64,000 nt of DNA from an uncultured Eubacteriales bacterium (lineage in GTDB: Bacteria > Bacillota > Clostridia > Oscillospirales > CAG-382), in the NCBI GenBank assembly GCA_934479825.1, contig CAKSOW010000001.1, positions 132,008-196,007 of the forward strand, in the 5' to 3' direction. Positions 1 through 64,000 of this stretch are shown one piece after another. The position numbers and the translations under genes were made by a program. The notes under the pieces are model-generated. The model saw only the letters and a list, made by a program, of their open reading frames with translations. It searched no databases and had not been told where the DNA came from. Within the stretch, counting starts at the first letter, position 1. Each line of letters opens with the position of its first letter.

Positions 1-907
1 AGCCCTGTAAAGCCTGTAAATCCGAACCCTCGGCATCAATATTGATATAATCCGCCCCCATGGGAAGGAGCGCGTCTGCGCAGTCTGCCTGCACGGTTAC
101 AGCCTTGGCTTTCTTATGCACGGTAGACCCGGCACTGTTGCGGCCGGAACGGGCGTAAAACGTCAGATCTGTTTTTTCGTTCCATGCGGCTATGTTATAA
201 AGGTGCGGTTCGGAAAGACCGAGAGCAACGACATTCTCGCAGAGTTTCCGGTAATTGCGCGCGTCCGGTTCAAAGGCGTACACGTTCGTTTGGCGTCCGG
301 CATAGGAAATATACTCTTCAATCGTATCGCCGTTGTAAGCCCCGATATCGACATAGACCGATTGGGGTTGGGGGTCAATAATGGTGTAAAAAGCTTCTTC
401 GGGGCTTGTCTCACAATCACGTAAATAAGAAAGCGACCCGGAAAGCTTGTAAGCCAACACATTATAATAGGCACGGCGCGAAGTTTCATCGGCAAGAAGC
501 TGATAGACAGCCTCAAACTTATCGAAGTTTTCCTGAAAATAGGAACTGTCGAAAAGTCCCGTGCCGAAAACCGGAACATCCGGTGCATAAACTTCGTCTG
601 TATTAGATAGATTATATATCTTTTGCATGACGCTGTCAAGGCGTGAAGCAAAAGATACCAAAATAATCGGTTTGGGGAAGTCACGTTTGACAGCAGCATA
701 GGTCTTTACGGTAAAGCCTCGAAAGACTTGTCCGCGCACAAAATCATCGCTTGCAAAAACACCGCGTATCGGAATATTTTTCTCTTCGCAGACATTCAGT
801 ATCTTGTCCGCACCGTCACCCATACCATATAAAACAATTGGTTTTGCCGTTTCTTTCAAATACGACCAAAGGTCTTTTTTTTCGGCAAGAAGTGACAGAT
901 TCGGCAT
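1..907 (-). CDS. FkbM-family SAM-dependent methyltransferase (3' end runs off the window; absent from the supplied ORF track)
   Basis: Hand translation of the minus strand from ATG at 907..905 (GGAG 6 nt upstream) is open to the window edge: MPNLSLLAEKKDLWSYLKETAKPIVLYGMGDGADK...VYVDIGAYNGDTIEEY...NVYAFEPDARNYRKL...INIDAEGSDLQAL. The DIGAxxGD and YAFEP motifs are typical of FkbM methyltransferases. The listed ORF 190..699(-) is a wrong frame of this gene. Confidence 0.8.
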   Translation of the reverse strand, partial: MPNLSLLAEKKDLWSYLKETAKPIVLYGMGDGADKILNVCEEKNIPIRGVFASDDFVRGQVFRGFTVKTYAAVKRDFPKPIILVSFASRLDSVMQKIYNLSNTDEVYAPDVPVFGTGLFDSSYFQENFDKFEAVYQLLADETSRRAYYNVLAYKLSGSLSYLRDCETSPEEAFYTIIDPQPQSVYVDIGAYNGDTIEEYISYAGRQTNVYAFEPDARNYRKLCENVVALGLSEPHLYNIAAWNEKTDLTFYARSGRNSAGSTVHKKAKAVTVQADCADALLPMGADYINIDAEGSDLQALQG

Positions 908-1162
908 GAATTCTCCAACTTTCCCGACGGCAACCGCCGTTTTCGTAACAAAATCCGGTATGCATGACAAATATTTCCGGAAAAATATTTCATGTGATAC
1001 GCTTTACTTATTATATCATAAATGTTATAATATATCAATACGATTTGAGAAGAAAAACGAAAAGATAACGAAAGCACATCACAAAAAAACTGCGATAACC
1101 TGACTTTTATCTTTTTTATAAAACATAAACGCTCTCGAACCCGAGGAAAGGAAAGGGTACTT

Positions 1163-4090
1163 GTGAAAAAAATAATTGCTTTGCTTACAGCGACTTTGTT
1201 TGTTTTAAATCCGGTTGCAGTTCTTGCCGAAGAAACGGAAAAAAACGAAACAGAAAGTCTTGCGGAGACACCTGTTTCCGCACCGGTTTCTCCGGTTGAG
1301 GATGTTTATGCCGCTACATATACACTTTCCGAGGGGTTGACCTATCGGCGGCAGATCTCCTATTCACCAACCTATGGGCAAGAGCGCGAATTCGTTCTTT
1401 CCTATACGCCGAATGAAAGCACGCGTCTTGCTTTTGCAAACGGTGAGTATTTGTATCAGACAGGAACCATCCGAAATCTTGCCGCCGCCGAATATCCTGA
1501 TGAAAACTATATCGCCGGCATCAACGCCGATTTTTTCAATATGTCTACCGGTGTTCCGGAATCGGCGTACATAAAAAATAAGGAACTGTATACCACAGAC
1601 CGTGACAGTTTCTGCCTTGCCGAGCGGGAAAACGGCAGCTTTTTCATCGATAAACCGCAGATAAAACTGACCCTCACGGCATATGATTCTGGAACAGAAT
1701 ACAATGTGCTCCACTTAAACAAAGAGTTCAGCCAATACGGCCTTTATTTGTATAATGCACGCTATTCGCCCACAACACATATCACGGCCGCCAATACGTC
1801 GGTAGTTCTTTATCCTTATTCCGATAAGAAAACGGAACAAGAGTTGATCAAAACCGTACTCTATCCGGAAAAACAAACCGAACCGGAGGAAAATGCCCCG
1901 GTAATAGCCGAACAGAACGAGCAAACGGCCGATTCAGACGAGGAAACCACAACAGATACAAACGCTGAAACGGAATTGGAAACGGAACCCGACGCGGAAA
2001 CAGAAATGCAGTCTGAAACCGATTCGGAAACTGAGTCAGAGCCGGCTACCGATACGGTTTTAGCGGAAATGCTTGAACGCCGCGACAACCTTGAACCGTA
2101 CAGCGAAGAAGCGCTGAAATTGCAGGAAGAAATCGAAAAGTATCTGTCCGAACAAACCGGATACCGCAAGATCGGTTCTTCGTATTTCCGGCTTTCTCCG
2201 GCTGCACCGCAAATCGGAAAAAGCGAAAATCTTGTAGTCGATACGGTAAATCCCACAGCCGGCAATGAAAGCATTCCGAAAGATGCTTACCTGCTTGCCG
2301 CCGACAACACTTCCTATGGCTACATACTTATGTCGTTTGTTCCCGGACAGACATTTTCCTTATCGGCAAGCGGAAATGAGGCATTTTATGACGTGAAAAA
2401 TGCCGTCGGTACCGGAACAGTCATCGTTAAGGAATCGCAACCGGTGGACGACCGCACGTTCAGTCACTATCTTTCCCCACAGCCGCGCAGTGCAGTCGGA
2501 ATACGGGCAGACGGCAGTTTGGTGCTGTTTGCGGTTGACGGCAGACAGTCCGGATACAGTGCCGGATTCAAGCTGTATGACCTTGCCAAGCGTATGGTGT
2601 CACTCGGCTGCGTGTATGCCGCCAATCTCGACGGCGGTGGCTCGACGGCTGTCAATGCATCGCTTCGCGGCAATGATTCCGCAACGACCGTCAATTCTCC
2701 CTCCGGAAAAGCTGAACGCCGCGTTTCCAACGGTATTGTGTTTACGAACACGCTTGAAAAGACCGGCATACCGTCAGAAGCCTATTTTTACGGAGATTAC
2801 TATCTGACACTTTCCGATACGCCTATCTCACTCGGAAATGTTGTTTTGTCTGACAAAAACGGGTATGCGGTTTCAATCTCCGACTCAGAGGAGCAACCGA
2901 CGCCGTCTTTCTACACCAAAGATAACACGACAATTGTATCCGACGGCAATCTCGATCCTGCCGGCACGACCGGCGCTATTGAAGTTTTTGCGTCTCTTGA
3001 CGGTCGTCAGAGTGAAAATGTAGCTGCAACGGTCGTTTCTCTTGCAGCCCCCGACGAGATCGTTCTTTCAGCGGACAAAACTGAAATTGCACCGTTTGAA
3101 ACGGCAAGCCTTTCGGTTGCGGCGTTCTATCGTAAACTCCACGTCGCATCCGGACTTCACAGCTACACATGGAGCGTATCCGAAACGCAAATCAAGGCTG
3201 ATTCCGAAGTGACATCTCCCGATATACCGGAAAACGCCGAGAAAATAACACCGGCCGGAACAGTTGCAGACGGTATTTTTACGCCGTCAACAGAGGGGAC
3301 GACGGTGACGGTTACAGCTTCACGCGGTGATGTTTCCGCAAATATCCAGATTAAGATTGATGCGTATCCGTTTGTCGATATGAAGGACCATTGGGCTGTC
3401 AAGGAAATCTATAAGTTGTATAAGACCGGCGTTGTAAAAGGGGAAATTGCCGAGGACGGCACAGCTTATTACCTGCCGGAGCGCCAATTTTCACGCTATG
3501 AATTCTGCGTTATGTTAGAGCGCTTGACCGGAATCGGCAGTGAACTTCCGGTTCCGGAGCTTCCGGCGGCAGCGGAAGAAACAGCAGCAGCCGAAACAGA
3601 ATCGGCCGAAACGGCGGCAGGTGCAGAAACAGACACGGAAGTGTCGGTTTCTGACCAGAGAGAGCCGCAGGCAGATTCGCAAACCTTGGAAGAACTGCTT
3701 GGTCTTGCTGACGCGTCGCTGATTCCGGATTGGGCGTTCTCGGCTGTGTACCGTTTGTCTGCGTCGGGACTTCTTGAAGGAATTTTGCATCATGATGAAA
3801 GCTGGAACGAGATTTTCGACGGCGATAAGCCGATTACGCGTGCCGAAGTCATCCATGTAATCGGAAAAATCTGTGAAGCCGCTCCGCTTGACTTTTCTTT
3901 GGAGGAATTCACTGATCTTAACGAATGGCAGAAACGTGACGATTACATTAAAAATGCTGTAAATGCCGGTATTTTTTCGGGTTATGAAGATATGTCTCTT
4001 CGCTTGTCGGGACTTTTGACACGAGCCGAGGGAGCGGCCGTGTTTATCCGCCTTTCCTCGCATTTAGATGAGTCGGATGATATGAACTGA
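1163..4090 (+). CDS. Secreted phosphodiester glycosidase (NAGPA-like) family protein with C-terminal SLH repeats
   Basis: GTG start after a GGAAAGG RBS. Signal peptide MKKIIALLTATLFVLNPVAVLA. GINADFF and AANLDGGGST motifs. Acidic T/E/D-rich linker. SLH-like repeats FVDMKDHWAVKEIYKLYKTGVVKG, IPDWAFSAVYRLSASGLLEG and KRDDYIKNAVNAGIFSGY. Confidence 0.85.
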   Translation: MKKIIALLTATLFVLNPVAVLAEETEKNETESLAETPVSAPVSPVEDVYAATYTLSEGLTYRRQISYSPTYGQEREFVLSYTPNESTRLAFANGEYLYQTGTIRNLAAAEYPDENYIAGINADFFNMSTGVPESAYIKNKELYTTDRDSFCLAERENGSFFIDKPQIKLTLTAYDSGTEYNVLHLNKEFSQYGLYLYNARYSPTTHITAANTSVVLYPYSDKKTEQELIKTVLYPEKQTEPEENAPVIAEQNEQTADSDEETTTDTNAETELETEPDAETEMQSETDSETESEPATDTVLAEMLERRDNLEPYSEEALKLQEEIEKYLSEQTGYRKIGSSYFRLSPAAPQIGKSENLVVDTVNPTAGNESIPKDAYLLAADNTSYGYILMSFVPGQTFSLSASGNEAFYDVKNAVGTGTVIVKESQPVDDRTFSHYLSPQPRSAVGIRADGSLVLFAVDGRQSGYSAGFKLYDLAKRMVSLGCVYAANLDGGGSTAVNASLRGNDSATTVNSPSGKAERRVSNGIVFTNTLEKTGIPSEAYFYGDYYLTLSDTPISLGNVVLSDKNGYAVSISDSEEQPTPSFYTKDNTTIVSDGNLDPAGTTGAIEVFASLDGRQSENVAATVVSLAAPDEIVLSADKTEIAPFETASLSVAAFYRKLHVASGLHSYTWSVSETQIKADSEVTSPDIPENAEKITPAGTVADGIFTPSTEGTTVTVTASRGDVSANIQIKIDAYPFVDMKDHWAVKEIYKLYKTGVVKGEIAEDGTAYYLPERQFSRYEFCVMLERLTGIGSELPVPELPAAAEETAAAETESAETAAGAETDTEVSVSDQREPQADSQTLEELLGLADASLIPDWAFSAVYRLSASGLLEGILHHDESWNEIFDGDKPITRAEVIHVIGKICEAAPLDFSLEEFTDLNEWQKRDDYIKNAVNAGIFSGYEDMSLRLSGLLTRAEGAAVFIRLSSHLDESDDMN

Positions 4091-4101
4091 CAAAAAGGAA
4101 A

Positions 4102-4420
4102 GGGAACGCGGCTTTTCGAAGGGGTACGCGGCTTTTCTTAGAAGAAAAGCCTGGCAAAAGAATTTAAATTTTAACGCGCGGCGGTTTGAATACTCAAAAC
4201 CGTCGCGCGTTCTCTTAGTTAAAGATAAAGAATTAGAGATTGAGGTGCGAATTTTTGGAAATTGCTAAAAAACATGCTTAACTTTTATAATATAATTTCA
4301 CTAAGAATAAAAGGCTCCCCGGCGATTTGAGAACTCAAATTGCCGGGGTAAAAATCAAATTCTTTTGTCCCACTTTTCTTTTAAGAAAAGTGGGCGAGGT
4401 TTAAGGGCGAGCAGCCCTTG
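4102..4420. repeat. Composite palindromic intergenic element, copy A (dimeric: inverted module, about 105-nt AT-rich core, direct module)
   Basis: Hairpins at 4130..4151 (GGCTTTTCTTAGAAGAAAAGCC), 4174..4210 (ACGCGCGGCGGTTTGAATACTCAAAACCGTCGCGCGT), 4317..4348 (CCCCGGCGATTTGAGAACTCAAATTGCCGGGG), 4369..4394 (CCCACTTTTCTTTTAAGAAAAGTGGG) and 4402..4419. Spacers CAAAAGAATTTAAATTTT and AAAAATCAAATTCTTTTG are reverse complements of each other. Lies between two convergent gene 3' ends. Confidence 0.85.
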
Positions 4421-4434
4421 CAAGGAAATCTCCG

Positions 4435-7400
4435 TTATTTCAGAGAAATGTCTACTGCTTCACAAAGCGGCACAGCGCTTGACATGCTGTCAAACAGGAA
4501 AACTTTTGCACGAGAGCCGGAAGTGGCTATCGGAATGAGAATTTCGCCGTTTGTTAAAGAATCCGCTGAGATCTCCATTAACTTCGTTGTCGTCAGTCTG
4601 CCGTCGGCATTATAGAGCGCGGCACATAACGAGACCACACCGACCGATTCGGACAGTTGCAGTTTTACAGATAGCCCTCCGGAGGCTTTTGCGACACTTA
4701 CGATCTGTGCTGTCGCTCCGACTGTGATCTTCACTGTGCGCTCAAACGTAACATCGTTGTATTTTGCGTTTACCGTTACTTCATATGTACCGGCGTCAAG
4801 CGATTTGTCAACAATAAGCGCTCTTGCATTTTCATCCCATGTGATTTCCGGTACATCAGACGTAAACGACCAAACGGCATCTTCGCTGATATCGGCAACT
4901 TGGGTGATTAGATTATCGTTCTCGTCCAAGTAAGAGTATGTGACAGAGAGTGCAAAAGCCGGACTTTGTGTTTTTTCGTGAATTTCCGGAAGAAGAAGCC
5001 GGGCCGGACCGGAAAGTTTCATGTGGGGATTTACAGAGATACCACCGGTTGCAGAGCCGGCAGAGTTGATGGCTTTGACGGCAAAGTAACGGTAATTCTC
5101 TCTTTCTGTTATTGGCACACGGAATACAAAGGTGTTTTCTGTACCCGGCAGAGAGACAAAATCGGAATTCTCACCATACTCTATTTCATAGGATTCGATT
5201 TCCGCTCCGCCGTCGCTTTCCACTGTCCAGGTCAAACGAATATAATCTTCCCCGACAAAAGCGTCAACCCGGGGCGTACTCGGCGAATCGGGAATACTTC
5301 CGTCCGGCGTTACCGTTAAATAGAGCGTGGAGCGCATTTGGCTGGCACCGATGTAATCCCCGAAAGTGGAAATGCCGACGGTATAGTTTTTTCCGTTTTC
5401 AAAACCGTTTAAACGGGTACCGCTTGAAAAAGTCCACCAATATTTGCCGTTGTCCACCTTATATTTCATGAAAACGTTCGGATCATCCGTCTCACCGTAG
5501 AATTGTATACCGCCGTTGCGCGGTTTGACGGCTGCATTTTTTACCGGGCGCGGCGCGGCGGAATTCGGGGTTCTTTCTCTCATGATTTCCGGTCCGCCGC
5601 CCTCGGCGTCATAAGCGCGAAGATAGATGCGGTAAGCGCGGTCGTTTTCAAGGCCGGTGAAAATGTGGTGCAGGGTATTGTCAAACAGAATCGGCGTTAT
5701 TTTCTGCCACTCGCCGTCGTCTAACTTTACTTCATAGCCGAGGATTTCATCAGCACTCGGCTGGAAATCAAGTTCCAGCTGTTCATAGCCGATGTAAATG
5801 GAATTGATAGTCAACTGTGACAAGGAAGACGGAGCAGTCTTTACGCATATCGCAGAATCGCCGGTGCCTGCCGAATTGACGGCACATACGCGGAAATCGT
5901 ATTCCATATTTGTTGTCAGATTTTCAAAGGTATATTCCGTGGCTGTTCCGACATCGGTATACGTTTGGCCGCCGTCTTTGGAGACTTTATATGCGAGCGG
6001 TGCGCCGCCGTCAAAGGACGGTTCTTTCCAGCTGAGAGAAGCCGTTTTGTAGTCCATGCGGACATTGAAAGAACGCGGACGGGAGGGAGTCGTGACCGTT
6101 TCGGTCGGTGTTGCATATAACGTGGTGGAATGGGAGCGGTTCATGGTAACGGTTTCTATTTCGATCTTGTAGGTAACATCGTTTTTAAGACCGCTCTTTG
6201 ACCAATCTAAATCATCGTCAAGGTAGATGCTTTCGCTGGTTAGGTCTTTTTCATTGTAGAACCATATTTTGTAGCACTTGCCGTAAGTTACGGGAACGTA
6301 TTTGTTTTCACCCCAATATCCGGGATCGTCCCATGTGACGGTAATGGTTTCGTTTGCAGCATAGACTTTCGGATTTTTAATTGGGTCGGGATCGTTTTCC
6401 GCCTCGGATACCTCAAAAGTAAACCAGCTGGGAACGCTTTCGCCGCATTCGGTAACAGCTTTTACTCCGAGCGTATACGTTTCTCCGACGGTAAGCGTCA
6501 TATCATCGCCCAACTGCAAATAGAAACTGCCGCCGGATTGAGCGGTCATGAAGTATGTTTCCCACTTCTGCTCGCCGTTTTCCATAAAGTCCTCATGGTT
6601 TTTTAAGGTGTACTGGTAGTATAGCATTTTTCCGCCGCCGTCATCCTCCGGCGCGTCAACCAGAATCCGGATCGGGTTAGGGGTGTAGGTTTGCGCGTTC
6701 TGAAAACCGGGAGCGCCGGGCAGTGTGGGATTGGTAACTGTATACACCAAGGTCACATAAGCCGCCGTAATCCCGTTTGTAACCGTTAGTGTTCCGGTAT
6801 GTGTGCCGACAGAAAGTCCCTTTTTAGGAGCAATGCCGACGGTGGCGGCGGAATTTGCCAAATCTTTTGCATAAAGCGTAGAAGAGGAAAGGGGACTTGT
6901 GATTTCAAAATCACTGTTTTCGTTAAGTTCCGCCGTGAAATCCGATTGCAATTCGGTATGTAAGCTCTTAATGGTAACAAATTGTGTTTCGGCGGCAGGA
7001 GTGCCTTTGGCATAGTTAAAGCGCATATTGCCGAAATCAAGCTCGGTTTTGTCGGCTTCTATCCAGACCGGCGTTACATATTCCGTGACCTTGACCGTGA
7101 ATGGATCGGAACGGACGCCGCCGACATTCAATACGACCGGATATTCGCCCGGCTTTACATTGCCGTTTATGACGATATCAAAACTGAACGGCGTGCTGGT
7201 ACCGATATTGCCGTGCGCGTCAAGTTCCATGCCGAGCGGCGCGCCCTCCAAAGCCGTGTATGCCTCGCGCGTAATACCGGCTGCTGTAACGGTGAAGCTT
7301 GCTTTGTTCACATGGTTTACAGTTTTCGGTCCGACCTGTTCAAGCGTCTTGGACGCGGGCGTGATTTTGACCGAAGTCGGAATAACGCCTTGCGGTTGTG

Positions 7401-10200
7401 TGACACCGGAGGTTATGTAGGTGATGACCGGGAAACGCTGTTCCGAGCCGTCGGTCGACTGGTAAACATAGTGAAGCAACCGCCAGTTGAAATCGGCTTT
7501 TTGTTCGCCGCTTCCGGAAACGTTCATGCCGTCGCCCTGGCCGAATACTGTTCCCTCAAAGCTTGTGCCGACAGCGGTCGTCGTAATCTTTCCGGCTTCA
7601 TATTCCTTTTCTGTTACAGATCCGACCGTGACTTTCGTGCCCATATCGGCAAGTCCGAAAATTCCTTCGGCTTCGGTTTCCACACCGCCGCCTAATTTTG
7701 CGCTGACCGACCAACCGGCAGAAGTGGTTTGTGTTGTTTCTTCGGTGATATCGATCGTGAGCGTTTGCGAGCCGGTGTTAGACGGGAATGTCGCAAGCCG
7801 CGGATGTGTAATGATACTGCCGTTTAAAACATTTGCCCCACTTGGCGCTGTATGCGGATAGGATTCCGGATGTCCGGGCGTGTGCGTGAATACATCTTTT
7901 AAATCCGGCAGAACACCGTCGGCATAGGGAATGAATTCTAAATAATCCTCGTAATTCAAGCTTGCAATCTTTACAGAATCCGATCCTTTTCGAGGCACGT
8001 AAACGATATACGGCGATTCCTGCAAAGCGCCGCCCGCACCCGGATAGTAAGCCGTGTAGGCATAGGCATCGTAAGCGACCGTCGAGAGAACGACCGTGTC
8101 CTCACCGCCGGTTGCCGAGAAACTTTGGGAGAACGTGACTTCGGTGGTGTTTTCCTTTTCCTGCGATTTACTGCGCAGAGCCTCATTTTCCGATTCAAAT
8201 ACTCCGGCTGTTCCGAGCGTGCCGGCTTTGATTTCAGTCGAAATGTAAGCGCCGGCCGCAACGGAAAACGATTCCGTCTTTCCGCTTGCAGTCGTTGTGC
8301 TCCGACCATAAGTCGTCTGACTGTTGGTATACATGTCATTTGGCAGCGAATCAAAGTAAGGCGGAGAGGCGAGAGCGGCAATAATGACCGGGTCTGCCCA
8401 GAAAAAGGCGTGTTTATTGTATTTTAAATAAATAGAATCGTAATCGGTGTCCGGCATGGCAACAAGAGTATATCGATTGTCACCGGCTAAAAGCGCGGCA
8501 GGCGGATTTGTTATGTATCCGTTTCCGGAGGCAGTTAAGTAATAGATGCGGTAGCCGTTTTTTGTATAGGCGCGGACAAGCGCCGCATCCGTATACGTAT
8601 TTCCGTCAAAAGAAACGTTGGCTGTCCGGATTTCGTTTACGTTAATGCCGTTGTTGAAGAAAACGCAGTCTTTTCCGGCATAACCGAAATCTGTTTCGGA
8701 AACATCCGAGCCAAAAGAGCCGGTAAATGCCCCGTTGTCCTTGACATCGTAGCGATACGTGTTTCCGTCCGGATAGCGGACAAAGGAAAGGTATTTCTGA
8801 TCAGCGATAATCGTGCCAGAAGAAACATAGCCGCTCTTGCCGGCGGAAAGACCGAAATCATTGCTTAAAATACCGATCTGAACAGGTGCATTGTCGATAG
8901 GACTTGCCTTATAGACACGTTCGGTGTCGCCGATGTAACCGTGATGATAAATACCGCCTTTGTAGACAACCGAAGATACGAAATTACCTGAATCCGTGTA
9001 ATCAAACGCAAGTATATAAAAGCGCGGCGTCAACATTTTATCGCCGTTGAAACCGACATAGTGATTCAAGGTTTCTTTCAGGGAAAGAAAAACGGTAGGC
9101 TTTCCCGAACCGTCCACGTCGGAAATGACAACATCAAACGCGGCCGCGTCGCCGGATGTTGCACTTAAACGGAGAGCCTTTTTGGTTTCACCGTCTACAT
9201 AATTCAAGAGGAGTTTGCGGTTCGTATACATATCGCGAAGCTCAGCCGCACCGCCGGTGTAGTATACGGCAAACTTGTTGTCGGAGTAGTTCGCATTGTA
9301 CTGTGCGTTGTTTGCGGTAATGGCAGAAACAATGTCGTCGTAACCGTCGCCGTTGATATCGGCAACGGCAACAGACGCAGTAACGCCGGGAGCGCCGAGA
9401 TGAGCGTTTTCGGATAACACGCCGCCGTTAACAAGCAAATAGGGTGTTTGACACCAAGTGCGGTTATCGGTGTCTTCGAGATACCAGACGAAACTGGCGT
9501 TGTAAAGATCAAACCCATATTTGTCGCCGGAACTTTGAGCGGCATAGCCGTTTATCGGGGATATCGTGATGATTTCATCGTAGCCGTCTCCGTTGAAATC
9601 ACCGCAGGCAAGTGTCGTGCAATTGACAAATTCCGCGGTGTTTGCATAGAAATCCGCTTTGCTTTCACTGCCGTCATACAGAACAGCAATCGGAACAAGC
9701 GGGGCGGAAAAATCCGCTTTGGCTGTGCAGAGAAGAAGCAAGGACTTCCCGTCTGTCTTTTTGGCGGCAACAAGCAAGGCAAGCTCGTTCTTGCGGCCGG
9801 TTCCGTCAAAATCTCCTTCATACGACGCAAGAATTTTCATTTTGCTTGCGAGCGTGAAGCTTTTGCCGGAAATGTTTACCGTACCGCCCGGAAGAGTGGG
9901 AGCGGCTTTGCTTTTCCAAGATAAAACAGTCGAAAGCGTGTTGTCTTCGCCGAAGATCCTGCTTCCCGTTTCGTTTGCAAATAGCGGCTCACGGATATCG
10001 GACAAGACGGTGCCGTCCGGATACGGAAGATTTTTTGCCTCTTCCTCCGGGTCAAGCTCGTCAGTTCCGCCGAAAATATCTTTAAAGATATCCGGTTTAC
10101 GAGGACTTTTTTGAGTTGTATCGGGCGTATTTGCGCAAACGCTTAGCGGAGAAAGAACCATGGCCGCGGCAAGCATGAGCGATATCAGCTTTTTTTTCAT
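4435..10200 (-). CDS. Giant (1921 aa) secreted FG-GAP/VCBS-repeat and fibronectin-III-repeat surface protein
   Basis: Signal peptide MKKKLISLMLAAAMVLSPLSVCA. Integrin-like Ca-binding repeats DFNGDGYDEI, DINGDGYDDIV and DVDGSGKP. Several FN3-like units (e.g. PSRPRSFNVRMDYKTASLSWKEPSFDGGAPLAYKV...YDFRVCAVNSAGTG). No LPXTG or SLH anchor. AAGGGAGAG RBS upstream of the ATG. Confidence 0.9.
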   Translation of the reverse strand: MKKKLISLMLAAAMVLSPLSVCANTPDTTQKSPRKPDIFKDIFGGTDELDPEEEAKNLPYPDGTVLSDIREPLFANETGSRIFGEDNTLSTVLSWKSKAAPTLPGGTVNISGKSFTLASKMKILASYEGDFDGTGRKNELALLVAAKKTDGKSLLLLCTAKADFSAPLVPIAVLYDGSESKADFYANTAEFVNCTTLACGDFNGDGYDEIITISPINGYAAQSSGDKYGFDLYNASFVWYLEDTDNRTWCQTPYLLVNGGVLSENAHLGAPGVTASVAVADINGDGYDDIVSAITANNAQYNANYSDNKFAVYYTGGAAELRDMYTNRKLLLNYVDGETKKALRLSATSGDAAAFDVVISDVDGSGKPTVFLSLKETLNHYVGFNGDKMLTPRFYILAFDYTDSGNFVSSVVYKGGIYHHGYIGDTERVYKASPIDNAPVQIGILSNDFGLSAGKSGYVSSGTIIADQKYLSFVRYPDGNTYRYDVKDNGAFTGSFGSDVSETDFGYAGKDCVFFNNGINVNEIRTANVSFDGNTYTDAALVRAYTKNGYRIYYLTASGNGYITNPPAALLAGDNRYTLVAMPDTDYDSIYLKYNKHAFFWADPVIIAALASPPYFDSLPNDMYTNSQTTYGRSTTTASGKTESFSVAAGAYISTEIKAGTLGTAGVFESENEALRSKSQEKENTTEVTFSQSFSATGGEDTVVLSTVAYDAYAYTAYYPGAGGALQESPYIVYVPRKGSDSVKIASLNYEDYLEFIPYADGVLPDLKDVFTHTPGHPESYPHTAPSGANVLNGSIITHPRLATFPSNTGSQTLTIDITEETTQTTSAGWSVSAKLGGGVETEAEGIFGLADMGTKVTVGSVTEKEYEAGKITTTAVGTSFEGTVFGQGDGMNVSGSGEQKADFNWRLLHYVYQSTDGSEQRFPVITYITSGVTQPQGVIPTSVKITPASKTLEQVGPKTVNHVNKASFTVTAAGITREAYTALEGAPLGMELDAHGNIGTSTPFSFDIVINGNVKPGEYPVVLNVGGVRSDPFTVKVTEYVTPVWIEADKTELDFGNMRFNYAKGTPAAETQFVTIKSLHTELQSDFTAELNENSDFEITSPLSSSTLYAKDLANSAATVGIAPKKGLSVGTHTGTLTVTNGITAAYVTLVYTVTNPTLPGAPGFQNAQTYTPNPIRILVDAPEDDGGGKMLYYQYTLKNHEDFMENGEQKWETYFMTAQSGGSFYLQLGDDMTLTVGETYTLGVKAVTECGESVPSWFTFEVSEAENDPDPIKNPKVYAANETITVTWDDPGYWGENKYVPVTYGKCYKIWFYNEKDLTSESIYLDDDLDWSKSGLKNDVTYKIEIETVTMNRSHSTTLYATPTETVTTPSRPRSFNVRMDYKTASLSWKEPSFDGGAPLAYKVSKDGGQTYTDVGTATEYTFENLTTNMEYDFRVCAVNSAGTGDSAICVKTAPSSLSQLTINSIYIGYEQLELDFQPSADEILGYEVKLDDGEWQKITPILFDNTLHHIFTGLENDRAYRIYLRAYDAEGGGPEIMRERTPNSAAPRPVKNAAVKPRNGGIQFYGETDDPNVFMKYKVDNGKYWWTFSSGTRLNGFENGKNYTVGISTFGDYIGASQMRSTLYLTVTPDGSIPDSPSTPRVDAFVGEDYIRLTWTVESDGGAEIESYEIEYGENSDFVSLPGTENTFVFRVPITERENYRYFAVKAINSAGSATGGISVNPHMKLSGPARLLLPEIHEKTQSPAFALSVTYSYLDENDNLITQVADISEDAVWSFTSDVPEITWDENARALIVDKSLDAGTYEVTVNAKYNDVTFERTVKITVGATAQIVSVAKASGGLSVKLQLSESVGVVSLCAALYNADGRLTTTKLMEISADSLTNGEILIPIATSGSRAKVFLFDSMSSAVPLCEAVDISLK

Positions 10201-10238
10201 AAAAAGACTCTCCCTTCGGATAATATAATCTTTACTTG

Positions 10239-10267
10239 ATTATACCAAAGGGAGAGCCGATTTTGAA
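10239..10267 (-). promoter_or_regulatory. Putative sigma-A promoter of the giant surface-protein gene (TTCAAA-N17-TGgTATAAT)
   Basis: On the minus strand, -35 TTCAAA is at 10267..10262 and the extended -10 TGGTATAAT ends at 10239. Spacer is 17 nt, about 32 nt upstream of the ATG at 10200. Confidence 0.5.
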
Positions 10268-10284
10268 TTGGCCACTGGCCAATT
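10266..10284. promoter_or_regulatory. Perfect 19-bp palindrome AATTGGCCACTGGCCAATT overlapping the -35 of the giant-gene promoter (candidate operator/activator site)
   Basis: Read directly: 9-bp arms AATTGGCCA / TGGCCAATT around a central base. It sits immediately after the stop codon (10285..10287) of the LuxR-type regulator gene. Confidence 0.45.
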
Positions 10285-12742
10285 TTATAGCTTTGTGTCG
10301 GAAAGCTGGGCACGGGATTTGATGCCGGTCTTGTCAAAAATGTTGCTTATGGTCATTTTTACGGTGGAAATCGATACATAAAGGCGTGCGGCTATTTGTT
10401 TATTGGTCAAGCCTTGCCGGATAAGCTCGGCCACTTCGCGCTCACGCGGCGAAAACTTCGGTTTTCCCGAACCGAGTTTAGAGGCGGATTTTTCAAATTC
10501 AGCACCAAGACGCAAAATCTTTTCTATCGTTTCACGCGGATAGTCGTCTGACGGTTTAATCTTTTCAAGAACGGCTTTGATGTGCGGAAAGTTTTGCGCA
10601 AACGGCATGTAAATATGATCCGGAACCGCAAGCGCAAGCGCCGCACCAAGTTCGTTTTTTCGCTTCATCCGGTTTCCCGAGAGCCGCTTGTGCCGCACCG
10701 ACGAAAATGTGAAAATAGATTTGCGGCAGAACGCTTGAAAGTTCCTCAGCCACACCGCAGGCAAAAGAGCAGAACGCAAGCAGTTTGACATATTGTTCTT
10801 TTCCGAACAAAGTCTTTGCATAGATGATATGAGCAAACGGCATGGTCATGGGCGCAATCCGCGTTTCGGTGATCTCGCCGCAGGACAGCCAATCGGAAAT
10901 TTTATCAAACCGTTCGGTAAAAGCATATAAAAAGCCTAAGAACAACTCCAAGGTATAGCGGCACATATCCTCTGTGTTGGACGAAGCGCTTTCGGACATA
11001 GCAAAAAGCGTATCGAAAAGCGCGGTTTCATCGCCTTTGTGCAGCGCACAGCAGGCAAGAACAAAAAGTCCGCATTGATATACACTGCTCTGTTCTTTTC
11101 GTTCGGCTTCATACATGGCACGGTGTGCATTTTCTTCGGCAGACGCAAGATCTCCTTGCAAAAACGCCGCTTCGGCGCGCATAGCATATTCGGCACCGCT
11201 GCCGTGTCCGCCGGTCAAACGGTAATAGTGCGGCATACATTCGTCCATTAAATTCAGTTCATGCTCCAAATTGCCGGACTTGCTGTGATACAGACAAACC
11301 ACCGACGGAGATCCGAATGTCCAGGTACTGCGTAAATGTATCAGACTTGCCTTTCGTCCGAGAAGCTCATAGGCTTTACGGTGGTGTAAACTCATGGCGG
11401 CAATGTCATTGTATTGGGTGAAAGAGAGGAGCAATTCCATTTCGCCGAGAATAGCGTTTTTCTTTTTCTGACTGAGGTCGCACTGTTCAACCAAAGCTGT
11501 GATCTCACCGATGATCTCGGTTAACTTTTCGGTTTCTCCGATGAAAAATAAGATAAACGCCAGCGGCACCATGCTTTGCGGATAGCGGAGCTTGATCTCA
11601 TACGGCGTGTTGTCGAGAATATCAAAAATCATCTCACGTGTGCCGGCATCTCCAATATCGGCCAGGTCGTAGCTTGTGTGGGGCATGGCAAAAATTTTCT
11701 CATAAGCGCCGGCTTTGTGATAAAGCCGGATGGCGTTTATCTTTTCTCCGTGCAGTTCCTCCCATTCGGCAGCCGTCAGACAAAGCCTGTTTTTTTCGGA
11801 GCTTTCCAAATGCTCAAAAATTTCACATAAATAAGCATATAGCAGATTATGAAAATAGTATTCATTCTTCTTGGAATCATAATGGATAAACCCGCAACCG
11901 TCAAGATTCATGTGGGCAAAAGCGACGGAACAGCCCGTGACAGCCACAGCTTGATGCAGAGAAAAGCTGTTGAAAGGGGAGAGCGCGAGATAAAAGAGCC
12001 GCTCTTTGTCGGAAAGCTTTGCAAAAAACGCTTTTTCGATGAGCGTGTTCAGAATGGCTTTTTCAAATCTTTTATTTTTGGCATAGAAAAGCAATTGCAG
12101 ATAGACCGCGAAAATCCAGCCTCCGCTTATCTGCATAAGTTCGTTCAATTCGTGTTCGGTCAATAGAATGCCGGCACAGGAGAAATAGGCGCGTAGATCC
12201 TCTTTGGAAAATGTAAAATCTTCTGAGCCGATACAATACACCTTGTTTCCGCCGGAAAAACGAAAACTGTTTTTGCCGTTTACCGATTGCACACAGGCAA
12301 CGACATGTAAATACGGCGCCGAAAGAGAAGAAAGCACGGACAGAAACAGTTCAATGTCCGGTGCTGTTCCGCACAGATTGTCAAGAACTATGTAAAGTTC
12401 CTCCGGACATTCCAAATCATGCAGTATCTCGCAGAGATCCGACATATTTTGAAGAGTCGGCGCGCCGATGCTTTTCAAGGCCTCCGCTGACAGACGGTCC
12501 GCTTTGGTGAGCATCGTGCAGAGCGTGTCCCAGTAATCCGAGAGACTTTCCGAAAAAAACGTGTGTTTCAATACCGTCGTGTTCTTGAAATATGTATCGG
12601 AAAAGAACCGGTCAAGCGCAGTGGTTTTTCCGAAACCGGATGGCGCCTCCAATACGGTAAGCGGATATTTTTTAATGTTTTCAAGTTCATTGGTCAATCG
12701 CTGCGGAAAATATAGGGCTTGCAGATTCAGTGTTTGCGTCAT
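10285..12742 (-). pseudogene. MalT/LuxR-type STAND regulator (NTPase, helical repeats, C-terminal LuxR HTH) interrupted by a frameshift in an A6 run
   Basis: ORF 10565..12838 carries the N-terminal P-loop (LEAPSGFGKTT), with likely start MTQTLNLQ at 12742 after a GGAGGAAG RBS. ORF 10285..10836, in another frame, carries the LuxR HTH (FSPREREVAELIRQGLTNKQIAARLYVSISTVKMTISNIFDKTGIKSRAQL). The frames switch at GAAGCGAAAAAACGAACTT (T6 on the plus strand, 10655..10660). Removing one A gives a continuous 818-aa protein ...GKPDEAKNELGAALALAVPDH... Confidence 0.8.
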
Positions 12743-12762
12743 GGGTATCTTCCTCCAAAGGG

Positions 12763-12791
12763 AGTATAACACAGAAAAGAAAAAATTGCAA
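12763..12791 (-). promoter_or_regulatory. Putative promoter of the LuxR-type regulator gene (TTGCAA-N17-TATACT)
   Basis: On the minus strand, TTGCAA is at 12791..12786 and TATACT at 12768..12763, about 20 nt upstream of the RBS. Confidence 0.4.
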
Positions 12792-12795
12792 GATG

Positions 12796-12830
12796 AAAAA
12801 CACGGCTTGCCGCAAAAGCAAACCGTGTTT
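12796..12830 (-). terminator. Intrinsic terminator downstream of the LRR gene; member of a hairpin pair flanking that gene
   Basis: Hairpin AAACACGGCTTGCCGCAAAAGCAAACCGTGTTT, followed on the minus strand by TTTTT. Confidence 0.65.
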
Positions 12831-12851
12831 AAGTGCATTGTTATTTATAAA

Positions 12852-14867
12852 TCAGGCGTTTGTAAACTCTCTCGCTTCACCGAGAACCGTGAAAGAGCGC
12901 AGATCACTTAAAACAAAAGCTTTGATCTTTGCAATTTTTCCGTCAGAGTTGAAAAATTCAGAACCCAAGGAAATTGTCTGACCGAGCGCCGGATCGGCGT
13001 ACAGATAGCGCGTATTCAACATCCGTCCGTTCACATCATATGTTGCAATAAGTATCGAACACGACCCGGTGTAGGTGTTGTTGGTGAGAGTCACTTCGGC
13101 GATGAAATCGCTGGCCGGAATCGATGAAATCGGCTCATAAGCAGTTGTTTTGAGAGTGATAGCGGAAAGGGTAACTTGGTCAACATCGGGCACGGAAGCA
13201 AAATGAATTGTGGCAGAGGTGAGACATTCGTTATCGGAACCAATATTTATTTTATTCCACTCGTCCTCGGTTCCTGCATAGTAGACATCTTTAATACTGC
13301 TGCCTTTCGTTGTGATGCAATAATCAAAAGCTCCGTCACATATTTCTGTTACACTTCTTGGAATCGTAACAGATGTAAGACTGGTACACCCACTAAAAGT
13401 ATCTTCGCCAATACTCTTAACGCCGTTTTCGATAATAACCGTTGCAAGTTTATCACAACTGCGAAAGGCAGAATTGCCCAAGCTGGCCACAGTACCGGGG
13501 ATGGTGATACTCGTGAGATTTGTGCATTCCTCGAAAGCCCACCATTCAATGCTTGTTACACTGTTCGGTATAGTTATATTTGTCAGCCCGGTACAATGGT
13601 AAAAAGCATTATTTTCTATGCTTGTCACACTGTTTGGTATGTTTATATTTTTCAGACCGGTGCAATCATAAAAGGTTGAATCGCCAATATTCATTATACC
13701 GTCCGGAATAGTTACACTTACAAGATTGGCACAACCGGAAAAAGCGGATCCTTCAATGCGTTTTACACTCAATGGGATATTATAACTTTTTGCAGAATTG
13801 CCGGCAGGATATTGAATTAGTTTTGTTTTATCTTTATCGAATAATACGCCATAATCATCGTTTGAATAGTCGGGGTTATTTTCATCAACTGTGATACAAG
13901 TTAAATTGGGACAGTTAACAAAAGCTCCCAGTCCAATACTTGTCACACTGTCCGGTATAGTTATACTTGTAAGTCCGTCGCAACCGGCAAAGGCTGCATA
14001 GTCAATATTCGTTACACTGTCCGGTATGGTTATGCTTGTCAAACCGGTGCAATAGGAAAAAGCTTGGTGTCTTATTTTAGTAACACTATCCGGAATGACA
14101 ATGCTTTTTATACTTTTTAAACCCAAAAACGTATAACCCTTGATTTCAGTAATATTATCCGAAAGAATTATATCTGTCTGTTTTACTCCGTTTACATATA
14201 ATTCAATAACGTCATGTCCAGGATAAATATTACAATAAAAAGGTGAAGAATTGTAAGAATAAAAATCAATTTTGCACCACGCGTCAAGGTCTGTAATATT
14301 TACAGAAGAAAGATTTGAGCATTTGTCAAAAGGATTGTACCCTATACTTATCACACTATCCGGGAAGGTAATGCTTGTAAGGCCGGTGCAATAACAAAAA
14401 GCATAATCTCCTATACTTATCACACTGTCAGGTATGGTTATGTTTGTAAGACCGGCGCAATTCTTAAAGACAGAATCGCCGATGCTTGTTATGCCGTTTC
14501 CCAAAGTAAGATTTGTGAGATTGCTGCAACCGGAAAATGTGGAACGACCTATATTGGTTACACTGTCCGGAATAGTAGCGTTTACAAGATTTGTGCAATC
14601 TGCAAAGGCAGAATTGCTAATCCGCGTTACACCGTCTGTTACAATAACTGTAATAATCTGCTCTTTGTAAGAATCCCACGAAGAAGTGCTATTACTCATA
14701 TAGCCTTGTCCGCTAATTGTCAACACGCCGGTTTCCGTATTCAATTCCCAAGTGACATTATCCCCGCTTGCTCCGCAATTACCAGACAACACTTCTGCGT
14801 TTACGCCGCAGGTCATCACAACGGCAAATAACAGAATGGTGCATAGAACTCCAAAGATTTTCTTCAT
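12852..14867 (-). CDS. Secreted BspA-type leucine-rich-repeat surface protein
   Basis: Likely start MKKIFGVLCTILLFAVVMTCGVNA at 14867 after an AAGGAG RBS. About 20 tandem units of about 23 aa of the type IPDSVTSIGxxAFxxCxxLTSITIP. C-terminal non-LRR domain. Confidence 0.9.
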   Translation of the reverse strand: MKKIFGVLCTILLFAVVMTCGVNAEVLSGNCGASGDNVTWELNTETGVLTISGQGYMSNSTSSWDSYKEQIITVIVTDGVTRISNSAFADCTNLVNATIPDSVTNIGRSTFSGCSNLTNLTLGNGITSIGDSVFKNCAGLTNITIPDSVISIGDYAFCYCTGLTSITFPDSVISIGYNPFDKCSNLSSVNITDLDAWCKIDFYSYNSSPFYCNIYPGHDVIELYVNGVKQTDIILSDNITEIKGYTFLGLKSIKSIVIPDSVTKIRHQAFSYCTGLTSITIPDSVTNIDYAAFAGCDGLTSITIPDSVTSIGLGAFVNCPNLTCITVDENNPDYSNDDYGVLFDKDKTKLIQYPAGNSAKSYNIPLSVKRIEGSAFSGCANLVSVTIPDGIMNIGDSTFYDCTGLKNINIPNSVTSIENNAFYHCTGLTNITIPNSVTSIEWWAFEECTNLTSITIPGTVASLGNSAFRSCDKLATVIIENGVKSIGEDTFSGCTSLTSVTIPRSVTEICDGAFDYCITTKGSSIKDVYYAGTEDEWNKINIGSDNECLTSATIHFASVPDVDQVTLSAITLKTTAYEPISSIPASDFIAEVTLTNNTYTGSCSILIATYDVNGRMLNTRYLYADPALGQTISLGSEFFNSDGKIAKIKAFVLSDLRSFTVLGEAREFTNA

Positions 14868-14948
14868 AATGTCTGTTCTCCTTGTCAATAAATTAAACTG
14901 TGCTTTAAACTTTATACAAATGACATTTTGTTTCAATTATTATATCGT

Positions 14949-14992
<44 letters not shown>

Positions 14993-15013
14993 TGTAAACA
15001 TTTTGCAAATTGC

Positions 15014-15052
15014 CGCAAAAAACACGGCTTGCTTTTGGGCAAACCGTGTTTT
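15014..15052 (-). terminator. Intrinsic terminator of the perR-rbr-rubredoxin operon
   Basis: Hairpin AAACACGGCTTGCTTTTGGGCAAACCGTGTTT (15020..15051), followed on the minus strand by TTTTTTG. Near-identical to the hairpin at 12798..12830. Confidence 0.7.
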
Positions 15053-15069
15053 CACAATCGATTCCGTAT

Positions 15070-15225
15070 TTATTCTTCTTCAAAAACGTCTTTTCCCAAG
15101 CCACAGGTGGGGCAGACCCAATCTTCGGGGACATCCTCCCAAGGTGTGCCGGGCGCGACGCCGTTATCCGGGTCGCCTAACGCCGGATCATAAACATAGC
15201 CGCAGGGGCAAACATATTTTTTCAT
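15070..15225 (-). CDS. Rubredoxin (51 aa; below the ORF-track length cutoff)
   Basis: Hand translation: [51 protein letters not shown]. It has two CxxC pairs (CPCG, CPTCG) and the rubredoxin WxDxPxDWxCP motif. GGAGA RBS. Confidence 0.9.
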
Positions 15226-15257
15226 ATTGTCGTCTCCGTATTTTCTGAAAATTTTTA

Positions 15258-15803
15258 TTATTTACCGAAATATCTCTTCAAAAGACCGGCAAATGCTCTG
15301 CCGTGCCGGGCTTCATCGCGCGCCATTTCATGGACGGTGTCGTGGATTGCATCCAATCCTGCCTCTTTGGCACGCTTAGCAAGGTCAGCTTTTCCGGCAG
15401 TTGCGCCGTTTTCAGCTTCGACTCTCATTTCGAGATTCTTTTGGGTGGAATCGGTTACAACTTCGCCGAGCAGTTCCGCAAATTTTGCGGCATGCTCTGC
15501 TTCTTCATAAGCGGCCTTTTCCCAATATAAGCCGATTTCGGGATAGCCCTCTCTGTGTGCGACGCGCGCCATGGCAAGGTACATACCGACTTCGGTGCAT
15601 TCGCCGGTGAAGTTGGCGCGAAGATCCATTAAAATATCTTCGGATACGCCTTTTGCAACGCCTACCGAATGCTCAGCCGCCCAAGTCATATCTTCTTTCT
15701 GTTCTACGAATTTGGAGGCCGGTGCGTGGCACTGGGGACATTCTTTCGGTGCCGTTTCGCCTTCATAAACATAACCGCATACCATACATACAAACTTTTT
15801 CAT
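15258..15803 (-). CDS. rbr: Reverse rubrerythrin (N-terminal rubredoxin-like CxxC..CxxC, C-terminal ferritin-like diiron domain)
   Basis: [32 protein letters not shown], then helices carrying E..ExxH ligands ([19 protein letters not shown]). This domain order is the reverse form known from clostridia. Confidence 0.9.
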
Positions 15804-15821
15804 AACAATTTCTCCTTACAT

Positions 15822-16226
15822 TTAGTTTTTTATTTTATTCTGACAGTTTTTACAGCTGCCTGAATAATATACATCCGTTGTTTCGGCTACAAAGCCGTTT
15901 TCCGGAAAATCCGGTTCTTTTACATCGAATATGTCGTATACCATGCCGCATTTCCGGCACAGAAAGTGCGCATGGAAAGCGGTGTTTTCGTCATACCGAG
16001 TGCGAAAGCCCTCAATGGCGATCGCTTTGATAATGTCTGTTTCGGCAAGAAGCTTGACTGTGTTATAGACCGTTGTCTTGGAAAGAGTCGGATAACTTTC
16101 GGCAAGATCGGAATATATTTCATCCACCGTCGGATGCGTGCGGTGCATATCCAGATAATGGTAGATCTGTAAACGCAGAGCAGACGGTTTTACGCCTTTT
16201 GCCGTCATAAGTTCGTTCGGGTTCAT
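15822..16226 (-). CDS. perR: Fur-family peroxide-responsive repressor (PerR-like)
   Basis: Likely start MNPNELM at 16226. RLQIYHYLDMHRTHPTVDEIYSDL winged helix. HAHFLCRKCG ... CKNC zinc motifs. Sits directly upstream of rbr and rubredoxin. Confidence 0.8.
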   Translation of the reverse strand: MNPNELMTAKGVKPSALRLQIYHYLDMHRTHPTVDEIYSDLAESYPTLSKTTVYNTVKLLAETDIIKAIAIEGFRTRYDENTAFHAHFLCRKCGMVYDIFDVKEPDFPENGFVAETTDVYYSGSCKNCQNKIKN

Positions 16227-16265
16227 AGATAAATCCTTGCAAATTAATTGTAATCGGTTCAATTC

Positions 16266-16278
16266 TGTAATGATTACA
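16266..16278. promoter_or_regulatory. Fur/PerR-box-like palindrome TGTAATGATTACA upstream of perR
   Basis: Perfect 6-1-6 inverted repeat, 40 nt upstream of the perR start, in the divergent perR / glucan-synthase promoter region. Resembles the TTATAAT-N-ATTATAA PerR/Fur box class. Confidence 0.45.
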
Positions 16279-16355
16279 ATAATAGTATACACGTTTTTGG
16301 TAATTTGTCAAGGGGGTTTTGAAAAAAACTTTTATTTTTTTATAATTCCCGTTTT

Positions 16356-19300
16356 TTGCATACTTCGCATAAGTTTTCATGCCTTAGCCAATACTATGCC
16401 AAAACGGCACAAATAGCGGAAAGGCAGAGAACATTGACGTCAGAAAACGCACAAATATACCGAAAGAGCAAGCAAGCGGCCAAAGAGATCTTAGAAGAAT
16501 ATCCGGCCTGCGGAAAAATAGGTGCAAGCGCTCTTAAAAAACGGCTGTATGCCAATAAAGCCGTTCTTGCAAAAATCAAAAAGATCACACAGCGCATGGA
16601 TTCCGAAAATATGCCGCTTTCCGGCGGATACGAATGGATAGCGGACAACTATTATAGTATCGACGAAAAATACCGTTCGTTTGCACATTTTTATAAAAAA
16701 TATCCGTCTTTGCAGCGGGAAAACGTGACAGTTACGCCTTTTCCGCGCTTTTACATGTGCTTTATCCACTATCTGGAATATTTGCGGCGAAACGGATTGC
16801 CAAGTGACGCTTTGACGCTTGATGCGTTTTTTGCCGCTGCTTTTTCTGGTGAGAATTATCCCGACTATATCGATATTTACAGTTTTCCGCTTCTTTTTTC
16901 GGCGGCCGTGATCGACCGGATTGCCGCCCTTTGCGAAACGCTTTCAGCCGATTCCCGTTTGGCCGAAAAGATTGGAACAAAGATGTCGTTTTATTTTCAA
17001 ACCTTGCATATGCTCGACGCTTACCGGTTTGAAAAGGTGTTTGATTACAGCGAAACAGAAAGGTTATTAAATGCTGAACCGTCCGGTTTTTATCCGCAAA
17101 TGGATGAAATGACCAAAAATGACTACCGCAAACGCATTATGGCGCTTTCCAAAAAGGAAAATCTTTCCGAAACGGCCTTTGTCAAAGGTATTTACGAAAA
17201 AGCCTGCCAAGCGGAAACCGAGCGCATGCGGCACATTGGCGCATATCTGTATCCGCAAAGAAATTTGCTGCCCGGTGTGCTGTATTTTTCCTTATTAGCC
17301 GGTTTTACTGTCGGAATTACCTCTTATTTGTGTTTGCATACCCTTTGGGCGGTCTTTGTACTGTTTCCTGTCTGGGAGGCGGTAAAGACAATTCTTGACC
17401 GGTGTTTTGCCCGTTTTATCAAAGCACCGGAACTTCCTCGTTTAGAGATTCAGAAACTTCCAGATTCGGATGGAGTTTTAACGGTCATCACCACTCTGCT
17501 TGTCGGCGGTAAAAGCGATCATGAGATATTTTCACGCCTTGAAAAGACATATTTGTCCTGTGGAATGGAGAACACCTATTTTGCATTGCTCGGCGATTAT
17601 ACGGACAGTGTTCATCAAAGCGCGCCAAACGATGAAAAAATCTTAGCGTTCGCCATAGACCGGATCGGTGCTCTGAACGCCAAATACGGCAATCACTTCT
17701 CTCTTTTTATGCGCCCCCGTTCGTATTGTAAATCGCAGAATGCTTTTATGGGGTATGAACGCAAGCGCGGCGCCGTCATGCAGCTGACACATTTTTTGTG
17801 TACCGGAGAAAGCGCTTTTTTGGAAAACGACGCCATGATGAGTCAAGAAACCGCCAAAAAGATCCGGTATGTCATAACGCTTGATTCCGACACCAATCTG
17901 CCGCTTGACGGCGTAAAGGAGCTTGTCGGTACGATGCTTCATCCCTTGAACCGTCCGGTCATCGACAAGCAAAAGCACCGTGTAACGGCAGGGTATGGGA
18001 TTTTACAGCCGCGTGTAGGCCCGGAGTTGTCCGCCGCACGAAAAACAGCTTATTCGCGCGTCATGTGCGGCGTGGGCGGTACGGAGATATATTCCTTTGC
18101 CGCGTTTGATTTTTATCAGTCCCTATTCGGAAACGCCAATTTCTGCGGCAAAGGCATTTTTGATAAGTACGCGTTTGAAGAAACCGTAAACGCACCGGAA
18201 GTCGCCTTTCCGGAGGATAGCGTATTAAGCCACGACATTCTCGAAGGCGAACGCCTGCGCACGGCGCTTGTCAATAATCCGACCGTCACCGACGGATTTC
18301 CGAAGAATGAGCTTTCTTATTTTCGCCGTCATCACCGTTGGGTGCGCGGAGATGTACAGAATCTTGCGTTCATGGGAAGAACATTCCGGACAAGCGAGGG
18401 AAAACGTGTCAAGAACACGCTTTCTCCACTATCAAAATTCAAGCTTTTTGACAATGTGCGCCGTGAATGCGTTCCGGTTTTTGCCTTTTTCGGCCTGCTC
18501 TTGGCAAATTTTTTGCCAAGAGGTACGGCGTCCCTTGTGATTCTTGCCTCCGTTGCCTCCCTGTTATTGCCGCTCATCTTTGATTTTTTTACCCTGTTTC
18601 GCACATGGAGTTTCCAATGCGCCGCAAGGCGGTTCTTTTCCAAAGGCGTAACGGCCGGAATCTGGGAAAGCTTTCTTCGGTTTCTGCTATGTCTGTCAGC
18701 ACTCCCCAAAAACGCGCTTGTCACGCTGGACGCAATGATCCGGTCGCTTTGGCGGATGGCAGTGTCACGCCGGAATCTGTTAGAGTGGGTAACAGCGGCG
18801 CAAAGCGATTCGCAGAGTGACGACGGAATTCTGCACTATGTCCAAAAGAATCTTGCCGGTGCGGTAATTGGTGTACTGTTGTTTATCGTATCTCCCTATG
18901 GGATTTTAAAACTATTTGGCCTTATGTGGTTTTTCTTTCCGGCAGTCGCATGGGCCAGTGCAAAACCGGCAAAAGTGACACAGAAAGTACCGAGCACACA
19001 ACAAAAAGCGGTTCTGCGCACCTATACCTCCGACCTGTGGCGCATGTACGAAGCAACTGTCACTGAAAATGACAACTTTTTGCCGCCGGACAACATTCAG
19101 TTTGAACCGGAGCAAAAAATCGCACACCGCACTTCACCCACCAACATCGGCCTTTATCTTGCAAGCATACTTGCCGCGCGTGATTTCGGCTTTATAAATT
19201 CCGAAGAGATGTATCAGCGTTTAAACGAGACCGTCACTACGATTGAAGCGCTTCCCAAGTGGCACGGACATCTATATAACTGGTATGAAACGCAAACGTT

Positions 19301-20315
19301 AGGCTTACTTGAACCGCGCTATGTTTCGGCTGTTGACACGGGAAATTTACTTGCGTGTTTTCTTGTGACTTCCGAGGGAGTCAAAGAATATGCGTCAGAA
19401 AAGGCGGAATTATTGGATATTTCCGTGCGACTTAAAAAGTTATATGAGCAGACCGATTTAAAGATTATTTACAACACTGACCGCGATCTGTTTGTGCTGG
19501 GGATAACGTTTGATTCAGAGGGCGTTGCCCACAGAACCGGATATGCCTTTGATATGCTCATGAGCGAAGCGCGTACCCTGAGTTTTATCGCCGCCGCACG
19601 GCGCGATGTGCCGAAAAAGCACTGGAACGCGCTTTCACGTCCGCTTATCAAGCAGAAAGACCGAATCGGGATCGCCTCGTGGACAGGAACGGCGTTTGAA
19701 TACTTCATGCCTTCGCTGTTCATGCCTTCGCCGCGCGGATCCGTCCTGTATGAAGCCTTGCGGTTTGCATTCCGTGCGCAAAGGGAGCGCACGGCCGCTT
19801 TGCCAAACGGAAAAAAGGTATGGGGAATTTCCGAAAGCGGATTTTATGCTTTTGACAAACAAAATAATTACGGCTATCAGGCGTTCGGTGTGCCTCTGTT
19901 GGGATATAAGCGCGGTTTGGAAAAAGACCTTGTCATTTCGCCGTATTCGTCCTTTTTAATGCTGACGCTTGACTTTACACTGCCGCTTGCCAATTTGGAA
20001 CGTCTAAAAGAATACGGTGCCTATGGGAAACTTGGATTCTATGAAGCGGTTGATTTTACACCTTCGCGAGCAGGCAAAGAGGGAAGGGGTAAAATCGTGC
20101 AAAGCTCCATGGCGCACCATGTTGGTATGAGCATTCTTGCATCAGCCAATGCCTGTTTGGATAACTGTATGGTGCGGCGTTTTCTTTCTGATCCGGTCAT
20201 GAAAAGTGCCGTCAGTCTTTTGGAGGAAAAAATTCCGGTCAACGCCGTGATCCGGCGTGTAAAAATGTGTCGGAACGAACCGGAACGTTCAAAACGGCCG
20301 GATTTTTTGAGATAA
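16356..20315 (+). CDS. Membrane GT84-type cyclic beta-1,2-glucan synthase-like protein (glycosyltransferase plus C-terminal (alpha/alpha)6 glucan-processing-like domain; no GH94 phosphorylase domain)
   Basis: Motifs GYERKRGAVMQL, ITLDSDT and RHHRWVRGDVQN match the NdvB/Cgs glycosyltransferase core. Multiple TM segments are present. C-terminal HRTSPTNIGLYLASILAARDFGFI ... WHGHLYNWYETQT. The TTG start at 16356 is uncertain. Confidence 0.75.
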   Translation: MHTSHKFSCLSQYYAKTAQIAERQRTLTSENAQIYRKSKQAAKEILEEYPACGKIGASALKKRLYANKAVLAKIKKITQRMDSENMPLSGGYEWIADNYYSIDEKYRSFAHFYKKYPSLQRENVTVTPFPRFYMCFIHYLEYLRRNGLPSDALTLDAFFAAAFSGENYPDYIDIYSFPLLFSAAVIDRIAALCETLSADSRLAEKIGTKMSFYFQTLHMLDAYRFEKVFDYSETERLLNAEPSGFYPQMDEMTKNDYRKRIMALSKKENLSETAFVKGIYEKACQAETERMRHIGAYLYPQRNLLPGVLYFSLLAGFTVGITSYLCLHTLWAVFVLFPVWEAVKTILDRCFARFIKAPELPRLEIQKLPDSDGVLTVITTLLVGGKSDHEIFSRLEKTYLSCGMENTYFALLGDYTDSVHQSAPNDEKILAFAIDRIGALNAKYGNHFSLFMRPRSYCKSQNAFMGYERKRGAVMQLTHFLCTGESAFLENDAMMSQETAKKIRYVITLDSDTNLPLDGVKELVGTMLHPLNRPVIDKQKHRVTAGYGILQPRVGPELSAARKTAYSRVMCGVGGTEIYSFAAFDFYQSLFGNANFCGKGIFDKYAFEETVNAPEVAFPEDSVLSHDILEGERLRTALVNNPTVTDGFPKNELSYFRRHHRWVRGDVQNLAFMGRTFRTSEGKRVKNTLSPLSKFKLFDNVRRECVPVFAFFGLLLANFLPRGTASLVILASVASLLLPLIFDFFTLFRTWSFQCAARRFFSKGVTAGIWESFLRFLLCLSALPKNALVTLDAMIRSLWRMAVSRRNLLEWVTAAQSDSQSDDGILHYVQKNLAGAVIGVLLFIVSPYGILKLFGLMWFFFPAVAWASAKPAKVTQKVPSTQQKAVLRTYTSDLWRMYEATVTENDNFLPPDNIQFEPEQKIAHRTSPTNIGLYLASILAARDFGFINSEEMYQRLNETVTTIEALPKWHGHLYNWYETQTLGLLEPRYVSAVDTGNLLACFLVTSEGVKEYASEKAELLDISVRLKKLYEQTDLKIIYNTDRDLFVLGITFDSEGVAHRTGYAFDMLMSEARTLSFIAAARRDVPKKHWNALSRPLIKQKDRIGIASWTGTAFEYFMPSLFMPSPRGSVLYEALRFAFRAQRERTAALPNGKKVWGISESGFYAFDKQNNYGYQAFGVPLLGYKRGLEKDLVISPYSSFLMLTLDFTLPLANLERLKEYGAYGKLGFYEAVDFTPSRAGKEGRGKIVQSSMAHHVGMSILASANACLDNCMVRRFLSDPVMKSAVSLLEEKIPVNAVIRRVKMCRNEPERSKRPDFLR

Positions 20316-20350
20316 ATAAGAAATATTTGACAGGGTTATAAAAAATGCAA

Positions 20351-20400
20351 GGAAAGAATCGGTGGAAAGCTCTGATTTATGCCGGTTCTTTCCTATTTAT
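20351..20400 (+). terminator. Intrinsic terminator after the glucan-synthase-like gene
   Basis: GGAAAGAATCGG...CCGGTTCTTTCC stem (20351..20393), followed by TATTTATTTAT. Confidence 0.6.
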
Positions 20401-20550
20401 TTATACTGAAATGTTAAGGTATATGTTAAAAATTGCAAACTTTTGTCTTTTCTGTGTGATTTTACAGTAAATTAAAAAATAGTTCGACCGAATATGCTTT
20501 TATTTTTGTCTAATATGCACTATAATTCTACATAAAAAAGGAGGAACTTC

Positions 20551-21228
20551 ATGCCGAAACAATTACCTGCTCCCATTGACGGAAATTTACGTAAATTTCA
20601 GCTTCGCGTGCCGGAAGTTATCCGCAAGTGCAGCGGAATTGTCGTTTTTGGAAAAAGAATCAAATCCCTTGTTTTTTCCACGGATTTGTGCATCATAAAA
20701 AATGTCAATGCTGACGCGATCATTGCCGTTTATCCCTTTACACCGCAGCCGGTCATCACGCAGGCGCTCTTGCTTGCCGCAGATATTCCGGTATTTGCCG
20801 GCGTCGGAGGCGGATTAACCGGAGGCCAAAGAGTGGTCAACCTGGCCATGTTTGCCGAAATGCAGGGAGCGACAGGCGTTGTCGTCAACGCCCCGACGCT
20901 CAACACGGTGCTTCGCAGTGTGACGGAGACAATTGATATTCCCACAATTGTCACGGTTGTAAGAGAAGACGAAGATATTGCCGCCCGTGTGGAGGCAGGA
21001 GCCGCGATCTTAAATGTTTCCGCGGCATCTGCAACACCGAAAGTGGTGCGTATGATCAAAAAACAGTTCCCGAAATTACCGGTCATCGCAACAGGCGGTC
21101 CTTCCGATGAAAGTATTCTCGAAACCATCCACGCCGGCGCAAACGCCATTACGTGGACACCTCCGTCAAACGGCGAAATCTTCAAGGAGATTATGACGGC
21201 TTACCGTGAAAACCGTGAGCATCCGTAA
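20551..21228 (+). CDS. Predicted phosphate-binding TIM-barrel enzyme of unknown specificity
   Basis: AAGGAGG RBS. Alternating beta/alpha pattern with glycine-rich loops VFAGVGGGLTGG and LPVIATGGPS, typical of ribulose-phosphate-binding barrels. I do not recognise a specific family. Confidence 0.6.
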   Translation: MPKQLPAPIDGNLRKFQLRVPEVIRKCSGIVVFGKRIKSLVFSTDLCIIKNVNADAIIAVYPFTPQPVITQALLLAADIPVFAGVGGGLTGGQRVVNLAMFAEMQGATGVVVNAPTLNTVLRSVTETIDIPTIVTVVREDEDIAARVEAGAAILNVSAASATPKVVRMIKKQFPKLPVIATGGPSDESILETIHAGANAITWTPPSNGEIFKEIMTAYRENREHP

Positions 21229-21278
21229 TTTTCGCATTTTCCTATTCTAATTTTCCGCAAAATATCCGGAGGAACATC

Positions 21279-23420
21279 ATGAACATTTGCTTTATATGCG
21301 ATCTGCATTTAGGCTACAATAAAAACACTGTACAATATGAAGCGTTCGATTATGCTTGCGCCGACATTTCCCGTAAACACCCCGATTTGGTTGTTTGTGC
21401 CGGTGACATCACTTCGGACGGCAATATTTTTGCCGCCAAACGCTTTATCAAAAAGATACATGCGCTCGGCATTCCGTTTGTTATTCTGCCGGGCAATTCC
21501 GATTACCGAACCGAAAAAAATATCCCTTTCATAAAACAACTTGCTTCGCCCTGCGTCAACCGCTTTGAGAATCTTACGGTTTTTGCTGTCAACGACGCTT
21601 CCGGAAAGATAAGCCCGGAAACCTATAATCTCATAAATGACGCAAAACAAGGCGATATCATTGTCATGCACCATCCGGCAGACAGTCTCGCAGAGTCCGA
21701 ACGCGAACGTTTCAAGACTTGGCGGAGCGCTCATCCCGATACGCTTGTCTTTTACGGACATTTACATAAAAGCGGCATTTCCGGCAACGATTATTCCTTG
21801 CCGGCGCTTGACCCGGATAAGGCAATCGGCGAAAATCCGAGTTTCCTTTATTTCAATACCGAAACAAAACAGAGTGAAAAAGTCTATTTCTTCTGCCCGA
21901 TGCCGTCCGATCTGCCAAAATACATCGGCATTTCCTGCTTTGACCCGTTTGCTGATATTGATTTTGCGGCTCAGAACGGCTTGCGGTGTATTGAATTACG
22001 GCCCAACTGCTTGGATTTGCCCCAAGAAGAACTGCTTTCCCATATTTTAAACTGGCGTAGAAACGGCGGTAATAATTTAGCCATGCATGCGCCGGAGGTT
22101 GGCTTTGCCGGCGGATTGACCGCAGACACCGAAAAGTGGGATGCGTTTGTCAAGCTTGCCATGTATCTCGGCGCAGACCGGGTGACTCTGCATGTTCCTG
22201 CCGCGTCACTCGAAACTATCCGCAAGAACCGTGAAGCGCTCGAACGGATCGTGGATTTTCTGGCGCGCCGTTTTGCTATGTTGCCGAACAAATGCATTGT
22301 TGGCGTGGAAAACATGCATATGACCTCCAAAGAACGTCCCGATACCACGCGCCGTTTCGGCTATCTGCCCGAAGAATGCGTTGCCTTTATGAAACGCTTG
22401 CAGGAGCGGTGCCCGCGTGCCATAGGGCTGAATTTAGATATCGGGCATGCAAGAAACAATTTGCCTTACCAAGAAAAATACCCGCTTGGCACATGGTATG
22501 CCGAAACCGGACGCTTTGCTATCGGCTACCATCTTCACCAGGTGATCCGTACACCGGACGGCTTGGAAAACCATACAGCGTTTACCGAACCGTATGGCGC
22601 GCTCATTTCGCTTGCCTCGTTCTTCCGTTGTTGGAACATGGGCGTTTTGAATAAGGCGCCGGTTATCTTTGAAATCCGCGGTCACGGTGCTTATGAACCA
22701 TCTATCCGTATGGTCGAACGCGAAAGCACACGTAAGGTATTTGACCTGCATACACATACGCTTTATTCGGCCTGCGGAATCGACCGTCCGGAAAAAGTTA
22801 TTTCGACGGCAATTGAAAACGGCGTAAAATTGCTTGGTATTACCGACCACAGCTATGGCATCGGCGACAGAAAAGCCGGATATATCAAAAAAATCCGAGA
22901 GCTTTCTCCCAAGTATATTGACCGTATCAGGGTGTTATGCGGTATTGAAATTCCGACAACGCCGAATTTGTTTGATATCCCGAACCCCGACGAGATTGCC
23001 GATTGCGATTATGCGCTCATTGAACATGTTTCCGATAAGGGAAGTCTTTCGTATGATGATCCGATCGGTTTCTGCAAAAAATTGAAGATTCGCTGCGGCA
23101 TTGCCCATACCGATTTGTTTGCTTACGCCGCCGAGCGCGGTCTTGATCCGCTTGAATTTTTCAAGCAGTTAGCAGACGCCGGAATTTTCTGGGAAATGAA
23201 TCTGTCGTATGACAGTGTTCACAAATTCCGGAAACATGCTTATGTAGACGATTTTCTGAATGACGAAAAGAAGCAGAAGATCGTTCTTGAATCCGGTCTT
23301 TATATCGGAATCGGCTCGGATTGCCACCGAAAAGACGAATATCCGGCGGCACGGTTATATGAAATGTACGATTTTCTCGTACAGAAAGGTTTTCCGACGG
23401 CAGATCGCTACTTTTTATAA
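21279..23420 (+). CDS. Three-domain fusion: calcineurin-like metallophosphoesterase, xylose-isomerase-like (AP endonuclease 2) TIM barrel, PHP-family phosphoesterase
   Basis: N-terminal CDLHLGY, GDITSDG, LPGNSDY and GHLH motifs (metallophosphoesterase). Middle NLAMHAPE...VGVENMH...LNLDIGHA (sugar-phosphate isomerase/epimerase fold). C-terminal FDLHTHTLYS...ITDHSYG...IAHTD...GSDCH (PHP). Confidence 0.8.
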   Translation: MNICFICDLHLGYNKNTVQYEAFDYACADISRKHPDLVVCAGDITSDGNIFAAKRFIKKIHALGIPFVILPGNSDYRTEKNIPFIKQLASPCVNRFENLTVFAVNDASGKISPETYNLINDAKQGDIIVMHHPADSLAESERERFKTWRSAHPDTLVFYGHLHKSGISGNDYSLPALDPDKAIGENPSFLYFNTETKQSEKVYFFCPMPSDLPKYIGISCFDPFADIDFAAQNGLRCIELRPNCLDLPQEELLSHILNWRRNGGNNLAMHAPEVGFAGGLTADTEKWDAFVKLAMYLGADRVTLHVPAASLETIRKNREALERIVDFLARRFAMLPNKCIVGVENMHMTSKERPDTTRRFGYLPEECVAFMKRLQERCPRAIGLNLDIGHARNNLPYQEKYPLGTWYAETGRFAIGYHLHQVIRTPDGLENHTAFTEPYGALISLASFFRCWNMGVLNKAPVIFEIRGHGAYEPSIRMVERESTRKVFDLHTHTLYSACGIDRPEKVISTAIENGVKLLGITDHSYGIGDRKAGYIKKIRELSPKYIDRIRVLCGIEIPTTPNLFDIPNPDEIADCDYALIEHVSDKGSLSYDDPIGFCKKLKIRCGIAHTDLFAYAAERGLDPLEFFKQLADAGIFWEMNLSYDSVHKFRKHAYVDDFLNDEKKQKIVLESGLYIGIGSDCHRKDEYPAARLYEMYDFLVQKGFPTADRYFL

Positions 23421-23451
23421 TCTTCTGTGAATCCAAAAAATTCTGTTCTTG

Positions 23452-23497
23452 GCGCGCGAGGGTCTGAAACGCAGACTTTCGCGCGTTCTTTTATTTT
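23452..23497 (+). terminator. Intrinsic terminator after the fusion gene; its hairpin is related to the H1 hairpin of repeat copy E
   Basis: GCGCGCGAGGGTCTGAAACGCAGACTTTCGCGCG followed by TTCTTTTATTTTT. Shares the GGTCTGAA..GCAGACT inner stem with 30270..30307. Confidence 0.7.
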
Positions 23498-23540
23498 TGC
23501 TTTGCAGAAAATGCTTTCTAGTTCTTGCTTAATTTTTATC

Positions 23541-23569
23541 TTGACTGATTCCGCGAAATGTGGTATCAT
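23541..23569 (+). promoter_or_regulatory. Putative promoter of the exonuclease-cca pair (TTGACT-N17-TGgTATCAT)
   Basis: TTGACT at 23541..23546, TATCAT at 23564..23569, preceded by TGG. Confidence 0.5.
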
Positions 23570-23597
23570 AATATTATCTTTGAAAATGAGGATAAAT

Positions 23598-24602
23598 ATG
23601 AACTATATAGTTTTGGATATGGAATGGAATCAACCGTTGCCGGGCGTAAAACTGGAATATGAAAATGACCGCTGCCTTGCCAATGAGATCATTCAGATCG
23701 GCGCGGTAAAGATGAATGATACGTTAGAAATCATCGATACCTTTGAAATCAATATCAAACCTCAGAAATGGAAGCATATCAACCATAATGTCCGCAAGCT
23801 TACCGGTCTTGACGATACCTTGCTTGCCGATGCTGTCTCGATCGACAGCGCGATCGAATCTTTCCGGACATGGTGCGGTCAGAATTTTGTCTTTTTAACC
23901 TGGGGCTATGACGATATCGGCGTTTTAGGAAGCAACCTTACTTACTTCGGGCTGCCCACCGATTGGCTGCCGAATTTTTATAACCTGCAAATGATTTTCT
24001 GCGCACAGACGGAAAACCTCAATAAACAGTATTCGCTCGCTTATGCGGTCAATCATTTCAGGATCCCTTTGGATAAACCTCTACATGACGCTTTGACGGA
24101 TGCGTATTATACCGCGCTTGTCTGTGCAGCCTTGGATATCAAAAAAGGAATCCAGGGCTACCGGGCTATGGTTTTCAAGGATAATACCATTCCGGAACAT
24201 ATGAAAAATATCCGTTATAAGCGAAATTACCGCGCTGTTGCAAGCTATGATAAAATCTTATCGTCAACCAAGATCAAATGCCCCGAATGTCCGGATTGCG
24301 CAAGACCGTTAGAGCATTTGCAAGTGACGCAAAACGGCATTTTCAATTTGCTGACGCTAGGGGAATGCCCGGAACATGGCGGATTTGCGGAATTGTTAAA
24401 GGTCAATAAAACGCCGGATGAACAGTTCTGTGCCACCGAGATGTTTTTCGCGCTTGACCGCTATAATCGGCCATATTTCCAAAATAAAGCCAAGAAAATG
24501 CGCTTTTCCGACGAACGCCGCCGTAAAAAGACTGCCAATGCCGCAAGGTCCGAAAAAAGCACCGGCATACTATCCGTACATGGCGCAAAAGCGCATTCGT
24601 GA
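23598..24602 (+). CDS. DEDDh 3'-5' exonuclease domain protein with C-terminal Cys-rich (zinc-ribbon-like) region
   Basis: Start MNYIVLDMEWNQ (DxE exo motif I) after a GAGGA RBS. HDALTDAYYTA (exo III, DEDDh). CPECPDC...CPEHG. The long N-terminal extension in the ORF track (from 23427) has no RBS and spans the promoter. Confidence 0.85.
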   Translation: MNYIVLDMEWNQPLPGVKLEYENDRCLANEIIQIGAVKMNDTLEIIDTFEINIKPQKWKHINHNVRKLTGLDDTLLADAVSIDSAIESFRTWCGQNFVFLTWGYDDIGVLGSNLTYFGLPTDWLPNFYNLQMIFCAQTENLNKQYSLAYAVNHFRIPLDKPLHDALTDAYYTALVCAALDIKKGIQGYRAMVFKDNTIPEHMKNIRYKRNYRAVASYDKILSSTKIKCPECPDCARPLEHLQVTQNGIFNLLTLGECPEHGGFAELLKVNKTPDEQFCATEMFFALDRYNRPYFQNKAKKMRFSDERRRKKTANAARSEKSTGILSVHGAKAHS

Positions 24603-24606
24603 ACGT

Positions 24607-25842
24607 ATGAAACGCTTTGAGATGCACCTGCCGGCTGACATACGGAATGTTTTGACAGTCTTACATGCCGCAGGATTGGAAGCCTATGTAGTCGGCGGTT
24701 CGGTTCGCGATGCCGTTATGGGACTTGTGCCGCACGATTTTGATGTGACTACCGGCGCTCTGCCGGAACAGACCAAACAGCTGTTTTTGGCAAAAGGCCG
24801 AAAAGTTATTGAAACCGGTATGAAACATGGGACGCTGACAGTTTTATACGGTACAGACCCAATTGAAATTACCACATTCCGCATAGACGGCACTTATGCC
24901 GATGCACGCCATCCGGAGCATGTGAGTTTCACAAAAAATCTTTCAGAAGATTTGCGACGCCGCGATTTTACAGTCAATGCGCTTGCCTATGCGCCGGAAA
25001 CAGGACTTATCGATGTATTTGACGGCCTTGCAGACATAGAGCGCAAGATCTTACGCTGTATCGGAAATCCGCGTGAACGCTTTTCCGAAGATGCTTTGCG
25101 AATCTTGCGCGCCTTGCGGTTTTCTGCCAAGCTTGATTTTTCGATTGAACCGGAAACAGCACGGGCGGCTATCGAATTGCGCGGCTTGTTGGAACGCATT
25201 TCTGCCGAACGAATCACTTCTGAGCTTGAAAAAATGTTTGAAACCGGCTATCCGAACCGATTGGCTGCGATATTAGCGGATTTCCGTCCGATTCTGTCGC
25301 AGATTTTTCCGGAAATCAGGCAAGTGTCCGCAGAACCTTACAAAGCGCTGTGCTGCCTTACAGCAAAGCTCCCCACCGGCAATAAACAAGCGAATTGTGC
25401 AAATCTGCGGTTTGCATATTTTATCGCCGCAAGCGGTATTGGTGACGCGATGCTTAAACGTTTACGCGTACCGAATGTCTTTTCCGCACGGGTAAGAGCG
25501 CTTACAGAAATCCTGCCATATGCCGCACAAACCGGAGACCGCATCGCGATGCGCCGTTTATTGTCTCGTTTCGGCGAAAACACTTGTCGTGACGCGGCGG
25601 CCATATGTTCCGCAAGCGGAGAAAATCCGAAGTTTTCTGTTCTTTTGGAAAAGTGCCTGACAGACGGTGATTGCGTTTCGGTCGCGTCGCTTGCCGCTGA
25701 CGGGAAAGACCTTGCCGCGCTTGGATTAAAAGGCGTTGCAATCGGCAAGGCATTAAATGCCGCTTTGCAGGCCGTTATGGAGGAAAAGATTACAAATTCC
25801 CGATCGGAGTTATTGGAGTATATGAAAGAACACTGCTGTTGA
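24607..25842 (+). CDS. cca: CCA-adding tRNA nucleotidyltransferase
   Basis: Start MKRFEMHLPADIRNVL. YVVGGSVRDAVMGLVPHDFDVTT and TFRIDGTYADARHP motifs of the class II nucleotidyltransferase (PolyA_pol) family. Confidence 0.9.
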   Translation: MKRFEMHLPADIRNVLTVLHAAGLEAYVVGGSVRDAVMGLVPHDFDVTTGALPEQTKQLFLAKGRKVIETGMKHGTLTVLYGTDPIEITTFRIDGTYADARHPEHVSFTKNLSEDLRRRDFTVNALAYAPETGLIDVFDGLADIERKILRCIGNPRERFSEDALRILRALRFSAKLDFSIEPETARAAIELRGLLERISAERITSELEKMFETGYPNRLAAILADFRPILSQIFPEIRQVSAEPYKALCCLTAKLPTGNKQANCANLRFAYFIAASGIGDAMLKRLRVPNVFSARVRALTEILPYAAQTGDRIAMRRLLSRFGENTCRDAAAICSASGENPKFSVLLEKCLTDGDCVSVASLAADGKDLAALGLKGVAIGKALNAALQAVMEEKITNSRSELLEYMKEHCC

Positions 25843-25867
25843 AAAACGAAAGACAGCGGTGTTTTTT
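25831..25867 (+). terminator. Intrinsic terminator overlapping the cca stop codon
   Basis: CACTGCTGT...ACAGCGGTG stem followed by TTTTTT. Confidence 0.65.
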
Positions 25868-25922
25868 AACGGAATCGAATGTGATTTTTCGGTGAAATTG
25901 TGTGAAAGATTGCAAAAAGTCA

Positions 25923-25964
25923 TTGACAGCGAATAATCTTTGAGTATAATAATTAACGTGTTAA
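25923..25964 (+). promoter_or_regulatory. Promoter (TTGACA-N16-TATAAT) plus palindromic operator TTAACGTGTTAA of the marR-ABC exporter operon
   Basis: TTGACA at 25923..25928, TATAAT at 25945..25950. The perfect inverted repeat TTAAC-GT-GTTAA at 25953..25964 covers the predicted transcription start, a typical MarR autoregulatory layout. Confidence 0.6.
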
Positions 25965-25991
25965 TAATAAACCGTATAACAAAAAGAAAGG

Positions 25992-26477
25992 ATGGTATTT
26001 GTGACAAACGAAACGAAAGAATCGACCGTGTTGCGATCGTTTATCATGACAGATCGCATTCATCGGCGTTTGTTTGAAAAAAAGATGGCAAGTATCGGCG
26101 TTCACCGCAGTCAACACCGTATTCTCATGTATCTTTTCAAAAAGCAGCCGGAAGCTCCGTCTCAAAAGGAGATTGCCGAACAGTTTGATATCAGTCCGGC
26201 GGCCATTGCGGTGACTCTGAAAAAGCTCGAAAATGCCGGCTACATCACGCGCACATCTCCTCAAAACGATAACCGCGTCAATACGGTTATCGCAACCGAC
26301 AAGGCGCGTGCGGTAGTGGAAAAAACGCGTGAGTATTCCGAAGAACTGGAAAAGGTCATTTTTGCCGGTTTTTCTGATGAAGAATTGAACGCTTTTGAGA
26401 AATCCCTTGAAAAAATGCAAAAAGCCATGCGGCAATATGAAGAAGAGACCAAACCGGAAGGAGAAACCGCACAGTGA
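25992..26477 (+). CDS. MarR-family transcriptional regulator
   Basis: Winged-helix region SQKEIAEQFDISPAAIAVTLKKLENAGYITRTSPQNDNRVNTVIATDKA. Stop overlaps the GTG start of the next gene. Confidence 0.9.
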   Translation: MVFVTNETKESTVLRSFIMTDRIHRRLFEKKMASIGVHRSQHRILMYLFKKQPEAPSQKEIAEQFDISPAAIAVTLKKLENAGYITRTSPQNDNRVNTVIATDKARAVVEKTREYSEELEKVIFAGFSDEELNAFEKSLEKMQKAMRQYEEETKPEGETAQ

Positions 26478-28222
26478 AACGATGGCTTGAATATGTAAAA
26501 CCCTACACGCTCTATTTTATTTTAGGGCCGATCTGCATGCTTGTAGAGGTCGCCGGCGAAATCTTTATGCCGATGTTCCTTGGCAAGATCATCAATGCAG
26601 GCGTGGACGGAACCTTAACTGTCCAAAAAAGTTTGCTCTATATGTCGCTTATGATCCTTACGGCGCTTCTCATGATGGCCGGGGGCGTGGGCGGCGCGTA
26701 TTTCGGCGCAAAAGCCTCTGTCAACTACTCGTCCGACGTAAGACGCGACGTATATAAAAAGGTACAGGAATTTTCCTTTGCCAACATTGATAAGTTTTCT
26801 ACGGGTTCGCTTGTAACGCGTTTAACCAACGATATCACCCAGATTCAGAACTTTGTCAACACGCTCTTGCGTATGTGCTTGCGTTCGCCGGGAATCCTGA
26901 TTGGCGCGCTGATCATGTCGATCTCCCTTCGGCCCTCGCTTTCGGTGGTGTTTGCCGTTACGATCCCGATCATGCTGGTCACCATTCTTTTGATTGTCAA
27001 AGTCGGTTTTCCGCGTTTCTCCCGTATGCAGACCAAGGTGGATAAATTGAACTCGACCGTTCAAGAGAGCGTTACCAATGTGCGCGTTGTGAAATCGTTC
27101 GTGCGCGAGGACTATGAAATCCAAAAGTTTGAAAACGCAAACAGTGATTTGAAAAAATCCGGCATTTCAGCCATGAACGTTATGATTTTAACAGGTCCTT
27201 TCATGACGCTGTTTATGAATATTACGACGGCGGCCGTAGTTTGGATTGGTGCGAAGCTCGTTATGGGCGGCGGCGCAGATGCCATGCCGGCCGGAGACCT
27301 TTCGCAGTTTATCAGCTATGTCAACCAGATCTTAATGTCTCTCATGATGTTGACCATGATGTTTATGATGTCCTCGCGTGCTATTGCAAGCGCAAGACGT
27401 GTTGCGGAAGTGCTTGATGAAAAGCCGGATATCAGTGACCTTACGGCCGCTGAGAAAGAACGGACGATCCAGCACGGCGATGTTGAGTTCAAGCACGTTA
27501 CGTTCCGTTATTATAAGAACAGCGAGGACAGCGTGTTGGAGGATATCAATCTGAAAATCAAAGCCGGAACCGTAGTCGGTATTATCGGTTCGACCGGATG
27601 CGGAAAAACAACGCTTGTGTCTTTGATTCCGCGCCTGTACGATACCGATAAAGGCGAAGTGTTGGTAGATGGCGTCAATGTAAAAGATTACAGCTTACAC
27701 AACCTGCGCGAAGGTGTGGGTATGGTGTTACAAAAGAACGTGCTGTTTTCCGGTACGATTGAAGATAACCTTCGCTGGGGCGATCAGAACGCATCCGAAG
27801 CTGAAATTGAAGCAGCTGCGGCAAGTGCCCAAGCCGACACATTTGTCAAGAGCTTTTCCGACGGATATCAGACCGAACTCGAACAGGGCGGTGTAAACGT
27901 ATCCGGCGGACAGAAACAGCGGCTTTGTATTGCGCGCGCATTGTTGAAAAAACCGAAGATCCTCATTCTCGACGACTCAACCAGCGCGGTCGATACGGCG
28001 ACCGAAGCCAAGATCCGCGAACAGTTCCGCACCGGATTGAAGGATTCGACCAAAATCGTTATTGCCCAACGCATTACTTCTGTTATGGACGCCGATCAGA
28101 TCATCGTCATGAACGACGGCAGGATTACCGGCGTCGGTACGCATGAGGAGTTGTTAGCCGGCAATGAAGAATATAAGGAAATCTACGATTCCCAGATGGA
28201 ACAGAGAAAGAAGGAGGCGTAA
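26474..28222 (+). CDS. ABC exporter, fused permease/ATPase subunit (heterodimeric multidrug-type, subunit 1)
   Basis: Six-TM N-terminal domain. Walker A GSTGCGKTT, signature VSGGQKQR, Walker B ILILDDSTSAVD. Confidence 0.9.
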   Translation: MKRWLEYVKPYTLYFILGPICMLVEVAGEIFMPMFLGKIINAGVDGTLTVQKSLLYMSLMILTALLMMAGGVGGAYFGAKASVNYSSDVRRDVYKKVQEFSFANIDKFSTGSLVTRLTNDITQIQNFVNTLLRMCLRSPGILIGALIMSISLRPSLSVVFAVTIPIMLVTILLIVKVGFPRFSRMQTKVDKLNSTVQESVTNVRVVKSFVREDYEIQKFENANSDLKKSGISAMNVMILTGPFMTLFMNITTAAVVWIGAKLVMGGGADAMPAGDLSQFISYVNQILMSLMMLTMMFMMSSRAIASARRVAEVLDEKPDISDLTAAEKERTIQHGDVEFKHVTFRYYKNSEDSVLEDINLKIKAGTVVGIIGSTGCGKTTLVSLIPRLYDTDKGEVLVDGVNVKDYSLHNLREGVGMVLQKNVLFSGTIEDNLRWGDQNASEAEIEAAAASAQADTFVKSFSDGYQTELEQGGVNVSGGQKQRLCIARALLKKPKILILDDSTSAVDTATEAKIREQFRTGLKDSTKIVIAQRITSVMDADQIIVMNDGRITGVGTHEELLAGNEEYKEIYDSQMEQRKKEA

Positions 28223-28224
28223 AT

Positions 28225-30201
28225 ATGGCACGAAATCTGCAAGAACTGCAAAAGCAGTATAATTCCTCCGCCTCCGCAGAAAAAAGAGGTATGCCCATGA
28301 TGCGAGGTCCGGGTGGCCCGCGCGGAATGGGGAAGGGCAAACCGAAAAACACAAAAAACACGATCAAACGACTGTTTACCTACGTCGGACGCTATAAGAT
28401 TCAGCTTATCTGCGTACTGTTTCTCATGCTGATCAGCACGGTTACAAGCCTTATCGGGTCATTCATGCTTGCGCCGATCATCAATAAGCTTGTTCTTTAT
28501 GTTTCGCCCAATGACGGCGCAAAGCTCAGCCTTATGGAGCGTTTCTCGGACAATGTCATCTCTTCGTTCGCCGATAGAATAAGCGGTTCGCTTGAATCCA
28601 TTGCCGCAAAATACGAATTCGGTGCGGTTATGGTTTATATCGCTGCGGCGCTTGTGATTTTAATCGGCGTATATCTTGTCGGCGTTGTGGCTACCTATCT
28701 GCAAAACCGTCTGATGCTTGCCGTGTCGCAGGGAACGCTTGAAAAGATACGCAACGACCTGTTTGCCAAAATACAGAAATTGCCGGTTCGCTTCTATGAC
28801 AACAACCCGACCGGCGAAATCATGAGCCGTTTTACCAACGATGTCGATAACATCGGCACGATGCTTGATAACTCGCTTGTGTCTGTCATTTCCGGCGCTG
28901 TGACGCTTATCGGCACGCTGTTCTTTATGATTTCCACGAATCTCGTTCTGACGCTTGTTACGGTCGTGTTTGTACCGATTTTTGCCAAAGGCGGCATGTT
29001 CATCGCCGGTAAGAGCCGCAAGTATTATACCGGTCAACAGGCAGCTTTGGGTGCGGTGAACGGCTATATCGAAGAAACCGTAACCGGACAGAAAGTCATC
29101 AAGGTCTTTAATCACGAAGAAGACTCCGTAGAAGAATTCGGCCTTTTGAACGACGATTTACGTGATAAGCAGTTCAAGGCGCAGTTCTATGGCGGTATTA
29201 TGGGGCCTATTATGGGGAACACCTCGCAGGTCAGCTATGCGATAACGGTCGGCGTCGGCGGTATCCTCATCTGCACAGGCGGTCTCATGCCGGGCGCGTT
29301 AACGGTTTTCTCCAACTATTCGCGTCAGTTCTCTTTCCCGATCAACAATATCTCCCAACAGATGAGCACAGTCTTTTCGGCGTTAGCCGGTGCTGAGCGC
29401 GTCTTTAATATCATCGATATGGAAGAAGAACCTGCCGATGTTCCGGACGCTTCGGACATGAAAGATATGAAAGGCTATGTGGAATTAAAAGATGTTACGT
29501 TTGGGTATAATCCGGACAAAACCATTTTGAGACACATTTCGCTCTATGCAAAACCGGGTCAGAAGATTGCTTTTGTCGGTTCGACCGGTGCAGGGAAAAC
29601 GACCATAACCAACCTCTTGAATCGTTTTTATGATATTGATTCCGGTGAGATTACCATTGACGGCGTCAATATCCGCGATATCCGGTTGAAAGAGTTGAGA
29701 AAGCATATTGCCATGGTTTTGCAGGATACGCATTTGTTCACCGGAACAGTCAGAGAGAATATTCGCTACGGCCGGCTTGACGCAACGGATGAAGAGGTGG
29801 TCGAAGCCGCAAAAACGGCAAGCGCACACAGCTTTATCATGCGCTTGGAAAACGGCTATGACACCATGATTGAGGGCGACGGCGCCAATCTTTCGCAAGG
29901 ACAGCGGCAGTTGCTCAACATTGCCCGTGCCGCTATCAGCAAAGCGCCGATTTTGGTGCTTGATGAAGCGACCAGTTCGGTTGATACGCGTACAGAACGT
30001 CATATTGAGCACGGTATGGATCGTCTGATGAGTAACCGCACTACTTTTGTTATTGCCCATCGGCTTTCGACGGTTCGTAATGCGGATGCCATTATGGTAC
30101 TGGAAAAGGGAGAAATTATCGAGCGCGGCAATCACGATGATCTTCTTGCCTTAAAAGGACGGTACTACGAACTGTATACCGGAAAGAAAGAATTGGACTA
30201 A
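28225..30201 (+). CDS. ABC exporter, fused permease/ATPase subunit (subunit 2)
   Basis: AAGGAGG RBS. Walker A GSTGAGKTT, signature LSQGQRQL, Walker B ILVLDEATSSVD. Confidence 0.9.
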   Translation: MARNLQELQKQYNSSASAEKRGMPMMRGPGGPRGMGKGKPKNTKNTIKRLFTYVGRYKIQLICVLFLMLISTVTSLIGSFMLAPIINKLVLYVSPNDGAKLSLMERFSDNVISSFADRISGSLESIAAKYEFGAVMVYIAAALVILIGVYLVGVVATYLQNRLMLAVSQGTLEKIRNDLFAKIQKLPVRFYDNNPTGEIMSRFTNDVDNIGTMLDNSLVSVISGAVTLIGTLFFMISTNLVLTLVTVVFVPIFAKGGMFIAGKSRKYYTGQQAALGAVNGYIEETVTGQKVIKVFNHEEDSVEEFGLLNDDLRDKQFKAQFYGGIMGPIMGNTSQVSYAITVGVGGILICTGGLMPGALTVFSNYSRQFSFPINNISQQMSTVFSALAGAERVFNIIDMEEEPADVPDASDMKDMKGYVELKDVTFGYNPDKTILRHISLYAKPGQKIAFVGSTGAGKTTITNLLNRFYDIDSGEITIDGVNIRDIRLKELRKHIAMVLQDTHLFTGTVRENIRYGRLDATDEEVVEAAKTASAHSFIMRLENGYDTMIEGDGANLSQGQRQLLNIARAAISKAPILVLDEATSSVDTRTERHIEHGMDRLMSNRTTFVIAHRLSTVRNADAIMVLEKGEIIERGNHDDLLALKGRYYELYTGKKELD

Positions 30202-30224
30202 TGCTTGGCTTTCCTTAAAACAGA

Positions 30225-30313
30225 ACACGGCTCTTCTTAAAAGCAAGGCTTAGTGAAAAGATGAATTTTGACGCGAGGCGGTCTGAATATGCAGACTGTC
30301 TCGCGTCCTTTTA
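30225..30313. repeat. Degenerate monomeric copy (E) of the palindromic repeat module; acts as the ABC-operon terminator
   Basis: Degenerate H2 (CGGCTCTTCTTAAAAGCAAGGC), spacer TTAGTGAAAAGATGAATTTT, H1 hairpin GACGCGAGGCGGTCTGAATATGCAGACTGTCTCGCGTC (30270..30307), then CTTTTAT. Confidence 0.6.
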
Positions 30314-30613
30314 TATGTACTTGGTCTTTTCTGGCATGCGTTTGTGCTTGAAAAAGGGGAGGAGGTCGGGGGTAAGATTGCATATCTGTCAAATTTCATA
30401 GGGAAAATATAGGCAACTTGCATAAATTGTAAAGAAATCTGTCGATTTTTTGGAAAACCGCCGTCTTTTGTGATTTTACAAGATATTGTGGTTGACGGAA
30501 AGAAAAAAACGTATATCTTGTCCTTTGCGAATCCGGTTTCTTGGGTTTACATAATTACGTTTACATAACTTATTGTCATAATTTACGAAAATACGGAATC
30601 TTCATCAAACCCC

Positions 30614-30642
30614 TTGAATTTCAAACGAAAATGTAGTATGAT
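30614..30642 (+). promoter_or_regulatory. Putative proC promoter (TTGAAT-N17-TATGAT)
   Basis: TTGAAT at 30614..30619, TATGAT at 30637..30642. Confidence 0.45.
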
Positions 30643-30728
30643 ATTAGCAGTAGAAATGTTCACGACAAATGCGTCGCAGTGCAGAATGATTTGCATTGCG
30701 CTTTTATTTGCCCTAAGTCCAGAAAGGT

Positions 30729-31538
30729 GTGTTCTCTTTGCGTCTTACCTCTATCGGCGCCGGCAACATGGCGACAGCAATTATCCGTTCGGTAATTTCT
30801 TCCGGCCGCATTAAAGCAGGCGATATAACCGTTTATGATATAAAACCCGACAAATATCCGGCTTTTGCCGAACTTGGCGTAAACTGTGCCGATTCGGTTC
30901 ACGAAGCGGTAAATGCGTCCGAAGTGGTTTTGCTTGCCGTCAAACCGCAGGATTATGAAAACGTACTTACCGGCATCAAGGATACCGTGGCCGGTCAGAA
31001 GAAAGTCTTTATTTCGATTGCCGCCGCCATTTCCACTTCCTACATCTGCAAGACATTAGACGCTGATTTTCCCGTCGTGCGTGTTATGCCGAACACGCCG
31101 CTTCTCATCGGTTGCGGCGCGACAGCCATATCCAGAAACAGCGCGGTAGACGACCGCTTATATACGAAGATCTGCGGCCTTTTTGCTGCCTCCGGCAGTG
31201 TCGTTTCTCTTCCGGAGGAGCAGATGAATGCGGTCATTTCGGTCAATTCTTCCAGCCCCGCCTATGTATATCTGTTTGCCAAGGCTATGATCGACAATGC
31301 CGTCATGCAGGGAATTGAGCATGATGTTGCAAAAGACCTTGTTTTCCAAACGTTAAAAGGCTCTGCTGAGATGTTGATTCACAGCAAACTTGACCCAGAT
31401 GAACTAATTCGCATGGTTGCTTCTCCCAAAGGAACAACCGAGGCATCGTTAAAGAGTTTTGAGAAAGACAATTTCTGTGAAATTGTTTCCAATGCCATGA
31501 ATGCCTGCACCGCAAGAGCCGAAGAAATCGCACGGTAA
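30729..31538 (+). CDS. proC: Pyrroline-5-carboxylate reductase
   Basis: IGAGNMATAII Rossmann motif, VVLLAVKPQD, RVMPNTP, SPKGTTEA. Start is GTG 30729 or TTG 30738. Confidence 0.9.
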   Translation: MFSLRLTSIGAGNMATAIIRSVISSGRIKAGDITVYDIKPDKYPAFAELGVNCADSVHEAVNASEVVLLAVKPQDYENVLTGIKDTVAGQKKVFISIAAAISTSYICKTLDADFPVVRVMPNTPLLIGCGATAISRNSAVDDRLYTKICGLFAASGSVVSLPEEQMNAVISVNSSSPAYVYLFAKAMIDNAVMQGIEHDVAKDLVFQTLKGSAEMLIHSKLDPDELIRMVASPKGTTEASLKSFEKDNFCEIVSNAMNACTARAEEIAR

Positions 31539-31569
31539 TTTCTATTTTTATTTAAGGAGCTTTTCGAGC

Positions 31570-32463
31570 ATGACGCACGTTAAAACGGTAGACGACTTTT
31601 TGTCGTACCTTGCGCTTTCCAAGGGCGCGTCCCGTAATACCGTTTCCGCCTATCAGAGAGATCTGACAGGCTTTGCTGCGTTTGTCTCGGAAATCCCTGC
31701 GGACATCTTAACCGTAAGCGGCGAAGAAATTGCGGCCTATAAAAAGCATTTAGCACAAAAAGGTTTTTCTGCTTCTTCCGTGTCACGCGCCATGTCGTCT
31801 GTACGAAGTTTTTATAAATATCTGCTTGTCGGCGGCGTGATCCATGAAAATCCGGCGCGTACCGTTAAGAATGATAAAGTCGAAAAAAAGGCTTTTGAAA
31901 TACTGACGGCAAAAGAAATTGAATTATTGCTCGCCCAGCCGGATACAACCGAGATCAAAGGAATCCGCGACAAAGCTATGTTAGAAATGATGTATGCGAC
32001 CGGAATGAAAGTTACCGAGTTGATTTCGCTTGATGTAACCGACCTGAATCTGGTTCTCGGCTTTGTTGTCTGCCATGGGGAGGGCGCCAAACAGCACGAC
32101 CGCACGATTTTCCTATATCCGACTGCGGTTTCCGCGCTCAAAGAATATCTGACTGCTTCCCGCTGTTTTCTCGTAACCGACGAGGATAATGCCTTGTTTG
32201 TCAATATCGGCGGCACGCGTATGACACGTCAGGGGTTCTGGAAGATCTTGAAAGGTTATGCCGCCTCTGCCGGAATCTCCAAAACAATCACTCCACACAC
32301 CCTCCGCCATTCCTTTGCGACGCATCTGTTGGAAAACGGTGCGGATATCCATGATATCAAAGAAATTCTCGGACATGCGGATATTTCTTCGACCCAGGTA
32401 TACGCCGACTACATAAAAAAACGCATGAAAGATTCCTATTTGAAGTTTCACCCAAGAGCATAG
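31570..32463 (+). CDS. xerD: Tyrosine recombinase XerD/XerC family
   Basis: Start MTHVKTVDDF after an AAGGAG RBS. RNTVSAYQRDL. Catalytic HTLRHSFATHLLENGADIHDIKEILGHADISSTQVY. Confidence 0.8.
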   Translation: MTHVKTVDDFLSYLALSKGASRNTVSAYQRDLTGFAAFVSEIPADILTVSGEEIAAYKKHLAQKGFSASSVSRAMSSVRSFYKYLLVGGVIHENPARTVKNDKVEKKAFEILTAKEIELLLAQPDTTEIKGIRDKAMLEMMYATGMKVTELISLDVTDLNLVLGFVVCHGEGAKQHDRTIFLYPTAVSALKEYLTASRCFLVTDEDNALFVNIGGTRMTRQGFWKILKGYAASAGISKTITPHTLRHSFATHLLENGADIHDIKEILGHADISSTQVYADYIKKRMKDSYLKFHPRA

Positions 32464-32513
32464 CATAGGTTACATAGTTTTCACATCAAATTCATATTTT
32501 TGGCTTATAATAA

Positions 32514-32550
32514 ATGCATCCTATCTTGTGTGGGATGCATTGCTCTTTTT
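32514..32550 (+). terminator. Intrinsic terminator after xerD
   Basis: ATGCATCC...GGATGCAT stem followed by TGCTCTTTTT. Confidence 0.6.
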
Positions 32551-32594
32551 AGGCAGATTTTGTCTGAAAAAAGCGCGTATGAAAGGACTTTTTC

Positions 32595-33644
32595 ATGAAA
32601 AAATTTAAGCTTTTCAGCTATGACCCTCCTAAAAAAGGCGTTCAGAAAGACGATGAACGCGCGTCGGTACAAACAGATTTTTTCGGCTTTTTTACGATGT
32701 ACGGCCGCAAATTCTGGAATTTATCCAATTTGAATCTTTTAATTGCAGTTTACATATTGATTCTTTCGCTCGGCGTATGGAAACTTGCGGCATACCCGGT
32801 AGTATTTTATATTTTCCTCGGCGTCTGCGCGCTTGCATTTGGCATTGTAAACACGGGAGCCGCTTATGTGGTGCGCGGATATGTGCGCGGAGACCCTGTC
32901 TATATACTGTCGGATTTCCGTTATGCAGTCAAGCATAATTTTGTCCAAGGAATGATTTTGGGCGTTATCGATTTGGCTGTTGTTTTGCTTCTTGTATTCG
33001 ATCTGCTGTTTTGGAGCGGCATGGATTTGAATTATTTAACCTCTTATACCGAAGCCATTACCGAAAATACACAAACGGAAATTGCGCCAAACACTGACGC
33101 GGATGACGGGCTTTCGGGTGTTTCATTTGATGACGGTAGAAATTCGGATAAAGATAACGCCGCCGTGCCGGCCGATTCTTCCGTTCTTTCGGAATCAGCA
33201 GATTCCGAAAATCCTGCAAATTCCGCAGAACCCGTTCCGCAGACCAAAGAACGTACTTTCTGGGACGGCGTGTTCTTCTATACCTGCATTTTCTTAATTT
33301 TCCTCTATGGCTTTATGCGTAACTACATGTACTTGATTTTAGTTACCTTTAAGCTGTCTATCTTCAAAATTTTAAAGAATTCATTCATTTTTGCTTTTCT
33401 CGGAATCAAACGGAATCTTGCCGCACTTCTCGGAATAGTCGTTGTCTGCTTTATCAACGTGTACCTGTTTGTGTGGATTCCCCTTGTCGGGCTGACTCTG
33501 CCGTTAATCATCACCACTTCCACGCTGTTTTTTATCGGTGCCTATGCGGCCTATCCGGTTATCAAGAAGTACATGATCACCCCGTATTACAAAGACGAGG
33601 AAGTTTACGAAGAATACGATAAGATTTTCGAGGATCGCGGTTAA
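32595..33644 (+). CDS. DUF624/YesL-like polytopic membrane protein with an acidic low-complexity insertion of about 85 aa
   Basis: FFGFFTMYGRKFWNLSNLNLLIAV... and GAAYVVRGYVRGDPVYILSDFRYAVKHNF resemble YesL-family proteins. The insert TENTQTEIAPNTDADDGLSGVSFDDGRNSDKDNAAVPADSSVLSESADSENPANSAEP splits the TM bundle. Confidence 0.7.
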   Translation: MKKFKLFSYDPPKKGVQKDDERASVQTDFFGFFTMYGRKFWNLSNLNLLIAVYILILSLGVWKLAAYPVVFYIFLGVCALAFGIVNTGAAYVVRGYVRGDPVYILSDFRYAVKHNFVQGMILGVIDLAVVLLLVFDLLFWSGMDLNYLTSYTEAITENTQTEIAPNTDADDGLSGVSFDDGRNSDKDNAAVPADSSVLSESADSENPANSAEPVPQTKERTFWDGVFFYTCIFLIFLYGFMRNYMYLILVTFKLSIFKILKNSFIFAFLGIKRNLAALLGIVVVCFINVYLFVWIPLVGLTLPLIITTSTLFFIGAYAAYPVIKKYMITPYYKDEEVYEEYDKIFEDRG

Positions 33645-33650
33645 AACAAA

Positions 33651-33683
33651 ACAGAGCAGTCGCTTTTTTTGCGACTGCTCTGT
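33651..33683. terminator. Bidirectional intrinsic terminator between convergent genes
   Basis: ACAGAGCAGTCGC-TTTTTTT-GCGACTGCTCTGT, a perfect 13-bp stem flanked by A/T runs. Confidence 0.75.
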
Positions 33684-33705
33684 ATCGACTGTTATAAATT
33701 TCCGG

Positions 33706-34743
33706 TCAATCTTGGCCGGTTTCGTTCCCGTCTTTTTTCGCGAGTCCGACGCGTTTGACGCCGGAGGAAAGGGGATTATTGTTGGCCGCATCAGCTAACT
33801 TCTGCGGACTGACATGTGTGTAAATCTGCGTGGTGGAGAGCTCCTCATGCCCGAGAATATCCTTTAACACGCGTACATCCGTACCGCCGTAGTTGTACAT
33901 GAGCGTTGCCGCGGTGTGCCGGAGCTTGTGTACCGACATACCGAGATTCCCAAGTCCTGCCTCATCCAAATGCTTATATATCAGCCATTGCACGGTTTTA
34001 ACGCTGATACGGTTCTTGTTCCGCGAAATAAACAGCGCGTTCCGGTCGGCATATTGGACATCTTTGGGACGCACTTTTAAATAAGCCTCCAAGGCGTCGC
34101 GGCAAGCGTCATTCAAGAAAATGCGGCGCTCCTTGCTGCCTTTTCCGATAACCGTAAGCGAGCTTTTATCACTGCTTATATCGTTCAAATCGATTCCGCA
34201 AAGTTCGGAAACACGCAGTCCGCAGTTGAGAAACAGCGTAATAATGGCAAAATCCCGTTCGGCATATTTGCCGTCCACCGACGCAAGAAGCGTTTTGGAT
34301 TCGTCAAGCGTCAGGAATTTCGGCAAACGCTTGTCTTTTTTTAAAGATTCGATGTTTTCGGTCGGATTGTAATCAAGCTCCATTACGGTTTTGGTGAGAT
34401 ACTTATAAAACGAACGCAGACACGACAGCTTTCTGGAACGTGAAATTCCTTTGTTGTCAAGCGTTTTCGCGGCATAGGACATAAAATCGTAGATATCGTT
34501 GTTGGTTGCGTCCTTGTATAAGGCGTCGGTTGCATCGGAAAAGGGAATTTCATCAACCGGTATATCTTTATATTTTTCCGGTTGCTTTTTTACAAGAAGA
34601 AAGCGGGAAAATGTCAGAAGATCATGATAATAATTGTAGACCGTCAGTTTGGAACGGTTTTGCACGCCTTCTTTGTAGGCCAAAAAGCGCCGGACATACG
34701 CCGGTGCGTCGCTGTAATCGTAAATATCCGCCATACGTGTCAC
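33706..34743 (-). CDS. Tyrosine recombinase (XerC-like site-specific integrase/recombinase)
   Basis: N-terminal SAM-like core-binding domain (LTVYNYYHDLLTFSRFL, RKLSCLRSFYKYL). Catalytic GLRVSEL, HKLRHTAATLMY, GHEELSTTQIYTHV. Confidence 0.85.
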   Translation of the reverse strand: MTRMADIYDYSDAPAYVRRFLAYKEGVQNRSKLTVYNYYHDLLTFSRFLLVKKQPEKYKDIPVDEIPFSDATDALYKDATNNDIYDFMSYAAKTLDNKGISRSRKLSCLRSFYKYLTKTVMELDYNPTENIESLKKDKRLPKFLTLDESKTLLASVDGKYAERDFAIITLFLNCGLRVSELCGIDLNDISSDKSSLTVIGKGSKERRIFLNDACRDALEAYLKVRPKDVQYADRNALFISRNKNRISVKTVQWLIYKHLDEAGLGNLGMSVHKLRHTAATLMYNYGGTDVRVLKDILGHEELSTTQIYTHVSPQKLADAANNNPLSSGVKRVGLAKKDGNETGQD

Positions 34744-34819
34744 TTCCTTTTACAAACATCAGTATAGCATATTTTTTCTGTTTTGAAAAGAGAAAACTTG
34801 AAATTTCGGAGGAATTTCT

Positions 34820-35431
34820 ATGAGATTAAAAGAACTTTGGAACACAAAAAGCAAAATGATCCGGAAAATGTGGTTAAACCAATTTGCCTTTTCTTTGTTT
34901 GGGCTGTTTGTCGCATCGGCTTTGTCGGGCAGTCTTTGCGTTTTAGCCGGCGTGTTTTCACTTCTGTTCTATCTATCCGTCGTCGGCTTTGCCGTGATTG
35001 ACGACGCACAAAAGGACCGCATTATAAAGAACGCGGGCAGGGGAGATGCTTTAAGCGCGCACACGGGTTTTTCTTACCTGTTTTTGGTCTATCTGCCGAG
35101 TTTTATCTTAATCGGCGCTTACGCAATCTATACTTTTTTTGCCTCTGAACTGGCAGGCGCATTTCACACAGTCTGCTTTTTTATCGTGAAATACCTGCTC
35201 GCCGGAGAAATTCTGGGAATCGATGTCGGACTTACCAATTACACCTACGACACCGTCAATAAAGTGCGTCAGAGTACAGCGTCGCCGGCAATTCTGTTTC
35301 TCAGCGACCACGCATTGTTCCAGATTCTTTTTCTTGTGTTCGCTATGCTCTTGCTTGCCTTGGTATACCGGCTTGCGTTCTGTGGCGTGATTTCTTTCAA
35401 TACAACCGATTCGGCCAAGAAAAACGCATGA
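34820..35431 (+). CDS. Hypothetical integral membrane protein (about 5 TM)
   Basis: GGAGG RBS and hydrophobic segments throughout. No recognisable family. Confidence 0.6.
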   Translation: MRLKELWNTKSKMIRKMWLNQFAFSLFGLFVASALSGSLCVLAGVFSLLFYLSVVGFAVIDDAQKDRIIKNAGRGDALSAHTGFSYLFLVYLPSFILIGAYAIYTFFASELAGAFHTVCFFIVKYLLAGEILGIDVGLTNYTYDTVNKVRQSTASPAILFLSDHALFQILFLVFAMLLLALVYRLAFCGVISFNTTDSAKKNA

Positions 35432-35503
35432 TTTAACCGCAAGCGTCATAAAATGTCCTGTATGAGTATTCAACCGAATTTTTGATACGGACGGTGACGG
35501 ATT

Positions 35504-36253
35504 TTGCACAGCTTAACGCAAACAGCCAAAATTGTTCTCTTTTCTGCCTTGACAGCTCTTGTTGTTTTTGTACTTTCCCTTTGGAATCCTTTTCTTCGGA
35601 ATCCGCTTGTGGATGCCGATTCCCGGCAGTCGTTAACGGATTCCGAACGCCGCGCCATTCACCTGGTGCTTGACGCAGGACACGGTGGGGAAGACGGCGG
35701 TGCAAACGCCAACGGAGTCCGCGAAAAAGACATCAATCTTGCCATAACGCAGGATTTAGCGGCTTTTTTCCGTTTTTCGCCGTATCCGGTCGATCCCACT
35801 CGTACCGATGACCGGCTTTTATACGGCCCGGGTGAAGAAAATCGCAAAAAATACTATGATTTAGTCGGGCGTATCCGGTTCGCCTCTCAGTTTGATCATG
35901 CCGTTTTTATCAGCATTCATCAAAATAAATTTGAAATTCCGAAATATAAAGGCTTACAGGTCTATTACTCAAAAAACGATCCGAAGAGCATGAAGCTTGC
36001 CGAGCGCATTCAAAAGGATGCGAAAGCCTTTTTGGATACAGAAAATAACCGCGAGATAAAAAAAGCGGATCACCGTATCCGTGTGCTGAATTCCCTTGAA
36101 ATACCGGCCGTACTTGTCGAATGCGGCTTTTTGTCCAATTCCGACGAAGCAAAGCATTTGGCAAGCCGTGATTATCAGAAGAAAATCGCTTTCAGCGTTT
36201 TCATAGCAACTTTGGAATTTTTGGAAAACGATATGAAAGACGATCTGACATAA
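35504..36253 (+). CDS. cwlD: Germination-specific N-acetylmuramoyl-L-alanine amidase (CwlD-like, Amidase_3)
   Basis: N-terminal TM anchor, LDAGHGGEDGGA, ISIHQN, PAVLVECGFLSN. TTG start is uncertain. Confidence 0.8.
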   Translation: MHSLTQTAKIVLFSALTALVVFVLSLWNPFLRNPLVDADSRQSLTDSERRAIHLVLDAGHGGEDGGANANGVREKDINLAITQDLAAFFRFSPYPVDPTRTDDRLLYGPGEENRKKYYDLVGRIRFASQFDHAVFISIHQNKFEIPKYKGLQVYYSKNDPKSMKLAERIQKDAKAFLDTENNREIKKADHRIRVLNSLEIPAVLVECGFLSNSDEAKHLASRDYQKKIAFSVFIATLEFLENDMKDDLT

Positions 36254-36312
36254 AAGCGTGTCAAAAGTATTTCGTGACACGCATAAAAATCAATCTGTGG
36301 AGAATCTCTGTC

Positions 36313-37716
36313 ATGAAGTCAAAAACACAGTATGTATGCTCCGAATGCGGAGCGGTAAGCGCCAAATGGTTCGGAAAATGTCCCTCCTGCGGCGAATGGA
36401 ATACCTTGGAGGAAAGCGAAGCGATTACGGTACAAAACGCCGCATCCTCTTTCGGCAAAAAAGTTTACACACCGCCGACGCGCGAAAAAGCGCTGTCTTT
36501 CCCAATCAACAGCATCGATATCCGTGAAGAACCGCGTTCGCAAACCGGAATCGGCGAATTCGACCGCGTTCTCGGCGGCGGTATCGTCAAAGGCTCGGTA
36601 ACACTCTTGTCCGGCGAGCCCGGTATTGGAAAATCAACGCTTCTTTTGCAGATCTGCGGTGTTTTAAGCAATAAGTACCGCCTATTATATGTATCAGGCG
36701 AGGAATCGCCCTCCCAGATCAAATTACGTGCCAAAAGACTTGGAATTTCCAACGAAAATATCTTATTATATACCGAAACAGACATCAACGAAATCTTAGC
36801 GGAAATCGGCGCAACCAATCCGGATATGGTTATTATCGATTCAATACAGACCATGACGGATATCAATTCCACTACGGTTGCCGGCAGTATCACACAGGTT
36901 AAAAATACCGCCACCAAGCTCATCCGAACCGCTAAGACCGACGGTGTATCGGTCATAATCGTGGGACACGTCAACAAAGACGGCGCTATCGCAGGCCCCA
37001 AGGTTTTAGAGCACATGGTCGATACCGTTTTATATTTTGACGGAGACAAGCAGTATTCCTATCGCATGCTGCGCGCAGTCAAAAACCGTTTCGGCTCGAC
37101 CAATGAAATCGGCATTTTTGAAATGGAAGCAGAAGGACTCTGCGAAGTGGAAAATCCCTCGGAATACCTGCTGTCGCAGCGTCCGCTCGGCGTTTCCGGC
37201 AACTGCACCATGTGCGCCATGGAGGGTACCCGGCCTTTGCTTGCCGAAATACAGGCGCTTGTCACGCCGACCGTTTACCCGGCGCCGCGCCGCACTTCGA
37301 CCGGCTTTGATTATACGCGCTTAAATCTGCTTTCTGCTGTACTTGAAAAACGCATGGGACTGCGATTAGGAACAACGGATATCTATATGAACGTCGTCGG
37401 AGGCTTACGCGTGGACGATCCGTCCGCCGATCTGCCTGCCTGTATGGCGCTTATTTCCGGCTGTAAGGATATTCCGCTAAACGATAAATTGGTTGCCATG
37501 GGGGAGATAGGCCTTGCCGGTGAATGCCGTGCAATCGCCGGTATTGAACACCGCGTGCGCGAATGCATAAGATTAGGCTTTGAAACGGTGGTTATTCCAT
37601 ACCGGAATTATGAAAAGTCACAAACACAACTTGAAAAGATTGCTGGTAAAACAAAAATCGTGGCGGTCAAGAGCTTGTATGATACGCTGAAACTGTTCGG
37701 AGAAAAACGCGCATGA
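36313..37716 (+). CDS. radA: DNA repair protein RadA
   Basis: Start MKSKTQYVCSECGAVSAKWFGKCPSCGEWNTL (zinc finger). Walker A GEPGIGKST. KNRFG motif. Lon-like C-terminal domain. Confidence 0.95.
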   Translation: MKSKTQYVCSECGAVSAKWFGKCPSCGEWNTLEESEAITVQNAASSFGKKVYTPPTREKALSFPINSIDIREEPRSQTGIGEFDRVLGGGIVKGSVTLLSGEPGIGKSTLLLQICGVLSNKYRLLYVSGEESPSQIKLRAKRLGISNENILLYTETDINEILAEIGATNPDMVIIDSIQTMTDINSTTVAGSITQVKNTATKLIRTAKTDGVSVIIVGHVNKDGAIAGPKVLEHMVDTVLYFDGDKQYSYRMLRAVKNRFGSTNEIGIFEMEAEGLCEVENPSEYLLSQRPLGVSGNCTMCAMEGTRPLLAEIQALVTPTVYPAPRRTSTGFDYTRLNLLSAVLEKRMGLRLGTTDIYMNVVGGLRVDDPSADLPACMALISGCKDIPLNDKLVAMGEIGLAGECRAIAGIEHRVRECIRLGFETVVIPYRNYEKSQTQLEKIAGKTKIVAVKSLYDTLKLFGEKRA

Positions 37717-38480
37717 ACATATCGAACAACCTTTTAAAATATGCAGTGGTTGACGAGCGTATGTCAGAAACCTGCAAACGCTCCTTGCGCCGCTATTATA
37801 AGCTGTTACAGTTGCCGTGTAACCGGTATTTTGATAAACCGATCAGCGCACATCCGGATTTGTTTCTTTTTCCGTATCACGAGGGATTTCTTATCGAACA
37901 GCGTGCTTCACAAATTCTCGCTTCCCTTGACGATAAACAAATGTTCTATTTTACAAATCCCATACCGCCGGAATCGGTGGTCCGGATTCGTGGGAGTAAG
38001 AAGGGCGTTGTGTATCCGAATGACTGTGCTTTGAATTTTGCAATGTGCGGAAATCATATCATCGGAAACCGGCAGGCGATACATCCGCGTATTGCAGGTC
38101 TTATATTAAAATATCATTGGAATTTTATCCCGATCAACCAAGGCTATGCAAAATGCAATGTCTGTACGGTTTCGGATAACGCCTTGATCACCGAGGACGA
38201 AGGTATTGCAAAAGCCTGTAAATCAAACAGAATCGACGTGCTGCTGTTAAAGAAAAAAGTTGTACAGCTGCCTGGTTATGATTACGGATTTATCGGCGGT
38301 GCAAGTTCGGCACCGTTCCATGCAGCAGACGGCACAAAACTGTTTTTCTGCGGATGTATTGAAGAACATCCGGAATTTGAAAAAATCCGTCGCTTTTGCC
38401 GCCAATATGATGTTCTGCCGGTATCGCTCTCAAATGAACCCTTGACCGACTATGGGAGCATTTTGCCGTTGATACGGTAG
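37713..38480 (+). CDS. Conserved hypothetical protein, translationally coupled to radA
   Basis: ATGA overlap with the radA stop. 255-aa ORF with globular composition. Family not recognised with confidence. Confidence 0.6.
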   Translation: MNISNNLLKYAVVDERMSETCKRSLRRYYKLLQLPCNRYFDKPISAHPDLFLFPYHEGFLIEQRASQILASLDDKQMFYFTNPIPPESVVRIRGSKKGVVYPNDCALNFAMCGNHIIGNRQAIHPRIAGLILKYHWNFIPINQGYAKCNVCTVSDNALITEDEGIAKACKSNRIDVLLLKKKVVQLPGYDYGFIGGASSAPFHAADGTKLFFCGCIEEHPEFEKIRRFCRQYDVLPVSLSNEPLTDYGSILPLIR

Positions 38481-38623
38481 AGAATACAACCTATTGAACA
38501 GATATATGTAATTATATAAAATAATAATTTTATATAATTCGGGAGAGGCCTGCTTAGAATTGACTGCCCAATATTTATACAGATATACAGAAGCTGAAAC
38601 CAAAGCAAAAAGAGGAATTTTAA

Positions 38624-39346
38624 ATGACATCATTTCAGACACGCATTGAAAGCTACGAAGTTCAGCCGAATGACAATGTTCGGCCATCCACCTTATTTCA
38701 TTTATTTCAGAAAGCCGCCGGCGACGATTTGGATGCAGCCGGCATGACTTACAACTATTTGCGCCAGCATGGAATCGTTTTCGTTGTAACCAAGTTCACA
38801 CTCGAATATTTTGATAACATTCATTCCTATGACAATGTGACCATTTCAACTTTTCCGCGCGGTTGCAGAGGCGTTTCTTTTATCCGTGATTTTGATGTTA
38901 CCATAAACGGAAAACGTGCCGCGTATGCATGCTCCTCTTGGGTTTTATTAGACATTCATAACCGCACGTTATTGCGCCCCAACGCACTCGATTCCCTTGG
39001 TACAATTACCCCCGATCTTTCGGATATGCTTGAATTGGAGGATCGAAGAATCAAATTCCGCGCTGACGAGATGTGCAAAACAGATGTTCGAGAAGTATAC
39101 TACTCCCAAATTGACCGTAACGGCCACATGAATAACACATTTTACCCGGATATTGTCTATGATTATTTTCCGGATTCGTATAAAAACGATGATATTGGCA
39201 AGAAATTTATTATAAATTATTCGTCTGAAATCATGCGTGGTGAAAAATTCGACATTTATACAGCGCAAAGCGATCGTGAATTCACTTTTCTTGCAAAAAA
39301 TCCGCAAACCGGCAAAGATATTTTTTCTGCGCTTATTGATTTTTAA
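38624..39346 (+). CDS. Acyl-ACP thioesterase
   Basis: AGAGGA RBS. YEVQPNDNVRPSTLFHLFQKAAGDDL...GIVFVVTKFTLEY and IDRNGHMNNTFY are typical of the double hot-dog Acyl-ACP_TE family. Confidence 0.8.
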   Translation: MTSFQTRIESYEVQPNDNVRPSTLFHLFQKAAGDDLDAAGMTYNYLRQHGIVFVVTKFTLEYFDNIHSYDNVTISTFPRGCRGVSFIRDFDVTINGKRAAYACSSWVLLDIHNRTLLRPNALDSLGTITPDLSDMLELEDRRIKFRADEMCKTDVREVYYSQIDRNGHMNNTFYPDIVYDYFPDSYKNDDIGKKFIINYSSEIMRGEKFDIYTAQSDREFTFLAKNPQTGKDIFSALIDF

Positions 39347-39451
39347 GAAAAAATACTGTATAATAATGACAGGAATCGGAATAACACTTATTTTTCGATC
39401 AAATTCCATTTCAACCACTACAATTCAATAATTCAATATGGAGGTATTTTC

Positions 39452-40066
39452 ATGATCAACTCGGTAATTACTATCAGTCGTCAATATGGCAGTGGCGGCA
39501 GATTCGTCGCGAGAAAACTTGCAGAAAAGCTTGGTATCCCCTTTTACGACAATGAAATTATCACCATGGCTGCCAAAGAAAGCGGCTATGCGGAAAATCT
39601 GTTTGAAAAAGCGGAACAGGTATCCACACACAGCCTTTTATATTCGTTATCCATGTTCGGAACAGCAGCCGGCGTTTACGGTTTACCGCTGTCGGATAAG
39701 GTCTTTTTAATCCAATCGGATATCATCAAGGAATGTGCCGCAAAAGGTCCGTGCGTCATTGTCGGACGCTGCTCGGACTATGTCTTAAAGGAACAGAACA
39801 ATTTAATCAACTTTTTCTTATATTCCGATATTGAATCACGCGTCAAACGCGTCCAAAAGTATTATGACAACGATGCCAAAGACATCCGTGCCGATATCGA
39901 ACGCCGCGACAAAAAGCGTGCGACCTATTATAACTACTATACCACCCAACGCTGGGGCGATATTGAAAACTATCATCTTTCGATTCATACCGATGCGGTT
40001 GGTATCGACAGTTGTGTTGACATTCTGGAAGCATTTGTCAAGGCGCACGAGCGCGAGGCATTATAA
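39452..40066 (+). CDS. Cytidylate kinase-like family P-loop protein
   Basis: ITISRQYGSGGRFVARKLAEKLGIPFYDNEII, the signature N-terminus of the cytidylate-kinase-like (AAA_28/CMK-like) family. Confidence 0.8.
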   Translation: MINSVITISRQYGSGGRFVARKLAEKLGIPFYDNEIITMAAKESGYAENLFEKAEQVSTHSLLYSLSMFGTAAGVYGLPLSDKVFLIQSDIIKECAAKGPCVIVGRCSDYVLKEQNNLINFFLYSDIESRVKRVQKYYDNDAKDIRADIERRDKKRATYYNYYTTQRWGDIENYHLSIHTDAVGIDSCVDILEAFVKAHEREAL

Positions 40067-40099
40067 GTCTGATTATCCAAAAATAATGAGGATCAGACA

Positions 40100-40645
40100 A
40101 TGACAGAAAAGCAGAAAAAGTTCATACAAGACCGGATTCATGAACGAAAAATGATTTGTGTCACACGAGGGACGATTGATCCGGAAAGCCGCTATACCGG
40201 TTTTCCGGTGTGGCTGTCTGATTCGCTTTTACTCATGACCAACATATACGATTTTCATGATGAGGGCTATATCCTGCTTCAAACTGCGGACCTTACAGAG
40301 GCTACTGCCAAAGATTCCGATTTTTATGAGCAAATCTGCATACGGGAAGGCTTAGGCGAAAAAGTATCGCTGTGCCCAATCAAAAAGGTCGGTTCTTATT
40401 CGGAGGCTTTGCGCCAATTCACGAATTATCCGGGATATATTTCCATTCATTGTGAAAACGAACAAGATATGCCGCAGTATTTTTTGGGACGTATCGATTC
40501 TTTGGAAGAAACCGGCGTAAAATTTGCTTCGCTCGGTTGCGATGGCGAATGGGATACGGCGCCGGAGTTTATTCTGTATGATAAAATTACAATGCTTGCA
40601 TGGGATGATTACTATGCGAAAATGTTTTATCATTACTGCAAATAA
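40100..40645 (+). CDS. Hypothetical cytoplasmic protein
   Basis: GAGGA RBS and a 181-aa ORF with no recognised motifs. Confidence 0.55.
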   Translation: MTEKQKKFIQDRIHERKMICVTRGTIDPESRYTGFPVWLSDSLLLMTNIYDFHDEGYILLQTADLTEATAKDSDFYEQICIREGLGEKVSLCPIKKVGSYSEALRQFTNYPGYISIHCENEQDMPQYFLGRIDSLEETGVKFASLGCDGEWDTAPEFILYDKITMLAWDDYYAKMFYHYCK

Positions 40646-40735
40646 TGGCCGGATTTTCAGAATGCCTGAAAAGAAGCCCTATAAGTTTGCGCTTGCAATC
40701 GATATCGAAAAGCCTTATCAGTTTAGGAATCAACG

Positions 40736-40777
40736 AAAAAAGCTCTTGAAATCAAATGTGATTTCAAGAGCTTTTTC
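40736..40777. terminator. Bidirectional intrinsic terminator
   Basis: AAAAA-AGCTCTTGAAATCA-AATG-TGATTTCAAGAGCT-TTTTC, a perfect 14-bp stem between convergent genes. Confidence 0.8.
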
Positions 40778-43411
40778 TTATCGTTTGACTCGTTTAAACC
40801 ATCGCTGCAAAGCCTTAGACACTTCCATTACCCCAAACGGCATAAGTATCAGAAAGACACCGAGCAGATACAATTGAGGCGGCAGAACAACAAGACCAAA
40901 CAGTGTGCGCAAGTGTGTGAACAGCACCATAGCAACCAATAAAACCGACGTGAGCGCCGCGCCGTTCAGCTTTTTGTTGGAAAAGATACCGATGTGGAAC
41001 AAAGATCGTTCCGAACGCATATTATATGCCTGCACGATCTGGGACAGCGAAAGTATCATAAACGCAAGCGTCTGTCCGCCCTCCAAGCCAACACTTTTTT
41101 CGGCGATAAAAAAGCCGAGCAAAGTCAGAAAACCGAACATGATTCCCTGGATGACGACGCGAAAGCCGAGTCCATGCGCAAAGATTCCTTCCCCACGTGG
41201 TTTGGGCGGCATTTCCATGACTTCTTTTTCCACCATTTCCATGCCGAGCGCCACAGCCGGCATACCGTCAGTAACAAGATTGATCCACAAAAGCTGCATA
41301 GAGACTAACGGCATTTTGTGCCATAAGATCATGGCTGCAAAAACGGTTATGACCTCGCCGATATTGGTGCCGAGAAGAAAGGCAACCACTTTCCGGATAT
41401 TGGCGTAAATCCCCCGCCCTTCCCGTACGGCTTCGACGACTGTTGCAAAATTATCATCGGTGAACACCATATCCGACGCACCTTTGGCAACATCCGTCCC
41501 GGTCTTTCCCATAGCACATCCGATATCGGCCGCCCCCAAAGCCGGTGCATCGTTGACGCCGTCTCCGGTCATAGCGACGACTTCACCGCGTGCTTGCCAA
41601 GCCTTGACAATGCGCAGTTTATCGCCCGGCGAAACACGCGCGTAAACACTGGTATTTTCCGCAGATTCCATAAGTTCTGCATCGTCCATTCGGTCAAGCT
41701 CCGCGCCGGTAACAGCCTTTTCACCGTCTGACAAAATACCGGTCGCCTTAGCCACGGCAACAGCGGTTGCTAAATGATCTCCGGTGATGAGGACCGGTCG
41801 GATACCGGCTTTTTTACAAAGAGCAACTGCCTCTGCCGCTTCTTTTCGCGGAGGATCGATCATACCGACAAGACCGACAAAAATTAGATCCTTTTCGATA
41901 TTCTCCATGTTTTCCGTCGGATTTTTGGGCAAAAACGGTAGTTCTCTGTATCCGACAGCCAAAACGCGAAGTGCCTGTTCTCCCATATTTTCCGCCGCTT
42001 TTTTGGCCGCAGGAATATCGCCCGACCGAAACAGCGTTGCCATACCGTCCAACGCGCCTTTGACGATTACGAAAATCTTTCCGTCGATACGGCAAATAAC
42101 CGTCATACGCTTTCGGTTGGAATCAAAGGGAATTTCTGCAAGCCGCACACACGATTCGGAGTTCATGTTTTTTGTCAGACCGCTTTTTTCTGCGGCCGAT
42201 AAAATGGCTGTCTCGGTCGGGTCGCCAATCTGTTTTTCCCCGTCTTTTCCGTGCAAGATCGTTCCGTTACAGCAAAGCGCGGCGTAAAACAGAAGCTTCC
42301 GGCCGGACGCTGTTAAAAAACTATTTTGTGTATCGAAAGGCACGGTTTTCTTTTCTGCTTCGGTATACAGTGCGCTTAAAGTCATCCGGTTCTGGGTGAG
42401 TGTTCCGGTTTTATCGGTACAGATAACCGACGCACTGCCCAAGGTTTCAACGGCCGGAAGACGTCGGATCAAGGCATTTCGCTTTGCCATGCGTTCCACG
42501 CCCATAGCAAGTACAATGGTGACAATTGCCGGAAGTCCCTCCGGAATTGCGGAAACGGCAAGAGAGACCGATGTCATGAAAATTTCAAGCACCGGTATAC
42601 CGCTCGCAACGCCGACACCGAAGATGACCAAGCACGCGGCCACTGCCATAATCCCCAAATAAGTGCCTAATCGGGAAAGCTTGATTTGCAAAGGTGTCAT
42701 ATCGGCTTTGGATAGATCAAGAAGCCCTGCGATCTTTCCCATTTCCGTATCCATGCCGGTAGAAGTGACAACCGCTGTTGCCGTGCCGGCGCTGACACTG
42801 CAACCGGAAAAAATCATGTTGCATCTGTCCCCGACCGGCGCGTTTTCGCTAAGTACGGCCGCGGCGTTTTTTTCGGCCGGTACCGATTCTCCGGTCAATG
42901 CCGATTCGTCGCATTTCAACCCGGAGCATTGCAAAAGCCGCGCGTCAGCCGGAACGATGTCGCCGCTCTCCAAGCACAGAATATCCCCCGGAACGATACT
43001 GCGTGCATCGATTCGCTTTTCTTCTCCGTCACGGATAACGCGCGTGAAAGGAGCGGAAAGCTCGTTTAGCGCTTCAAGTGCTTTCTCGGCTTTATTTTCC
43101 TGTAATACACCGATAATGGCATTGACTACAACGATGACGAGAATTAAAACCGGTTCAAAGAAATCAGCCTTATCGCCGCCCGTAAACGCAAGCATGAATG
43201 ATACGGCGGCCGCCGCAAGCAAAATGAGTATCATAACATCAGCAAACTGCTCAAAAAAACGGCGAATACTGTTCTTTTTCTTTTTTTCTTTCAGGCGGTT
43301 TTCTCCGTATTGTCCGATCCGCCCGATAACAGCGTCGGACGAAAGTCCCTTTTTTTCATCCGTTTCCAAGTATTTTAGCACTGCTGTACTTTTTGCCGCA
43401 AAAAATAGCAA
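40778..43411 (-). CDS. Cation-transporting P-type ATPase (Ca2+ type, P2A/P2B-like)
   Basis: CTDKTGTLTQN phosphorylation site, TGES, MTGDGVNDAPALGAADIG, ten predicted TM segments. Confidence 0.95.
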   Translation of the reverse strand: MLFFAAKSTAVLKYLETDEKKGLSSDAVIGRIGQYGENRLKEKKKKNSIRRFFEQFADVMILILLAAAAVSFMLAFTGGDKADFFEPVLILVIVVVNAIIGVLQENKAEKALEALNELSAPFTRVIRDGEEKRIDARSIVPGDILCLESGDIVPADARLLQCSGLKCDESALTGESVPAEKNAAAVLSENAPVGDRCNMIFSGCSVSAGTATAVVTSTGMDTEMGKIAGLLDLSKADMTPLQIKLSRLGTYLGIMAVAACLVIFGVGVASGIPVLEIFMTSVSLAVSAIPEGLPAIVTIVLAMGVERMAKRNALIRRLPAVETLGSASVICTDKTGTLTQNRMTLSALYTEAEKKTVPFDTQNSFLTASGRKLLFYAALCCNGTILHGKDGEKQIGDPTETAILSAAEKSGLTKNMNSESCVRLAEIPFDSNRKRMTVICRIDGKIFVIVKGALDGMATLFRSGDIPAAKKAAENMGEQALRVLAVGYRELPFLPKNPTENMENIEKDLIFVGLVGMIDPPRKEAAEAVALCKKAGIRPVLITGDHLATAVAVAKATGILSDGEKAVTGAELDRMDDAELMESAENTSVYARVSPGDKLRIVKAWQARGEVVAMTGDGVNDAPALGAADIGCAMGKTGTDVAKGASDMVFTDDNFATVVEAVREGRGIYANIRKVVAFLLGTNIGEVITVFAAMILWHKMPLVSMQLLWINLVTDGMPAVALGMEMVEKEVMEMPPKPRGEGIFAHGLGFRVVIQGIMFGFLTLLGFFIAEKSVGLEGGQTLAFMILSLSQIVQAYNMRSERSLFHIGIFSNKKLNGAALTSVLLVAMVLFTHLRTLFGLVVLPPQLYLLGVFLILMPFGVMEVSKALQRWFKRVKR

Positions 43412-43477
43412 ACCGATTCCTCCTTATGCCCTTGCATATAGAACTTTTCTTCTTAATTTTATGTGGCTCAAAGTGTG

Positions 43478-43514
43478 AAATATGAATAAACGCCTGCACG
43501 ATTTATTGCAGGCG
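43478..43514 (-). terminator. Intrinsic terminator downstream of the amidase gene
   Basis: CGCCTGCA-CGATTTAT-TGCAGGCG, followed on the minus strand by TTTATTCATATTT. Confidence 0.55.
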
Positions 43515-43545
43515 CACTCGTTTTTCTTAATTTTCATTATAAGCG

Positions 43546-43630
43546 GACGCGCGGCGGTTTTGAGTATTCAAACCGCCTTGCGTCAAAAAATTAAATTCTT
43601 TTGCCGGGCTTTTCTTCTAAGAAAAGCCGC
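43546..43630. repeat. Monomeric copy (D) of the palindromic repeat module
   Basis: H1 GACGCGCGGCGGTTTTGAGTATTCAAACCGCCTTGCGTC (43546..43584), spacer AAAAAATTAAATTCTTTTGCC, H2 GGCTTTTCTTCTAAGAAAAGCC (43607..43628), tail GCATTCCC. Confidence 0.85.
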
Positions 43631-43646
43631 ATTCCCTTACTACGTT

Positions 43647-44417
43647 TTAAAAACCTCTGTCCGTTGCTACATACTCCGAATAGGCAAATCCGAGCACACC
43701 GTCATAATCGACCACATACCACTCGCCGGACAGACAGTAGACCGTCATGCGCGCTCCTTTGGGCGCTTGCGTGAGAACTTCGCTGTCAAGCGACGGCAAA
43801 CGGCGGATATTCAATCTGTCACGCTCGGTAATAACAGTCGCGTTTGTACTGTCAGAGGACGTGTCGCCGGTCGGCAGATCCACAAAGGGAATTCCGAAAT
43901 AGATTGTCAATCCCTGCACGAGATTCCGTGCAATCGGTCGGATATTGTTTTTGATCCATTCCGCATCGGTCGGATTGTCGTGATAAGCAAGCTCTGCCAA
44001 AACCGCAGGCGCATTGGTTCGGGTGACTTCGGCAAGCGTCGTGGTCGGCATAATGGTCACCTTGGAGGGATCGGGATAGATCTTCCGGTAATTGTCAGCA
44101 AGAACGGTCGCCGCGTTGCGCCCGGCGGAACTGCGCGTATAATAATAGAAATCGGGGCCGGAAAGCTGACCGGCTAAATACTCGGGCGCGGCGTTGGAAT
44201 GAAGCGCCAGATGTAAATCATAAGTACCGGCATTGGATTCACGGATGATCTGCGAAAGAGTATTATTCGGATTGTTGCGCGTAAAAGAAATGCCGGAAGC
44301 GTCCAGATACGGCTCCATAGCGTCGGCAATGAGATTCATATAATATTCTTCACTGCCGGAATTGTCGTAATAGGGATTGTACTCTTGGGCAGAGGGACTT
44401 AAAAAAATCGACGGCAT
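43647..44417 (-). CDS. N-acetylmuramoyl-L-alanine amidase-like cell-wall hydrolase with C-terminal SH3b domain
   Basis: IFLSPSAQEYNPY...DLHLALHSNAAP...AVLAELAYHDN (Amidase_3-like Zn site). C-terminal LNIRRLPSLDSEVLTQAPKGARMTVYCLSGEWYVVDYDGVLGFAYSEYV (SH3). Confidence 0.8.
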   Translation of the reverse strand: MPSIFLSPSAQEYNPYYDNSGSEEYYMNLIADAMEPYLDASGISFTRNNPNNTLSQIIRESNAGTYDLHLALHSNAAPEYLAGQLSGPDFYYYTRSSAGRNAATVLADNYRKIYPDPSKVTIMPTTTLAEVTRTNAPAVLAELAYHDNPTDAEWIKNNIRPIARNLVQGLTIYFGIPFVDLPTGDTSSDSTNATVITERDRLNIRRLPSLDSEVLTQAPKGARMTVYCLSGEWYVVDYDGVLGFAYSEYVATDRGF

Positions 44418-44549
44418 AGCAATATTCCTCCTGAATTGAACAAAAATGTTTCTTTTTTGGTTACAGTTTTATTGTATGCAAAAACCTTTTCTTTGGTGTC
44501 AGGTCATATCGCCAAAAACAGAACCATAAAATGCAATAAAAAAGAAAAG

Positions 44550-45143
44550 ATGGAGTTTGCTATGCTTGGAAAAATATTTGCCGTCTTAACGCTTACCGCC
44601 TTTATCTGCGCCGGAGTAAACGGCAGCATGGAAGAGGTCTGCCGTGCGGCGCTTGACGGTGCAAGTGAGGCAGTGACCTTGTCGATATCGCTTTTGGGGG
44701 TGATGTGTCTGTGGAGCGGCATTATTCGGACGCTTGACAAAGCCGGTTTTACACGTGCGCTGACCAAGCTTATGTCGCCGCTTCTTTCGCTTGTCTATTC
44801 CAAAAAGGCCGGACACAGCGCTGCCATGAATGACATTGCCGCTGATTACAGCGCTAATTTTTTAGGGCTGGGCAATGCGGCACTGCCAATTGGCATTCGT
44901 GCAATGAATGCTTTAAAGAATCTCGGTCTCCCCTCGCCCGACACGGCAAATGACGATATGGTCATGTTTGCCGTAGCCGCCACTGTGCCGTTTCAGCTCA
45001 TTCCGACAACGCTCGGCGCTCTGCGTGCGGCGCACGGTTCGGTTTCTCCGTTTGAAATACTGCTCCCGGTTTGGCTCTGTATGACAGCGACCGTAGTTTT
45101 CAGCGTAATCGTTTGCAAAGCTTTGGCAAAGTTTTTCAAATAG
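44550..45143 (+). CDS. spmA: Spore maturation protein A (nucleoside-recognition-domain membrane protein)
   Basis: MEFAMLGKIFAVLTLTAFICAGVNGSMEEVCRAALDGASEAVTLSISLLGVMCLWSGI matches the SpmA N-terminus. Followed by spmB. Start is 44550 or 44562. Confidence 0.8.
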   Translation: MEFAMLGKIFAVLTLTAFICAGVNGSMEEVCRAALDGASEAVTLSISLLGVMCLWSGIIRTLDKAGFTRALTKLMSPLLSLVYSKKAGHSAAMNDIAADYSANFLGLGNAALPIGIRAMNALKNLGLPSPDTANDDMVMFAVAATVPFQLIPTTLGALRAAHGSVSPFEILLPVWLCMTATVVFSVIVCKALAKFFK

Positions 45144-45167
45144 TTGAAAAAGTAAAAGGAGTTCTTT

Positions 45168-45689
45168 ATGCAAATACTTGGCGTCTATGCTGTTCCAATC
45201 ATCATTACGCTTGCCGGAGCGGCCATGCTGTTTTCCGGAAAAGACCTGTTTTGCGAATTTATCAAAGGAGCCCGTGAGGGACTATCGACTAACTTACGAA
45301 TCTTACCAAGCCTTATTTTACTCATCTGCGCTACGCGCATGTTTGCCGCAAGCGGCGCTTTACAGCTTTTATGCGGCATTTTTGGCACACTTTTGCGACC
45401 GTTTGGCATTCCCGAATCCATGTTGCCGGTCATTTTCATGCGTCCGATATCCGGAAGTGCCGCAACCGCCATGATAAACGAACTGTTTGCCTCCGAGGGG
45501 CCGGACAGCTTTGCCGGTCGTGCGGCATCAGTGCTCATGGGGTCTTCCGACACCATTATCTATACGCTCAGCATGTATTTTGGCGCCTGCGGTATCAAAC
45601 GGACGCGCCATGCCTTGCCGGCCGCTTTTTTGACGCTTGTATTCTGTACGCTTTTTTCGGTCTGGATTACCGGCCTATTCTTCACTTAG
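45168..45689 (+). CDS. spmB: Spore maturation protein B
   Basis: FIKGAREGLSTNLRILPSLILLICATRMFAASGALQLL...FMRPISGSAATAMINELF, the typical SpmB pattern. Confidence 0.85.
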   Translation: MQILGVYAVPIIITLAGAAMLFSGKDLFCEFIKGAREGLSTNLRILPSLILLICATRMFAASGALQLLCGIFGTLLRPFGIPESMLPVIFMRPISGSAATAMINELFASEGPDSFAGRAASVLMGSSDTIIYTLSMYFGACGIKRTRHALPAAFLTLVFCTLFSVWITGLFFT

Positions 45690-46741
45690 CTCTTTGAAAG
45701 GGTATTATGTATTTCGTTCTGTCTGCTTTTTCGGTATTCGCGCGGTGAAATCCCGGCATATTTTTTAAACATGCGGCTGAAATATTCCGACCCGGAGAGT
45801 CCGAGAATAGCAGAAATACGGTGTATGGGAATCTGCGTTTCGGACAACAGATAAGCGGCCTTGGACATGCGTACAGAAAGCTGAAAAACGGAAAAACCAT
45901 TGCCGGTCTGCTTTTTTATAATGCGGTGCAGATGCTCCGGCGTATAGCCAAAATGAGCAGCTGTTCCGGAAAGCGTGGCCGCAGCAAAATTCTGTGTTAT
46001 ATAGCGAAGGATTTCCAATGCGTCGGCGCTCTTTCTTTGATTTTTCCCGGAAATAACCGCTCTTTCGGATGTTTTGCATTCATTTAAACATAATATCATT
46101 AGTTTTGCCAAGGCCTCTTTTTCAAGCGCCTCTATGGCGATGCTGTTGTCGCACATAAGAAGCCGTTCGATGTATGCCGGAATCTTGTCTGCCTGTTCGG
46201 GCTTGCTTTTATCTGCGGTGTGAAAGACAGACCATCCCTCTTTCAGATCCATATGGTTTATAAAATGATCGGCGCGCCGTTCCCGAAGTTCCGACCGAAA
46301 ACGTTTGATCCAATCGGCACGGAAAATGATATTGAACGCCTGCGCACCGGCGCACGGATAGCAGGAATGATAAACGCCCGGCGTCATGAATAACAGCTCA
46401 TTTTCTTTCAAAACGACCGGTACGTGGTTCACATATTCCGTAACCGTTCCGCGCAAAACATAGTTCAATTCGACAAAATCATGGTTGTGATATACCACAG
46501 CGTTGTTTCGCACAATATTGTTGGTGGTTACCGCAATATGCGGATCAAAGCAGAAATCCAACAGAAACAGTGTCGGCGCCGCACACCGGTCATCGAGCGT
46601 TCGGGCGCGTTCTTCGAGAAAAGCAAGTATAGCTTCGGGAGATTCTTTGTCTAAATCGACATACATTTTATATTTAGCGTATTTTATCCCAATTAAGCCA
46701 GTCATAACACTTTCGTTCATACCCTGCCGCCTTTCATGCAT
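45686..46741 (-). CDS. AraC-family transcriptional regulator (cupin sensor plus HTH_AraC)
   Basis: C-terminal LSGTAAHFGYTPEHLHRIIKKQTG...ISAILGLSGSEYFSRMFKKYAGISPREYR. Start is 46741 or 46720. Its 3' end overlaps spmB by 4 nt. Confidence 0.85.
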   Translation of the reverse strand: MHERRQGMNESVMTGLIGIKYAKYKMYVDLDKESPEAILAFLEERARTLDDRCAAPTLFLLDFCFDPHIAVTTNNIVRNNAVVYHNHDFVELNYVLRGTVTEYVNHVPVVLKENELLFMTPGVYHSCYPCAGAQAFNIIFRADWIKRFRSELRERRADHFINHMDLKEGWSVFHTADKSKPEQADKIPAYIERLLMCDNSIAIEALEKEALAKLMILCLNECKTSERAVISGKNQRKSADALEILRYITQNFAAATLSGTAAHFGYTPEHLHRIIKKQTGNGFSVFQLSVRMSKAAYLLSETQIPIHRISAILGLSGSEYFSRMFKKYAGISPREYRKSRQNEIHNTLSKS

Positions 46742-46874
46742 TATGCATAAGGATTATAGCACAAATATCAAAAATTGTCAACTTTTTATGCGTCATGCTA
46801 AAATAAGTCATTTATTTTAACCGCAGCTCGTGCTATAATATTCCTATAAGAATCAGCCGAAAGGATGGATAGAC

Positions 46875-49637
46875 ATGAAAAAACGTTTTTTGCTTCCGTT
46901 TTTCTTTGCAGTGGTGTGTGCTGCGCTTCTAACAGTGTGCTTTGCCGAAACGCCGATGATTTTGTATGATTTCAGCGAAAAAAACAGCACGTGCTATTGG
47001 ACAACAAATCTGTCGCCTTCCGAAATCAGCGGCGATGCTTGGGTCGGGACGACCAACAAGATAAACAACATAATTGCGTTATCAACGGAGTCTTTACCGA
47101 TAAAAGGAGCTGATTATCCGTATTTTGTCTTTCGTGTAAAATACGAAATTCCTGAGGGAACGAATTATCTACCGATCTCCCATGCTTATTTTAAGATTGT
47201 GGATGAATCCGGAAATGTCGTTGCAGGTCTTTGGGACCAAAACGGCGCGAATAAAGGCCATACCATGAAAGCAAGCGACAACGGAAAATATGTTACTTAT
47301 TTTTATGATATGAGAGGTAACTCCACCTATATGGAAAACTATATTTCTCAGATAACGGTCGGCGTTGGTCTGTACTATACCGGCGTTAAGGTCGCTATGG
47401 ATTTTGCTGCATTTGCCTCCGATAAAAATGTGACTGTCACCTTTGCCGATCCGACAGAAAGCGCACTTTCTCTGCCGGAGCCTGCTAAAAGCGAACTCGG
47501 CTCCTCCATGGAGCTTGCCGGATATACAGCGCAGAAAGAAGATAACCGCTTACTCGGTTGGGCGCTCACGCCGAATGCGACCGAACCAATTGATCGAATC
47601 GACTGCGTAAAAGAAAATGTAACGCTCTACGCAATTTGGGAAAAAGCGGAAACCGTGAAGGTTACCTATCATATGGATGAGCAAAGTGAAATTGTTTTGA
47701 AAAATCCCGGCGACAGGCTGTATTCTCCTGTTACACCGACACGTGATGACGGGCTTATCTTCTACGGTTGGTCGGCTTCCGCTGACTCTTCCGATGTTTT
47801 GCCGTATGCTACGACTGTTACCCAAGCCACAGAAGTTTATGCTGTTTGGGGAGAGGGTTTTGAATGGAATTTTGATAAAGATGGCGATACAGAAATTACC
47901 ACCCCCGACCAGATAACCGGTGTTACCGTCCAAGGCGGCGCACTGCGCGGCACAACCTCCGGCAATGACCCAAAGTTGTTTCTTCGATTTAAAGCTGATT
48001 TGGGACATTTCAACACTGTAATTGTCCAAGGAACCGCTGATTCCGAAAACGGATCAGACAACGCATGGTTTCAGGTATATGCTGCATTTGATAAAGAATC
48101 TCTCGCAGAAGAACGAAGCATAAATAAAAACTTCTTATACGCGGAAGGACTTTCGGAACTTCGTTATTCCCTATACAAGGAGATAAAATCTGCTTCTTCT
48201 TATAAAAATATTAGGTTACTGCGCTTAGATCCCGGTTCACAAAGTAATATTAACCTTTGCATAGAACGCATTTTTGTTATCCCGGATGTGCCGGCTGCGG
48301 CACTATTTGATGCAGATGACGGCACAGGAATAATGCCGCGCATTCTTCCGGACGAAAACGGCTATGTCACCCTTCCGGAAAACAAATTTACTCATTCTTA
48401 TAAAATGTTTGAAGTGTGGACAGACGGAATGAACAACTATACACCTGGTACAAAAGTGAAAATTGATAGTTTTGTCACCTTCTACCCGAAATGGAAAGAA
48501 GGCAAAATCAAAAACCTTGATACTGAGTTTTATCCCGGTTTTACAAAAAAAGCACTGATTTTCAGCTATGATGATGGCAGCATGCCAGGCGATAAATCGT
48601 TAATCGAGCATTTGAATGCGGTCGGCTATGTTGGCTCTTTCAATATCATATCCAGCCATTGGAATACTTTAACCGAATCGCAGTTAGAAGAAAAGCGCCA
48701 TATTTATGCCGGTCACGAAATTGCCAACCACTCGTATACACATCCGCGAATGAATGAAAAAGACGAGATAACTGGCGAGTTTGTATTAACGGAAGAAGAA
48801 TGCATTAATGATATTGCTGCTGGCAAAGAAATGCTAGAAAAAGTTTTCGGTTATGAAGTAGTCGGCTTTGCATGGCCATATACGGTTCCTGCAGCACGCC
48901 CGGGTATTCGCAAGCATGCATGTGAAAATTACATTTATGCACGCGGTGCCGCTGACAATTATAGCTTTGATGTTCCTGATTCTTTCTTAGATGCGTGGAC
49001 TTTCACGGTTTATCAGGTTCGTTCTGAGGGTGTTTTAAAAACGTGTGCTGATAAATACAAGGATTATGATAGCACTAATCTCTCGCTATTCTCGGTTTGG
49101 GGACATTCATTCGAGTTTTACAACGGCAAGCTCTCGTTTGACGAATACGATGAGTTTCTGAATCTCTGTAAAACCATCGACCTCTGGAATCCGACCTGCG
49201 CTGACTATGTACGCTATGTCAATGCACATAAAGAAATGATAGTCGATTACGAGAACGTCTATAACCCCTCGGAATTTACCCAATACATCAAAGCGAACGG
49301 AGAAGAGATCGTACTTCCGGCCGGCGCTCGCTATGACGGAGAGACGGTATTCTGCAACAAGGCGCTTAACACCCAAAACGGTATTGAAGTTGCTGTTAAT
49401 CTCGACGCCAGAAAAGCAACCGGTGAAAAGGCGGCTTTTCTTACTGCGGTGTATGACAAGAACGGTAAGCTGATTTCCTGCCGGACTTCGGAAATTGCAG
49501 GCGGTATCCTGCAAACGGCGCGGACAGTATTACCTGCAACCTCCCAAGCCGTATCGGTCAAAGTATTTCTCTTTAACGATTTTTCTTCTTTTGCACCTTT
49601 GGACAACGCAAAAATCATTCCGGTTACGGCTGAGTGA
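46875..49637 (+). CDS. Secreted multidomain polysaccharide deacetylase (CE4/NodB) with Listeria-Bacteroides-type repeats
   Basis: Signal peptide. LLGWALTPNATEPIDRIDCVKENVTLYAIWE and FYGWSASADSSDV...VYAVWG repeats. NodB motifs FSYDDG and HEIANHSYTHP. C-terminal beta-rich domain. Confidence 0.85.
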   Translation: MKKRFLLPFFFAVVCAALLTVCFAETPMILYDFSEKNSTCYWTTNLSPSEISGDAWVGTTNKINNIIALSTESLPIKGADYPYFVFRVKYEIPEGTNYLPISHAYFKIVDESGNVVAGLWDQNGANKGHTMKASDNGKYVTYFYDMRGNSTYMENYISQITVGVGLYYTGVKVAMDFAAFASDKNVTVTFADPTESALSLPEPAKSELGSSMELAGYTAQKEDNRLLGWALTPNATEPIDRIDCVKENVTLYAIWEKAETVKVTYHMDEQSEIVLKNPGDRLYSPVTPTRDDGLIFYGWSASADSSDVLPYATTVTQATEVYAVWGEGFEWNFDKDGDTEITTPDQITGVTVQGGALRGTTSGNDPKLFLRFKADLGHFNTVIVQGTADSENGSDNAWFQVYAAFDKESLAEERSINKNFLYAEGLSELRYSLYKEIKSASSYKNIRLLRLDPGSQSNINLCIERIFVIPDVPAAALFDADDGTGIMPRILPDENGYVTLPENKFTHSYKMFEVWTDGMNNYTPGTKVKIDSFVTFYPKWKEGKIKNLDTEFYPGFTKKALIFSYDDGSMPGDKSLIEHLNAVGYVGSFNIISSHWNTLTESQLEEKRHIYAGHEIANHSYTHPRMNEKDEITGEFVLTEEECINDIAAGKEMLEKVFGYEVVGFAWPYTVPAARPGIRKHACENYIYARGAADNYSFDVPDSFLDAWTFTVYQVRSEGVLKTCADKYKDYDSTNLSLFSVWGHSFEFYNGKLSFDEYDEFLNLCKTIDLWNPTCADYVRYVNAHKEMIVDYENVYNPSEFTQYIKANGEEIVLPAGARYDGETVFCNKALNTQNGIEVAVNLDARKATGEKAAFLTAVYDKNGKLISCRTSEIAGGILQTARTVLPATSQAVSVKVFLFNDFSSFAPLDNAKIIPVTAE

Positions 49638-49675
49638 TTTAATACGCAGGGGCCGCTCTCTCCCTCACGCTTTGC

Positions 49676-49910
49676 CCCCAGTGATTTGAAAATTTAAATC
49701 ACTGGGGTTTTTGTTTTTCGTTAAGATCGATAATTTTGTGCTTAATTACAGCAACAGGCGAAGTGCGTTCGTCAACACTTCACATTCCTATTTCTGAATT
49801 TTCATCTTAATCAAGAGAACGCGCGGCGGTTTGAATTCTCAAAACCGCCGCGCATCAAAAACTAAATTCTTTTGCTAAGCTCTTCTTTAAACAATAAGAA
49901 AAGCTGCGTT
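49676..49910. repeat. Composite palindromic intergenic element, copy C (diverged dimeric copy)
   Basis: Hairpin CCCCAGTGATTTGAAAATTTAAATCACTGGGG plus T-run (49676..49720). The core ends in TTTTCATCTTAATCAAGAGAAC as in copy B. H1 GCGCGGCGGTTTGAATTCTCAAAACCGCCGCGC (49821..49853), spacer ATCAAAAACTAAATTCTTTTGC, degenerate H2. Confidence 0.75.
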
Positions 49911-49915
49911 TCCTT

Positions 49916-50422
49916 TCAATCTAAATACGCCATATTCGGTGCGATTTCAATAACACCGTCTTTGTATGAGGAATGATTGAAAAACTCATCGAAAAATTCC
50001 ATCGGCACATAGGTAACGCCGTCATAAATGACTGTTTCACAAGCATTTTTGATTTCTCTGCTAAGGTCGATCACCTTCAATTTTCCTTTGATTGATACCT
50101 CGGCTGTTCCGTCATAGAGGGTGGCCATTTGCGTATAGGCATCCTCCACCGTGACAGCGCCGCTTTTTTCATCCCACGTCACGGTATAGCCGAGTGCCTC
50201 AGCCACCAATCGCAGGGGCACCATATAGGTGTTGTTTTCAGCGTAAGGGGCTTTCGGGAGCATACTTGTATCAAGCTCTTTTTCCGATACACGAAGAACT
50301 GTTTTAAATTCTTCCGGAGCGACAGCTGAGATATCCGGTGTGGATGCCTCCGCAACATTGGAGAGCAGACACATGGAGAGAATACAAAGGCCGATAACGA
50401 GATAACTGACAAAGTTTTTCAT
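49916..50422 (-). CDS. Secreted copper-amine-oxidase N-terminal (stalk-like) domain protein
   Basis: Start MKNFVSYLVIGLCILSMCLL after a GGAGGA RBS. MVPLRLVAEALGYTVTWDEKSGAVTV is the hallmark of the Cu_amine_oxidN1 fold. Confidence 0.8.
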   Translation of the reverse strand: MKNFVSYLVIGLCILSMCLLSNVAEASTPDISAVAPEEFKTVLRVSEKELDTSMLPKAPYAENNTYMVPLRLVAEALGYTVTWDEKSGAVTVEDAYTQMATLYDGTAEVSIKGKLKVIDLSREIKNACETVIYDGVTYVPMEFFDEFFNHSSYKDGVIEIAPNMAYLD

Positions 50423-50503
50423 AAGCGATCCTCCTTGGAACGATTTCGGTTGATACCCATAAGACGCTATCACCGGAAAAAAGTTCCGCTTTGTTATAAA
50501 AAT

Positions 50504-51790
50504 TCAATGTGATTTGAAGGGCGCGACCAGATGTTTTTCGGAATACAGCGGTGAATAGAGCGTCTTATCCGTGCAGAGCACCCCACGCCGGATAACATGA
50601 ATCCCGTATTGCGAACGAAGCATATCCACCGTTCGGTCAAGCTCTTCGGTTTTTTCGGTATCCGTCTCAAAAAGCGACTTCTGATACTCTTCGCCGCAGA
50701 CAACAAACCCCGAAGTCCGCACACCGAGCGAGCGAAGTGTAAGACCTTCCGGAAAACTGCGATGATACAGCGCAAGAGCCTCTTCGGCAAGCGTTCTTTC
50801 ATGATTGGTCGGCAAAACACCGCATTGTTTTTCCACGACCTTTAAATCCGGATCCCGTAACGATATCTGCAAGACCGTTGCTTTTAAAGATGCCTTGCGA
50901 AGCCTTGAACAAACCTTATCACAGAGCGCGTAAATCAAAACCTTGATATCCTCTTGCGTCGTCATGTCGCGTGGTGTGGTGGCGGAATTCCCGATACTTT
51001 TGATAACATCTTTATAGACAAGATTCTGTACCGGGGATGCGTCGTATCCGCAGGCATTGAGAAACAGCGTTTCACCGCTTTTTCCGAGTATCGAACGGAA
51101 AAAGGCACCGTTTTTTTCCGCCACATCGCCAATCGTCTCCACTGAAAAGCTGTGCAAACGTTTTTGGGTACTGCGTCCGGCATACATCAGTTCCCCAATG
51201 GCAAGCTTCGATATTACCGGCACATATTCGTCCGGGCCGAAAACAGTCACAGCGTCCGGCTTCTTGTAGTCGCTGGCCAATTTTGAAAACGTCTTATTGT
51301 CGCTGACCCCGACCGAAACGGTAAGTCCGGTCGCTTCAAAAACATCTTTCCGCAAACGGTTGGCGGCTGAAATACCGTCGTCAAGGGTTTTGACTCCGTG
51401 GATTCCTGTAAGTTCCAGCCATGCTTCATCCATGCCGAACGGCTCAACGCGGTCGCTGTAACGGGCATAAACGGCACGGACTTTCTGCGAATAATACAAA
51501 TACTCCTCATAGTGCGGCTCCAAAACCACAAGTGCCGGACAAAGCTGTTTAGCCTGCCAGATCACCTGCCCTGTTTTAATACCGCATTTTTTTGCCAAAT
51601 TGTTTTTGGCGAGCACAATGCCGTGCCGTTCCTCTTTGTTGCCGCATACCGCTACCGGATAGGCCGAAAGAGCCTTATGTTTCAAGCACTCTACGGACGC
51701 AAAAAAATTATTTAGATCGGAATGCAGAACGATTCTGCCGCGGTTGATTCCTTGATGTGTGATATATTTTTCCGCTTCTGTCGCTAACAT
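50504..51790 (-). CDS. dinB: DNA polymerase IV (Y-family)
   Basis: IVLHSDLNNFFASVE, EPFGMDEAWLELT, SVGVSDNKTFSKLASD. Start at MLATEAEK (51790) preferred over 51865. Confidence 0.9.
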   Translation of the reverse strand: MLATEAEKYITHQGINRGRIVLHSDLNNFFASVECLKHKALSAYPVAVCGNKEERHGIVLAKNNLAKKCGIKTGQVIWQAKQLCPALVVLEPHYEEYLYYSQKVRAVYARYSDRVEPFGMDEAWLELTGIHGVKTLDDGISAANRLRKDVFEATGLTVSVGVSDNKTFSKLASDYKKPDAVTVFGPDEYVPVISKLAIGELMYAGRSTQKRLHSFSVETIGDVAEKNGAFFRSILGKSGETLFLNACGYDASPVQNLVYKDVIKSIGNSATTPRDMTTQEDIKVLIYALCDKVCSRLRKASLKATVLQISLRDPDLKVVEKQCGVLPTNHERTLAEEALALYHRSFPEGLTLRSLGVRTSGFVVCGEEYQKSLFETDTEKTEELDRTVDMLRSQYGIHVIRRGVLCTDKTLYSPLYSEKHLVAPFKSH

Positions 51791-52017
51791 ATTCTTCTTC
51801 CCTTTTAGAACACATGTTTCTTTTGAATATATTTTAGCACACGTGTTCGCATTTGTCAAGAACAAATGTTTGCAAATTACACCTGTTTTTGAATTTGAAA
51901 GAAAAATTGTGAAAAAGATGAAAAAAACAGGAAACTTTTCTTTCTGTTTTTTCGTCTAACTGGCATAAAACCAAAGTAAAAGCAAAATTTATATATTTAT
52001 TGAAAGGACTTATTGCA

Positions 52018-53067
52018 ATGAAAAATGTGAAAAACACCTCCAAACGTCTTGCGCTTGCTTTTCTTGCCGTTGCCCTTACTGCGACTTTGCTTGTTTCTCT
52101 CGTTGCCTGCGGAAGTAAGGCCTATTACGATAACTCGGATTATTTGATGGACACTTCCGAAAGTCCAGGCTCTCCTTCCGGCGGTGCGGAGGCAAAAAGC
52201 TCCCGTGATTATAACGGTAACTACTCTTTTGGCACTAGGGCTGAAAATTACTATGATTCCGACGGAGCCGCTATGGAATCGGAAAGTCAATCCTCTCTTG
52301 CCGAACAAGCAGAAACTGCGCGAAAAATCATTTACACCTCCTATTTCAGCGTTCAGACGACGGAATTTGATCAAGCAGCCGCCGCGCTTGACCGCTTATG
52401 CGAAAAATACGGCGCTTACTATGAACGGTCAGATACCTACGGATACGCCGATGAGGGAAACCGAAACGGTTCTTTTACCATTCGCGTACCGGCGGACAAA
52501 TATCAAGCGTTTCGCACCGAGGCCGGAAATATCGGAACAGTGGTGCATTCAACCGAAAACAACGAAGACGTCAGTGAACGGTATTTCGATACCGAAGCGC
52601 GCTTGTCCAGCGCCAAGCTCCGCGAAGAGCGGTTATTGGACATTTTAAGCAAAGCAGAAAGCCTCGACAATGTGCTCCTTTTGGAATCTGAACTTGCCGA
52701 TGTTCGTTATGAGATTGAAAGCCTTTCCGGAACGCTACGCCGCTATGATTCGTTGATCAGCTATTCCACCGTCAATATCGATTTGCAGGAGGTCTTTAAA
52801 CCGATTGCGGTTCAGACAATGCCCAAAACGTTTGGCGAGCGGATTTCGCAGGCTGTATCAAACGGATTCCGTGACTTTGGCAATACCATGGAAGATTTTG
52901 CGGTGGATGTTTCGTATGGGTTACCGGGCATCTTGCTGTTTGTGATTTTTGTGGTCATTTTGGTTATTGTTATCCGAGTTATTATCAAAAAAGCCGGAAA
53001 AAAGGCGAAAAACAAAGCAAAGCCGGAAATTCCGGCCGAACAGCCAAAGAACGATGATAGCAAATAA
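52018..53067 (+). CDS. DUF4349-like lipoprotein with C-terminal TM anchor
   Basis: Lipobox LVACGS, low-complexity linker, FTIRVPADKYQAFRTE..., coiled-coil region, C-terminal GILLFVIFVVILVIVIRVII. Confidence 0.7.
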   Translation: MKNVKNTSKRLALAFLAVALTATLLVSLVACGSKAYYDNSDYLMDTSESPGSPSGGAEAKSSRDYNGNYSFGTRAENYYDSDGAAMESESQSSLAEQAETARKIIYTSYFSVQTTEFDQAAAALDRLCEKYGAYYERSDTYGYADEGNRNGSFTIRVPADKYQAFRTEAGNIGTVVHSTENNEDVSERYFDTEARLSSAKLREERLLDILSKAESLDNVLLLESELADVRYEIESLSGTLRRYDSLISYSTVNIDLQEVFKPIAVQTMPKTFGERISQAVSNGFRDFGNTMEDFAVDVSYGLPGILLFVIFVVILVIVIRVIIKKAGKKAKNKAKPEIPAEQPKNDDSK

Positions 53068-53081
53068 GGCTGTGCACTGGG

Positions 53082-53380
53082 TAAGGGCTGCTCACCCTTA
53101 AACCTCGCCCACTTTTCTTAAAAGAAAAGTGGGACAAAAGAATTTGATTTTTTGTCCCCGCCATTTGAATTCTCAAATCGCCGGGGACTTTTTATCTTAG
53201 TGAAAATGAAAAAATGTACTATTTTAAAAGTGAGGCATGTTTTCCAACAATTCGCACCACAATCTCCCAATTTTTCATCTTTAATCAAGAGAACGCGCGG
53301 AGGTTTTGAGTATTCAAACCGCCGCGCGTTAAAACTAAATTCTTTTGCCAGGCTTTTCTTCTAAGAAAAGCCGCGTTCCC
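53082..53380. repeat. Composite palindromic intergenic element, copy B (reverse complement of copy A)
   Basis: Hairpins at 53108..53133 (CCCACTTTTCTTAAAAGAAAAGTGGG), 53156..53186, 53292..53330 (AACGCGCGGAGGTTTTGAGTATTCAAACCGCCGCGCGTT) and 53351..53372 (GGCTTTTCTTCTAAGAAAAGCC). By hand, the reverse complement aligns to 4102..4420 over its full length with a few indels in the core. Confidence 0.85.
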
Positions 53381-53395
53381 TAACAACGTCTCCCT

Positions 53396-54001
53396 TTAAT
53401 CCAATTCAATCCTTTTATCTGCAACGCTCTCCGCTTCGGCACGGTCATGCGTTACCCAAAGCACCGTCTTTCCTTTGCATTTTTTAAGAATATAGGAGGC
53501 AACTAACTTTTTGTTATCCTCGTCCAATCCGCTTGTCGGTTCATCGAGAAACACAAAAGCGCTGTCACATAGCATCGCACGCAAAATAGCAACGCGCCGT
53601 TTCATTCCTCCGCTGAGAGAAGAAACAGGCTTGTTCAACAACGTTCGCTCCATCCCGACCTCTTCAAGCATATCGCCAAGATCGGAACGTGCAACTTTTT
53701 CGACAAGTCTTAAATTCCGGTAAACCGTAACATTTTCAACAAGCCGGTTTTCCTGAAAAACGAAAGCGATTTTTGCATTTTTGTCCGGAATACCGACCAC
53801 TGTTCCGCTATCCGGCTTGATAAGGCCGGCTAACAAATAAAGTAACGTCGTTTTTCCGCAACCGGATTCGCCCATTAAGCACGTAACCGCATTATCCGGA
53901 ATTTTGGCGCAAAAATCCGCTAGAACCGCCTTTTCATCAAAGGACTTCGAGAGGTTTTCAATCACAATCGACACCGGCTCACATCCTTTCAAACAGCGCA
54001 A
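53396..54001 (-). CDS. ABC transporter ATP-binding protein (NitT/TauT-type importer)
   Basis: Walker A GESGCGKTT, signature LSGGMKRR, Walker B VFLDEPTSGLD. Start uncertain (ATG 54001 or GTG 53974). Confidence 0.85.
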   Translation of the reverse strand: MRCLKGCEPVSIVIENLSKSFDEKAVLADFCAKIPDNAVTCLMGESGCGKTTLLYLLAGLIKPDSGTVVGIPDKNAKIAFVFQENRLVENVTVYRNLRLVEKVARSDLGDMLEEVGMERTLLNKPVSSLSGGMKRRVAILRAMLCDSAFVFLDEPTSGLDEDNKKLVASYILKKCKGKTVLWVTHDRAEAESVADKRIELD

Positions 54002-54743
54002 ACGCCTTATCGGTAAGGGTCAGTATAATTTTCTCAAAAACAACGCTCAAAAGAACGATGACAAACGTCCAGGCAAACAAATCTGCCGTCATAAAATAAG
54101 CTTTGGAAAAATATAACTGTTCACCGATCGAGCCGTGCGGAACACCAATGAGTTCAGCGGCTACGCCGGCTTTCCAACATAATCCGAGCGAAACGCATAA
54201 TGCTGTGCGAACATAGGGAAACGCCGCCGGAAGATAGATATATAACGCCCGGGATACCGGAGAAATCCCATAGATTTTTGCCATTTCAAGCATTTTGGCG
54301 TCACGCGCGTCAATGCCGGATAACATACCGGTGTACAGCACCGGCAAAACCATGACAAACGAAATAAACACCGACAGTGACGACGAACCGAGCCAAATTA
54401 ACGCTAAAATTACAAATGACGCTACCGGTACGGATTTGACAGCCGCCATAAACGGATAAACAAGCGTCCGGAAAAGCCGGAATATTCCCGAAAGGACAGC
54501 AAGCAGAAGCGCGGCGAAAAAAGCGGCAAAAAAGCCGGAGAAAATCCGCAAGGACGTATAGAAAACCGAGTGCCGGAAATCCGCTGTTACCAACAGTTCT
54601 TTCAGCCGCAAAAGCACCGCGGCCGGCGACGGCAGCAAAAGATCATATCCGACAAGCATCGATACCGCTTGCCATACCGCAAGCCAGAATATAAGCACGG
54701 CGGCGCGACCAAGCAGTCCGCCGCCGGAAATTTTTCTTTTCAT
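53979..54743 (-). CDS. ABC transporter permease (NitT/TauT family)
   Basis: Six TM segments. EAA-like loop MLEMAKIYGISPVSRALYIYLPAAFPYV. Confidence 0.85.
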   Translation of the reverse strand: MKRKISGGGLLGRAAVLIFWLAVWQAVSMLVGYDLLLPSPAAVLLRLKELLVTADFRHSVFYTSLRIFSGFFAAFFAALLLAVLSGIFRLFRTLVYPFMAAVKSVPVASFVILALIWLGSSSLSVFISFVMVLPVLYTGMLSGIDARDAKMLEMAKIYGISPVSRALYIYLPAAFPYVRTALCVSLGLCWKAGVAAELIGVPHGSIGEQLYFSKAYFMTADLFAWTFVIVLLSVVFEKIILTLTDKAFALFERM

Positions 54744-54748
54744 CCTTA

Positions 54749-55822
54749 TTATTCGTTCGTATCGGTAAGACCGTAGTAGAACGCGTCATCCGGAAGTTTT
54801 CCGCCGACTGCGGCGCTGTTCTGCGCATACAAAACGGATAGATATGCCGAAAGCTTTTCTTTCATAGCGTTTCCGGATATAAAGGTAATATTGCAGTACG
54901 GAATGGCTTTTTCAGCAACGTCTGCCTTGAAAATGCCGCACTTTTCGACAAGCTTTGCCGCGTCCGAAACATTGTAATTGACAAAATTGACCGATGCCTG
55001 ATAATCCTTTAAGAAGTTATCGACAATATCAGCGTGTTCGGTGACAAAAGCTTTACGCGCAACAAGTACCCCGGTAATTAACGTGTTTCCGGAAGCGTTT
55101 TCCCATTCCTTGGTCAGGTCAAGCGCGATACGGATATTTTCGTTAGCCGCTTGGGCGGTTGTTACAAACGGCTGCGGCAGCATGGCAACGGCGTTTGTTT
55201 CAGTCGTAAGCGCCGCAACGCACTCCGCGTGTTCTGCCTTATATTCCACAAACACATCTTCGCCGACGGTAAGTCCGTTCGAGGTAAGCATATAATTCAG
55301 CGCATATTCCGGCGTACTGCCTTTGCCGCTTGCATAAATGGTCTTGCCTTTCAGATCTGAAACGCTTTTTACGCTGTCACCGTTTTCAACGATATACAGT
55401 ACGCCAAGCGTGTTGATGTTCAATACAACGATCTCCCCGCCGGTCTTGTTGTACAGAACCGACGCAAGGTTGGCCGGAACAGCTGCCATGTCAAGTTCAC
55501 CGCTGATCAACTTCGGGGTTACAGCATCGGCGGCAGCTTCAACCGAGAAATCGCATACATAGTTCAATTTCCCGTCTGCATCGTCAGGCGTCGGATCGTC
55601 AATCATTTTGACAAGTCCGATAGCGGTCGGCCCTTTTAAAGCGGCGACATTGACAACCGTCGGCTCGGTATCGATCGGCAGGGTGTCCGCGGAGTCCTTC
55701 GTTTCATCGTCACCGGTTTCGACGATATTGTCCGGCGTGTCCGGGAGATTTGTCTGTTTGCAGGCACAGAACAGCACCGCCAAACACATAAGAAGTGTGC
55801 CTAAAATCAGTTTCTTTTTCAT
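54749..55822 (-). CDS. ABC transporter substrate-binding lipoprotein (NMT1/THI5-like)
   Basis: Lipobox LFCACKQ. ALKGPTAIGLVKM... periplasmic-binding fold. Same operon as the permease and ATPase. Confidence 0.8.
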   Translation of the reverse strand: MKKKLILGTLLMCLAVLFCACKQTNLPDTPDNIVETGDDETKDSADTLPIDTEPTVVNVAALKGPTAIGLVKMIDDPTPDDADGKLNYVCDFSVEAAADAVTPKLISGELDMAAVPANLASVLYNKTGGEIVVLNINTLGVLYIVENGDSVKSVSDLKGKTIYASGKGSTPEYALNYMLTSNGLTVGEDVFVEYKAEHAECVAALTTETNAVAMLPQPFVTTAQAANENIRIALDLTKEWENASGNTLITGVLVARKAFVTEHADIVDNFLKDYQASVNFVNYNVSDAAKLVEKCGIFKADVAEKAIPYCNITFISGNAMKEKLSAYLSVLYAQNSAAVGGKLPDDAFYYGLTDTNE

Positions 55823-55855
55823 TTTCTTATCTTCTTTCTAAAATTGATTGACAGT

Positions 55856-56146
55856 TTAAAGGTCATAATCCAAGGCAATGGAGGCCGAAGCATGTTCGTG
55901 CATATAGGCCTTGACGACACCGCAGTGATATTCGTCTGCCTGATAGGCGTCAAGCGCGGCGCGGTCAGTAAGCGTAACCTGCAAGATCACATCATAGGAG
56001 CGCGCAGAGCCTAAAAAGTCCGTACCTACCTCGATGGAAAGAATCTGCGGCACTTTGCCTTTCATGGATAACAGAATGTCTTTTGCTTCATTCTTCCGTT
56101 CATCGGAGGAATCTTTCAATTTGAAACAAACAATGTGCTTTATCAT
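55856..56146 (-). CDS. Dabb-family stress-responsive alpha/beta-barrel protein
   Basis: MIKHIVCFKLKD...DVILQVTLTDRAALDAYQADEYHCGVVK is typical of the Dabb domain. Confidence 0.8.
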   Translation of the reverse strand: MIKHIVCFKLKDSSDERKNEAKDILLSMKGKVPQILSIEVGTDFLGSARSYDVILQVTLTDRAALDAYQADEYHCGVVKAYMHEHASASIALDYDL

Positions 56147-56191
56147 ATTGTTTTTCCTTTCTTATGCAAATCTTATATAATATCACCCGTT

Positions 56192-57367
56192 TTAATTCTG
56201 ACTGCCGGGAATGACCAAATCGAAATCCACAACGCGCGCCAGAATATAATTAGAAACATACATACCCTCCGGGGAAAAGGCGTAGCCTTTCGGGGTACGT
56301 ATTACATGACCGCTTGCAAGATACGGAGCCAGCTTCGACAGATACATTTCTTCAAAATCCCTGCCGAATTTCTTGCGGAATGCCGCGCAGCTGATACCGG
56401 CTGTCAAACGGAATCGTAACATTACATATTCCGCCACACGCGACGGATACGGGATGTCAATGTATTCGTCTACAAGCGGTGTATCAACTGTTTTTTCCGG
56501 ATCAAACGAATCCATATACAAATTCAGATCCTTTTTCAAAGAAAACCGTTTTCCGCCGAAGTAAGAATGTGCCGCCGGTCCGAAACCGAGATATTCGTCA
56601 CAGTTCCAGTATTTCAAATTGTGGCGGCAGGAATAGCCGCGTTTTGCAAAATTGGAAATCTCATACTGATGATATCCTGCCTTTTCCAATAAGCCGATTG
56701 CCGTAAAATACATACTGCGTTCAGTCTCTTCATCGGGAAAAGCCAACGAATGCCGGTCAAACCAGAACGGCGTCCCCTCCTCCACTTTCAGACCATAGAG
56801 CGAAATGTGCTCCGGTTCAAGGTGAATGGCGGTGTTTATATTGTTGACTAAGGTCTGCAAGGACTGTCCGGGAATGCCGTACATCAGATCAAAACTGATA
56901 TTATCAAATTTTGCCTTTCGGGCGGCCGTAAAAGCATTGACCGCGTCAGCGGCATTGTGAGCACGGCCGCAGAGGTTCAGATCCGCGTCGTCAAACGACT
57001 GAACGCCTATGCTTAATCGGTTGATTCCCAGCCTGCGAAAAGCCCGGAGTTTGGCAAAATCCGCTGTTTTCGGGTTCATTTCCATGCTGATCTCGCATTT
57101 TGCCGACAGATGAAAGGAGCTCTTTATTTTTTTCATGATCTTTTTCATCTGATCGGGCGTCAGAAGCGACGGTGTGCCGCCTCCGATATAGACCGTCGTT
57201 ACGGCATATTCGTTCGCCTGCAAGGCATATTCGTGCATATGCTCGCACAAAGCGTCCACATAGCGCTCCGGAACGGGTCGTGCCGCTTCGGGAATCGAAT
57301 AGAAATCACAGTATCTGCATTTACTGATACAAAACGGAATATGCAGATACAAGCCTAACGTTTTCAT
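56192..57367 (-). CDS. hemW: Radical SAM heme chaperone HemW (HemN-like, oxygen-independent coproporphyrinogen oxidase family)
   Basis: LYLHIPFCISKCRYCDF (CxxxCxxC), GGGTPS. Conserved position directly downstream of lepA. Confidence 0.9.
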   Translation of the reverse strand: MKTLGLYLHIPFCISKCRYCDFYSIPEAARPVPERYVDALCEHMHEYALQANEYAVTTVYIGGGTPSLLTPDQMKKIMKKIKSSFHLSAKCEISMEMNPKTADFAKLRAFRRLGINRLSIGVQSFDDADLNLCGRAHNAADAVNAFTAARKAKFDNISFDLMYGIPGQSLQTLVNNINTAIHLEPEHISLYGLKVEEGTPFWFDRHSLAFPDEETERSMYFTAIGLLEKAGYHQYEISNFAKRGYSCRHNLKYWNCDEYLGFGPAAHSYFGGKRFSLKKDLNLYMDSFDPEKTVDTPLVDEYIDIPYPSRVAEYVMLRFRLTAGISCAAFRKKFGRDFEEMYLSKLAPYLASGHVIRTPKGYAFSPEGMYVSNYILARVVDFDLVIPGSQN

Positions 57368-57382
57368 AAAGCTGTGCCTCGC

Positions 57383-59200
57383 TTAATCTTCATCGAATTT
57401 GAGCACTGCCATAAACGCCTCTTGCGGCACTTCGACACTGCCGAGCGAACGCATACGCTTTTTACCCTCTTTTTGCTTTTCGAGCAGTTTCTTCTTACGC
57501 GTGATATCGCCGCCGTAGCACTTGGCAAGCACGTCTTTGCGCAAAGCTCTCACCGTTTCACGGGCGATAATCTTGCCGCCGATAGCCGCCTGAATCGGAA
57601 TTTCAAACAACTGGCGCGGAATGTTGTCCTTTAACTTTTCGACAATTTTTCTTGCACGCGCATAGGCCTTGTCCGCATGAACAATAAACGACAGCGCGTC
57701 GACAATATCGCCGTTTAGCAGGATATCCAGCTTCACAAGTTTGGACGGCTCATAGCCGGCCAAATCATAGTCAAGCGACGCATATCCCTTGCTTTTGGAT
57801 TTGAGCGCGTCGAAAAAGTCGTAGACAATTTCGTTTAACGGCAGCGTGTAGTGAAGTTCGGCGCGATTGGCGTCGATATATTTCATATCCTTGTAAATGC
57901 CGCGGCGATCCTGACAAAGTTCCATAATGCCGCCAACGTATTCAGTCGGCGAAATGATACTCGCTTTGACAACCGGCTCGCTGACCGTTTCCACTTCATC
58001 ACCGGTCGGAAATTTGGTGGGGTTATCGATATAATATTCCTCACCGCTGCGCAAATTGATCTTATAGATAACACTGGGGGCGGTGGTAATCAAATCAAGG
58101 TTGAATTCACGCTCCAAGCGCTCTTCCAGAATTTCCATGTGCAAAAGTCCCAAGAATCCGCAGCGGAACCCGAATCCGAGCGCAACCGAGGTTTCCGGCT
58201 CATAGGTAAGAGCCGCGTCGTTGAGCGCTAACTTTTCAAGCGCGTCGCGTAAATCGCCGTATTTCGCACCGTCAGCCGGATAAATGCCGCTGAACACGAC
58301 CGGAAGAGCCTTTTTAAAGCCCGGGAGCGGCGTTTCCGTCGGATTCTCCGCACCGGTCACCGTATCGCCGACACGCGTATCACCGACCGTTTTGATAGCC
58401 GCCGTAATATAGCCGACTTCCCCGGCATGCAGATCCGGGCATTTGTGCAAACCGAACGGGTCGAGAAAACCGACTTCGGTCACTTCGTATTCCACACCGG
58501 TGGACATCATTTTGATTTTATCGCCTGCTTTGACGTTTCCGTCGTAAAGGCGGATATAGACCACAACGCCGCGATAGGAATCGTAATAAGAGTCAAAGAT
58601 CAGCGCTTTGAGCGGCGCATGAATGTTGCCTTTGGGCGCAGGAACGTGTTTGACGACCTGAACAAGCACATCTTCAATATTCGTACCGGCTTTGGCCGAA
58701 ACCGCCGGAGCTTCGTCAGCAGGAATTCCGATAATATCTTCAATTTCTTTGCGTGTGCCCTCAATATCGGCAGACGGCAAATCGATTTTGTTGATAACGG
58801 GAATGATTTCGAGGTTATTGTCTACGGCAAGATAGGCGTTGGCAAGCGTCTGCGCTTCAATGCCCTGGGTCGCGTCCACCACGAGCAGAGCGCCCTCACA
58901 GGCGGAAAGCGAACGGGAAACTTCGTAGTTAAAGTCAACATGGCCGGGCGTATCGATCAAATTGAACGTATATGTCTCACCCTCATAGGTGTAGTTCATT
59001 TTTACGGCGCGCGCCTTGATTGTGATACCGCGCTCACGTTCCAGCTCCATGTCATCAAGCATCTGATCTTTGGATTCGCGAAGTTCAACCGTATTGGTTC
59101 GTTCCAGAATGCGGTCGGCCAGAGTCGATTTGCCATGGTCGATATGGGCGATAATGCAGAAATTCCGTATATGCGATAAATCTCGTTCGTTGATGGGCAT
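57383..59200 (-). CDS. lepA: Translation elongation factor 4 (LepA)
   Basis: [34 protein letters not shown], and the C-terminal LepA-specific domain. Confidence 0.97.
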
Positions 59201-59238
59201 ATGATTCCGTCCTTTGCAAAATAAAACATATATAATGT

Positions 59239-59267
59239 ATTATAATACATTTTGCGCCCGAAATCAA
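59239..59267 (-). promoter_or_regulatory. Putative lepA promoter (TTGATT-N17-TATAAT)
   Basis: On the minus strand, TTGATT is at 59267..59262 and TATAAT at 59244..59239, about 38 nt upstream of the lepA ATG. Confidence 0.5.
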
Positions 59268-59276
59268 GTACCCAGA

Positions 59277-59299
59277 CAAAAAAGTTCCTTAAAGGAACT
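59277..59299 (-). terminator. Weak intrinsic terminator just upstream of the lepA promoter
   Basis: AGTTCC-TTAAA-GGAACT hairpin followed on the minus strand by TTTTTT. The stem is short (6 bp). Confidence 0.35.
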
Positions 59300-59307
59300 C
59301 GAATGGT

Positions 59308-59377
59308 GCTTTTCGTTTCGCGAAAAACAGAAAGAGACGGTTTTTGTGTTACTTTTTCGCTTGTACGAAAAAGTAAC
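59308..59377. repeat. Left arm of a 70-bp imperfect inverted repeat (two hairpins) flanking a gene-less 885-bp segment
   Basis: GCTTTTCGTTTCGCGAAAAACAGAAAGAGACGGTTTTTGTGTTACTTTTTCGCTTGTACGAAAAAGTAAC. By hand, close to 90 percent identical to the reverse complement of 60263..60334. Confidence 0.8.
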
Positions 59378-60262
59378 CAAAAAGTACACCAGAGGGTTGC
59401 GACCCTCTGGATACCCCAAGTACGGTTCAAACCCCGTGCGGTAAATTTTTTGCTAAAAACTTGAAAGGTTCAGCACGTTAAGATTTTTTGCAAAAGCTTA
59501 TTAGTGCCGCAAACACGCACGGCCATGTTTTGAACCGGTGCGAACCGCAAGTGTTGCACAGGCGCAAAATCGGGGTTCACGAAAAATCGAAAGTACTGTG
59601 CAGGCTTGCCGCCGCAAGCACTTGACTAAAAGGGAAAGTGCGCGTTATACTTGTTGCAGTGGAAAAGGAAAATTGTGTAGGCGTAGTAGAAAGTTTTGTG
59701 CAAAGCTGCGGCTTGGGCGCACCAATACCCCGCGGACAGGCAAAAATTTTAGATTTATCCAAATATTTTCGTGTTCAGAAAGACGGAATTTTGCACTCTC
59801 TCACCAAACTTCCTTATTTCAAAAAACAGCTTTCTGTTCTCACAAAAACAAATTCCTACCAAACGCCCCATTTCCTGAAACACATAACCTACTGTCTACC
59901 CAAATCAAAGTTTGCCTTTATATAAACACCCACAAATCCTTGCGCAGTAAAACCGCCGTCTCGCACCGGTTCAAAATACTCCGAGCTATATTGCACAAAA
60001 CGGCGATTTTCTATAAAGATTTCCTGAAAGCGCATAGCTTGCGGTTTAGTAAAAACTTCCACGCTCGAAATTTTGAACCGAGGTCGCAGGGCAAAGCCGA
60101 CTCCTTGAAACATGGTCGTCTTGTTCGCGTCCGCTCACAATACTCCCTGTTTCGGCGGTCTCCGACACGCCAAAACTTGCCACCGCAACTTTTGACGCGT
60201 CCGAGCAGCTGCTTTTTGGTTCTTTTTGCAGAAGCAAAAAGAACATAAAAACGTCCCTTTTA

Positions 60263-60334
60263 GTTACTTTTTCGTACAAACGAAAAAGTAACTAAAAAAT
60301 CGTCTCTTTTCTTGCTTTTCGTGAAACGAAAAGC
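60263..60334. repeat. Right arm of the 70-bp inverted repeat
   Basis: GTTACTTTTTCGTACAAACGAAAAAGTAACTAAAAAATCGTCTCTTTTCTTGCTTTTCGTGAAACGAAAAGC. Confidence 0.8.
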
Positions 60335-60368
60335 GTTCTTTCCGGGCATTTCCGGAAAAGCAAAAGCC

Positions 60369-60452
60369 GCCCTGCGTCACAGAACATTTCGTGACGCAGG
60401 GCGCCAAAATCAAAATTCTTTTGCTCGGCTTTTTCTTCTAAGAAAAGCCGCG
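60369..60452. repeat. Monomeric copy (F) of the palindromic repeat module with a completely different H1 stem
   Basis: H1 GCCCTGCGTCACAGAACATTTCGTGACGCAGGGC (60369..60402), spacer GCCAAAATCAAAATTCTTTTGCT, H2 CGGCTTTTTCTTCTAAGAAAAGCCG (60426..60450), tail CGTTCCCC. On the minus strand, H1 is followed by GGCTTTTGCTTTT and probably terminates the XRE gene. Confidence 0.8.
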
Positions 60453-60478
60453 TTCCCCCCTTTACAAGGGGCATACTT

Positions 60479-60817
60479 TCACTCTACGCCGCAGGCCCTG
60501 AAATAGGCATGCAGAATATCGGAAAGCCCGGCCGCCTGCTCCGGCGACAGCTTGCCAAACGCATCGTGAAACTCGGTTTCCACTGTGTCCGGCGAAACGC
60601 CGAATAAAAGATAATCGGCACTGACATGCAACGCTTTGCAAATAGCAACCAAACGCGGCAAAGATACACCATACAAACCACGCTCAATATTGGAAATATG
60701 AGCTCCATTGCAAACGTCTATCAGTTCGGCTAAACCTTCTTGCGAAATATTTCTTTTTAAACGAATTTCTTTTACTCTTTCACCAAAAGCAGCATTAAGA
60801 ATCTGGTCTTTTTGCAT
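60479..60817 (-). CDS. XRE-family helix-turn-helix transcriptional regulator (112 aa)
   Basis: FGERVKEIRLKRNISQEGLAELIDVCNGAHISNIERGLYGVSLPRLVAICKALHVSADYLL. GAGGTG RBS. Confidence 0.9.
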   Translation of the reverse strand: MQKDQILNAAFGERVKEIRLKRNISQEGLAELIDVCNGAHISNIERGLYGVSLPRLVAICKALHVSADYLLFGVSPDTVETEFHDAFGKLSPEQAAGLSDILHAYFRACGVE

Positions 60818-60913
60818 GGAGTCACCTCTAATATAATAGTATTACTATGTATTATATAGGTGACACACAAATCAATACATACAGTTTCACTGAAATAATT
60901 TTCAGCGCAACTA

Positions 60914-60942
60914 TTGACATTTGAAAAATATGGTGCTATAAT
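60914..60942 (+). promoter_or_regulatory. Near-consensus orphan promoter TTGACA-N17-(TGc)TATAAT
   Basis: TTGACA at 60914..60919, TATAAT at 60937..60942 preceded by TGC (extended -10). Points away from the XRE gene into a region with no annotated plus-strand gene. Confidence 0.6.
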
Positions 60943-60947
60943 ACTTC

Positions 60948-61096
60948 ATGAACAAGATTTCACATAGAGCCACAATGCCTATCCGTGCCCCACGGTAAAA
61001 CATTGCGACAAATCACTTTGTCCTGCATTTTCCCATTTGCAGGATAAAGCAAAAACACAGAGCGGTACGCAAACAGCCTACTGCTCTGTGTTTTTT
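60948..61096 (+). ncRNA. Candidate small transcript of about 150 nt (sRNA or leaderless micro-ORF mRNA) between the orphan promoter and a bidirectional terminator
   Basis: The predicted start falls on an ATG (60948). Internal hairpin TCCTGCATTTTCCCATTTGCAGGA (61021..61044). Terminator ACACAGAGC...GCTCTGTGT plus T6 (61055..61096). No experimental or homology support. Confidence 0.3.
61055..61096. terminator. Bidirectional intrinsic terminator (ends the VanZ operon on the minus strand; also follows the orphan plus-strand unit)
   Basis: 9-bp stem ACACAGAGC/GCTCTGTGT with A5 upstream and T6 downstream. The right arm overlaps the VanZ stop codon region. Confidence 0.7.
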
Positions 61097-61548
61097 ATTG
61101 TTTTTTGTTTCCGGCGCCAAACATAAAGACTTGCAAGCAAGACTCCCGTCAGAACGCCGCAAAAATCAAGAACCACATCCGTTACCAAACTTCCTCTTCC
61201 GGTAAAAGCCTGGATAAATTCATCCAAAACTGCCGATAGCAGTCCGGCAAAAGGCGGCAAAAGAAAAAAAGCCTTGCGAAACAGTTCCGTCATTTTCGCA
61301 CGCAATCCGGTATACAGCGCACCCAATAGAAAAAATTCCGTAAAATGCGCCGTTTTGCGGACAATGTGATGGAAAAATTCCGGATCTATGCGGTCGGACG
61401 GGTCGAGAAAACTCTTGAAAAACTGCATGATTCCGCCGCTGAATGCTCCGGAATCGTCCGGCGGCACAAAGGAGTTCCCCCAGATAAAAATGCTTTGCAA
61501 AACAATAAGCGCAAAAAAGAGCCAGAATCCGCGATTTTTTATCCGCAC
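61078..61548 (-). CDS. VanZ-family membrane protein
   Basis: HIVRKTAHFTEFFLLGAL motif and 4 TM segments. Preferred GTG start at 61548 (AAGGGG RBS, 4 nt after the upstream stop) rather than 61683, which would overlap the kinase gene by 130 nt. Confidence 0.75.
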   Translation of the reverse strand: MRIKNRGFWLFFALIVLQSIFIWGNSFVPPDDSGAFSGGIMQFFKSFLDPSDRIDPEFFHHIVRKTAHFTEFFLLGALYTGLRAKMTELFRKAFFLLPPFAGLLSAVLDEFIQAFTGRGSLVTDVVLDFCGVLTGVLLASLYVWRRKQKTIKNTEQ

Positions 61549-61552
61549 CGTT

Positions 61553-62272
61553 TTACCCCTTGTTATAATACTGATAGCGATAGCGGTCGTACCGGTAATT
61601 CTTCCCTTTTCCCTCGGTGTTGGTGAGGATAAAGCCAAGCACCTTTGCATTTGCCTTTGCAAGGCTTTCCATGGTGTTATCAAGCATATCGTAAACGGTA
61701 TAATCCGCTTTTACGACTACCACAACGCCCGACGCCACAGCGGAAACAACAACGGCATCGGTTACAACCGAAACCGGCGGCGTATCGAGAAAAATATAGT
61801 CATATTCCGTTTTCAACCGTTCAATCAAAGCGGCAAAGCGTTCGGAGGTAAGAATTTCCACCGGGTTCGGCGGAATTTCACCGGCTGTGATGAGATCTAC
61901 GCCTTGCTTGATATTCTTTTGCAGGATATCTTCATATTCCGCATAGCCGCAGACATAGTTTGACACGCCTGCCGTAAGCTCCAATTTCAGATAACGGTTG
62001 ATGCGCGGTTTGCGAAGGTCGCAATCAACCAAGGCCACCCGTAAGCCGGCTTGGGCAAACGTTACGGCAAGATTGATGCTGTTTGTGGTTTTTCCCTCAT
62101 TCGGGATGGAAGAAGTTATCACAATGACCTTGCCCTCATCCGATTTAGGCAAGGAAAACATAATATTGGTGCGGATTGATTTATAAGATTCGGTACGTGC
62201 AAAATCAGCAAAAGAATCGTTCAGAATGAGAGAATTCTCCGAGATTTTCTTGCGCGTCTTATTCTGCGTCAT
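61553..62272 (-). CDS. CpsD/CapB-family bacterial tyrosine kinase (BY-kinase) of an exopolysaccharide locus
   Basis: Walker A SSIPNEGKTT, Walker A' VALVDCDLRKP, Walker B IFLDTPP, C-terminal tyrosine cluster YRYDRYRYQYY. Confidence 0.9.
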   Translation of the reverse strand: MTQNKTRKKISENSLILNDSFADFARTESYKSIRTNIMFSLPKSDEGKVIVITSSIPNEGKTTNSINLAVTFAQAGLRVALVDCDLRKPRINRYLKLELTAGVSNYVCGYAEYEDILQKNIKQGVDLITAGEIPPNPVEILTSERFAALIERLKTEYDYIFLDTPPVSVVTDAVVVSAVASGVVVVVKADYTVYDMLDNTMESLAKANAKVLGFILTNTEGKGKNYRYDRYRYQYYNKG

Positions 62273-62277
62273 TCTGT

Positions 62278-63006
62278 TTACCTCCTGATTTCACCGAGAA
62301 CGGAAAGCTGATAGCGTTGTGTAAGATCCGATGCTTTGTGGACTTTGTTATCAAAGAAATGCATAAGAAAAACAATAGCACAGCCGAGCACCGCGCCGAT
62401 TGCAAAACCGAGCACCGTTTTTCTGGCAAGCCCTTTGCTGATCGGCTTTTGCGGCATACGGGGAGAATCAACCACTTTGGCGCTGCCGCTGTCAAAAACG
62501 TAAATGAGTGTTTCCGGTGCATGCTTCAAGACAGCGTTTACCACATCATACGAGGTTTTCGGATCGGGCGAAACGGCTCTTACCGAAAGAAGTTCGGTTT
62601 CATTCAACGAGGACATGGACAACATGCCCTTTATCTCTTTCGGTGTATAAGCTCCGCCGAGGTCAGAGCTGACTTTTTCAAGAAAATCATTGGTTTTCAA
62701 AATTTCAAGATAAGAGGTAACAAGCGAACGGGAGGCGGTGATATCGCTTGATTTCATGGACGCGGCCGATGCTGCCGCAGTGAGTTCTTCTTCGTGGTTC
62801 ACCTCTTTGTTGGAGACATAGAGTACGCCGCTTGATTCGTACATAGGAACCGAATAATATACGTAAAAATAGCTGACAAACGCCGCCAAGACCGCAAGTA
62901 TCACGATAATTGCCTTATGTTTCCAGAACACCGACAGCAATTCGGCAAAATCAAGTTCTTTTGAGCTGTTATTCAAAATTCCGCATCCTTTCCGTGCGAG
63001 GATCAC
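62278..63006 (-). CDS. Wzz/CpsC-type polysaccharide chain-length determinant (BY-kinase transmembrane activator)
   Basis: LDFAELLSVFWKHKAIIVILAVLAAFVSYFYV N-terminal TM, extracellular domain, second TM GFAIGAVLGCAIVFLMHFF. GTG start at 63006 or TTG at 62976. Confidence 0.85.
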   Translation of the reverse strand: MILARKGCGILNNSSKELDFAELLSVFWKHKAIIVILAVLAAFVSYFYVYYSVPMYESSGVLYVSNKEVNHEEELTAAASAASMKSSDITASRSLVTSYLEILKTNDFLEKVSSDLGGAYTPKEIKGMLSMSSLNETELLSVRAVSPDPKTSYDVVNAVLKHAPETLIYVFDSGSAKVVDSPRMPQKPISKGLARKTVLGFAIGAVLGCAIVFLMHFFDNKVHKASDLTQRYQLSVLGEIRR

Positions 63007-63337
63007 AAACCGGACAAGCTATCCGTATCAGAGAAAACCTCAATATAAAAGTTTATACAATTATAGCATAAATTTAAGATAATGTCAACCATCGATTACG
63101 AAAAAAGACAAAATACCGCGAATTTTGTCGACCGAACCGGGGAAATTCAGATAAAAGCACAAAAATTATGGTTTTCCAAGCAAAAAGATACAAAAATATC
63201 GAAAATACTGTTGAAATCCGCGCCGTTTTATGATATGATATTTTAGTAATTCTATGGGTATATGCAAAACAGTTCTTGCCGGATCCTTTCCGGCATACAT
63301 TGAAGCAAGCCCTTTTTGTGAAAGGCGAAAGACTATT

Positions 63338-64000
63338 ATGGCAATCAAATGCGCTTTTATTTCCTTAGGATGTCCGAAAAATCAGGCTGACAGCGAAGTC
63401 ATGCTTGCCAAACTCAATCAAGCCGGCATTGAAATCGTTGAAGAAGATATTCATGCGGACGTTGTGGTAATCAATACCTGCGCTTTTATCGAAAGCGCCA
63501 AAAAAGAAGCGATCGAAACGATTTTGGATGTTGCATGGCTCAAACAGAACCGTGATTTAAAGGGAATCGTTGTGGCAGGATGTCTTGCCCAGCGCTATAA
63601 AGACGAACTTTTCAAAGAGTTGCCGGAGGTAGACGCCGCTATCGGCGTCGGAGATCTTGACAATATCGTTGACGCTGTCAAAGCCGCCTACAAAGCAGGT
63701 ACAGAGCCGGATTCCGGCGCGTCGAAATACTGCCGCATCACCCAAGCCGAAAATCAGACGTTAGGCGGCGACCGTGTTGTCTCCACGCCGGAATACTCCG
63801 TTTATTTGAAAATATCCGAGGGCTGTGACAAACACTGCACCTACTGCATTATTCCGTCGCTCCGCGGCAAATTCCGCAGCCGTCCGTTAGAAGATCTTGT
63901 CAAAGAAGCAAACGAGCTTGCAGAGCTTGGCGCACGCGAGCTGATCGTGGTTTCACAGGATACGGTCAACTACGGCAGCGATTTGTACGGAAAACCGTCG
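63338..64000 (+). CDS. rimO: Ribosomal protein S12 methylthiotransferase RimO (5' part; runs off the window; absent from the ORF track)
   Basis: Hand translation MAIKCAFISLGCPKNQADSEVMLAKL...VVINTCAFIESAKKEAI...YLKISEGCDKHCTYCIIPSLRG (UPF0004 domain plus radical SAM CxxxCxxC). Confidence 0.85.
   Translation, partial: MAIKCAFISLGCPKNQADSEVMLAKLNQAGIEIVEEDIHADVVVINTCAFIESAKKEAIETILDVAWLKQNRDLKGIVVAGCLAQRYKDELFKELPEVDAAIGVGDLDNIVDAVKAAYKAGTEPDSGASKYCRITQAENQTLGGDRVVSTPEYSVYLKISEGCDKHCTYCIIPSLRGKFRSRPLEDLVKEANELAELGARELIVVSQDTVNYGSDLYGKPS

Follow-up and report, generated by a model that had tools for sequence, protein, structure and literature searches.

To our knowledge, the intergenic repeats of gut Clostridia are almost undescribed, and we know of no studied bacterial intrastrand-triplex repeat other than BoxC, to which no function has been assigned. 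The REP/BIME sequences of Escherichia coli and its relatives are short palindromic units present in many copies between genes, just after stop codons; they often lie between convergent genes, as BIMEs of E. coli do, units of opposite orientation form composites around a linker, the stems are kept by compensatory change, and copy numbers differ sharply between related lineages. MITEs, such as the Correia elements of Neisseria and RUP and BOX of Streptococcus, are small, non-coding and multi-copy, with long hairpins, and can carry terminators or promoters and alter the expression of neighboring genes. Intrinsic (Rho-independent) terminators consist of a G+C-rich stem-loop that, read in the direction of the upstream gene, is followed by a U-rich tract. 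RNA triple helices (ENE/MALAT1; telomerase RNA, SAM-II and preQ1-II pseudoknots) contain U.A-U triples in succession, occasionally interrupted by C+.G-C, and, in loop-1 pseudoknot triples, a pyrimidine strand that lies directly 5' of the stem's 5' strand, in the major groove and parallel to the purine strand. BoxC/PIT elements are reportedly described by Hoyne et al. in 2000 as well as by Holder et al. Bacterial intergenic repeats with intrastrand triplex motifs form an established category (PMC4666352), and BoxC/PIT elements (TMECO in the ITxF catalogue; PMC4666352) consist of three consecutive blocks, Hoogsteen, pyrimidine and purine, on one strand, the other strand being of the complementary class; some genomes have them in abundance and close relatives have none. 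Most short A/T-rich hits were treated as likely chance (Holder et al. 2015; PMC4666352). The repeat cassettes described here, whose host, unlike that of REP/BIME, is an uncultured Clostridia/Oscillospiraceae-like bacterium of the human gut, share each of these sets of features, and they differ from each of the systems in others.

The window, i.e. the whole 64-kb stretch of DNA analyzed, contains seven modules of one repeat, as found with the pattern AAATTCTTTTGYNNNNCTTTTCTT at up to three mismatches (0.09 in shuffled sequences), at 4142-4165 (minus strand), 4357-4380 (plus), 43593 (plus), 49864 (plus), 53122 (minus), 53337 (plus) and 60413 (plus). The core of one of its hairpins, CTTTTCTT-NN-AAGAAAAG, occurs six times in the window, with 0.07 occurrences expected. 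All seven modules are intergenic and each adjoins a stop codon; the repeated cassette measures about 100-135 bp and lies directly 3' of the stop codons of unrelated genes. Ten further copies on metagenome contigs show that the module is not confined to the window. This is a genuine multi-copy intergenic repeat family, as the initial annotation had held, although its count of six or more intergenic sites has to be replaced by seven modules at five sites, and the CCCCAGTGA hairpin near 49690, which it had taken for the H1 of a module, is a separate plain terminator instead.

A module comprises a G+C-rich hairpin (H1), an 11-nt spacer, a second hairpin (H2) and a tail, and exists in two subtypes. 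L-type modules have an H1 beginning CGCGCGGCGG and the tail GCGTTCCC, while R-type modules have an H1 beginning CCCCGGCG, the tail CGAGG and a third hairpin, AAGGGCGAGCAGCCCTT. The sequence at 4098-4420 (copy A) matches its earlier description on re-reading and is built as follows.

4098-4129, plus strand: G-rich tail of the left, L-type cassette (GGGAACGC / GGGGTACGC in gene sense), a tandem duplication with a 20-nt period, beginning 8 nt past the stop codon of the plus-strand gene 1163-4090
4130-4151, plus strand: left H2, GGCTTTTCTT-AG-AAGAAAAGCC, with a pyrimidine arm, a purine arm and a 2-bp clamp
4155-4165, minus strand: left spacer AAATTCTTTTG (CAAAAGAATTT on the plus strand), the proposed Hoogsteen third strand, a mirror of the H2 arm
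4175-4216, plus strand: left H1, a GC-rich hairpin (4175-4209), and its TTCTCTT tract (4210-4216)
4217-4299, no strand: AT-rich core separating both cassettes, homologous in copies A and B
4262-4291, plus strand: TTGCTA-N18-TATAAT match within the core
4300-4348, minus strand: H1 hairpin of the right, R-type cassette (4317-4348) and its AGCCTTTTATTCTTA tract (4300-4316)
4357-4367, plus strand: right spacer AAATTCTTTTG, the proposed third strand
4369-4394, plus strand: right H2, CCCACTTTTCTT-TT-AAGAAAAGTGGG, with a 4-bp clamp
4395-4419, plus strand: right tail CGAGG and the third hairpin AAGGGCGAGCAGCCCTT (4403-4419), stopping 15 nt short of the minus-strand gene's stop codon (4435-4437)

Copy A had been described as a dimer of inverted modules and, at the same time, as a single unit with terminal repeats of about 90 bp. 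Two inverted modules are indeed present, but the inverted arms span only 47 nt at 81% identity and belong to two different cassette subtypes, each of which is also found alone. The 320-bp "dimer" consists of a back-to-back pair of cassettes, each following one of two convergent genes. Copy B (53083-53380) reproduces the entire copy A in reverse complement, core included, its left part matching the right part of copy A at 99% identity over 70 nt; the two copies appear, from their sequences, to be duplicates of the whole two-cassette arrangement. Halves stand alone at three further sites.

53083-53199, plus strand: left, R-type cassette of copy B in plus gene sense, behind the plus-strand gene 52000-53067; third hairpin (H3) 53083-53099, H2 53108-53133, CAAAAGAATTT 53135-53145, H1 53155-53188, then a T-rich tract
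53294-53380, plus strand: right, L-type cassette of copy B, behind the minus-strand gene 53396-54001; H1 53294-53328, spacer 53337-53347, H2 53351-53372, tail GCGTTCCC 53373-53380
43546-43636, plus strand: solo L-type cassette behind the minus-strand amidase gene 43647-44417; H1 43546-43584, spacer 43593-43603, H2 43607-43628, tail up to 43636
49821-49913, plus strand: solo L-type cassette behind the minus-strand gene 49916-50473; H1 49821-49853, spacer 49864-49874, H2 49878-49905 (one C.A, which reads G.U in gene sense, and a loop of 8 nt), tail 49906-49913
60368-60457, plus strand: solo cassette with an unrelated H1 behind the minus-strand HTH gene 60479-60817; H1 60368-60403, spacer 60413-60423, H2 60427-60449 (one bulged T), tail GCGTTCCC 60450-60457

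Cassettes are strictly oriented by the 3' end of the gene next to them. In seven of seven window modules, a gene reads into the module and its stop codon lies 3-25 nt from the tail side, and the same holds for all other family copies with readable context. Because a T-rich tract follows H1 only in the sense of the adjacent gene (17 of 17 family copies; on average 6.2 T in the 10 nt after H1, as compared to 1.9 in the opposite sense), H1 is predicted to be the intrinsic terminator of that gene, namely of gene 1163-4090 for the left H1 of copy A and of the minus-strand gene 4435-10200 for the right one. The H1 stems fold at -19 to -40 kcal/mol; a simple terminator scanner misses them because of bulges. 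The terminator role that had been listed among several candidates is thus borne out at the level of anatomy in all 17 copies, and H1 and its U tract would act in one direction only. Read in gene sense, each module would be a ready-made gene 3'-end cassette from a repeat family expanded in the lineage of the host species: the stop codon would be followed, after 3-25 nt, by the G-rich tail GGGAACGC (a small hairpin in R-type cassettes), by H2, a very regular pyrimidine/purine hairpin with a variable G+C clamp, by CAAAAGAAUUU and an A/U-rich linker, and finally by the long G+C hairpin H1 and its U-rich tract. Intrinsic terminators, unlike these cassettes, require neither H2 nor an invariant 11-nt spacer nor a tail, and the conservation of the H1 loop is unusual for them. 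As a candidate antiterminator, the tail could pair with the 3' side of H1 in an 11-bp helix in L-type copies, but not in R-type copies or other lineages, and this reading was not adopted. A ribosome- or SD-related role of the G-rich tail is weakened by the same layout being present behind tRNA genes.

Covariation was assessed in an alignment of 17 family copies, seven from the window and ten from metagenome contigs. Double compensatory changes were seen in 11 of 12 H1 pairs and in both H2 clamp pairs, so the observation that H1 stems diverge between copies yet stay self-complementary stands. Paired cells amounted to 95.4% (79.9% in shuffles), and the covariation score of 0.44 (0.15 when shuffled) was reached by none of 500 shuffles, with slid controls at 0.11 or below. 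Neither the eight H2 core pairs nor the 11-nt spacer varies across the 17 copies, in agreement with the earlier remark that no part is better conserved than the seemingly unpaired spacer; the H1 loop GAGTATTC is kept in 11 of them. G.U pairs were considered as a pointer to the folding strand and are too weak to decide it: the H1 asymmetry is 11 versus 20 over the 17 real H1 copies (19 forward versus 43 reverse over all 23 rows, six of them without H1), and the clamp asymmetry is 5:1 at gene starts and 4:4 at gene ends.

The spacer had been proposed to be a sequence-specific recognition site. Its sequence is indeed conserved, but it is better explained as a Hoogsteen third strand engaged with H2, since it mirrors an H2 arm and covaries with that arm in other loci. 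The spacer's TTCTTTT is the exact mirror (reverse) of the H2 pyrimidine arm TTTTCTT and could for this reason run parallel to the purine arm AAGAAAA in Hoogsteen pairing; it matches that arm at seven of seven positions in all seven window modules. On the strand AAATTCTTTTG-linker-CTTTTCTT-NN-AAGAAAAG, TTCTTTT parallel to AAGAAAA would give six T.A-T triples and one C+.G-C; this strand would present a class IV pyrimidine motif, and the complementary, gene-sense strand a class II purine motif. Spacer and H2 thereby follow the three-block PIT rule (Hoyne-Maher, ITxF) and can be classified, by sequence, as a class IV potential intrastrand triplex. Such a rule would leave the spacer and the H2 core frozen in sequence while the clamps and H1 drift compensatorily. 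The third strand is joined to the stem by a short linker (G plus 3-5 nt, for the most part paired as clamp), a geometry that is plausible by analogy with pseudoknot loop 1. A sigma-70 promoter in the spacer or H2 (TAAAAT or TATAAG readings) was rejected, as there is no consistent -35 and the loop varies.

As the canonical motifs were retrieved with a pattern that already requires the mirror, independent evidence comes from non-canonical variants only, which number tens of cases rather than hundreds and are in part of shared ancestry. A degenerate metagenome scan yielded 109 canonical cases, eight changed at all three positions (TTTTTTT / TTTTTTT / AAAAAAA) and five mixed ones. Unselected variants mirror as well: TTTCTTC occurs with CTTCTTT, TCTTTTT with TTTTTCT, TTCCTTT with TTTCCTT and CTTTCTT with TTCTTTC, and 12-nt mirrors are present in loci L078 and L184. 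Exact mirrors were found in 10 of 23 non-canonical candidate third strands, where 0.5-1.7 are expected and none of 2000 permutations reaches 10. Of the Y8/R8 hairpins whose non-canonical cores are asymmetric, 5.3% had a perfect mirror and 1.4% a direct repeat, as compared to mirrors in 0.3% against the flanks of other hairpins. These offset-anchored tests were used in place of a strict 7-mer count (18 mirror versus 17 direct), whose outcome was traced to clamp-plus-core overlaps and to complements of SD sequences. The third-strand relation is beyond chance and tracks sequence change three ways.

Gene-sense RNA of the window family carries the purine version of the third strand, which according to the literature forms no RNA triplexes; the triplex, if it matters, would have to operate at the DNA level or in RNA that is antisense or read-through. 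The cassette differs in this respect from RNA triple helices, as its transcribed sense in the window is purine and an RNA triplex is to be expected only in antisense or read-through RNA or, in other taxa, in gene-start contexts. It is furthermore a plain 5' tail plus hairpin, unlike ENE and the pseudoknots, with no poly(A) capture, pseudoknot or ligand, and the ENE architecture of a U-rich internal loop clamping a 3' A-rich tract was not found, there being neither an internal loop nor A-tract capture. At the gene boundary, the triplex-capable hairpin may provide an additional, unusually stable single-strand structure, which could block exonucleases or transcription running in from outside; alternatively, supercoiling driven by transcription may extrude it as a DNA structure, a mechanism proposed for BoxC/PIT elements.

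Unlike REP, the cassette has no conserved GTAG-type tetranucleotide and no RAYT gene nearby, and each cassette carries its own U-tract terminator and a pyrimidine/purine hairpin with a mirror third strand. BoxC is a G/C-rich purine motif of proteobacteria (CCCTCNCCC..GGGNGAGGG..GGGNGAGGG), and its TMECO consensus (CCCTCNCCC-N3-6-GGGNGAGGG-N3-GGGNGAGGG) does not match the window motif, which is A/T-rich and different in sequence, with seven triples including one C+.G-C and, in addition, a G+C clamp. Unlike BoxC, the cassette has a physical link with a terminator and with gene ends, and its third strand covaries in multiple variants. BoxC-like G/C-rich mirrors were observed only in other loci, L063 and L071. 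Rfam 15 gave no match at gathering score in the whole window, and at E up to 10 there was only sub-threshold noise, over 4050-4470 and at a gene-start copy in locus L016. We regard the cassette as a REP/BoxC-type intergenic repeat in a new form, REP/BIME being a fair analogy, as first suggested, for its behavior (short palindromes, many copies, gene 3' ends). Based on its anatomy, we favor, with moderate confidence, a gene 3'-end cassette that unites an intrinsic terminator with a hairpin having the potential for an intrastrand triple helix, within a lineage-expanded family.

The spacer-H2 motif also occurs in Clostridia, Saccharibacteria and Woesebacteria, adjoining terminators and gene ends, with identical 11-mers in distant phyla. 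The layout gene end, H2, purine strand, terminator recurs behind Saccharibacteria tRNA genes and, with a U6-tract terminator, behind an oxidoreductase gene of an abundant gut lineage; 27 strain variants of an abundant gut locus were not counted for conservation, as the loci had been retrieved by the motif itself, which would be circular. Across other taxa, the motif faces gene starts in about 24 clusters and gene ends in about 35, showing no single orientation to transcription, and in other lineages the adjoining hairpin is flanked by an A tract and, on its opposite side, by a U tract. It is conceivable, although we hold this only tentatively, that spacer and H2 are a widespread and hitherto unrecognized bacterial triple-helix motif (5' pyrimidine strand, G, clamp, pyrimidine/purine hairpin) that marks gene boundaries in several phyla, a general punctuation of transcription units rather than a lineage-specific repeat. 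At gene starts it would fold on its own into a U.A-U RNA triple helix directly upstream of the ribosome-binding site, and at gene ends it would act via DNA strands or read-in antisense RNA beside the terminator.

The expansion of the cassette itself appears, by sequence comparison, to be lineage-specific. Downstream of the amidase gene, the single orthologous site for which a comparison was made, related species (amino-acid identities of 84, 80 and 71%) carry plain terminators of the bidirectional kind; the neighborhoods are rearranged, and these loci contain no motif in 51 kb versus seven in the 64-kb window. Strains of 96% identity or above retain the cassettes. This distribution would also suit mobile DNA, the 320-bp unit or each half being a non-autonomous element (MITE, REP-RAYT or an IS200-IS605-derived PATE) whose folded hairpins are recognized by a transposase encoded elsewhere, with terminator activity incidental. 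Such an origin would fit a multi-copy cassette absent at the orthologous sites of related species, the near-identity of copies A and B in places (99% over 70 nt), a different cassette variant at an orthologous-looking site in locus L129, the cassettes in tandem at L165 and the existence of IS200-type transposases in the host species, and the identical 11-mers in distant phyla could reflect horizontal spread. We nevertheless consider it unlikely. The borders of copies A and B show no target-site duplication; the two halves are of different subtypes and stand solo at three sites, and a second composite, L117, has a core unrelated to that of copies A and B, so the proposed MITE with 90-bp terminal repeats is not supported. 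Unlike MITEs, the cassette shows no target-site duplication, appears to lack unit-defining terminal inverted repeats and has no known parent IS, no IS with matching ends being present in the window, and its orientation is strict with respect to the adjacent gene's 3' end. The suggested RAYT or IS200/IS605 association found no support either: no Y1 (Y1_Tnp) or DDE transposase was detected among the scanned window ORFs, and the sole Y1 transposase found belongs to a strain-specific IS200 in locus L097, whose end hairpins are unrelated to the cassette and whose TnpA gave no tblastn match in the window or in about 220 other loci, L097 itself excepted. Ten strain variants, compared for presence/absence polymorphism, all keep the cassettes and differ solely by one gene-plus-cassette replacement, with no clean insertion or empty site, and viral contigs and plasmid and phage collections contain no copies.

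We also consider it quite improbable that spacer and H2 form a protein site in duplex DNA with no triplex, of the gyrase or IHF type as in E. coli BIMEs or for a regulator. What is invariant is the sequence rather than the structure, CTTTTG, CTTTTC and GAAAAG blocks lie 11-12 bp apart, one helical turn, and the location between convergent genes resembles that of E. coli BIMEs. However, the repeat is a mirror, not a direct or inverted one, and is kept as such on sequence change, although duplex readers gain nothing from mirror symmetry; clamp covariation shows the hairpin to be under selection, and the motif is common to Clostridia and Patescibacteria, which have few regulators in common. Direct-repeat half-sites CTTTTG, CTTTTC and GAAAAG were rejected as the main explanation, as the TTTTTTT change hits differing positions of the half-sites and the same positions of the mirror.

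The core of copy A carries a promoter-like TTGCTA-N18-TATAAT motif, confirmed in a promoter scan of 3900-4600. The exact match is absent from copy B, as stated before, but TTGTTG-N18-TAAAAT occupies the aligned place. A small peptide encoded in the core was rejected, ORFs of 18 and 15 amino acids lying in different frames in copies A and B. With the motif in copy A aimed at the right module, and the -10-like TAAAAT aligned in copy B, the modules might be small RNA genes transcribed outward from the AT-rich core in the order H1, spacer, H2, forming a U.A-U triple-helix hairpin antisense to the neighbor's 3' end; the RNA would then have a third strand of pyrimidines, and no other version is expected to form an RNA triplex. 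For copies upstream of start codons in other taxa, the transcribed sense is clearly this one. The small-RNA reading is very unlikely in our estimate: there is no terminator past H2 in that direction, the U tract of H1 is present in the opposite sense only, L-type and solo copies have no convincing -35/-10 elements (by reading, the promoter scan having covered 3900-4600 only), the cassette at 43546 sits between two same-strand genes with no room for such a promoter, and AT-rich DNA readily yields promoter-like matches (3 versus 0.7 +/- 1.0 expected over 3900-4600). Ordinary terminators made alike by drift or chance, for which the terminator-like anatomy of H1 and a plain terminator with the same CTTTTCTT..AAGAAAAG stem in L097 might speak, are scarcely credible and are refuted by copy-number statistics (7 matches against 0.09 expected) and by whole-unit homology of copies A and B, core included, the invariant 11-nt spacer and conserved tails also lying outside any terminator requirement.

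In the gene 3'-end cassette family, the anatomy clearly links a triplex-capable hairpin to an intrinsic terminator at the 3' ends of genes. The family adds natural covariation in favor of Hoogsteen pairing in vivo, which is rare outside riboswitches and eukaryotic or viral ENEs. The cassette is short and portable, and its effects on termination, read-through, mRNA half-life and DNA structure are directly testable. If the triplex is functional, it would represent a recurrent signal that genome annotation and terminator predictors have missed.

A pattern describing the cassette, which comprises a GC-rich hairpin (H1), a spacer containing TTCTTTT, a pyrimidine/purine hairpin with a variable clamp (H2) and a tail, matched seven times in the window, compared with 0.09 matches expected, and the H2 core alone occurred six times (0.07 expected). 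The multi-copy intergenic family proposed in the initial annotation is therefore real, although its seven modules occupy five intergenic sites and not six or more.

Cassettes in the window and genes flanking copy A
1163-4090, + strand: SLH-domain glycosidase-like gene, left of copy A
4100-4216 and 4300-4420: copy A cassettes
4435-10200, - strand: FG-GAP/fibronectin surface protein gene (1921 aa), right of copy A
43546-43636: single cassette
49821-49913: single cassette
53083-53199 and 53294-53380: copy B cassettes
60368-60457: single cassette

Two subtypes can be distinguished. L-type cassettes have an H1 of sequence CGCGCGGCGG..., a tail GCGTTCCC and about 30 nt of additional conservation past H1, while R-type cassettes have an H1 of sequence CCCCGGCG..., an H2 clamp CCCA/TGGG, a CGAGG tail and a third hairpin, H3 (AAGGGCGAGCAGCCCTT). 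Copy A fills the interval 4098-4420 between its convergent flanking genes and consists of a reversed L-type cassette, a core and an R-type cassette. Copy B is this entire unit reverse-complemented, core included, and the R-type ends of the two copies are 99% identical across 70 nt. The terminal inverted repeats of about 90 bp ascribed to copy A shrink to internal arms of 47 nt at 81%. In some copies, the G-rich tail beside H2 (GGGRRACG in gene sense) forms two to three tandem repeats with a period of 13-20 nt (window 4098-4137; the tail regions on contigs L183 and L006; L215). The L-type tail could alternatively pair with the U tract and the 3' side of H1, to which it is complementary (AAGGGAACGCG / CGCGTTCTCTT). 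Tandem repeats with a 69-nt periodicity at 13342-14609 (nine copies of a 128-nt unit, 60-72% identity) lie inside a - strand gene (12852-14936) and are ordinary coding repeats, encoding BspA-type leucine-rich repeats.

An alignment of 17 copies, seven from the window and ten from metagenome contigs, was folded with RNAalifold, yielding 12 pairs for H1 and 10 pairs for H2. Double compensatory changes were found at 11 H1 pairs and at both clamp pairs, whereas the eight H2 core pairs and the spacer AAATTCTTTTG are invariant, the same division into conserved and variable parts that had been noted initially. Paired cells amounted to 95.4%, compared with 79.9% in shuffled alignments, and the covariation score was 0.44 versus 0.15, a value reached in 0 of 500 shuffles (slid controls, ≤0.11), bearing out the suspected compensatory stem changes. 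Conservation extends to the apical part of H1 (GAGTATTC) in 11 of the 17 copies. The asymmetry of wobble pairs, based on small numbers, agrees with hairpin formation in whichever RNA is sense, and H2 would be expected to form in the mRNA 3' UTR.

In all seven window modules, a gene reads into the tail side and has its stop codon 3-25 nt away, and the same orientation is seen in readable contexts on other contigs (L117, with two copies, L153, L170, L175, L195 and L215). In the 10 nt past H1, T residues average 6.2 when read in the adjacent gene's sense, compared with 1.9 in the opposite sense, and this excess holds for 17 of 17 aligned copies. A T-rich tract in one sense only suggests that H1 serves the adjacent gene as an intrinsic terminator working in a single direction. 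The "dimer" is the outcome when both members of a convergent gene pair carry a cassette; by our count from the ORF list, cassettes are present at three of the six convergent junctions of the window. Contig L117 carries a second composite, with the subtypes in reverse arrangement around an unrelated core.

Within the spacer, TTCTTTT mirrors the H2 pyrimidine arm TTTTCTT instead of complementing it. A parallel match to the purine arm AAGAAAA results, in which six positions place T opposite A and one places C opposite G; at the sequence level, this follows the pairing rule of a pyrimidine-motif triple helix with the spacer as third strand. The order Hoogsteen, pyrimidine, purine strand corresponds to "class IV" among the intrastrand triplexes of Hoyne/Maher and the ITxF catalogue, which necessarily makes the opposite strand a "class II" purine motif (PMC4666352). 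When metagenome contigs were scanned with two positions left free in each of the three strands, 109 of 122 matches were canonical (TTCTTTT/TTTTCTT/AAGAAAA), eight were changed in all three strands (AAATTTTTTTG with CTTTTTTT..AAAAAAAG, with differing clamps) and only five were mixed. Elements at the same loci that had not been selected by the pattern obey the mirror rule with other sequences:

Mirror variants not selected by the pattern
TTTCTTC-G...CTTCTTT..AAAGAAG
TCTTTTT-G...TTTTTCT
TTCCTTT-G...CTTTCCTT
CTTTCTT-G...TTCTTTC
TTTCTTT-G...CTTTCTTT
12-nt mirrors on contigs L078 (CTTTTCTTTTTC / CCTTTTTCTTTTC) and L184

In a flank-blind test of all perfect 8-bp pyrimidine/purine hairpins, with asymmetric non-canonical cores retained, the 7-mer at the expected offset was a perfect mirror in 5.3%, compared with 1.4% for a direct repeat and 0.3% when flanks were taken from other hairpins. 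When hairpins were required to carry a pyrimidine 7-mer of any sequence followed by G at this offset, exact mirrors made up 10 of the 23 non-canonical cases, compared with 0.5-1.7 in permutations (0 of 2000 reached 10), and eight of the 13 non-mirror cases were the canonical motif in a shifted register. A naive 7-mer count did not separate mirror from direct repeats, an outcome traced to clamp/core overlaps and to complements of SD sequences. As judged from these comparisons, the mirror (Hoogsteen) rule is selected and covaries with the stem.

When one genome per species was scanned for exact matches, the canonical motif, together with the purine arm that fits it, turned up in Christensenellaceae, Oscillospiraceae, Acutalibacteraceae, other Clostridia, Bulleidia, Saccharibacteria and a Woesebacteria genome. 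No genome with many copies was found in this collection, from which the window's own genome is apparently absent. By crude gene calls on about 74 sequence clusters, the hairpin side faces the stop codon of a convergent gene in about 35 and a start codon, 11-37 nt away, in about 24; the third-strand side often lies beside a terminator hairpin with a U tract. In Christensenellaceae, the motif occupies a conserved gltX/ychF site immediately upstream of the ychF ribosome-binding site, and in an abundant gut lineage a gene stop is followed by the reversed motif and a terminator with U6. In two Saccharibacteria genomes (L032 4870-5038; L049 3250-3411), an identical motif (AAATTCTTTTG + CTTTTCTT..AAGAAAAG) lies 5-10 nt past the CCA terminus of a tRNA gene in convergent orientation (tRNA-Trp and tRNA-Arg), followed by a bidirectional terminator; this placement argues against a ribosome-related role of the gene-end version. 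A Christensenellaceae chromosome (L034, OY762278.1) carries a second, independent multi-copy family with the same triplex hairpin (741, 2027 and 6124), preceded on the 5' side by a conserved flank, AACTGTAAGTTCTTTTAT; amplification around one and the same motif seems to have involved different repeats in different lineages. Christensenellaceae and other gut contigs also host G/C-rich mirror-plus-hairpin elements resembling E. coli BoxC/TMECO (L063 ~357-400, L071 ~2880-2920 and L219 ~150-190; CTCCCTCC...CCTCCCTC-GTCC-GAGGGAGG; TCCCCCTT...TTCCCCCT-GTC-AGGGGGAA).

An exact-protein look-up (ENA, NCBI, Logan) of the amidase beside the module at 43546 returned 21 human-gut metagenome/MAG contigs, and all 21 carry the same cassettes, which are therefore not assembly artefacts. 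Homologues are labeled Clostridia, Ruminococcaceae or Oscillospiraceae. In related species (84%, 80% and 71% amino-acid identity), the amidase loci have plain bidirectional terminators at the equivalent place, and the triplex motif occurs 0 times in 51 kb, compared with seven times in the 64-kb window, pointing to a recent, lineage-specific expansion. In five strains (L094 4520-4800, L096, L098, L100 and L101; window 49640-49920), a Cu_amine_oxidN1-domain (Cu-amine-oxidase-like) gene, the cassette 49821-49913 and the adjoining CCCCAGTGA terminator are replaced by a 49-aa signal-peptide ORF (43 aa in some contigs) and a different terminator. In one strain, a P-type ATPase gene is followed by an inserted gene for a Y1 transposase of IS200 type (159 aa), which has end hairpins of its own (L097 6200-6930; window ~40700); the adjoining plain bidirectional terminator has a stem, GCGGCTTTTCTTTTAAGAAAAGCCGC, with an H2-like core lacking the third strand.

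A classical transposon is argued against by the lack of target-site duplications at the borders of copies A and B, of a clean empty site among strain variants, of copies in viral, plasmid or phage collections and of an associated transposase among the window genes, which are of ordinary chromosomal kinds (lepA, hemN, CCA-adding enzyme, proC, Xer-type recombinases, ABC transporters), or at the other loci searched. Contig L129 (104-207) matches the right end of copy A (4347-4449) in its spacer, H2, H3 and a further 30 nt, among them the final five codons (ISLK*) of the convergent gene; H1 and the clamp differ, and the sequences diverge completely past these 30 nt. This pattern suggests recombination between cassettes, or a cassette supplying the gene's C-terminal codons. 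A separate non-coding repeated element of about 1.03 kb (59308-60334) is bounded at its two ends by inverted repeats, each about 80 nt long (59308-59387 and 60253-60334), with hairpins GTTACTTTTTCG..CGAAAAAGTAAC. It lacks an Rfam match, and its 236-aa ORF is an R/K/S-rich junk translation matching neither Pfam nor NCBIfam. Copies with 70-77% identity lie on gut contigs L129, where the copy, as in the window, directly adjoins a cassette, L170, L175 and L183; a large MITE-like element and a large non-coding RNA upstream of lepA are both conceivable.

The cassette family behaves similarly to REP/BIME elements but departs from them by the RAYT and tetranucleotide criteria. The initial interpretation is partly supported, without its RAYT or IS200/IS605 link, and the underlying observation stands. 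The family joins BoxC/TMECO, the studied example, among the potential intrastrand triplex repeats, but differs from BoxC in composition, motif type, coupling to a terminator and covariation support. In the window family, the third strand is of the purine type in the transcribed sense, whereas at gene starts in other taxa the sense RNA carries the pyrimidine third strand. As purine-motif triplexes, according to the literature, do not form in RNA, a triplex would have to act either in DNA, where both strands could fold, one per motif type, or in RNA transcribed in the opposite direction, by read-through from the convergent partner. We infer that a triple helix may form, and likewise the molecule in which it would do so. 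On balance, the cassette is probably a terminator plus triplex-capable boundary hairpin that spread as a REP-like repeat; a functional importance of the triplex as such appears rather doubtful. Full-text searches covering part of the journals returned no published description of the present A/T-rich motif. The main points of note are the covariation of this putative triplex and its distribution across phyla.

Follow-up and report, generated by a model that had tools for sequence, protein, structure and literature searches.

The window analysed here is a stretch of 64,000 nucleotides from an uncultured Eubacteriales bacterium, and at two places in it the 3' ends of convergent genes are separated by copies of one 300-bp unit. 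Copy A lies between the genes at 1163-4090 (+) and 4435-10200 (-), and copy B, in inverted orientation and 49 kb away, lies between the genes at 52018-53067 (+) and 53396-54001 (-). These coordinates agree with the convergent placement described in an earlier note made from the sequence alone, which had also called copy B a full-length inverted copy of copy A. The reverse complement of 53082-53380 matches 4122-4419 with 93% identity when only aligned bases are considered and about 85% when indels are counted, the value that had been estimated by eye; mean column identity is 85% with MAFFT, and BLAST gives 85.0-85.4% across 306-308 columns. In a global alignment of the two copies, 265 positions match, 20 are mismatched and 48 columns are gaps, 20 of which correspond to a tandem duplication specific to copy A (4102-4121), with the other indels including one of 10 bp and one of about 11 bp in the AT-rich core. 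The alignment scores 402, whereas random chunks of 299 bp taken from the window reach 15 at most; the longest identical stretches measure 58 bp (4350-4407), 40 bp and 33 bp. The core, the two spacers and all five hairpins can be aligned between the copies, and the example strings quoted in the earlier note are accurate. The unit can be read as a type-1 module, an AT-rich core, an inverted type-2 module and a fifth hairpin, with the following features in copy A:

4102-4121, forward strand: tandem duplication (20 bp) of the left end of the element, GGGAACGCGGCTTTTCGAAG, found in copy A only and adjoining GGGTACGCGGCTTTTCTTAG at 4122-4141
4122-4223, forward strand: module M1 (type 1; cmsearch 120.4 bits), which follows the NAGPA/SLH gene (stop at 4090) and contains hairpin 1 (4130-4151), the mirror tract CAAAAGAATTT (4155-4165) and hairpin 2 (4173-4211; -26.4 kcal/mol), with the tail TTCTCTT
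4224-4301, no strand: AT-rich core
4302-4400, reverse strand: module M2 (type 2; cmsearch 82.1 bits), which follows the FG-GAP/fn3 gene (stop at 4435) and contains hairpin 4 (4369-4394), the mirror tract (4357-4367) and hairpin 3 (4317-4348; -21.2 kcal/mol), with the tail AGCCTTTTATTCTT
4403-4419, reverse strand: hairpin 5, AAGGGCTGCTCGCCCTT, 15 nt from the stop codon

The corresponding features of copy B are:

53083-53099, forward strand: hairpin 5, AAGGGCTGCTCACCCTT, 15 nt past the DUF4349 gene stop at 53067
53102-53201, forward strand: module M5 (type 2; cmsearch 84.9 bits), which contains hairpin 4 (53108-53133), the mirror tract (53135-53145) and hairpin 3 (53154-53188; -18.8 kcal/mol), with the tail ACTTTTTATCTT
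53202-53279, no strand: AT-rich core, with a 10-bp deletion and an insertion of about 11 bp relative to copy A
53280-53380, reverse strand: module M6 (type 1; cmsearch 115.6 bits), which follows the ABC ATPase gene (stop at 53396) and contains hairpin 1 (53351-53372), the mirror tract (53337-53347) and hairpin 2 (53292-53330; -23.3 kcal/mol)

As single strands, both units fold very strongly (z = -7.2 and -7.7). The core is non-coding, lacks a conserved ORF and shows the lowest conservation within the unit; in copy A, its first 35 nt or so are common to two single modules described below (M3 and M4), and the remainder is common to copy B only. A small RNA or micro-ORF could in principle be encoded here and transcribed outward from a promoter in the core, with the hairpins supplying structure and a terminator. 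Copy A has a promoter-like sequence, TTGCTA-18-TATAAT, at 4262-4291, the core of copy B holds a 19-codon ATG ORF, and an outward transcript would contain the H-Y-R block order able to form a U.A-U RNA triple helix. The promoter-like sequence is not kept in copy B, however, which has lost the -35 hexamer and gained 11 bp ahead of the -10 hexamer; in copy A, ATA stands in place of the ATG of the mini-ORF; and no Rfam family comes near threshold. Scanned with Rfam, the whole window yields no family at gathering thresholds, and a permissive scan over both dimers returned generic hairpin matches only, all of them sub-threshold. Together with the poor conservation of the core, these observations make a core-encoded product very improbable. 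A micro-ORF ending at TAA, TAG or TGA at a fixed position after the mirror tract was also considered, and an in-frame start codon is absent.

What the earlier note missed is that A and B belong to a dispersed family of hairpin-rich cassettes, specific to the species and located just past gene ends. At least eight modules are present in the 64-kb window, every one directly 3' of a stop codon and in the same orientation, with hairpin 1 gene-proximal and a distance from stop codon to module start of 10-40 nt in all eight. In addition to the four modules of the dimers, the family comprises:

43534-43636, reverse strand: single module M3 (type 1; cmsearch 104.1 bits), which comes after the amidase/SH3 gene (stop at 43647) and has a separate, plain terminator-like hairpin behind it
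49806-49913, reverse strand: single module M4 (type 1; cmsearch 99.3 bits), which follows the Cu_amine_oxidN1 gene (stop at 49916); both M4 and most of this gene are absent from strain L067
60354-60457, reverse strand: module M7 (cmsearch 86.5 bits), which follows the HTH gene (stop at 60479) and keeps the mirror tract (60413-60423) and hairpin 1, whereas hairpin 2 is unrelated (60368-60404, -30 kcal/mol, tail GCTTTTGCTTTT)
30221-30319, forward strand: decayed module M8 (cmsearch 54.9 bits), which follows the ABC transporter gene (stop at 30201), with hairpin 2 (30270-30307; -30.3 kcal/mol) and the tail TCCTTTTAT
23452-23499, forward strand: hairpin-2-type terminator-like element without hairpin 1 (GCGCGCGAGGGTCTGAAACGCAGACTTTCGCGCG and TTCTTTTATTTTTG; cmsearch 32.9 bits) that has a long T run and follows a gene whose end is at 23420

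A module spans about 100-135 nt and consists of an AT-rich hairpin 1, a linker of 3-5 nt, the invariant tract CAAAAGAATTT, a GC-rich hairpin and a U-rich tail. The arms of hairpin 1 are a pyrimidine 5' arm, CTTTTCTT, and a purine 3' arm, AAGAAAAG, and the invariant tract mirrors the purine arm. Seven of the modules were used to build a covariance model, which scores those seven at 82-120 bits and detected the eighth, decayed copy; the consensus structure contains 27 pairs, of which 8 show compensatory changes, and an invariant spacer without pairing. The pattern AGAAAAGNNNRRCAAAAGAATTT, allowing up to three mismatches, has eight matches in the window (0.07 expected), seven of which fall inside modules. 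M1 and M6 are 92% identical and M2 and M5 are 90% identical, with identity of about 65% between type 1 and type 2.

Within the window, the distal core, hairpin 5, the type-2 module and the pairing of a type-1 with a type-2 module are exclusive to A and B, and the layout of type-1 module, core and type-2 module is the same in both. Because only these two copies possess the core and the paired types, the dimer was propagated as a unit, as the earlier note had argued, and a single copying of the whole dimer would account for A and B. A dimer between convergent genes obeys the rule of a module after each stop codon in either orientation, and thus the inverted arrangement of A and B is probably incidental. 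The repeat family also explains why short-read assemblies of the species break at these sites, with independent contigs ending inside the repeat (L063, at window position 4153; L068, L069, L077 and L081-83).

What the modules do is suggested by their second hairpins. Stems of hairpin 2 and its equivalents have stabilities of -19 to -30 kcal/mol, 5-7 U residues occur within the first 8-11 nt of the tails (UUCUCUU, CUUUUAUUCUU, CUUUUUAUCUU, CCUUUUAU or CUUUUGCUUUU), and all lie 3' of stop codons; the hairpin-2-type element at 23452-23499 ends a gene in this way without any hairpin 1. Hairpin 2 or 3 with its U-rich tail is therefore most likely, judging from these sequence features, the intrinsic terminator of the upstream gene. 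A scan with a strict terminator consensus flagged none of them, because the stems are mismatched and, in the type-1 tail UUCUCUU, the run of U residues is interrupted. The inverted module layout of the 300-bp unit would accordingly make it a back-to-back, bidirectional terminator cassette between convergent genes. The second, plain terminator-like hairpin following M3 implies that a module is not always the sole terminator, and in such cases a module may be inserted between a stop codon and a pre-existing terminator.

The copy-B site in relatives is consistent with this view. In two related species with conserved synteny (L075 and L084), the orthologous gap between the DUF4349 and ABC genes measures 81-83 bp and carries a single conserved, plain 40-bp bidirectional terminator, CAAAAGGCTCATGC...GCATGAGCCTTTTG, which is missing from the window; no modules were found in the roughly 45 kb sampled from these species. 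Since the relatives hold a simple terminator at this position, copy B is a lineage-specific acquisition in a terminator position, where the dimer would have displaced the ancestral bidirectional terminator. By what route it was copied is a matter of candidates, namely recombinational spread or mobilisation in trans. The explanation judged best overall, and a rather probable one, is that A and B are composite, species-specific intergenic repeats that serve as terminator cassettes at gene ends and are not dedicated recombination sites.

Inverted repeats of this length might nevertheless act as recombination sites, and the earlier note had proposed that homologous exchange between them would invert the intervening 48.7-kb segment, as a polymorphism or a switch. 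With about 85% identity and identical runs of up to 58 bp, rare RecA-type exchange is physically possible, and intrastrand triplex repeats, the kind of sequence to which the modules appear to belong, have been tied to local genome instability (PMC4666352). The window and the ENA record of the same scaffold differ at one base in 20 kb, and that base is in the hairpin 4 loop of copy B, where the window has TT, as does copy A, and strains L064-L067 have GT; this fits gene conversion from A to B and fits an assembly chimera equally well. Against an inversion, however, all contigs that span copy B have the same ABC/repeat/DUF4349 junction, and the four consensus assemblies of the species (ERZ28614200, ERZ27287570, ERZ28565276 and ERZ27287143) give no sign of an inverted segment, though assemblies of this type could miss an invertant present in a minority. 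The DUF4349/ABC adjacency is likewise unchanged in the two related species that lack the repeat, and the present orientation is therefore ancestral. A dif site or replication terminus between the copies was considered and rejected, there being no dif-like match above chance; no recombinase gene or domain is present among the window genes examined, and at least six other family copies in both orientations mean that the A/B pair is not singled out. GC skew has no break at 53 kb; its sign change near 32-40 kb tracks gene orientation. Inversion through A and B is thus improbable, and the answer to the question originally asked is mostly deflationary: the inverted pair is explained by a gene-end repeat family, and the 49-kb inversion is unsupported.

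More difficult to set aside is the proposal that the 300-bp unit is a non-autonomous mobile element, either MITE-like, with structured terminal inverted repeats (TIRs) of about 100 bp, or REPIN/BIME-like, that is mobilised in trans and whose position at gene ends reflects target preference or tolerated sites. Terminal inverted modules around an AT-rich, non-coding core, a total length near 300 bp and the absence of a conserved ORF are all in keeping with such an element, as are the extreme single-strand folding of the unit, its presence at site B and absence from the orthologous site of two related species, and the dispersal of the family into subtypes and decayed copies. Target-site duplications, however, are found at neither A nor B, whose flanks have no duplicated sequence in common, and at site B the ancestral terminator is gone and not split by an insertion. 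No transposase or RAYT gene was found among the window genes scanned with Pfam (about 73 kb of the genome being covered), and a neighbouring TIR-bounded segment of 1 kb, at 59.3-60.3 kb, considered as a possible source of a transposase, contains an ORF without a Pfam or NCBIfam match. The unit is unmatched in phage and plasmid collections, and matches to the pattern in viral contigs are chance matches inside coding sequence; a metagenome scan with the hairpin-2 sequence revealed no new sites, its sole match being copy B of another strain. Single modules and the hairpin-2-only copy point to a mosaic of sub-elements and not to one transposing unit, and all eight modules share one direction relative to the upstream gene. 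Mobility in trans is, on this balance, unlikely, if less so than inversion, and the terminator-cassette explanation is preferred.

The remaining part of each module, hairpin 1 with its mirror tract, is by its sequence an AT-rich intrastrand triplex motif of the PIT/BoxC/TMECO kind, for which a triplex in vivo is predicted. ITxF motifs are defined by Y, R and mirrored reverse-Hoogsteen R blocks on one strand, with stems of 6-15 nt, loops of 1-6 nt and at most one mismatch where the stem exceeds 7 nt (PMC4666352). The modules have CTTTTCTT (8 nt), a 2-nt loop (AG or AA), AAGAAAAG (8 nt), a 5-nt linker and CAAAAGAA (8 nt), the last with one mismatch at its first base, and the motif occurs in five exact and three degenerate copies. 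On the gene-sense, non-template DNA strand it is of class II (Y-R-R), and on the opposite strand of class IV (H-Y-R).

Covariation of the tract with the purine arm, as its mirror image, extends across Clostridia and candidate-phyla genomes. Six distinct A-run classes agree exactly (permutation p = 0.004), and among 65 hairpin sides not chosen by the search pattern, the exact mirror word is present in 28, as compared to 5.5 expected, and the direct word in 1. In Saccharibacteria and Nomurabacteria, an AT-rich motif of the triplex type directly trails tmRNA and tRNA genes, and Saccharibacteria MAGs have the order gene, Y/R hairpin, mirror tract and terminator hairpin 3' of the tmRNA, tRNA-Trp and tRNA-Arg genes. 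No association of the motif with tRNA genes was seen in the window or in Christensenellaceae loci. The orientation of the motif relative to genes is mixed at Christensenellaceae-type loci (19 vs 27), and the orientation rule observed in the window may therefore be a property of the attached terminator rather than of the triplex motif.

How a triplex might act in this setting is constrained by work on the G/C-rich triplex repeats of Escherichia coli (PIT/TMECO), which showed neither promoter nor terminator activity and no stable triplex within duplex DNA in vivo (PMC4666352). Purine-motif triplexes, moreover, are not formed in RNA (PMC4666352), and thus no role for the mirror tract at the mRNA level is apparent. 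A triplex in the non-template DNA strand during termination is plausible, as is a U.A-U RNA triple helix where the motif lies in the opposite orientation, upstream of ribosome-binding sites. A more far-reaching and tentative possibility is that hairpin 1 and the mirror tract form a selected, functional triple helix that marks gene boundaries, recurs in distant bacteria (the gut Eubacteriales species studied here, Christensenellaceae and other Clostridia, Saccharibacteria and Nomurabacteria) and has, in several of these lineages, been fused with intrinsic terminators into copyable cassettes. If so, the mirror covariation would be the first comparative-sequence evidence for selection keeping a bacterial intergenic triplex. 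AT-rich triplex motifs have previously been catalogued in bulk only, and the G/C-rich ones have been given no function; mirror-image covariation provides a clean comparative signal for constraint on the AT-rich class. The family itself illustrates the replacement of simple terminators by larger, copy-propagated cassettes in an uncultured gut Clostridia species.

Several known systems resemble the cassettes in part. REP/BIME elements of Enterobacteria are GC-rich imperfect palindromes of 35-40 bp that occupy extragenic 3' regions, singly, as inverted pairs or in mosaics (summarised in PMC4666352). Hairpins 2 and 3 are likewise imperfect palindromes of 32-39 bp, and eight modules and one hairpin-2-only copy occur in 64 kb, all extragenic and including two inverted clusters; both kinds of repeat are species-specific, multi-copy, mosaic with short motifs and linked to mRNA 3' ends. 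The modules differ from REP/BIME in their unrelated sequence, their AT-rich triplex motif and core of about 80 bp; no RAYT gene was seen in the sequence examined. With MITEs of the Correia, RUP and ERIC type the unit has in common a length of about 300 bp, a lack of coding capacity, TIRs, an AT-rich centre, a long RNA hairpin and presence or absence at orthologous sites. It departs from them in that its arms, which are inverted modules only about 65% alike and are also found alone, are unaccompanied by a target-site duplication, in its single orientation relative to upstream genes, and in that the orthologous sites of L075 and L084 are not cleanly empty but hold a different 40-bp terminator, indicative of replacement of the ancestral one. 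Ordinary bidirectional terminators share with A and B their location and the strong GC hairpins with U-rich tails that face each gene, but consist of one hairpin of about 40 bp with A and T tracts, whereas A and B contain a pair of separate hairpins together with two triplex motifs, hairpin 5 and a core, and are repeated and copy-propagated.

Among triple helices, RNA from the H-Y-R strand has the potential for six U.A-U triples along with one C+.G-C triple, similar in composition to the stabilising triple helices of the ENE/MALAT1 type (reviewed in PMC7583470). In the latter a U-rich internal loop clamps a 3' A tract, whereas the motif here would adopt a simple fold-back topology in a hypothetical transcript, and the H-Y-R strand in the window is antisense to the flanking genes. 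The closest likeness is to the PIT/BoxC/TMECO repeats (Holder et al. 2015, PMC4666352, citing Hoyne et al. 2000), which have the same succession of Y arm, R arm and mirrored R block on one strand (class II), with a complementary strand of the pyrimidine-motif class. Both groups have conserved stems and variable loops and are strictly intergenic and multi-copy, and the close inverted pairs of TMECO types A and B (PMC4666352) recall the pairing of type 1 with type 2. Membership of BoxC/TMECO itself was rejected, as the consensus CCCTCNCCC N3-6 GGGNGAGGG N3 GGGNGAGGG (PMC4666352) is not matched by the sequence-unrelated, A/T-rich blocks CTTTTCTT, AAGAAAAG and CAAAAGAA. The hosts are Proteobacteria for TMECO as compared to a gut Clostridia species here. 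Judged from sequence, then, the cassettes at A and B appear to belong to a known kind of repeat, the intrastrand triplex repeats, with presumptive triplex formation and a presumptive terminator role; TMECO repeats lack strand bias and terminator activity, whereas the motif of this family is fused to a GC-rich, terminator-type hairpin that always lies just 3' of a stop codon.

The 300-bp unit near 4102-4420 (copy A) and its inverted counterpart at 53082-53380 (copy B) had been described in the earlier note as full-length reverse-complement copies, about 85 percent identical by eye, and both statements hold: the reverse complement of 53082-53380 matches 4122-4419, and the alignment takes in five hairpins, two spacers and an AT-rich core, with a mean column identity of 85% in MAFFT and 85.0-85.4% in BLAST (306-308 columns). 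When the two are aligned globally, 265 columns match, 20 mismatch and 48 are gaps, equivalent to 93% identity over aligned bases; the score is 402, and random chunks of the window reach no more than 15. Twenty of the 48 gap columns correspond to an A-specific 20-bp tandem duplication (4102-4121), the left terminus of copy A being present in tandem duplicate (4102-4141; two 20-bp units, 17/20 identical), so that A is 20 bp longer than B; the other gaps include indels of 10 bp and about 11 bp, both in the core. That this core yields a small RNA or a micro-ORF is extremely improbable, since promoter and ORF are both unconserved between A and B.

The two copies belong to a family and are not an isolated pair. 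A repeat search found extra partial copies near 43.5, 49.8 and 60.4 kb, and the pattern AGAAAAGNNNRRCAAAAGAATTT, taken from the most conserved part, has eight matches at up to three mismatches, as compared to 0.07 expected. A covariance model trained on seven module copies scores them at 82-120 bits, and additionally detects a decayed eighth copy (30221-30319) and, at 23452-23499, a relative with hairpin 2 alone. The module is about 100 nt long, or about 135 nt when roughly 35 nt past hairpin 2 that are common to single copies are included, and is built as follows.

Parts of the module, in order
GGGAACG
Hairpin 1, GGCTTTTCTT AG AAGAAAAGCC
Linker of 5 nt
Invariant tract, CAAAAGAATTT
Short AT stretch
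Hairpin 2, a GC-rich stem of 15-17 bp
T-rich tail

Both hairpins are backed by RNAalifold (27 pairs, 8 with compensatory changes), the invariant tract is left unpaired in the consensus, and hairpin 2 has an energy of -19 to -30 kcal/mol across modules. Two subtypes can be distinguished, type 1 (M1, M6, M3, M4, M8 and M7) and type 2 (M2 and M5, with the adjoining hairpin 5, their hairpins 4 and 3 being the counterparts of hairpins 1 and 2). M1 and M6 are 92% identical, M2 and M5 are 90% identical, and modules of different type are about 65% identical. Copies A (M1, core, M2) and B (M5, core, M6) each consist of a type 1 module, a core and an inverted type 2 module. Only A and B have the distal core, hairpin 5 and a type 2 module, so the earlier inference that the dimer was propagated as a unit holds. 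A repeat of another sort occupies 13342-14609, where nine copies with a 69-bp period (60-72% identity) lie within the gene at 12852-14936; this gene has LRR_5 Pfam matches in locus L062, and the copies are therefore probably protein repeat units.

Each of the eight modules begins 10-40 nt past the stop codon that ends a real gene, and hairpin 1 is the gene-proximal part.

Genes followed by a module
NAGPA/SLH protein
FG-GAP/fn3 giant protein
ABC transporter
Amidase/SH3 protein
Cu_amine_oxidN1 protein
DUF4349 protein
ABC ATPase
HTH regulator

Dimers are found where each of two convergent genes has a module, and the convergent 3' ends reported to flank both copies are indeed present at A (NAGPA/SLH and FG-GAP/fn3 genes) and at B (DUF4349 and ABC ATPase genes). 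Because a dimer in either orientation meets the module-after-stop rule, the inverted arrangement of the pair is probably incidental. Between the HTH gene and lepA, a segment of about 1 kb (59308-60334) has inverted repeats at its two ends (57 nt at 88% and 30 nt at 83%), which hold another Y/R hairpin, GTTACTTTTTCG...CGAAAAAGTAAC, with a mirror-like GTTTTTG before it. Neither Pfam nor NCBIfam gave a match for the segment's sole long ORF (59598-60248), and in strain L067 part of the segment is just 83% identical, with flanks at about 98.8%.

The window is 100% identical to ENA ERZ28614200 scaffold_206 across the 14 kb in common with L062. The organism is classed as an uncultured 'Eubacteriales bacterium', and its nearest relatives come from human-gut metagenomes. 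Copy B has the same place and orientation in the same-species assemblies L065, L066, L067 and L077 (98.3-99.99% identical), and several short-read contigs stop within the repeat (L063, at window position 4153, L068, L069, L077 and L081-83), as expected of a multi-copy sequence. Two related species, whose DUF4349 proteins are 61% and 67% identical to that of the window, retain synteny (DinB, DUF4349, then convergent ABC, permease, NMT1, Dabb and HemN, with LepA additionally present in L075), and their DUF4349/ABC gap of 81-83 bp holds a single conserved bidirectional terminator, CAAAAGGCTCATGC...GCATGAGCCTTTTG. Given this short gap with one terminator, and the absence of any module by covariance model in about 45 kb from the two species, copy B is a lineage-specific acquisition at a site that held a terminator. 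It took the place of the ancestral terminator and did not split it, and no target-site duplication can be seen. A MITE- or REPIN-like mobile element would account for the shape and the presence/absence pattern of the units, but it is an unlikely source, as target-site duplications and a clean insertion are both lacking and the window genes examined include no transposase. In L067 (98.8% identical overall), the stretch at 9444-9990, which corresponds to 49363-50506 of the window, has a 43-codon remnant instead of the Cu_amine_oxidN1 gene, with a plain terminator, AAGGACACGTCGAAAAAACGTGTCCTT, and without module M4, indicating a strain-level indel associated with a module site.

The earlier note also regarded the copies as recombination substrates that would invert the 48.7-kb segment between them. 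The longest exact A/B runs (58, 40 and 33 bp) would permit rare homologous exchange, but inversion was not observed: the parental ABC / repeat / DUF4349 junction is present in every spanning contig (four assemblies), and the suggested synteny comparison found the same DUF4349/ABC adjacency in both related species, so that the window orientation is ancestral. GC skew has no break at 53 kb. Cumulative skew has its maximum near 30-34 kb, and genes converge near 40.7 kb (region 30000-42000); as no dif-like site lies between A and B, this pattern probably reflects the strand of the genes rather than a replication terminus. Over 20 kb, the window departs from the ENA record of its scaffold (L064) only at 53120-53121, in the hairpin 4 loop of copy B, where the window has TT, the same as copy A, and L064-L067 have GT, which hints at A/B sequence exchange (gene conversion) or at an assembly chimera at the repeat. 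Inversion, while possible in principle, is not needed to account for the repeats, and an invertible segment is very unlikely.

Hairpin 1 and its tract have counterparts well beyond the window species. A pattern scan across one genome per species gave many chance matches, and also a coherent set from Christensenellaceae and other Clostridia MAGs and from Saccharibacteria and Nomurabacteria MAGs. In this set the 5' arm CTTTTCTT is present without having been demanded by the pattern. When all pyrimidine-arm / purine-arm hairpins in these loci were listed, the A-rich tract downstream was found to be the mirror image of the purine arm, varying along with it.

Purine arms and their downstream tracts
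AAGAAAAG, tract CAAAAGAA
AAAGAAAG, tract CAAAGAAA
AAGAAAAAG, tract CAAAAAGAA
GAAAAGAAAGAA, tract CAAAGAAAAG
AAAGAAAAGAA, tract CAAAAGAAA
AGAAAAG, tract CAAAAGA

Six A-run classes match exactly (automatic parse; permutation p = 0.004). With pattern-selected instances left out, an exact mirror word is found on 28 of the 65 informative hairpin sides that remain, versus 5.5 expected from same-composition rearrangements, and a direct-repeat word on one of the 65. A mirror relation is not a product of duplication or inversion, nor is it what a symmetric DNA-binding protein reads; it is the signature of an intrastrand triplex, which may form in vivo. The purine-rich strand reads Y-R-R (class II, purine motif; A.A-T and G.G-C triads) and the complementary strand H-Y-R (class IV, pyrimidine motif; T.A-T and C+.G-C triads). 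Bacterial intrastrand triplex motifs were catalogued by Holder et al. 2015 (PMC4666352), following Hoyne et al. 2000, and the window motif falls within their search criteria. The G/C-rich BoxC/PIT/TMECO repeat studied there is always intergenic, without strand bias and sometimes in inverted type A and type B pairs; its single strand forms a triplex in vitro, neither promoter nor terminator activity was seen for it, and it is associated with variability of the genome nearby (PMC4666352). Unlike TMECO, the window motif is A/T-rich and unrelated in sequence, and a literature search found no paper describing this particular repeat family.

In Saccharibacteria MAGs, as in the window species, a gene is followed by a Y/R hairpin, then a mirror tract, then a terminator hairpin; such modules lie directly 3' of a tmRNA gene (L010), tRNA-Trp (L018) and tRNA-Arg (L031). 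In L010 (418-958), a module comes immediately after the tmRNA gene (418-772) and faces a second, inverted one. Together they make up a compact convergent dimer that resembles A and B in layout but has unrelated terminator hairpins. In Christensenellaceae-type loci, 47/48 motifs are intergenic, orientations relative to genes divide 19 versus 27, and a common layout is an inverted pair with one motif past a stop codon and one just before the next gene's ribosome-binding site. A gltX-ychF inverted pair of mini triplex motifs (L058 4407-4520; orthologous sites in L001, L006, L007, L015, L038, L046, L050 and L061) consists of CTTTCTTTCTTT/AAAGAAAGAAAG with CAAAGAAAT, and of AAATTCTTTTG with CTTTTCTT/AAGAAAAG, the second terminating at the ychF ribosome-binding site and oriented so that a U.A-U RNA triple helix could form in the 5' UTR. 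As both orientations occur in these loci, the triplex motif itself is orientation-free, like TMECO; the strict orientation in the window species most likely stems from the fused terminator hairpin. The Acutalibacteraceae MAG L013 (2433-3810) carries four copies in 1.4 kb of a different family, with a G/C-richer Y/R hairpin (CCTTCCCCT nn AGGGGAAGG), conserved flanks and no obvious mirror tract.

We read the 300-bp units, with moderate confidence, as back-to-back terminator cassettes with triplex-capable elements, made of two family modules and set between convergent genes. Hairpins 2 and 3 with their U-rich tails would terminate the two incoming transcripts, and hairpins 1 and 4 with their tracts would be triplex-capable passengers or auxiliary elements between stop codon and terminator, their motifs lying on the non-template strand in the class II arrangement, which is able to form at neutral pH; any specific role of the triplex is put forward more tentatively. 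The inverted pair becomes ordinary once the family is recognised, and what merits following up is the cross-phylum mirror covariation and the fusion of the motif with terminators. The family joins known kinds of element, the REP/BIME-like mosaic repeats and the intrastrand triplex repeats.

What the first reader, a model, noticed from the sequence alone, without database searches (positions are those of the whole stretch)
59308..60334. Gene-less 1-kb segment bounded by 70-bp inverted repeats between lepA and an XRE regulator
The 1.28-kb interval 59201..60478 has no convincing ORF, which is unusually long for this otherwise tightly packed window. Its centre (59378..60262, 885 bp) is flanked by imperfect inverted repeats of about 70 bp. 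Each arm is built from the same two hairpins (CTTTTCG-N5-CGAAAAG and GTTACTTTTTCG-N6-CGAAAAAGTAAC). Further hairpins lie outside the arms: 59389..59410 CCAGAGGGTTGCGACCCTCTGG, 60218..60244, 60341..60356, and module F at 60369..60452. The interior contains a TTGACT-N18-TATACT promoter-like motif on the plus strand (59622..59651). A weak minus-strand terminator (59277..59299) lies just before the lepA promoter, so something here may be transcribed. Possibilities are a non-autonomous mobile element (MITE/PATE) or its cargo, a large structured ncRNA, or a decayed gene.
Basis: seen in the sequence. Interest (0 to 1): 0.65.

Follow-up and report, generated by a model that had tools for sequence, protein, structure and literature searches.

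The report
High-copy non-coding palindromic repeat element
The gene-less kilobase between lepA and the XRE regulator is one copy of a hairpin-rich, non-coding repeat found at least about 20 times in this uncultured gut Clostridia genome, most likely an old non-autonomous mobile or mosaic element rather than a gene, a known RNA or a switch.

Summary
Window 59201-60478 has no credible gene, and inverted arms 59308-59387 and 60253-60334, each built from the same two hairpins, bound the interior.

The segment is not unique. A 20-mer from its interior hit 22 contigs of one metagenome assembly of the same species, all at about 7-8x coverage. That gives roughly 27 full or partial copies, 66-82% identical to each other. 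A second, more distant lineage also carries several copies.

It has three layers:
- Outer arms are arrays of a ~47-nt AT-rich palindrome-plus-linker unit.
- Inner arms hold four CGGTTCAAAA sites in alternating orientation, forming nested palindromes.
- The ~420-bp centre has short conserved blocks but no conserved fold.

The tests found:
- no 3-nt periodicity of variability;
- no real protein family;
- no Rfam match;
- no conserved promoter;
- no inverted-orientation contigs;
- no neighbouring transposase.

One sub-module (60086-60206, minus strand) is nearly identical among copies and shows compensatory base-pair changes between lineages.

Best reading: an old, non-autonomous foldback/MITE-like mosaic repeat, comparable to REP/BIME and NIME arrays. 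It is a target for IS30-family insertions and possibly for rearrangement. It is a new variant of a known kind and moderately interesting.

The parts
59282..59300 (-). Flanking hairpin GAGTTCCTTTAAGGAACTT followed by a T-run. It is terminator-like on the minus strand and sits between the element and the lepA promoter candidate (59267-59239, minus).
   Evidence: sequence
59308..59387 (.). Left outer arm. It holds hairpin 'e' (59308-59328), the linker AAAGAGACGGTTTTTGT, and hairpin 'a' GTTACTTTTTCG-CTTGTA-CGAAAAAGTAAC (59348-59377). It is the inverted repeat of 60253-60334. In other strains an IS30-family element sits in the loop of hairpin 'a'.
59389..59422 (.). Type-A inner-arm module: hairpin CCAGAGGGTTGCGACCCTCTGG plus a spacer leading to S1. 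In most family copies this module is present in inverted form at both ends.
59423..59441 (+). Site S1 (CGGTTCAAAC, family consensus CGGTTCAAAAC) plus the extension CCGTGCG, which is complementary to 59516-59522.
59442..59514 (.). ~75-nt segment enclosed by the S1/S2 inverted pair. It contains the conserved block TTGAAAGGTTCAGC..TTAAGATTTTTTGCAAAA.
59515..59543 (-). Site S2 (TTTTGAACCG, 59528-59537) with the left extension CGCACGG-CCATG and the right extension GTGCGA. The segment 59528-59543 is a perfect 16-nt inverted repeat of 59961-59976.
   Evidence: (I7)
59544..59960 (.). Central non-palindromic segment. Short blocks are conserved across copies and across both lineages (TGCACGTTA, CATAACCTACTGTCC, TCCTTACGCAGTAA). 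It shows no coding signal and no conserved secondary structure. The part 59376-59782 is the stretch that differs strongly between strains.
59961..59986 (+). Site S3 (CGGTTCAAAA, 59967-59976) with the 5' extension TCGCAC, which pairs with the S2 side, and the 3' extension TACTCCGAGC, which pairs with 60063-60068.
60063..60080 (-). Site S4 (TTTTGAACCG, 60071-60080) with the extension GCTCGGAAT.
60086..60206 (-). 'B-long' sub-module. It replaces the type-A hairpin in this arm. It forms two hairpins on the strand that reads inward (the minus strand here). Its sequence is about 94-100% identical among copies within a lineage and about 86% identical between lineages. Three base pairs changed on both sides and four changed between G-C and G-U; none is broken.
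60213..60334 (.). Right outer arm. It holds hairpin 'c' (60219-60244), hairpin 'a' (60263-60292) and hairpin 'e' (60314-60334), joined by AAAA-(C)GTC-TTTT linkers. Tandem Repeats Finder sees a 47-nt period over 60236-60332.
60341..60466 (.). Outer hairpins that also recur at the edges of other copies: CCGGGCATTTCCGG (60341-60356) and 'module F' (60368-60403 plus 60428-60448). Module F is a separate repeat also found at four other places in the window. Its first hairpin is terminator-like on the minus strand, downstream of the XRE gene.

Best explanation
The segment is one copy of a lineage-restricted, high-copy, non-coding dispersed repeat of about 1-1.3 kb with a foldback (nested-palindrome) architecture.

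**Shown:**
- The family has at least about 20 copies per genome.
- It does not encode a protein.
- It matches no known RNA family.
- It carries no conserved sigma-70 promoter.
- Its copies fill intergenic regions, mostly next to gene 3' ends.
- Its outer arms are variable arrays of a ~47-nt palindrome-plus-linker unit.
- Its inner part carries four copies of one 10-nt site in the order > < ... > <.

**Inferred:**
- The family spread in the past by a transposition-like or recombination process. A protein supplied in trans probably recognises the CGGTTCAAAA sites and/or the hairpins.
- The family is now old. Its modules have been reshuffled among copies by recombination.
- At this locus it acts as passive DNA: a spacer between the XRE terminator and the lepA promoter, a preferred landing site for IS30-family insertion sequences (inside hairpin loops), and a likely substrate for rearrangement.
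- The embedded ~110-nt B-long module is a separate, younger or more constrained unit that folds on one strand.
For: **Copy number.** The 20-mer ACGGCCATGTTTTGAACCGG hit 24 metagenome stretches. Of these, 22 come from one assembly (ERZ857757), all at about 7-8x coverage. That assembly also holds the orthologous XRE locus (L011 = L034). BLAST maps about 27 full or partial copies at 68-94% identity. One GTDB MAG carries three copies. A second lineage carries several copies at 59-70% identity (L047, L052, L053).

**Non-coding.**
- The variability across 28 aligned copies shows no 3-nt periodicity.
- The 236-aa ORF finds only 37 small clusters without Pfam domains, mostly on short contigs. These are spurious ORFs in other copies.

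**Not a known RNA.** There are no Rfam matches at the gathering thresholds and only noise at permissive E-values.

**No conserved promoter.** The best position is shared by 6 of 28 copies.

**Architecture.**
- The order and spacing of the four S sites are the same in every copy.
- Each neighbouring pair of sites has its own extra complementarity.
- In the second lineage all four sites read CGATTCAAA instead, a coordinated change expected for a site read by one protein.
- The arms are arrays of palindromic units whose number and type vary between copies.

**Age and reshuffling.**
- Paralogues are 66-82% identical (median 75%), and none exceeds 83%.
- The left and right arms of one copy are no more alike than arms of different copies (0.72 against 0.72).

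**Genomic context.**
- Of 15 copies, 6 lie between convergent genes, 8 between tandem genes and 1 between divergent genes.
- Neighbouring genes are housekeeping genes.
- Relatives with LepA 93-94, 91 and 87% identical have no copy upstream of lepA or within 15.8 kb, and a different upstream neighbour.

**IS30 targeting.** An IS30-family transposase 3' end abuts the split loop of hairpin 'a' in L004, L005 and L007. A similar IS end abuts another hairpin loop in L024.
Against: **Mobility is not demonstrated.**
- No empty site, target-site duplication or insertion polymorphism was found.
- No two copies at different loci exceed 83% identity, so there is no sign of recent movement.
- No transposase with matching ends was found near any copy, or in the plasmid and phage collections.

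**Some features suggest more than neutral decay.**
- About 25 old paralogues have kept full length, the same architecture and short invariant blocks. This is more than neutral decay of dead transposon copies would predict, and it hints at host-level or sequence-specific constraint.
- B-long shows strand-specific compensatory changes, which a purely double-stranded DNA element does not explain.

**Limits of the sampling.**
- The metagenome copies were chosen by an exact 20-mer in the S2 block. The invariance of that block is therefore partly by construction, and the copy number is only a lower bound.
- The outer boundaries of the element could not be fixed.
Confidence: 0.6

Rival explanations
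1. A host-maintained DNA element. The copies would be binding platforms for a chromosomal protein (nucleoid-associated, gyrase-like, recombinase or partition-type) that reads the CGGTTCAAAA sites and the conserved central blocks. They would be kept because they organise DNA or insulate neighbouring genes, as proposed for REP/BIME elements.
For: - The paralogues are old (66-82% identical), yet they keep full length, constant site spacing and short invariant blocks.
- All four sites changed together in the second lineage.
- Copies avoid divergent-promoter intergenic regions.
- There is no strand bias in arm mismatches, so the palindromes act as double-stranded DNA or on both strands.
- No transposase is linked to the copies.
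Against: - No candidate binding protein was identified.
- Close relatives (LepA 87-94% identical) lack the element near lepA. It is therefore not a conserved requirement of the locus.
- The family has a patchy, lineage-restricted distribution, and arm composition varies widely. Both are more typical of selfish repeats.
Confidence: 0.2
2. A family of non-coding RNA genes, or RNA elements that act when transcribed. Here the core, or at least the B-long module, would be the functional product and the arms would serve as processing or stabilising hairpins.
For: - B-long has 37 predicted pairs that are 100% paired in 11 copies. Three pairs changed on both sides, four changed between G-C and G-U, and none is broken. 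Slid controls give 0 compensatory pairs.
- The wobble pairs work only on the inward-reading strand.
- B-long folds better than shuffled sequence on that strand (z = -2.4) than on the opposite strand (z = -1.0).
- B-long is about 94-100% identical within a lineage, while the rest of the element is 66-82% identical.
Against: - There is no Rfam family.
- There is no conserved promoter in 28 copies.
- The consensus fold energy of the 413-column centre is only -2.1 kcal/mol (plus strand) and -3.7 kcal/mol (minus strand).
- The long-range helices found in the core are the invariant S sites themselves, with little covariation.
- The B-long covariation rests on only two lineages.
- B-long is present in only some arms.
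Confidence: 0.12
3. An invertible (phase-variable) segment. A site-specific recombinase would flip the interior between the inverted arms, or between S2 and S3, switching a promoter towards lepA.
For: - Inverted repeats flank the interior.
- A perfect 16-nt inverted pair flanks the centre (I7).
- A promoter-like site lies inside.
- Many contigs end at the arms.
Against: - Every assembly that spans or enters the interior has the same orientation as the window (L001, L002, L003, L008-L013).
- All 28 paralogues have the centre in the same orientation relative to their arms.
- The promoter-like site is not conserved.
- The contig breaks are explained by the repeats and by IS30 insertions.
Confidence: 0.03
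4. A decayed protein-coding gene, for example a dead transposase, between the arms.
For: - A 236-aa open frame exists.
- Gene callers annotate ORFs of 162-216 aa at this position.
Against: - There is no 3-nt periodicity.
- ORF lengths and frames differ between strains, and 45- and 52-nt indels occur.
- The only homologues in 5.8 billion proteins are ORFs without Pfam domains in other copies of the repeat.
- There is no DNA match in plasmids or phages.
Confidence: 0.02

Closest known systems
MITEs (miniature inverted-repeat transposable elements) of bacteria
   Same: - Non-coding, with terminal inverted repeats.
- Many dispersed intergenic copies.
- Lineage-restricted.
- Can fold back on itself.
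- No transposase of its own.
   Different: - It is about 1-1.3 kb, whereas MITEs are usually under about 0.5 kb.
- The arms are long, variable arrays of palindromic units rather than one short defined inverted repeat.
- No target-site duplication, parent IS or recent copies were found.
- Copies are much more diverged (median 75% identity) than typical active MITE families.
REP/BIME elements of enterobacteria and CGTC/GTAG-tagged REPs (PMC3733652, PMC3333891)
   Same: - Short extragenic palindromes are clustered in arrays.
- Copies are located mainly at gene 3' ends.
- The linker between units carries GACG, which is CGTC on the other strand.
- Specific insertion sequences land in the hairpin loop. 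From my own knowledge, IS1397 does this in E. coli REPs.
   Different: - The units here are AT-rich, with 12-bp stems extended by T- and A-runs. The described CGTC REPs have 8-9-bp stems and were not reported in Firmicutes.
- The arrays flank a ~650-bp conserved core, which has no REP/BIME counterpart.
- No RAYT (REP-associated tyrosine transposase) could be sought.
Neisserial intergenic mosaic elements (dRS3/RS arrays; PMC1797815)
   Same: - Intergenic mosaics are built from palindromic units separating other repeat modules.
- The number and order of modules differ between copies and strains.
- IS elements insert opportunistically.
- They are associated with recombination and with divergence of the flanking sequence.
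   Different: - NIME modules are 50-150 bp, and dRS3 is a 20-bp unit.
- NIMEs have no overall two-fold symmetry.
- NIMEs have no four-site nested palindrome.
- There is no sequence similarity.
Foldback (FB) transposons of eukaryotes (from my own knowledge, not tested here)
   Same: - Long inverted arms are made of tandem arrays of short units whose number varies between copies and between the two arms.
- The arms surround a central 'loop' that may be non-coding.
   Different: - FB elements are eukaryotic.
- No homology is known, and no shared transposase is known.
- The resemblance is architectural only.
PATEs and IS200/IS605-type elements
   Same: - Subterminal hairpins are present.
- A single-strand-specific fold is seen, but in the B-long module only.
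   Different: - IS200/IS605 ends are not inverted repeats of each other and act on one strand. Here the ends are true inverted repeats, and the arm hairpins show no strand bias.
- No Y1 transposase, TnpB or omega-RNA was found.

Membership tests
MITE | Terminal inverted repeats | tested here: met
   The window arms are 57 nt at 88% plus 30 nt at 83% complementary. In canonical copies the arms reach 97 nt at 98%.
MITE | Many dispersed copies in one genome | tested here: met
   There are about 27 full or partial copies on 22 contigs of one assembly at uniform coverage.
MITE | No coding capacity | tested here: met
MITE | Small size (tens to a few hundred bp) | tested here: not met
   S1 to S4 alone spans 540-720 bp, and the whole unit is about 1-1.3 kb.
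MITE | Target-site duplication and filled-versus-empty sites | tested here: inconclusive
   The outer boundaries vary between copies. All strains sampled at this locus carry the element. Relatives lack it, but they also have a different upstream gene.
MITE | A parent insertion sequence with the same ends | tested here: inconclusive
   None was found among the genes next to copies, or in plasmids and phages. The rest of the genome could not be searched.
REP/BIME or CGTC-tagged REP | Short palindromic units, extragenic, clustered in arrays | tested here: met
REP/BIME or CGTC-tagged REP | Conserved GTAG or CGTC tetranucleotide at one end of each unit, 8-9-bp stem, 4-5-nt loop | tested here: inconclusive
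   The GACG/CGTC motif is present in the linkers. However, the stems are 12 bp or longer, AT-rich, with loops of 4-6 nt. For the published definition.
REP/BIME or CGTC-tagged REP | Associated RAYT (Y1) transposase | not testable with these tools
Known large bacterial RNAs (OLE, GOLLD, ROOL, HEARO, raiA) and all other Rfam families | Match to the family covariance model | tested here: not met
Invertible promoter (inverton) | Both orientations present in populations | tested here: not met
   Only one orientation is seen in all assemblies and in all paralogues.
Invertible promoter (inverton) | Conserved promoter inside the invertible segment | tested here: not met
IS200/IS605-derived PATE | Ends are not inverted repeats; the hairpins act on one strand | tested here: not met
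   The ends are true inverted repeats. G.T and A.C mismatches in the arms are balanced, 30 against 35.
Pseudogene | Translated similarity to a protein family | tested here: not met

The most novel reading that the evidence does not exclude
The family would be a new class of bacterial mobile or functional element built on nested palindromes with four alternating recognition sites. It would use single-stranded hairpin intermediates. The ~110-nt B-long module would be a new strand-specific structured RNA or ssDNA unit, itself mobile or catalytic, that rides inside the larger element.
Probability: 0.12. Interest if true: 0.75.

Novelty: new variant of a known kind. Interest (0 to 1): 0.5.

Why it matters
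**Practical consequences**
- The repeat explains why assemblies of this gut species break at such loci.
- It explains why gene callers emit orphan 'hypothetical proteins' of 150-240 aa there.
- It may explain why gene order differs at these points between strains.

**Biological interest**
- It adds a large, architecturally unusual repeat family to the short list of intergenic mosaic repeats. That list is so far known mainly from Proteobacteria.
- It shows IS30-family elements landing inside the hairpin loops of these repeats.
- If the four-site nested palindrome and the B-long module turn out to have a dedicated protein partner or an RNA function, this would be a new mobile-element or RNA class in Clostridia.

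Tried and rejected
- **Known RNA.** Four Rfam scans (whole window, the region, five canonical copies, and B-long alone) found nothing credible.
- **Coding.** The periodicity test and a protein search with the 236-aa ORF were negative. An all-against-all comparison of ORFs from the copies was uninformative, because DNA homology makes every frame cluster. Stop-free coverage was also uninformative, because the sequence is poor in stop codons.
- **Large structured RNA.** A helix and covariation scan of the whole element found mainly the invariant S sites. RNAalifold on the centre gave about zero energy.
- **Internal promoter.** None is conserved.
- **Inversion switch.** No alternative orientation was found.
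- **Partner transposase.** There is no recurrent protein near copies. A Pfam scan of 97 neighbouring ORFs showed housekeeping genes and only two integrases, which lie 4-8 kb from the nearest copy.
- **Plasmid, phage or viral origin.** No matches were found.
- **Strand bias in the arm hairpins.** None.
- **Concerted evolution of the two arms of one copy.** None.
- **Gene conversion as the source of the strain-variable patch.** No donor was found among the sampled copies. Import of a divergent allele by recombination is the simpler explanation.
- **Chance hit.** L046 was a chance 20-mer match inside a coding region.
- **Literature.** Searches for a described equivalent in Clostridia found none.
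Full report
**1. Observation**

The interval 59201-60478 lies between the start of lepA (57383-59200, minus strand) and the stop of an XRE-type regulator (60479-60817, minus strand).

The inverted arms are real. Arms 59331-59387 and 60253-60309 are 57 nt long and 88% complementary. Arms 59308-59337 and 60305-60334 are 30 nt long and 83% complementary. The hairpin GTTACTTTTTCG-N6-CGAAAAAGTAAC occurs only at 59348-59377 and 60263-60292 in the 64-kb window, and never in shuffled sequence. The other hairpins, the promoter-like site at 59622-59651 and the minus-strand terminator-like hairpin at 59300-59282 are also present.

A 236-aa GTG ORF runs through the interior (59538-60248, plus strand). Gene callers annotate versions of 162-216 aa in related assemblies, none with a Pfam domain.

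**2. Not a gene and not a known RNA**

- Across 28 aligned family copies, the variability shows no three-base periodicity in any 120-column window.
- A search with the 236-aa translation against 5.8 billion proteins returned only 37 small clusters without Pfam domains, mostly on short contigs. These are the same spurious ORF called in other copies.
- Rfam gave no match at the gathering thresholds in the whole window.
- Rfam gave only noise at permissive E-values in the region, in five loci with canonical copies, and in the B-long module alone.
- No sigma-70-type promoter is conserved.

**3. It is a high-copy repeat**

- The organism is an uncultured human-gut Clostridia bacterium, and identical loci occur in several gut metagenomes.
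- The inner hairpin pattern found three copies of a homologous ~1-kb element in one GTDB MAG.
- A 20-mer from the interior (ACGGCCATGTTTTGAACCGG) hit 24 metagenome stretches. Of these, 22 come from one assembly (ERZ857757), all at about 7-8x coverage. That assembly also contains the orthologous XRE locus (L011 = L034).
- BLAST and site mapping give about 27 full or partial copies in these contigs, at 68-94% identity to the window copy. This is a lower bound, because only copies with the exact 20-mer were fetched.
- One hit (L046) was a chance match in a coding region.
- A second, more distant lineage carries several copies that are about 79% identical to each other and 59-70% identical to the window type (L047, L052, L053).
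- Nothing similar is present in the viral contigs or in the plasmid and phage collections.

**4. Anatomy**

*Outer arms.* These are arrays of AT-rich palindromes, such as GTTACTTTTTCG..CGAAAAAGTAAC, GTTCTTTTTGC..GCAAAAAGAAC and GCTTTTCG..CGAAAAGC. Linkers of the form AAAAG-GACG-TTTTT join them. The number and type of units differ between copies and between the two arms of one copy. In the window's right arm, Tandem Repeats Finder sees a 47-nt period. GC-rich hairpins and 'module F' often lie further out. Module F is also a free-standing repeat at four other places in the window.

*Inner arms.* Each has a hairpin module followed by a 10-nt site. The module is either type A (CCAGAGGG..CCCTCTGG) or type B. 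In every copy the sites have the order S1 >, < S2, S3 >, < S4, with spacings of about 103, 390-500 and 70-105 nt. In the window they lie at:
- S1: 59423-59433
- S2: 59528-59537
- S3: 59967-59976
- S4: 60071-60080

Each neighbouring pair has its own additional complementarity:
- S1 with S2: CCGTGCG / CGCACGG
- S2 with S3: GGTGCGA / TCGCACC
- S3 with S4: TCCGAGC / GCTCGG
- S4 with S1: the arms themselves

The core is therefore a nested palindrome. In the second lineage all four sites read CGATTCAAA, and the S1:S2 extension has a different but still complementary sequence.

*Centre.* The central ~420 bp has short blocks conserved in both lineages: TGCACGTTA, CATAACCTACTGTCC and TCCTTACGCAGTAA. 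It has essentially no conserved fold. The RNAalifold consensus energy is -2.1 kcal/mol (plus strand) and -3.7 kcal/mol (minus strand) over 413 columns.

**5. The B-long module**

In the window's right arm the type-A hairpin is replaced by a ~120-nt module (60086-60206, read on the minus strand).

- The module is present in only some arms.
- It also occurs at other positions: inside the core in L020, and fused to the S2 flank in L028.
- It is about 94-100% identical among copies of one lineage and about 86% identical between lineages. The rest of the element is 66-82% identical within a genome.
- It folds into two hairpins. All 37 predicted pairs are intact in 11 copies. Three pairs changed on both sides and four switched between G-C and G-U. 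Slid controls give no compensatory pairs.
- The wobble pairs exist only on the inward-reading strand. That strand folds better than shuffled sequence (z = -2.4) than the opposite strand does (z = -1.0).
- This evidence rests on only two lineages.

**6. Evolution and context**

- Paralogues in one genome are 66-82% identical in the core (median 75%). No pair at different loci exceeds 83%, so nothing indicates recent movement.
- The two arms of one copy are no more alike than arms of different copies. Arm-hairpin mismatches show no strand bias, with 30 G.T against 35 A.C. Both fit an old family whose modules have been exchanged between copies at the DNA level.
- At this locus, another strain (L009 / L011) is 100% identical over 59101-59375 and nearly so over 59783-60600. 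It is only 63-88% identical over 59376-59782, with indels of 45 and 52 nt. No donor paralogue was found, so a recombinational import of a divergent allele is the simplest account.
- Of 15 copies with both flanks available, 6 sit between convergent genes, 8 between tandem genes and 1 between divergent genes. They fill intergenic regions of about 1.0-1.3 kb.
- Neighbouring genes are ordinary housekeeping genes. No transposase is adjacent, and two integrases lie 4-8 kb from the nearest copy.
- Relatives with LepA 93-94, 91 and 87% identical have no copy upstream of lepA or within 15.8 kb. They also have different upstream genes, although the downstream gene order is largely kept.
- In three assemblies an IS30-family element is inserted in the loop of the left inner hairpin. 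A similar IS end abuts another hairpin loop in L024.
- In L011 the sequence to the left of the inner hairpin belongs to a different chromosomal region, on the holB side. This is either a rearrangement or an assembly chimera through the repeat.
- Many contigs end at the arms.

**7. Explanation**

*Shown:* this is a copy of a high-copy, non-coding, nested-palindromic dispersed repeat.

*Inferred:* the family spread by a transposition-like or recombination process that depended on a protein supplied in trans. That protein would recognise the S sites and/or the hairpins. The coordinated change of all four sites in the second lineage fits a single reader protein. The family is now old and has been reshuffled.

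At this locus the copy is probably passive. It separates the XRE terminator (60403-60368, minus strand) from the lepA promoter candidate (59267-59239, minus strand). It also attracts IS30 insertions.

Rival explanations:
- A host-maintained protein-binding DNA element (about 0.2). The retention of full-length, diverged copies with invariant blocks argues for some constraint.
- An RNA gene family (about 0.12), driven almost entirely by B-long.
- An inversion switch (about 0.03).
- A pseudogene (about 0.02).

**8. Comparison with known systems and novelty**

The element works most like a MITE/foldback repeat, and its arms resemble REP/BIME or neisserial NIME arrays (PMC3733652, PMC1797815). It fails or cannot be tested on several defining features of each:
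- It is too large for a MITE, and no duplication or parent IS was found.
- Its units do not fit the published GTAG/CGTC REP geometry, and those repeats were not reported in Firmicutes.
- Its ends are true inverted repeats, unlike IS200/IS605-type elements.

I found no description of an equivalent in Clostridia. I rate it a new variant of a known kind. The four-site nested palindrome and the B-long module are the parts that could prove to be new.

**9. Limits**

- The whole genome was not available.
- Copies were ascertained through the S2 block.
- Element boundaries are not fixed.
- No expression data were available.

Noticed in passing
window 4122-4234, 43540-43645, 49813-49894, 53269-53389, 60368-60466: 'Module F' is a separate dispersed repeat. 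It consists of a GC-rich hairpin, the spacer AAAA.TAAATTCTTTTGC, and the hairpin GGCTTTTCTTCTAAGAAAAGCC. It occurs free-standing in the window and at the outer edge of many copies of the large element. It may act as a bidirectional terminator cassette.
   Followed up: partly
L004 1-125, L005 1-31, L007 1-125 (equivalent to window 59363/59364); L024 1-60: In other strains an IS30-family insertion sequence sits inside the loop of the left inner hairpin. Its transposase C-terminus is EDIADIVFKINSRPRKCLGWLSPFESFYNLLLHLT. A related IS end abuts the loop of another hairpin type in L024. These palindromes therefore seem to be preferred IS30-family targets.
   Followed up: partly
L011 11423-11600 compared with window 59201-59340: In assembly ERZ857757 the element is joined on its left to a different chromosomal region (DNA_pol3_delta2 / holB side) instead of lepA. 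The breakpoint lies within the hairpin array. This is either a real rearrangement through the repeats or an assembly chimera.
   Followed up: partly
window 59376-59782: This stretch is only 63-88% identical between strains whose flanks are 100% identical. It also carries a 45-nt extra hairpin and a 52-nt deletion. It is the most divergent stretch in the 13.5 kb compared.
   Followed up: yes
window 52801-53000, 53401-53700, 53901-54000, 62101-62200: Between the window and strain L009 there are patches of 88-93% identity in an otherwise 98-100% identical background. This suggests frequent homologous recombination in this species.
   Followed up: no
window 13533-14465: Six copies of a 69-nt direct repeat (61-75% identical) are arranged as three adjacent pairs. 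This is probably a repeat-domain coding region. It was not examined.
   Followed up: no
window 1-64000: No Rfam family reaches its gathering score anywhere in the 64-kb window. There is no tRNA, riboswitch or leader.
   Followed up: no
L047 5340-6720 and 9839-10700; L052 7514-8656; L053 777-2557: A second lineage (ERZ28754618, GCA_965643355.1) carries the same element family, with the site variant CGATTCAAA and its own outer hairpin types (for example CGAGGTT.TGCAAACCTCG). In L047, two copies lie within 12 kb.
   Followed up: partly
arms of many copies, e.g. L023 12720-12775, window 59360-59390: The 4-6 nt that follow the A-run after the innermost palindrome are always complementary to that palindrome's loop. 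The pairs seen are TGTAC/GTACA, GGCGTG/CACGCC, CTGC/GCAG and TCTGC/GCAGA. This covariation between loop and downstream sequence is unexplained.
   Followed up: no
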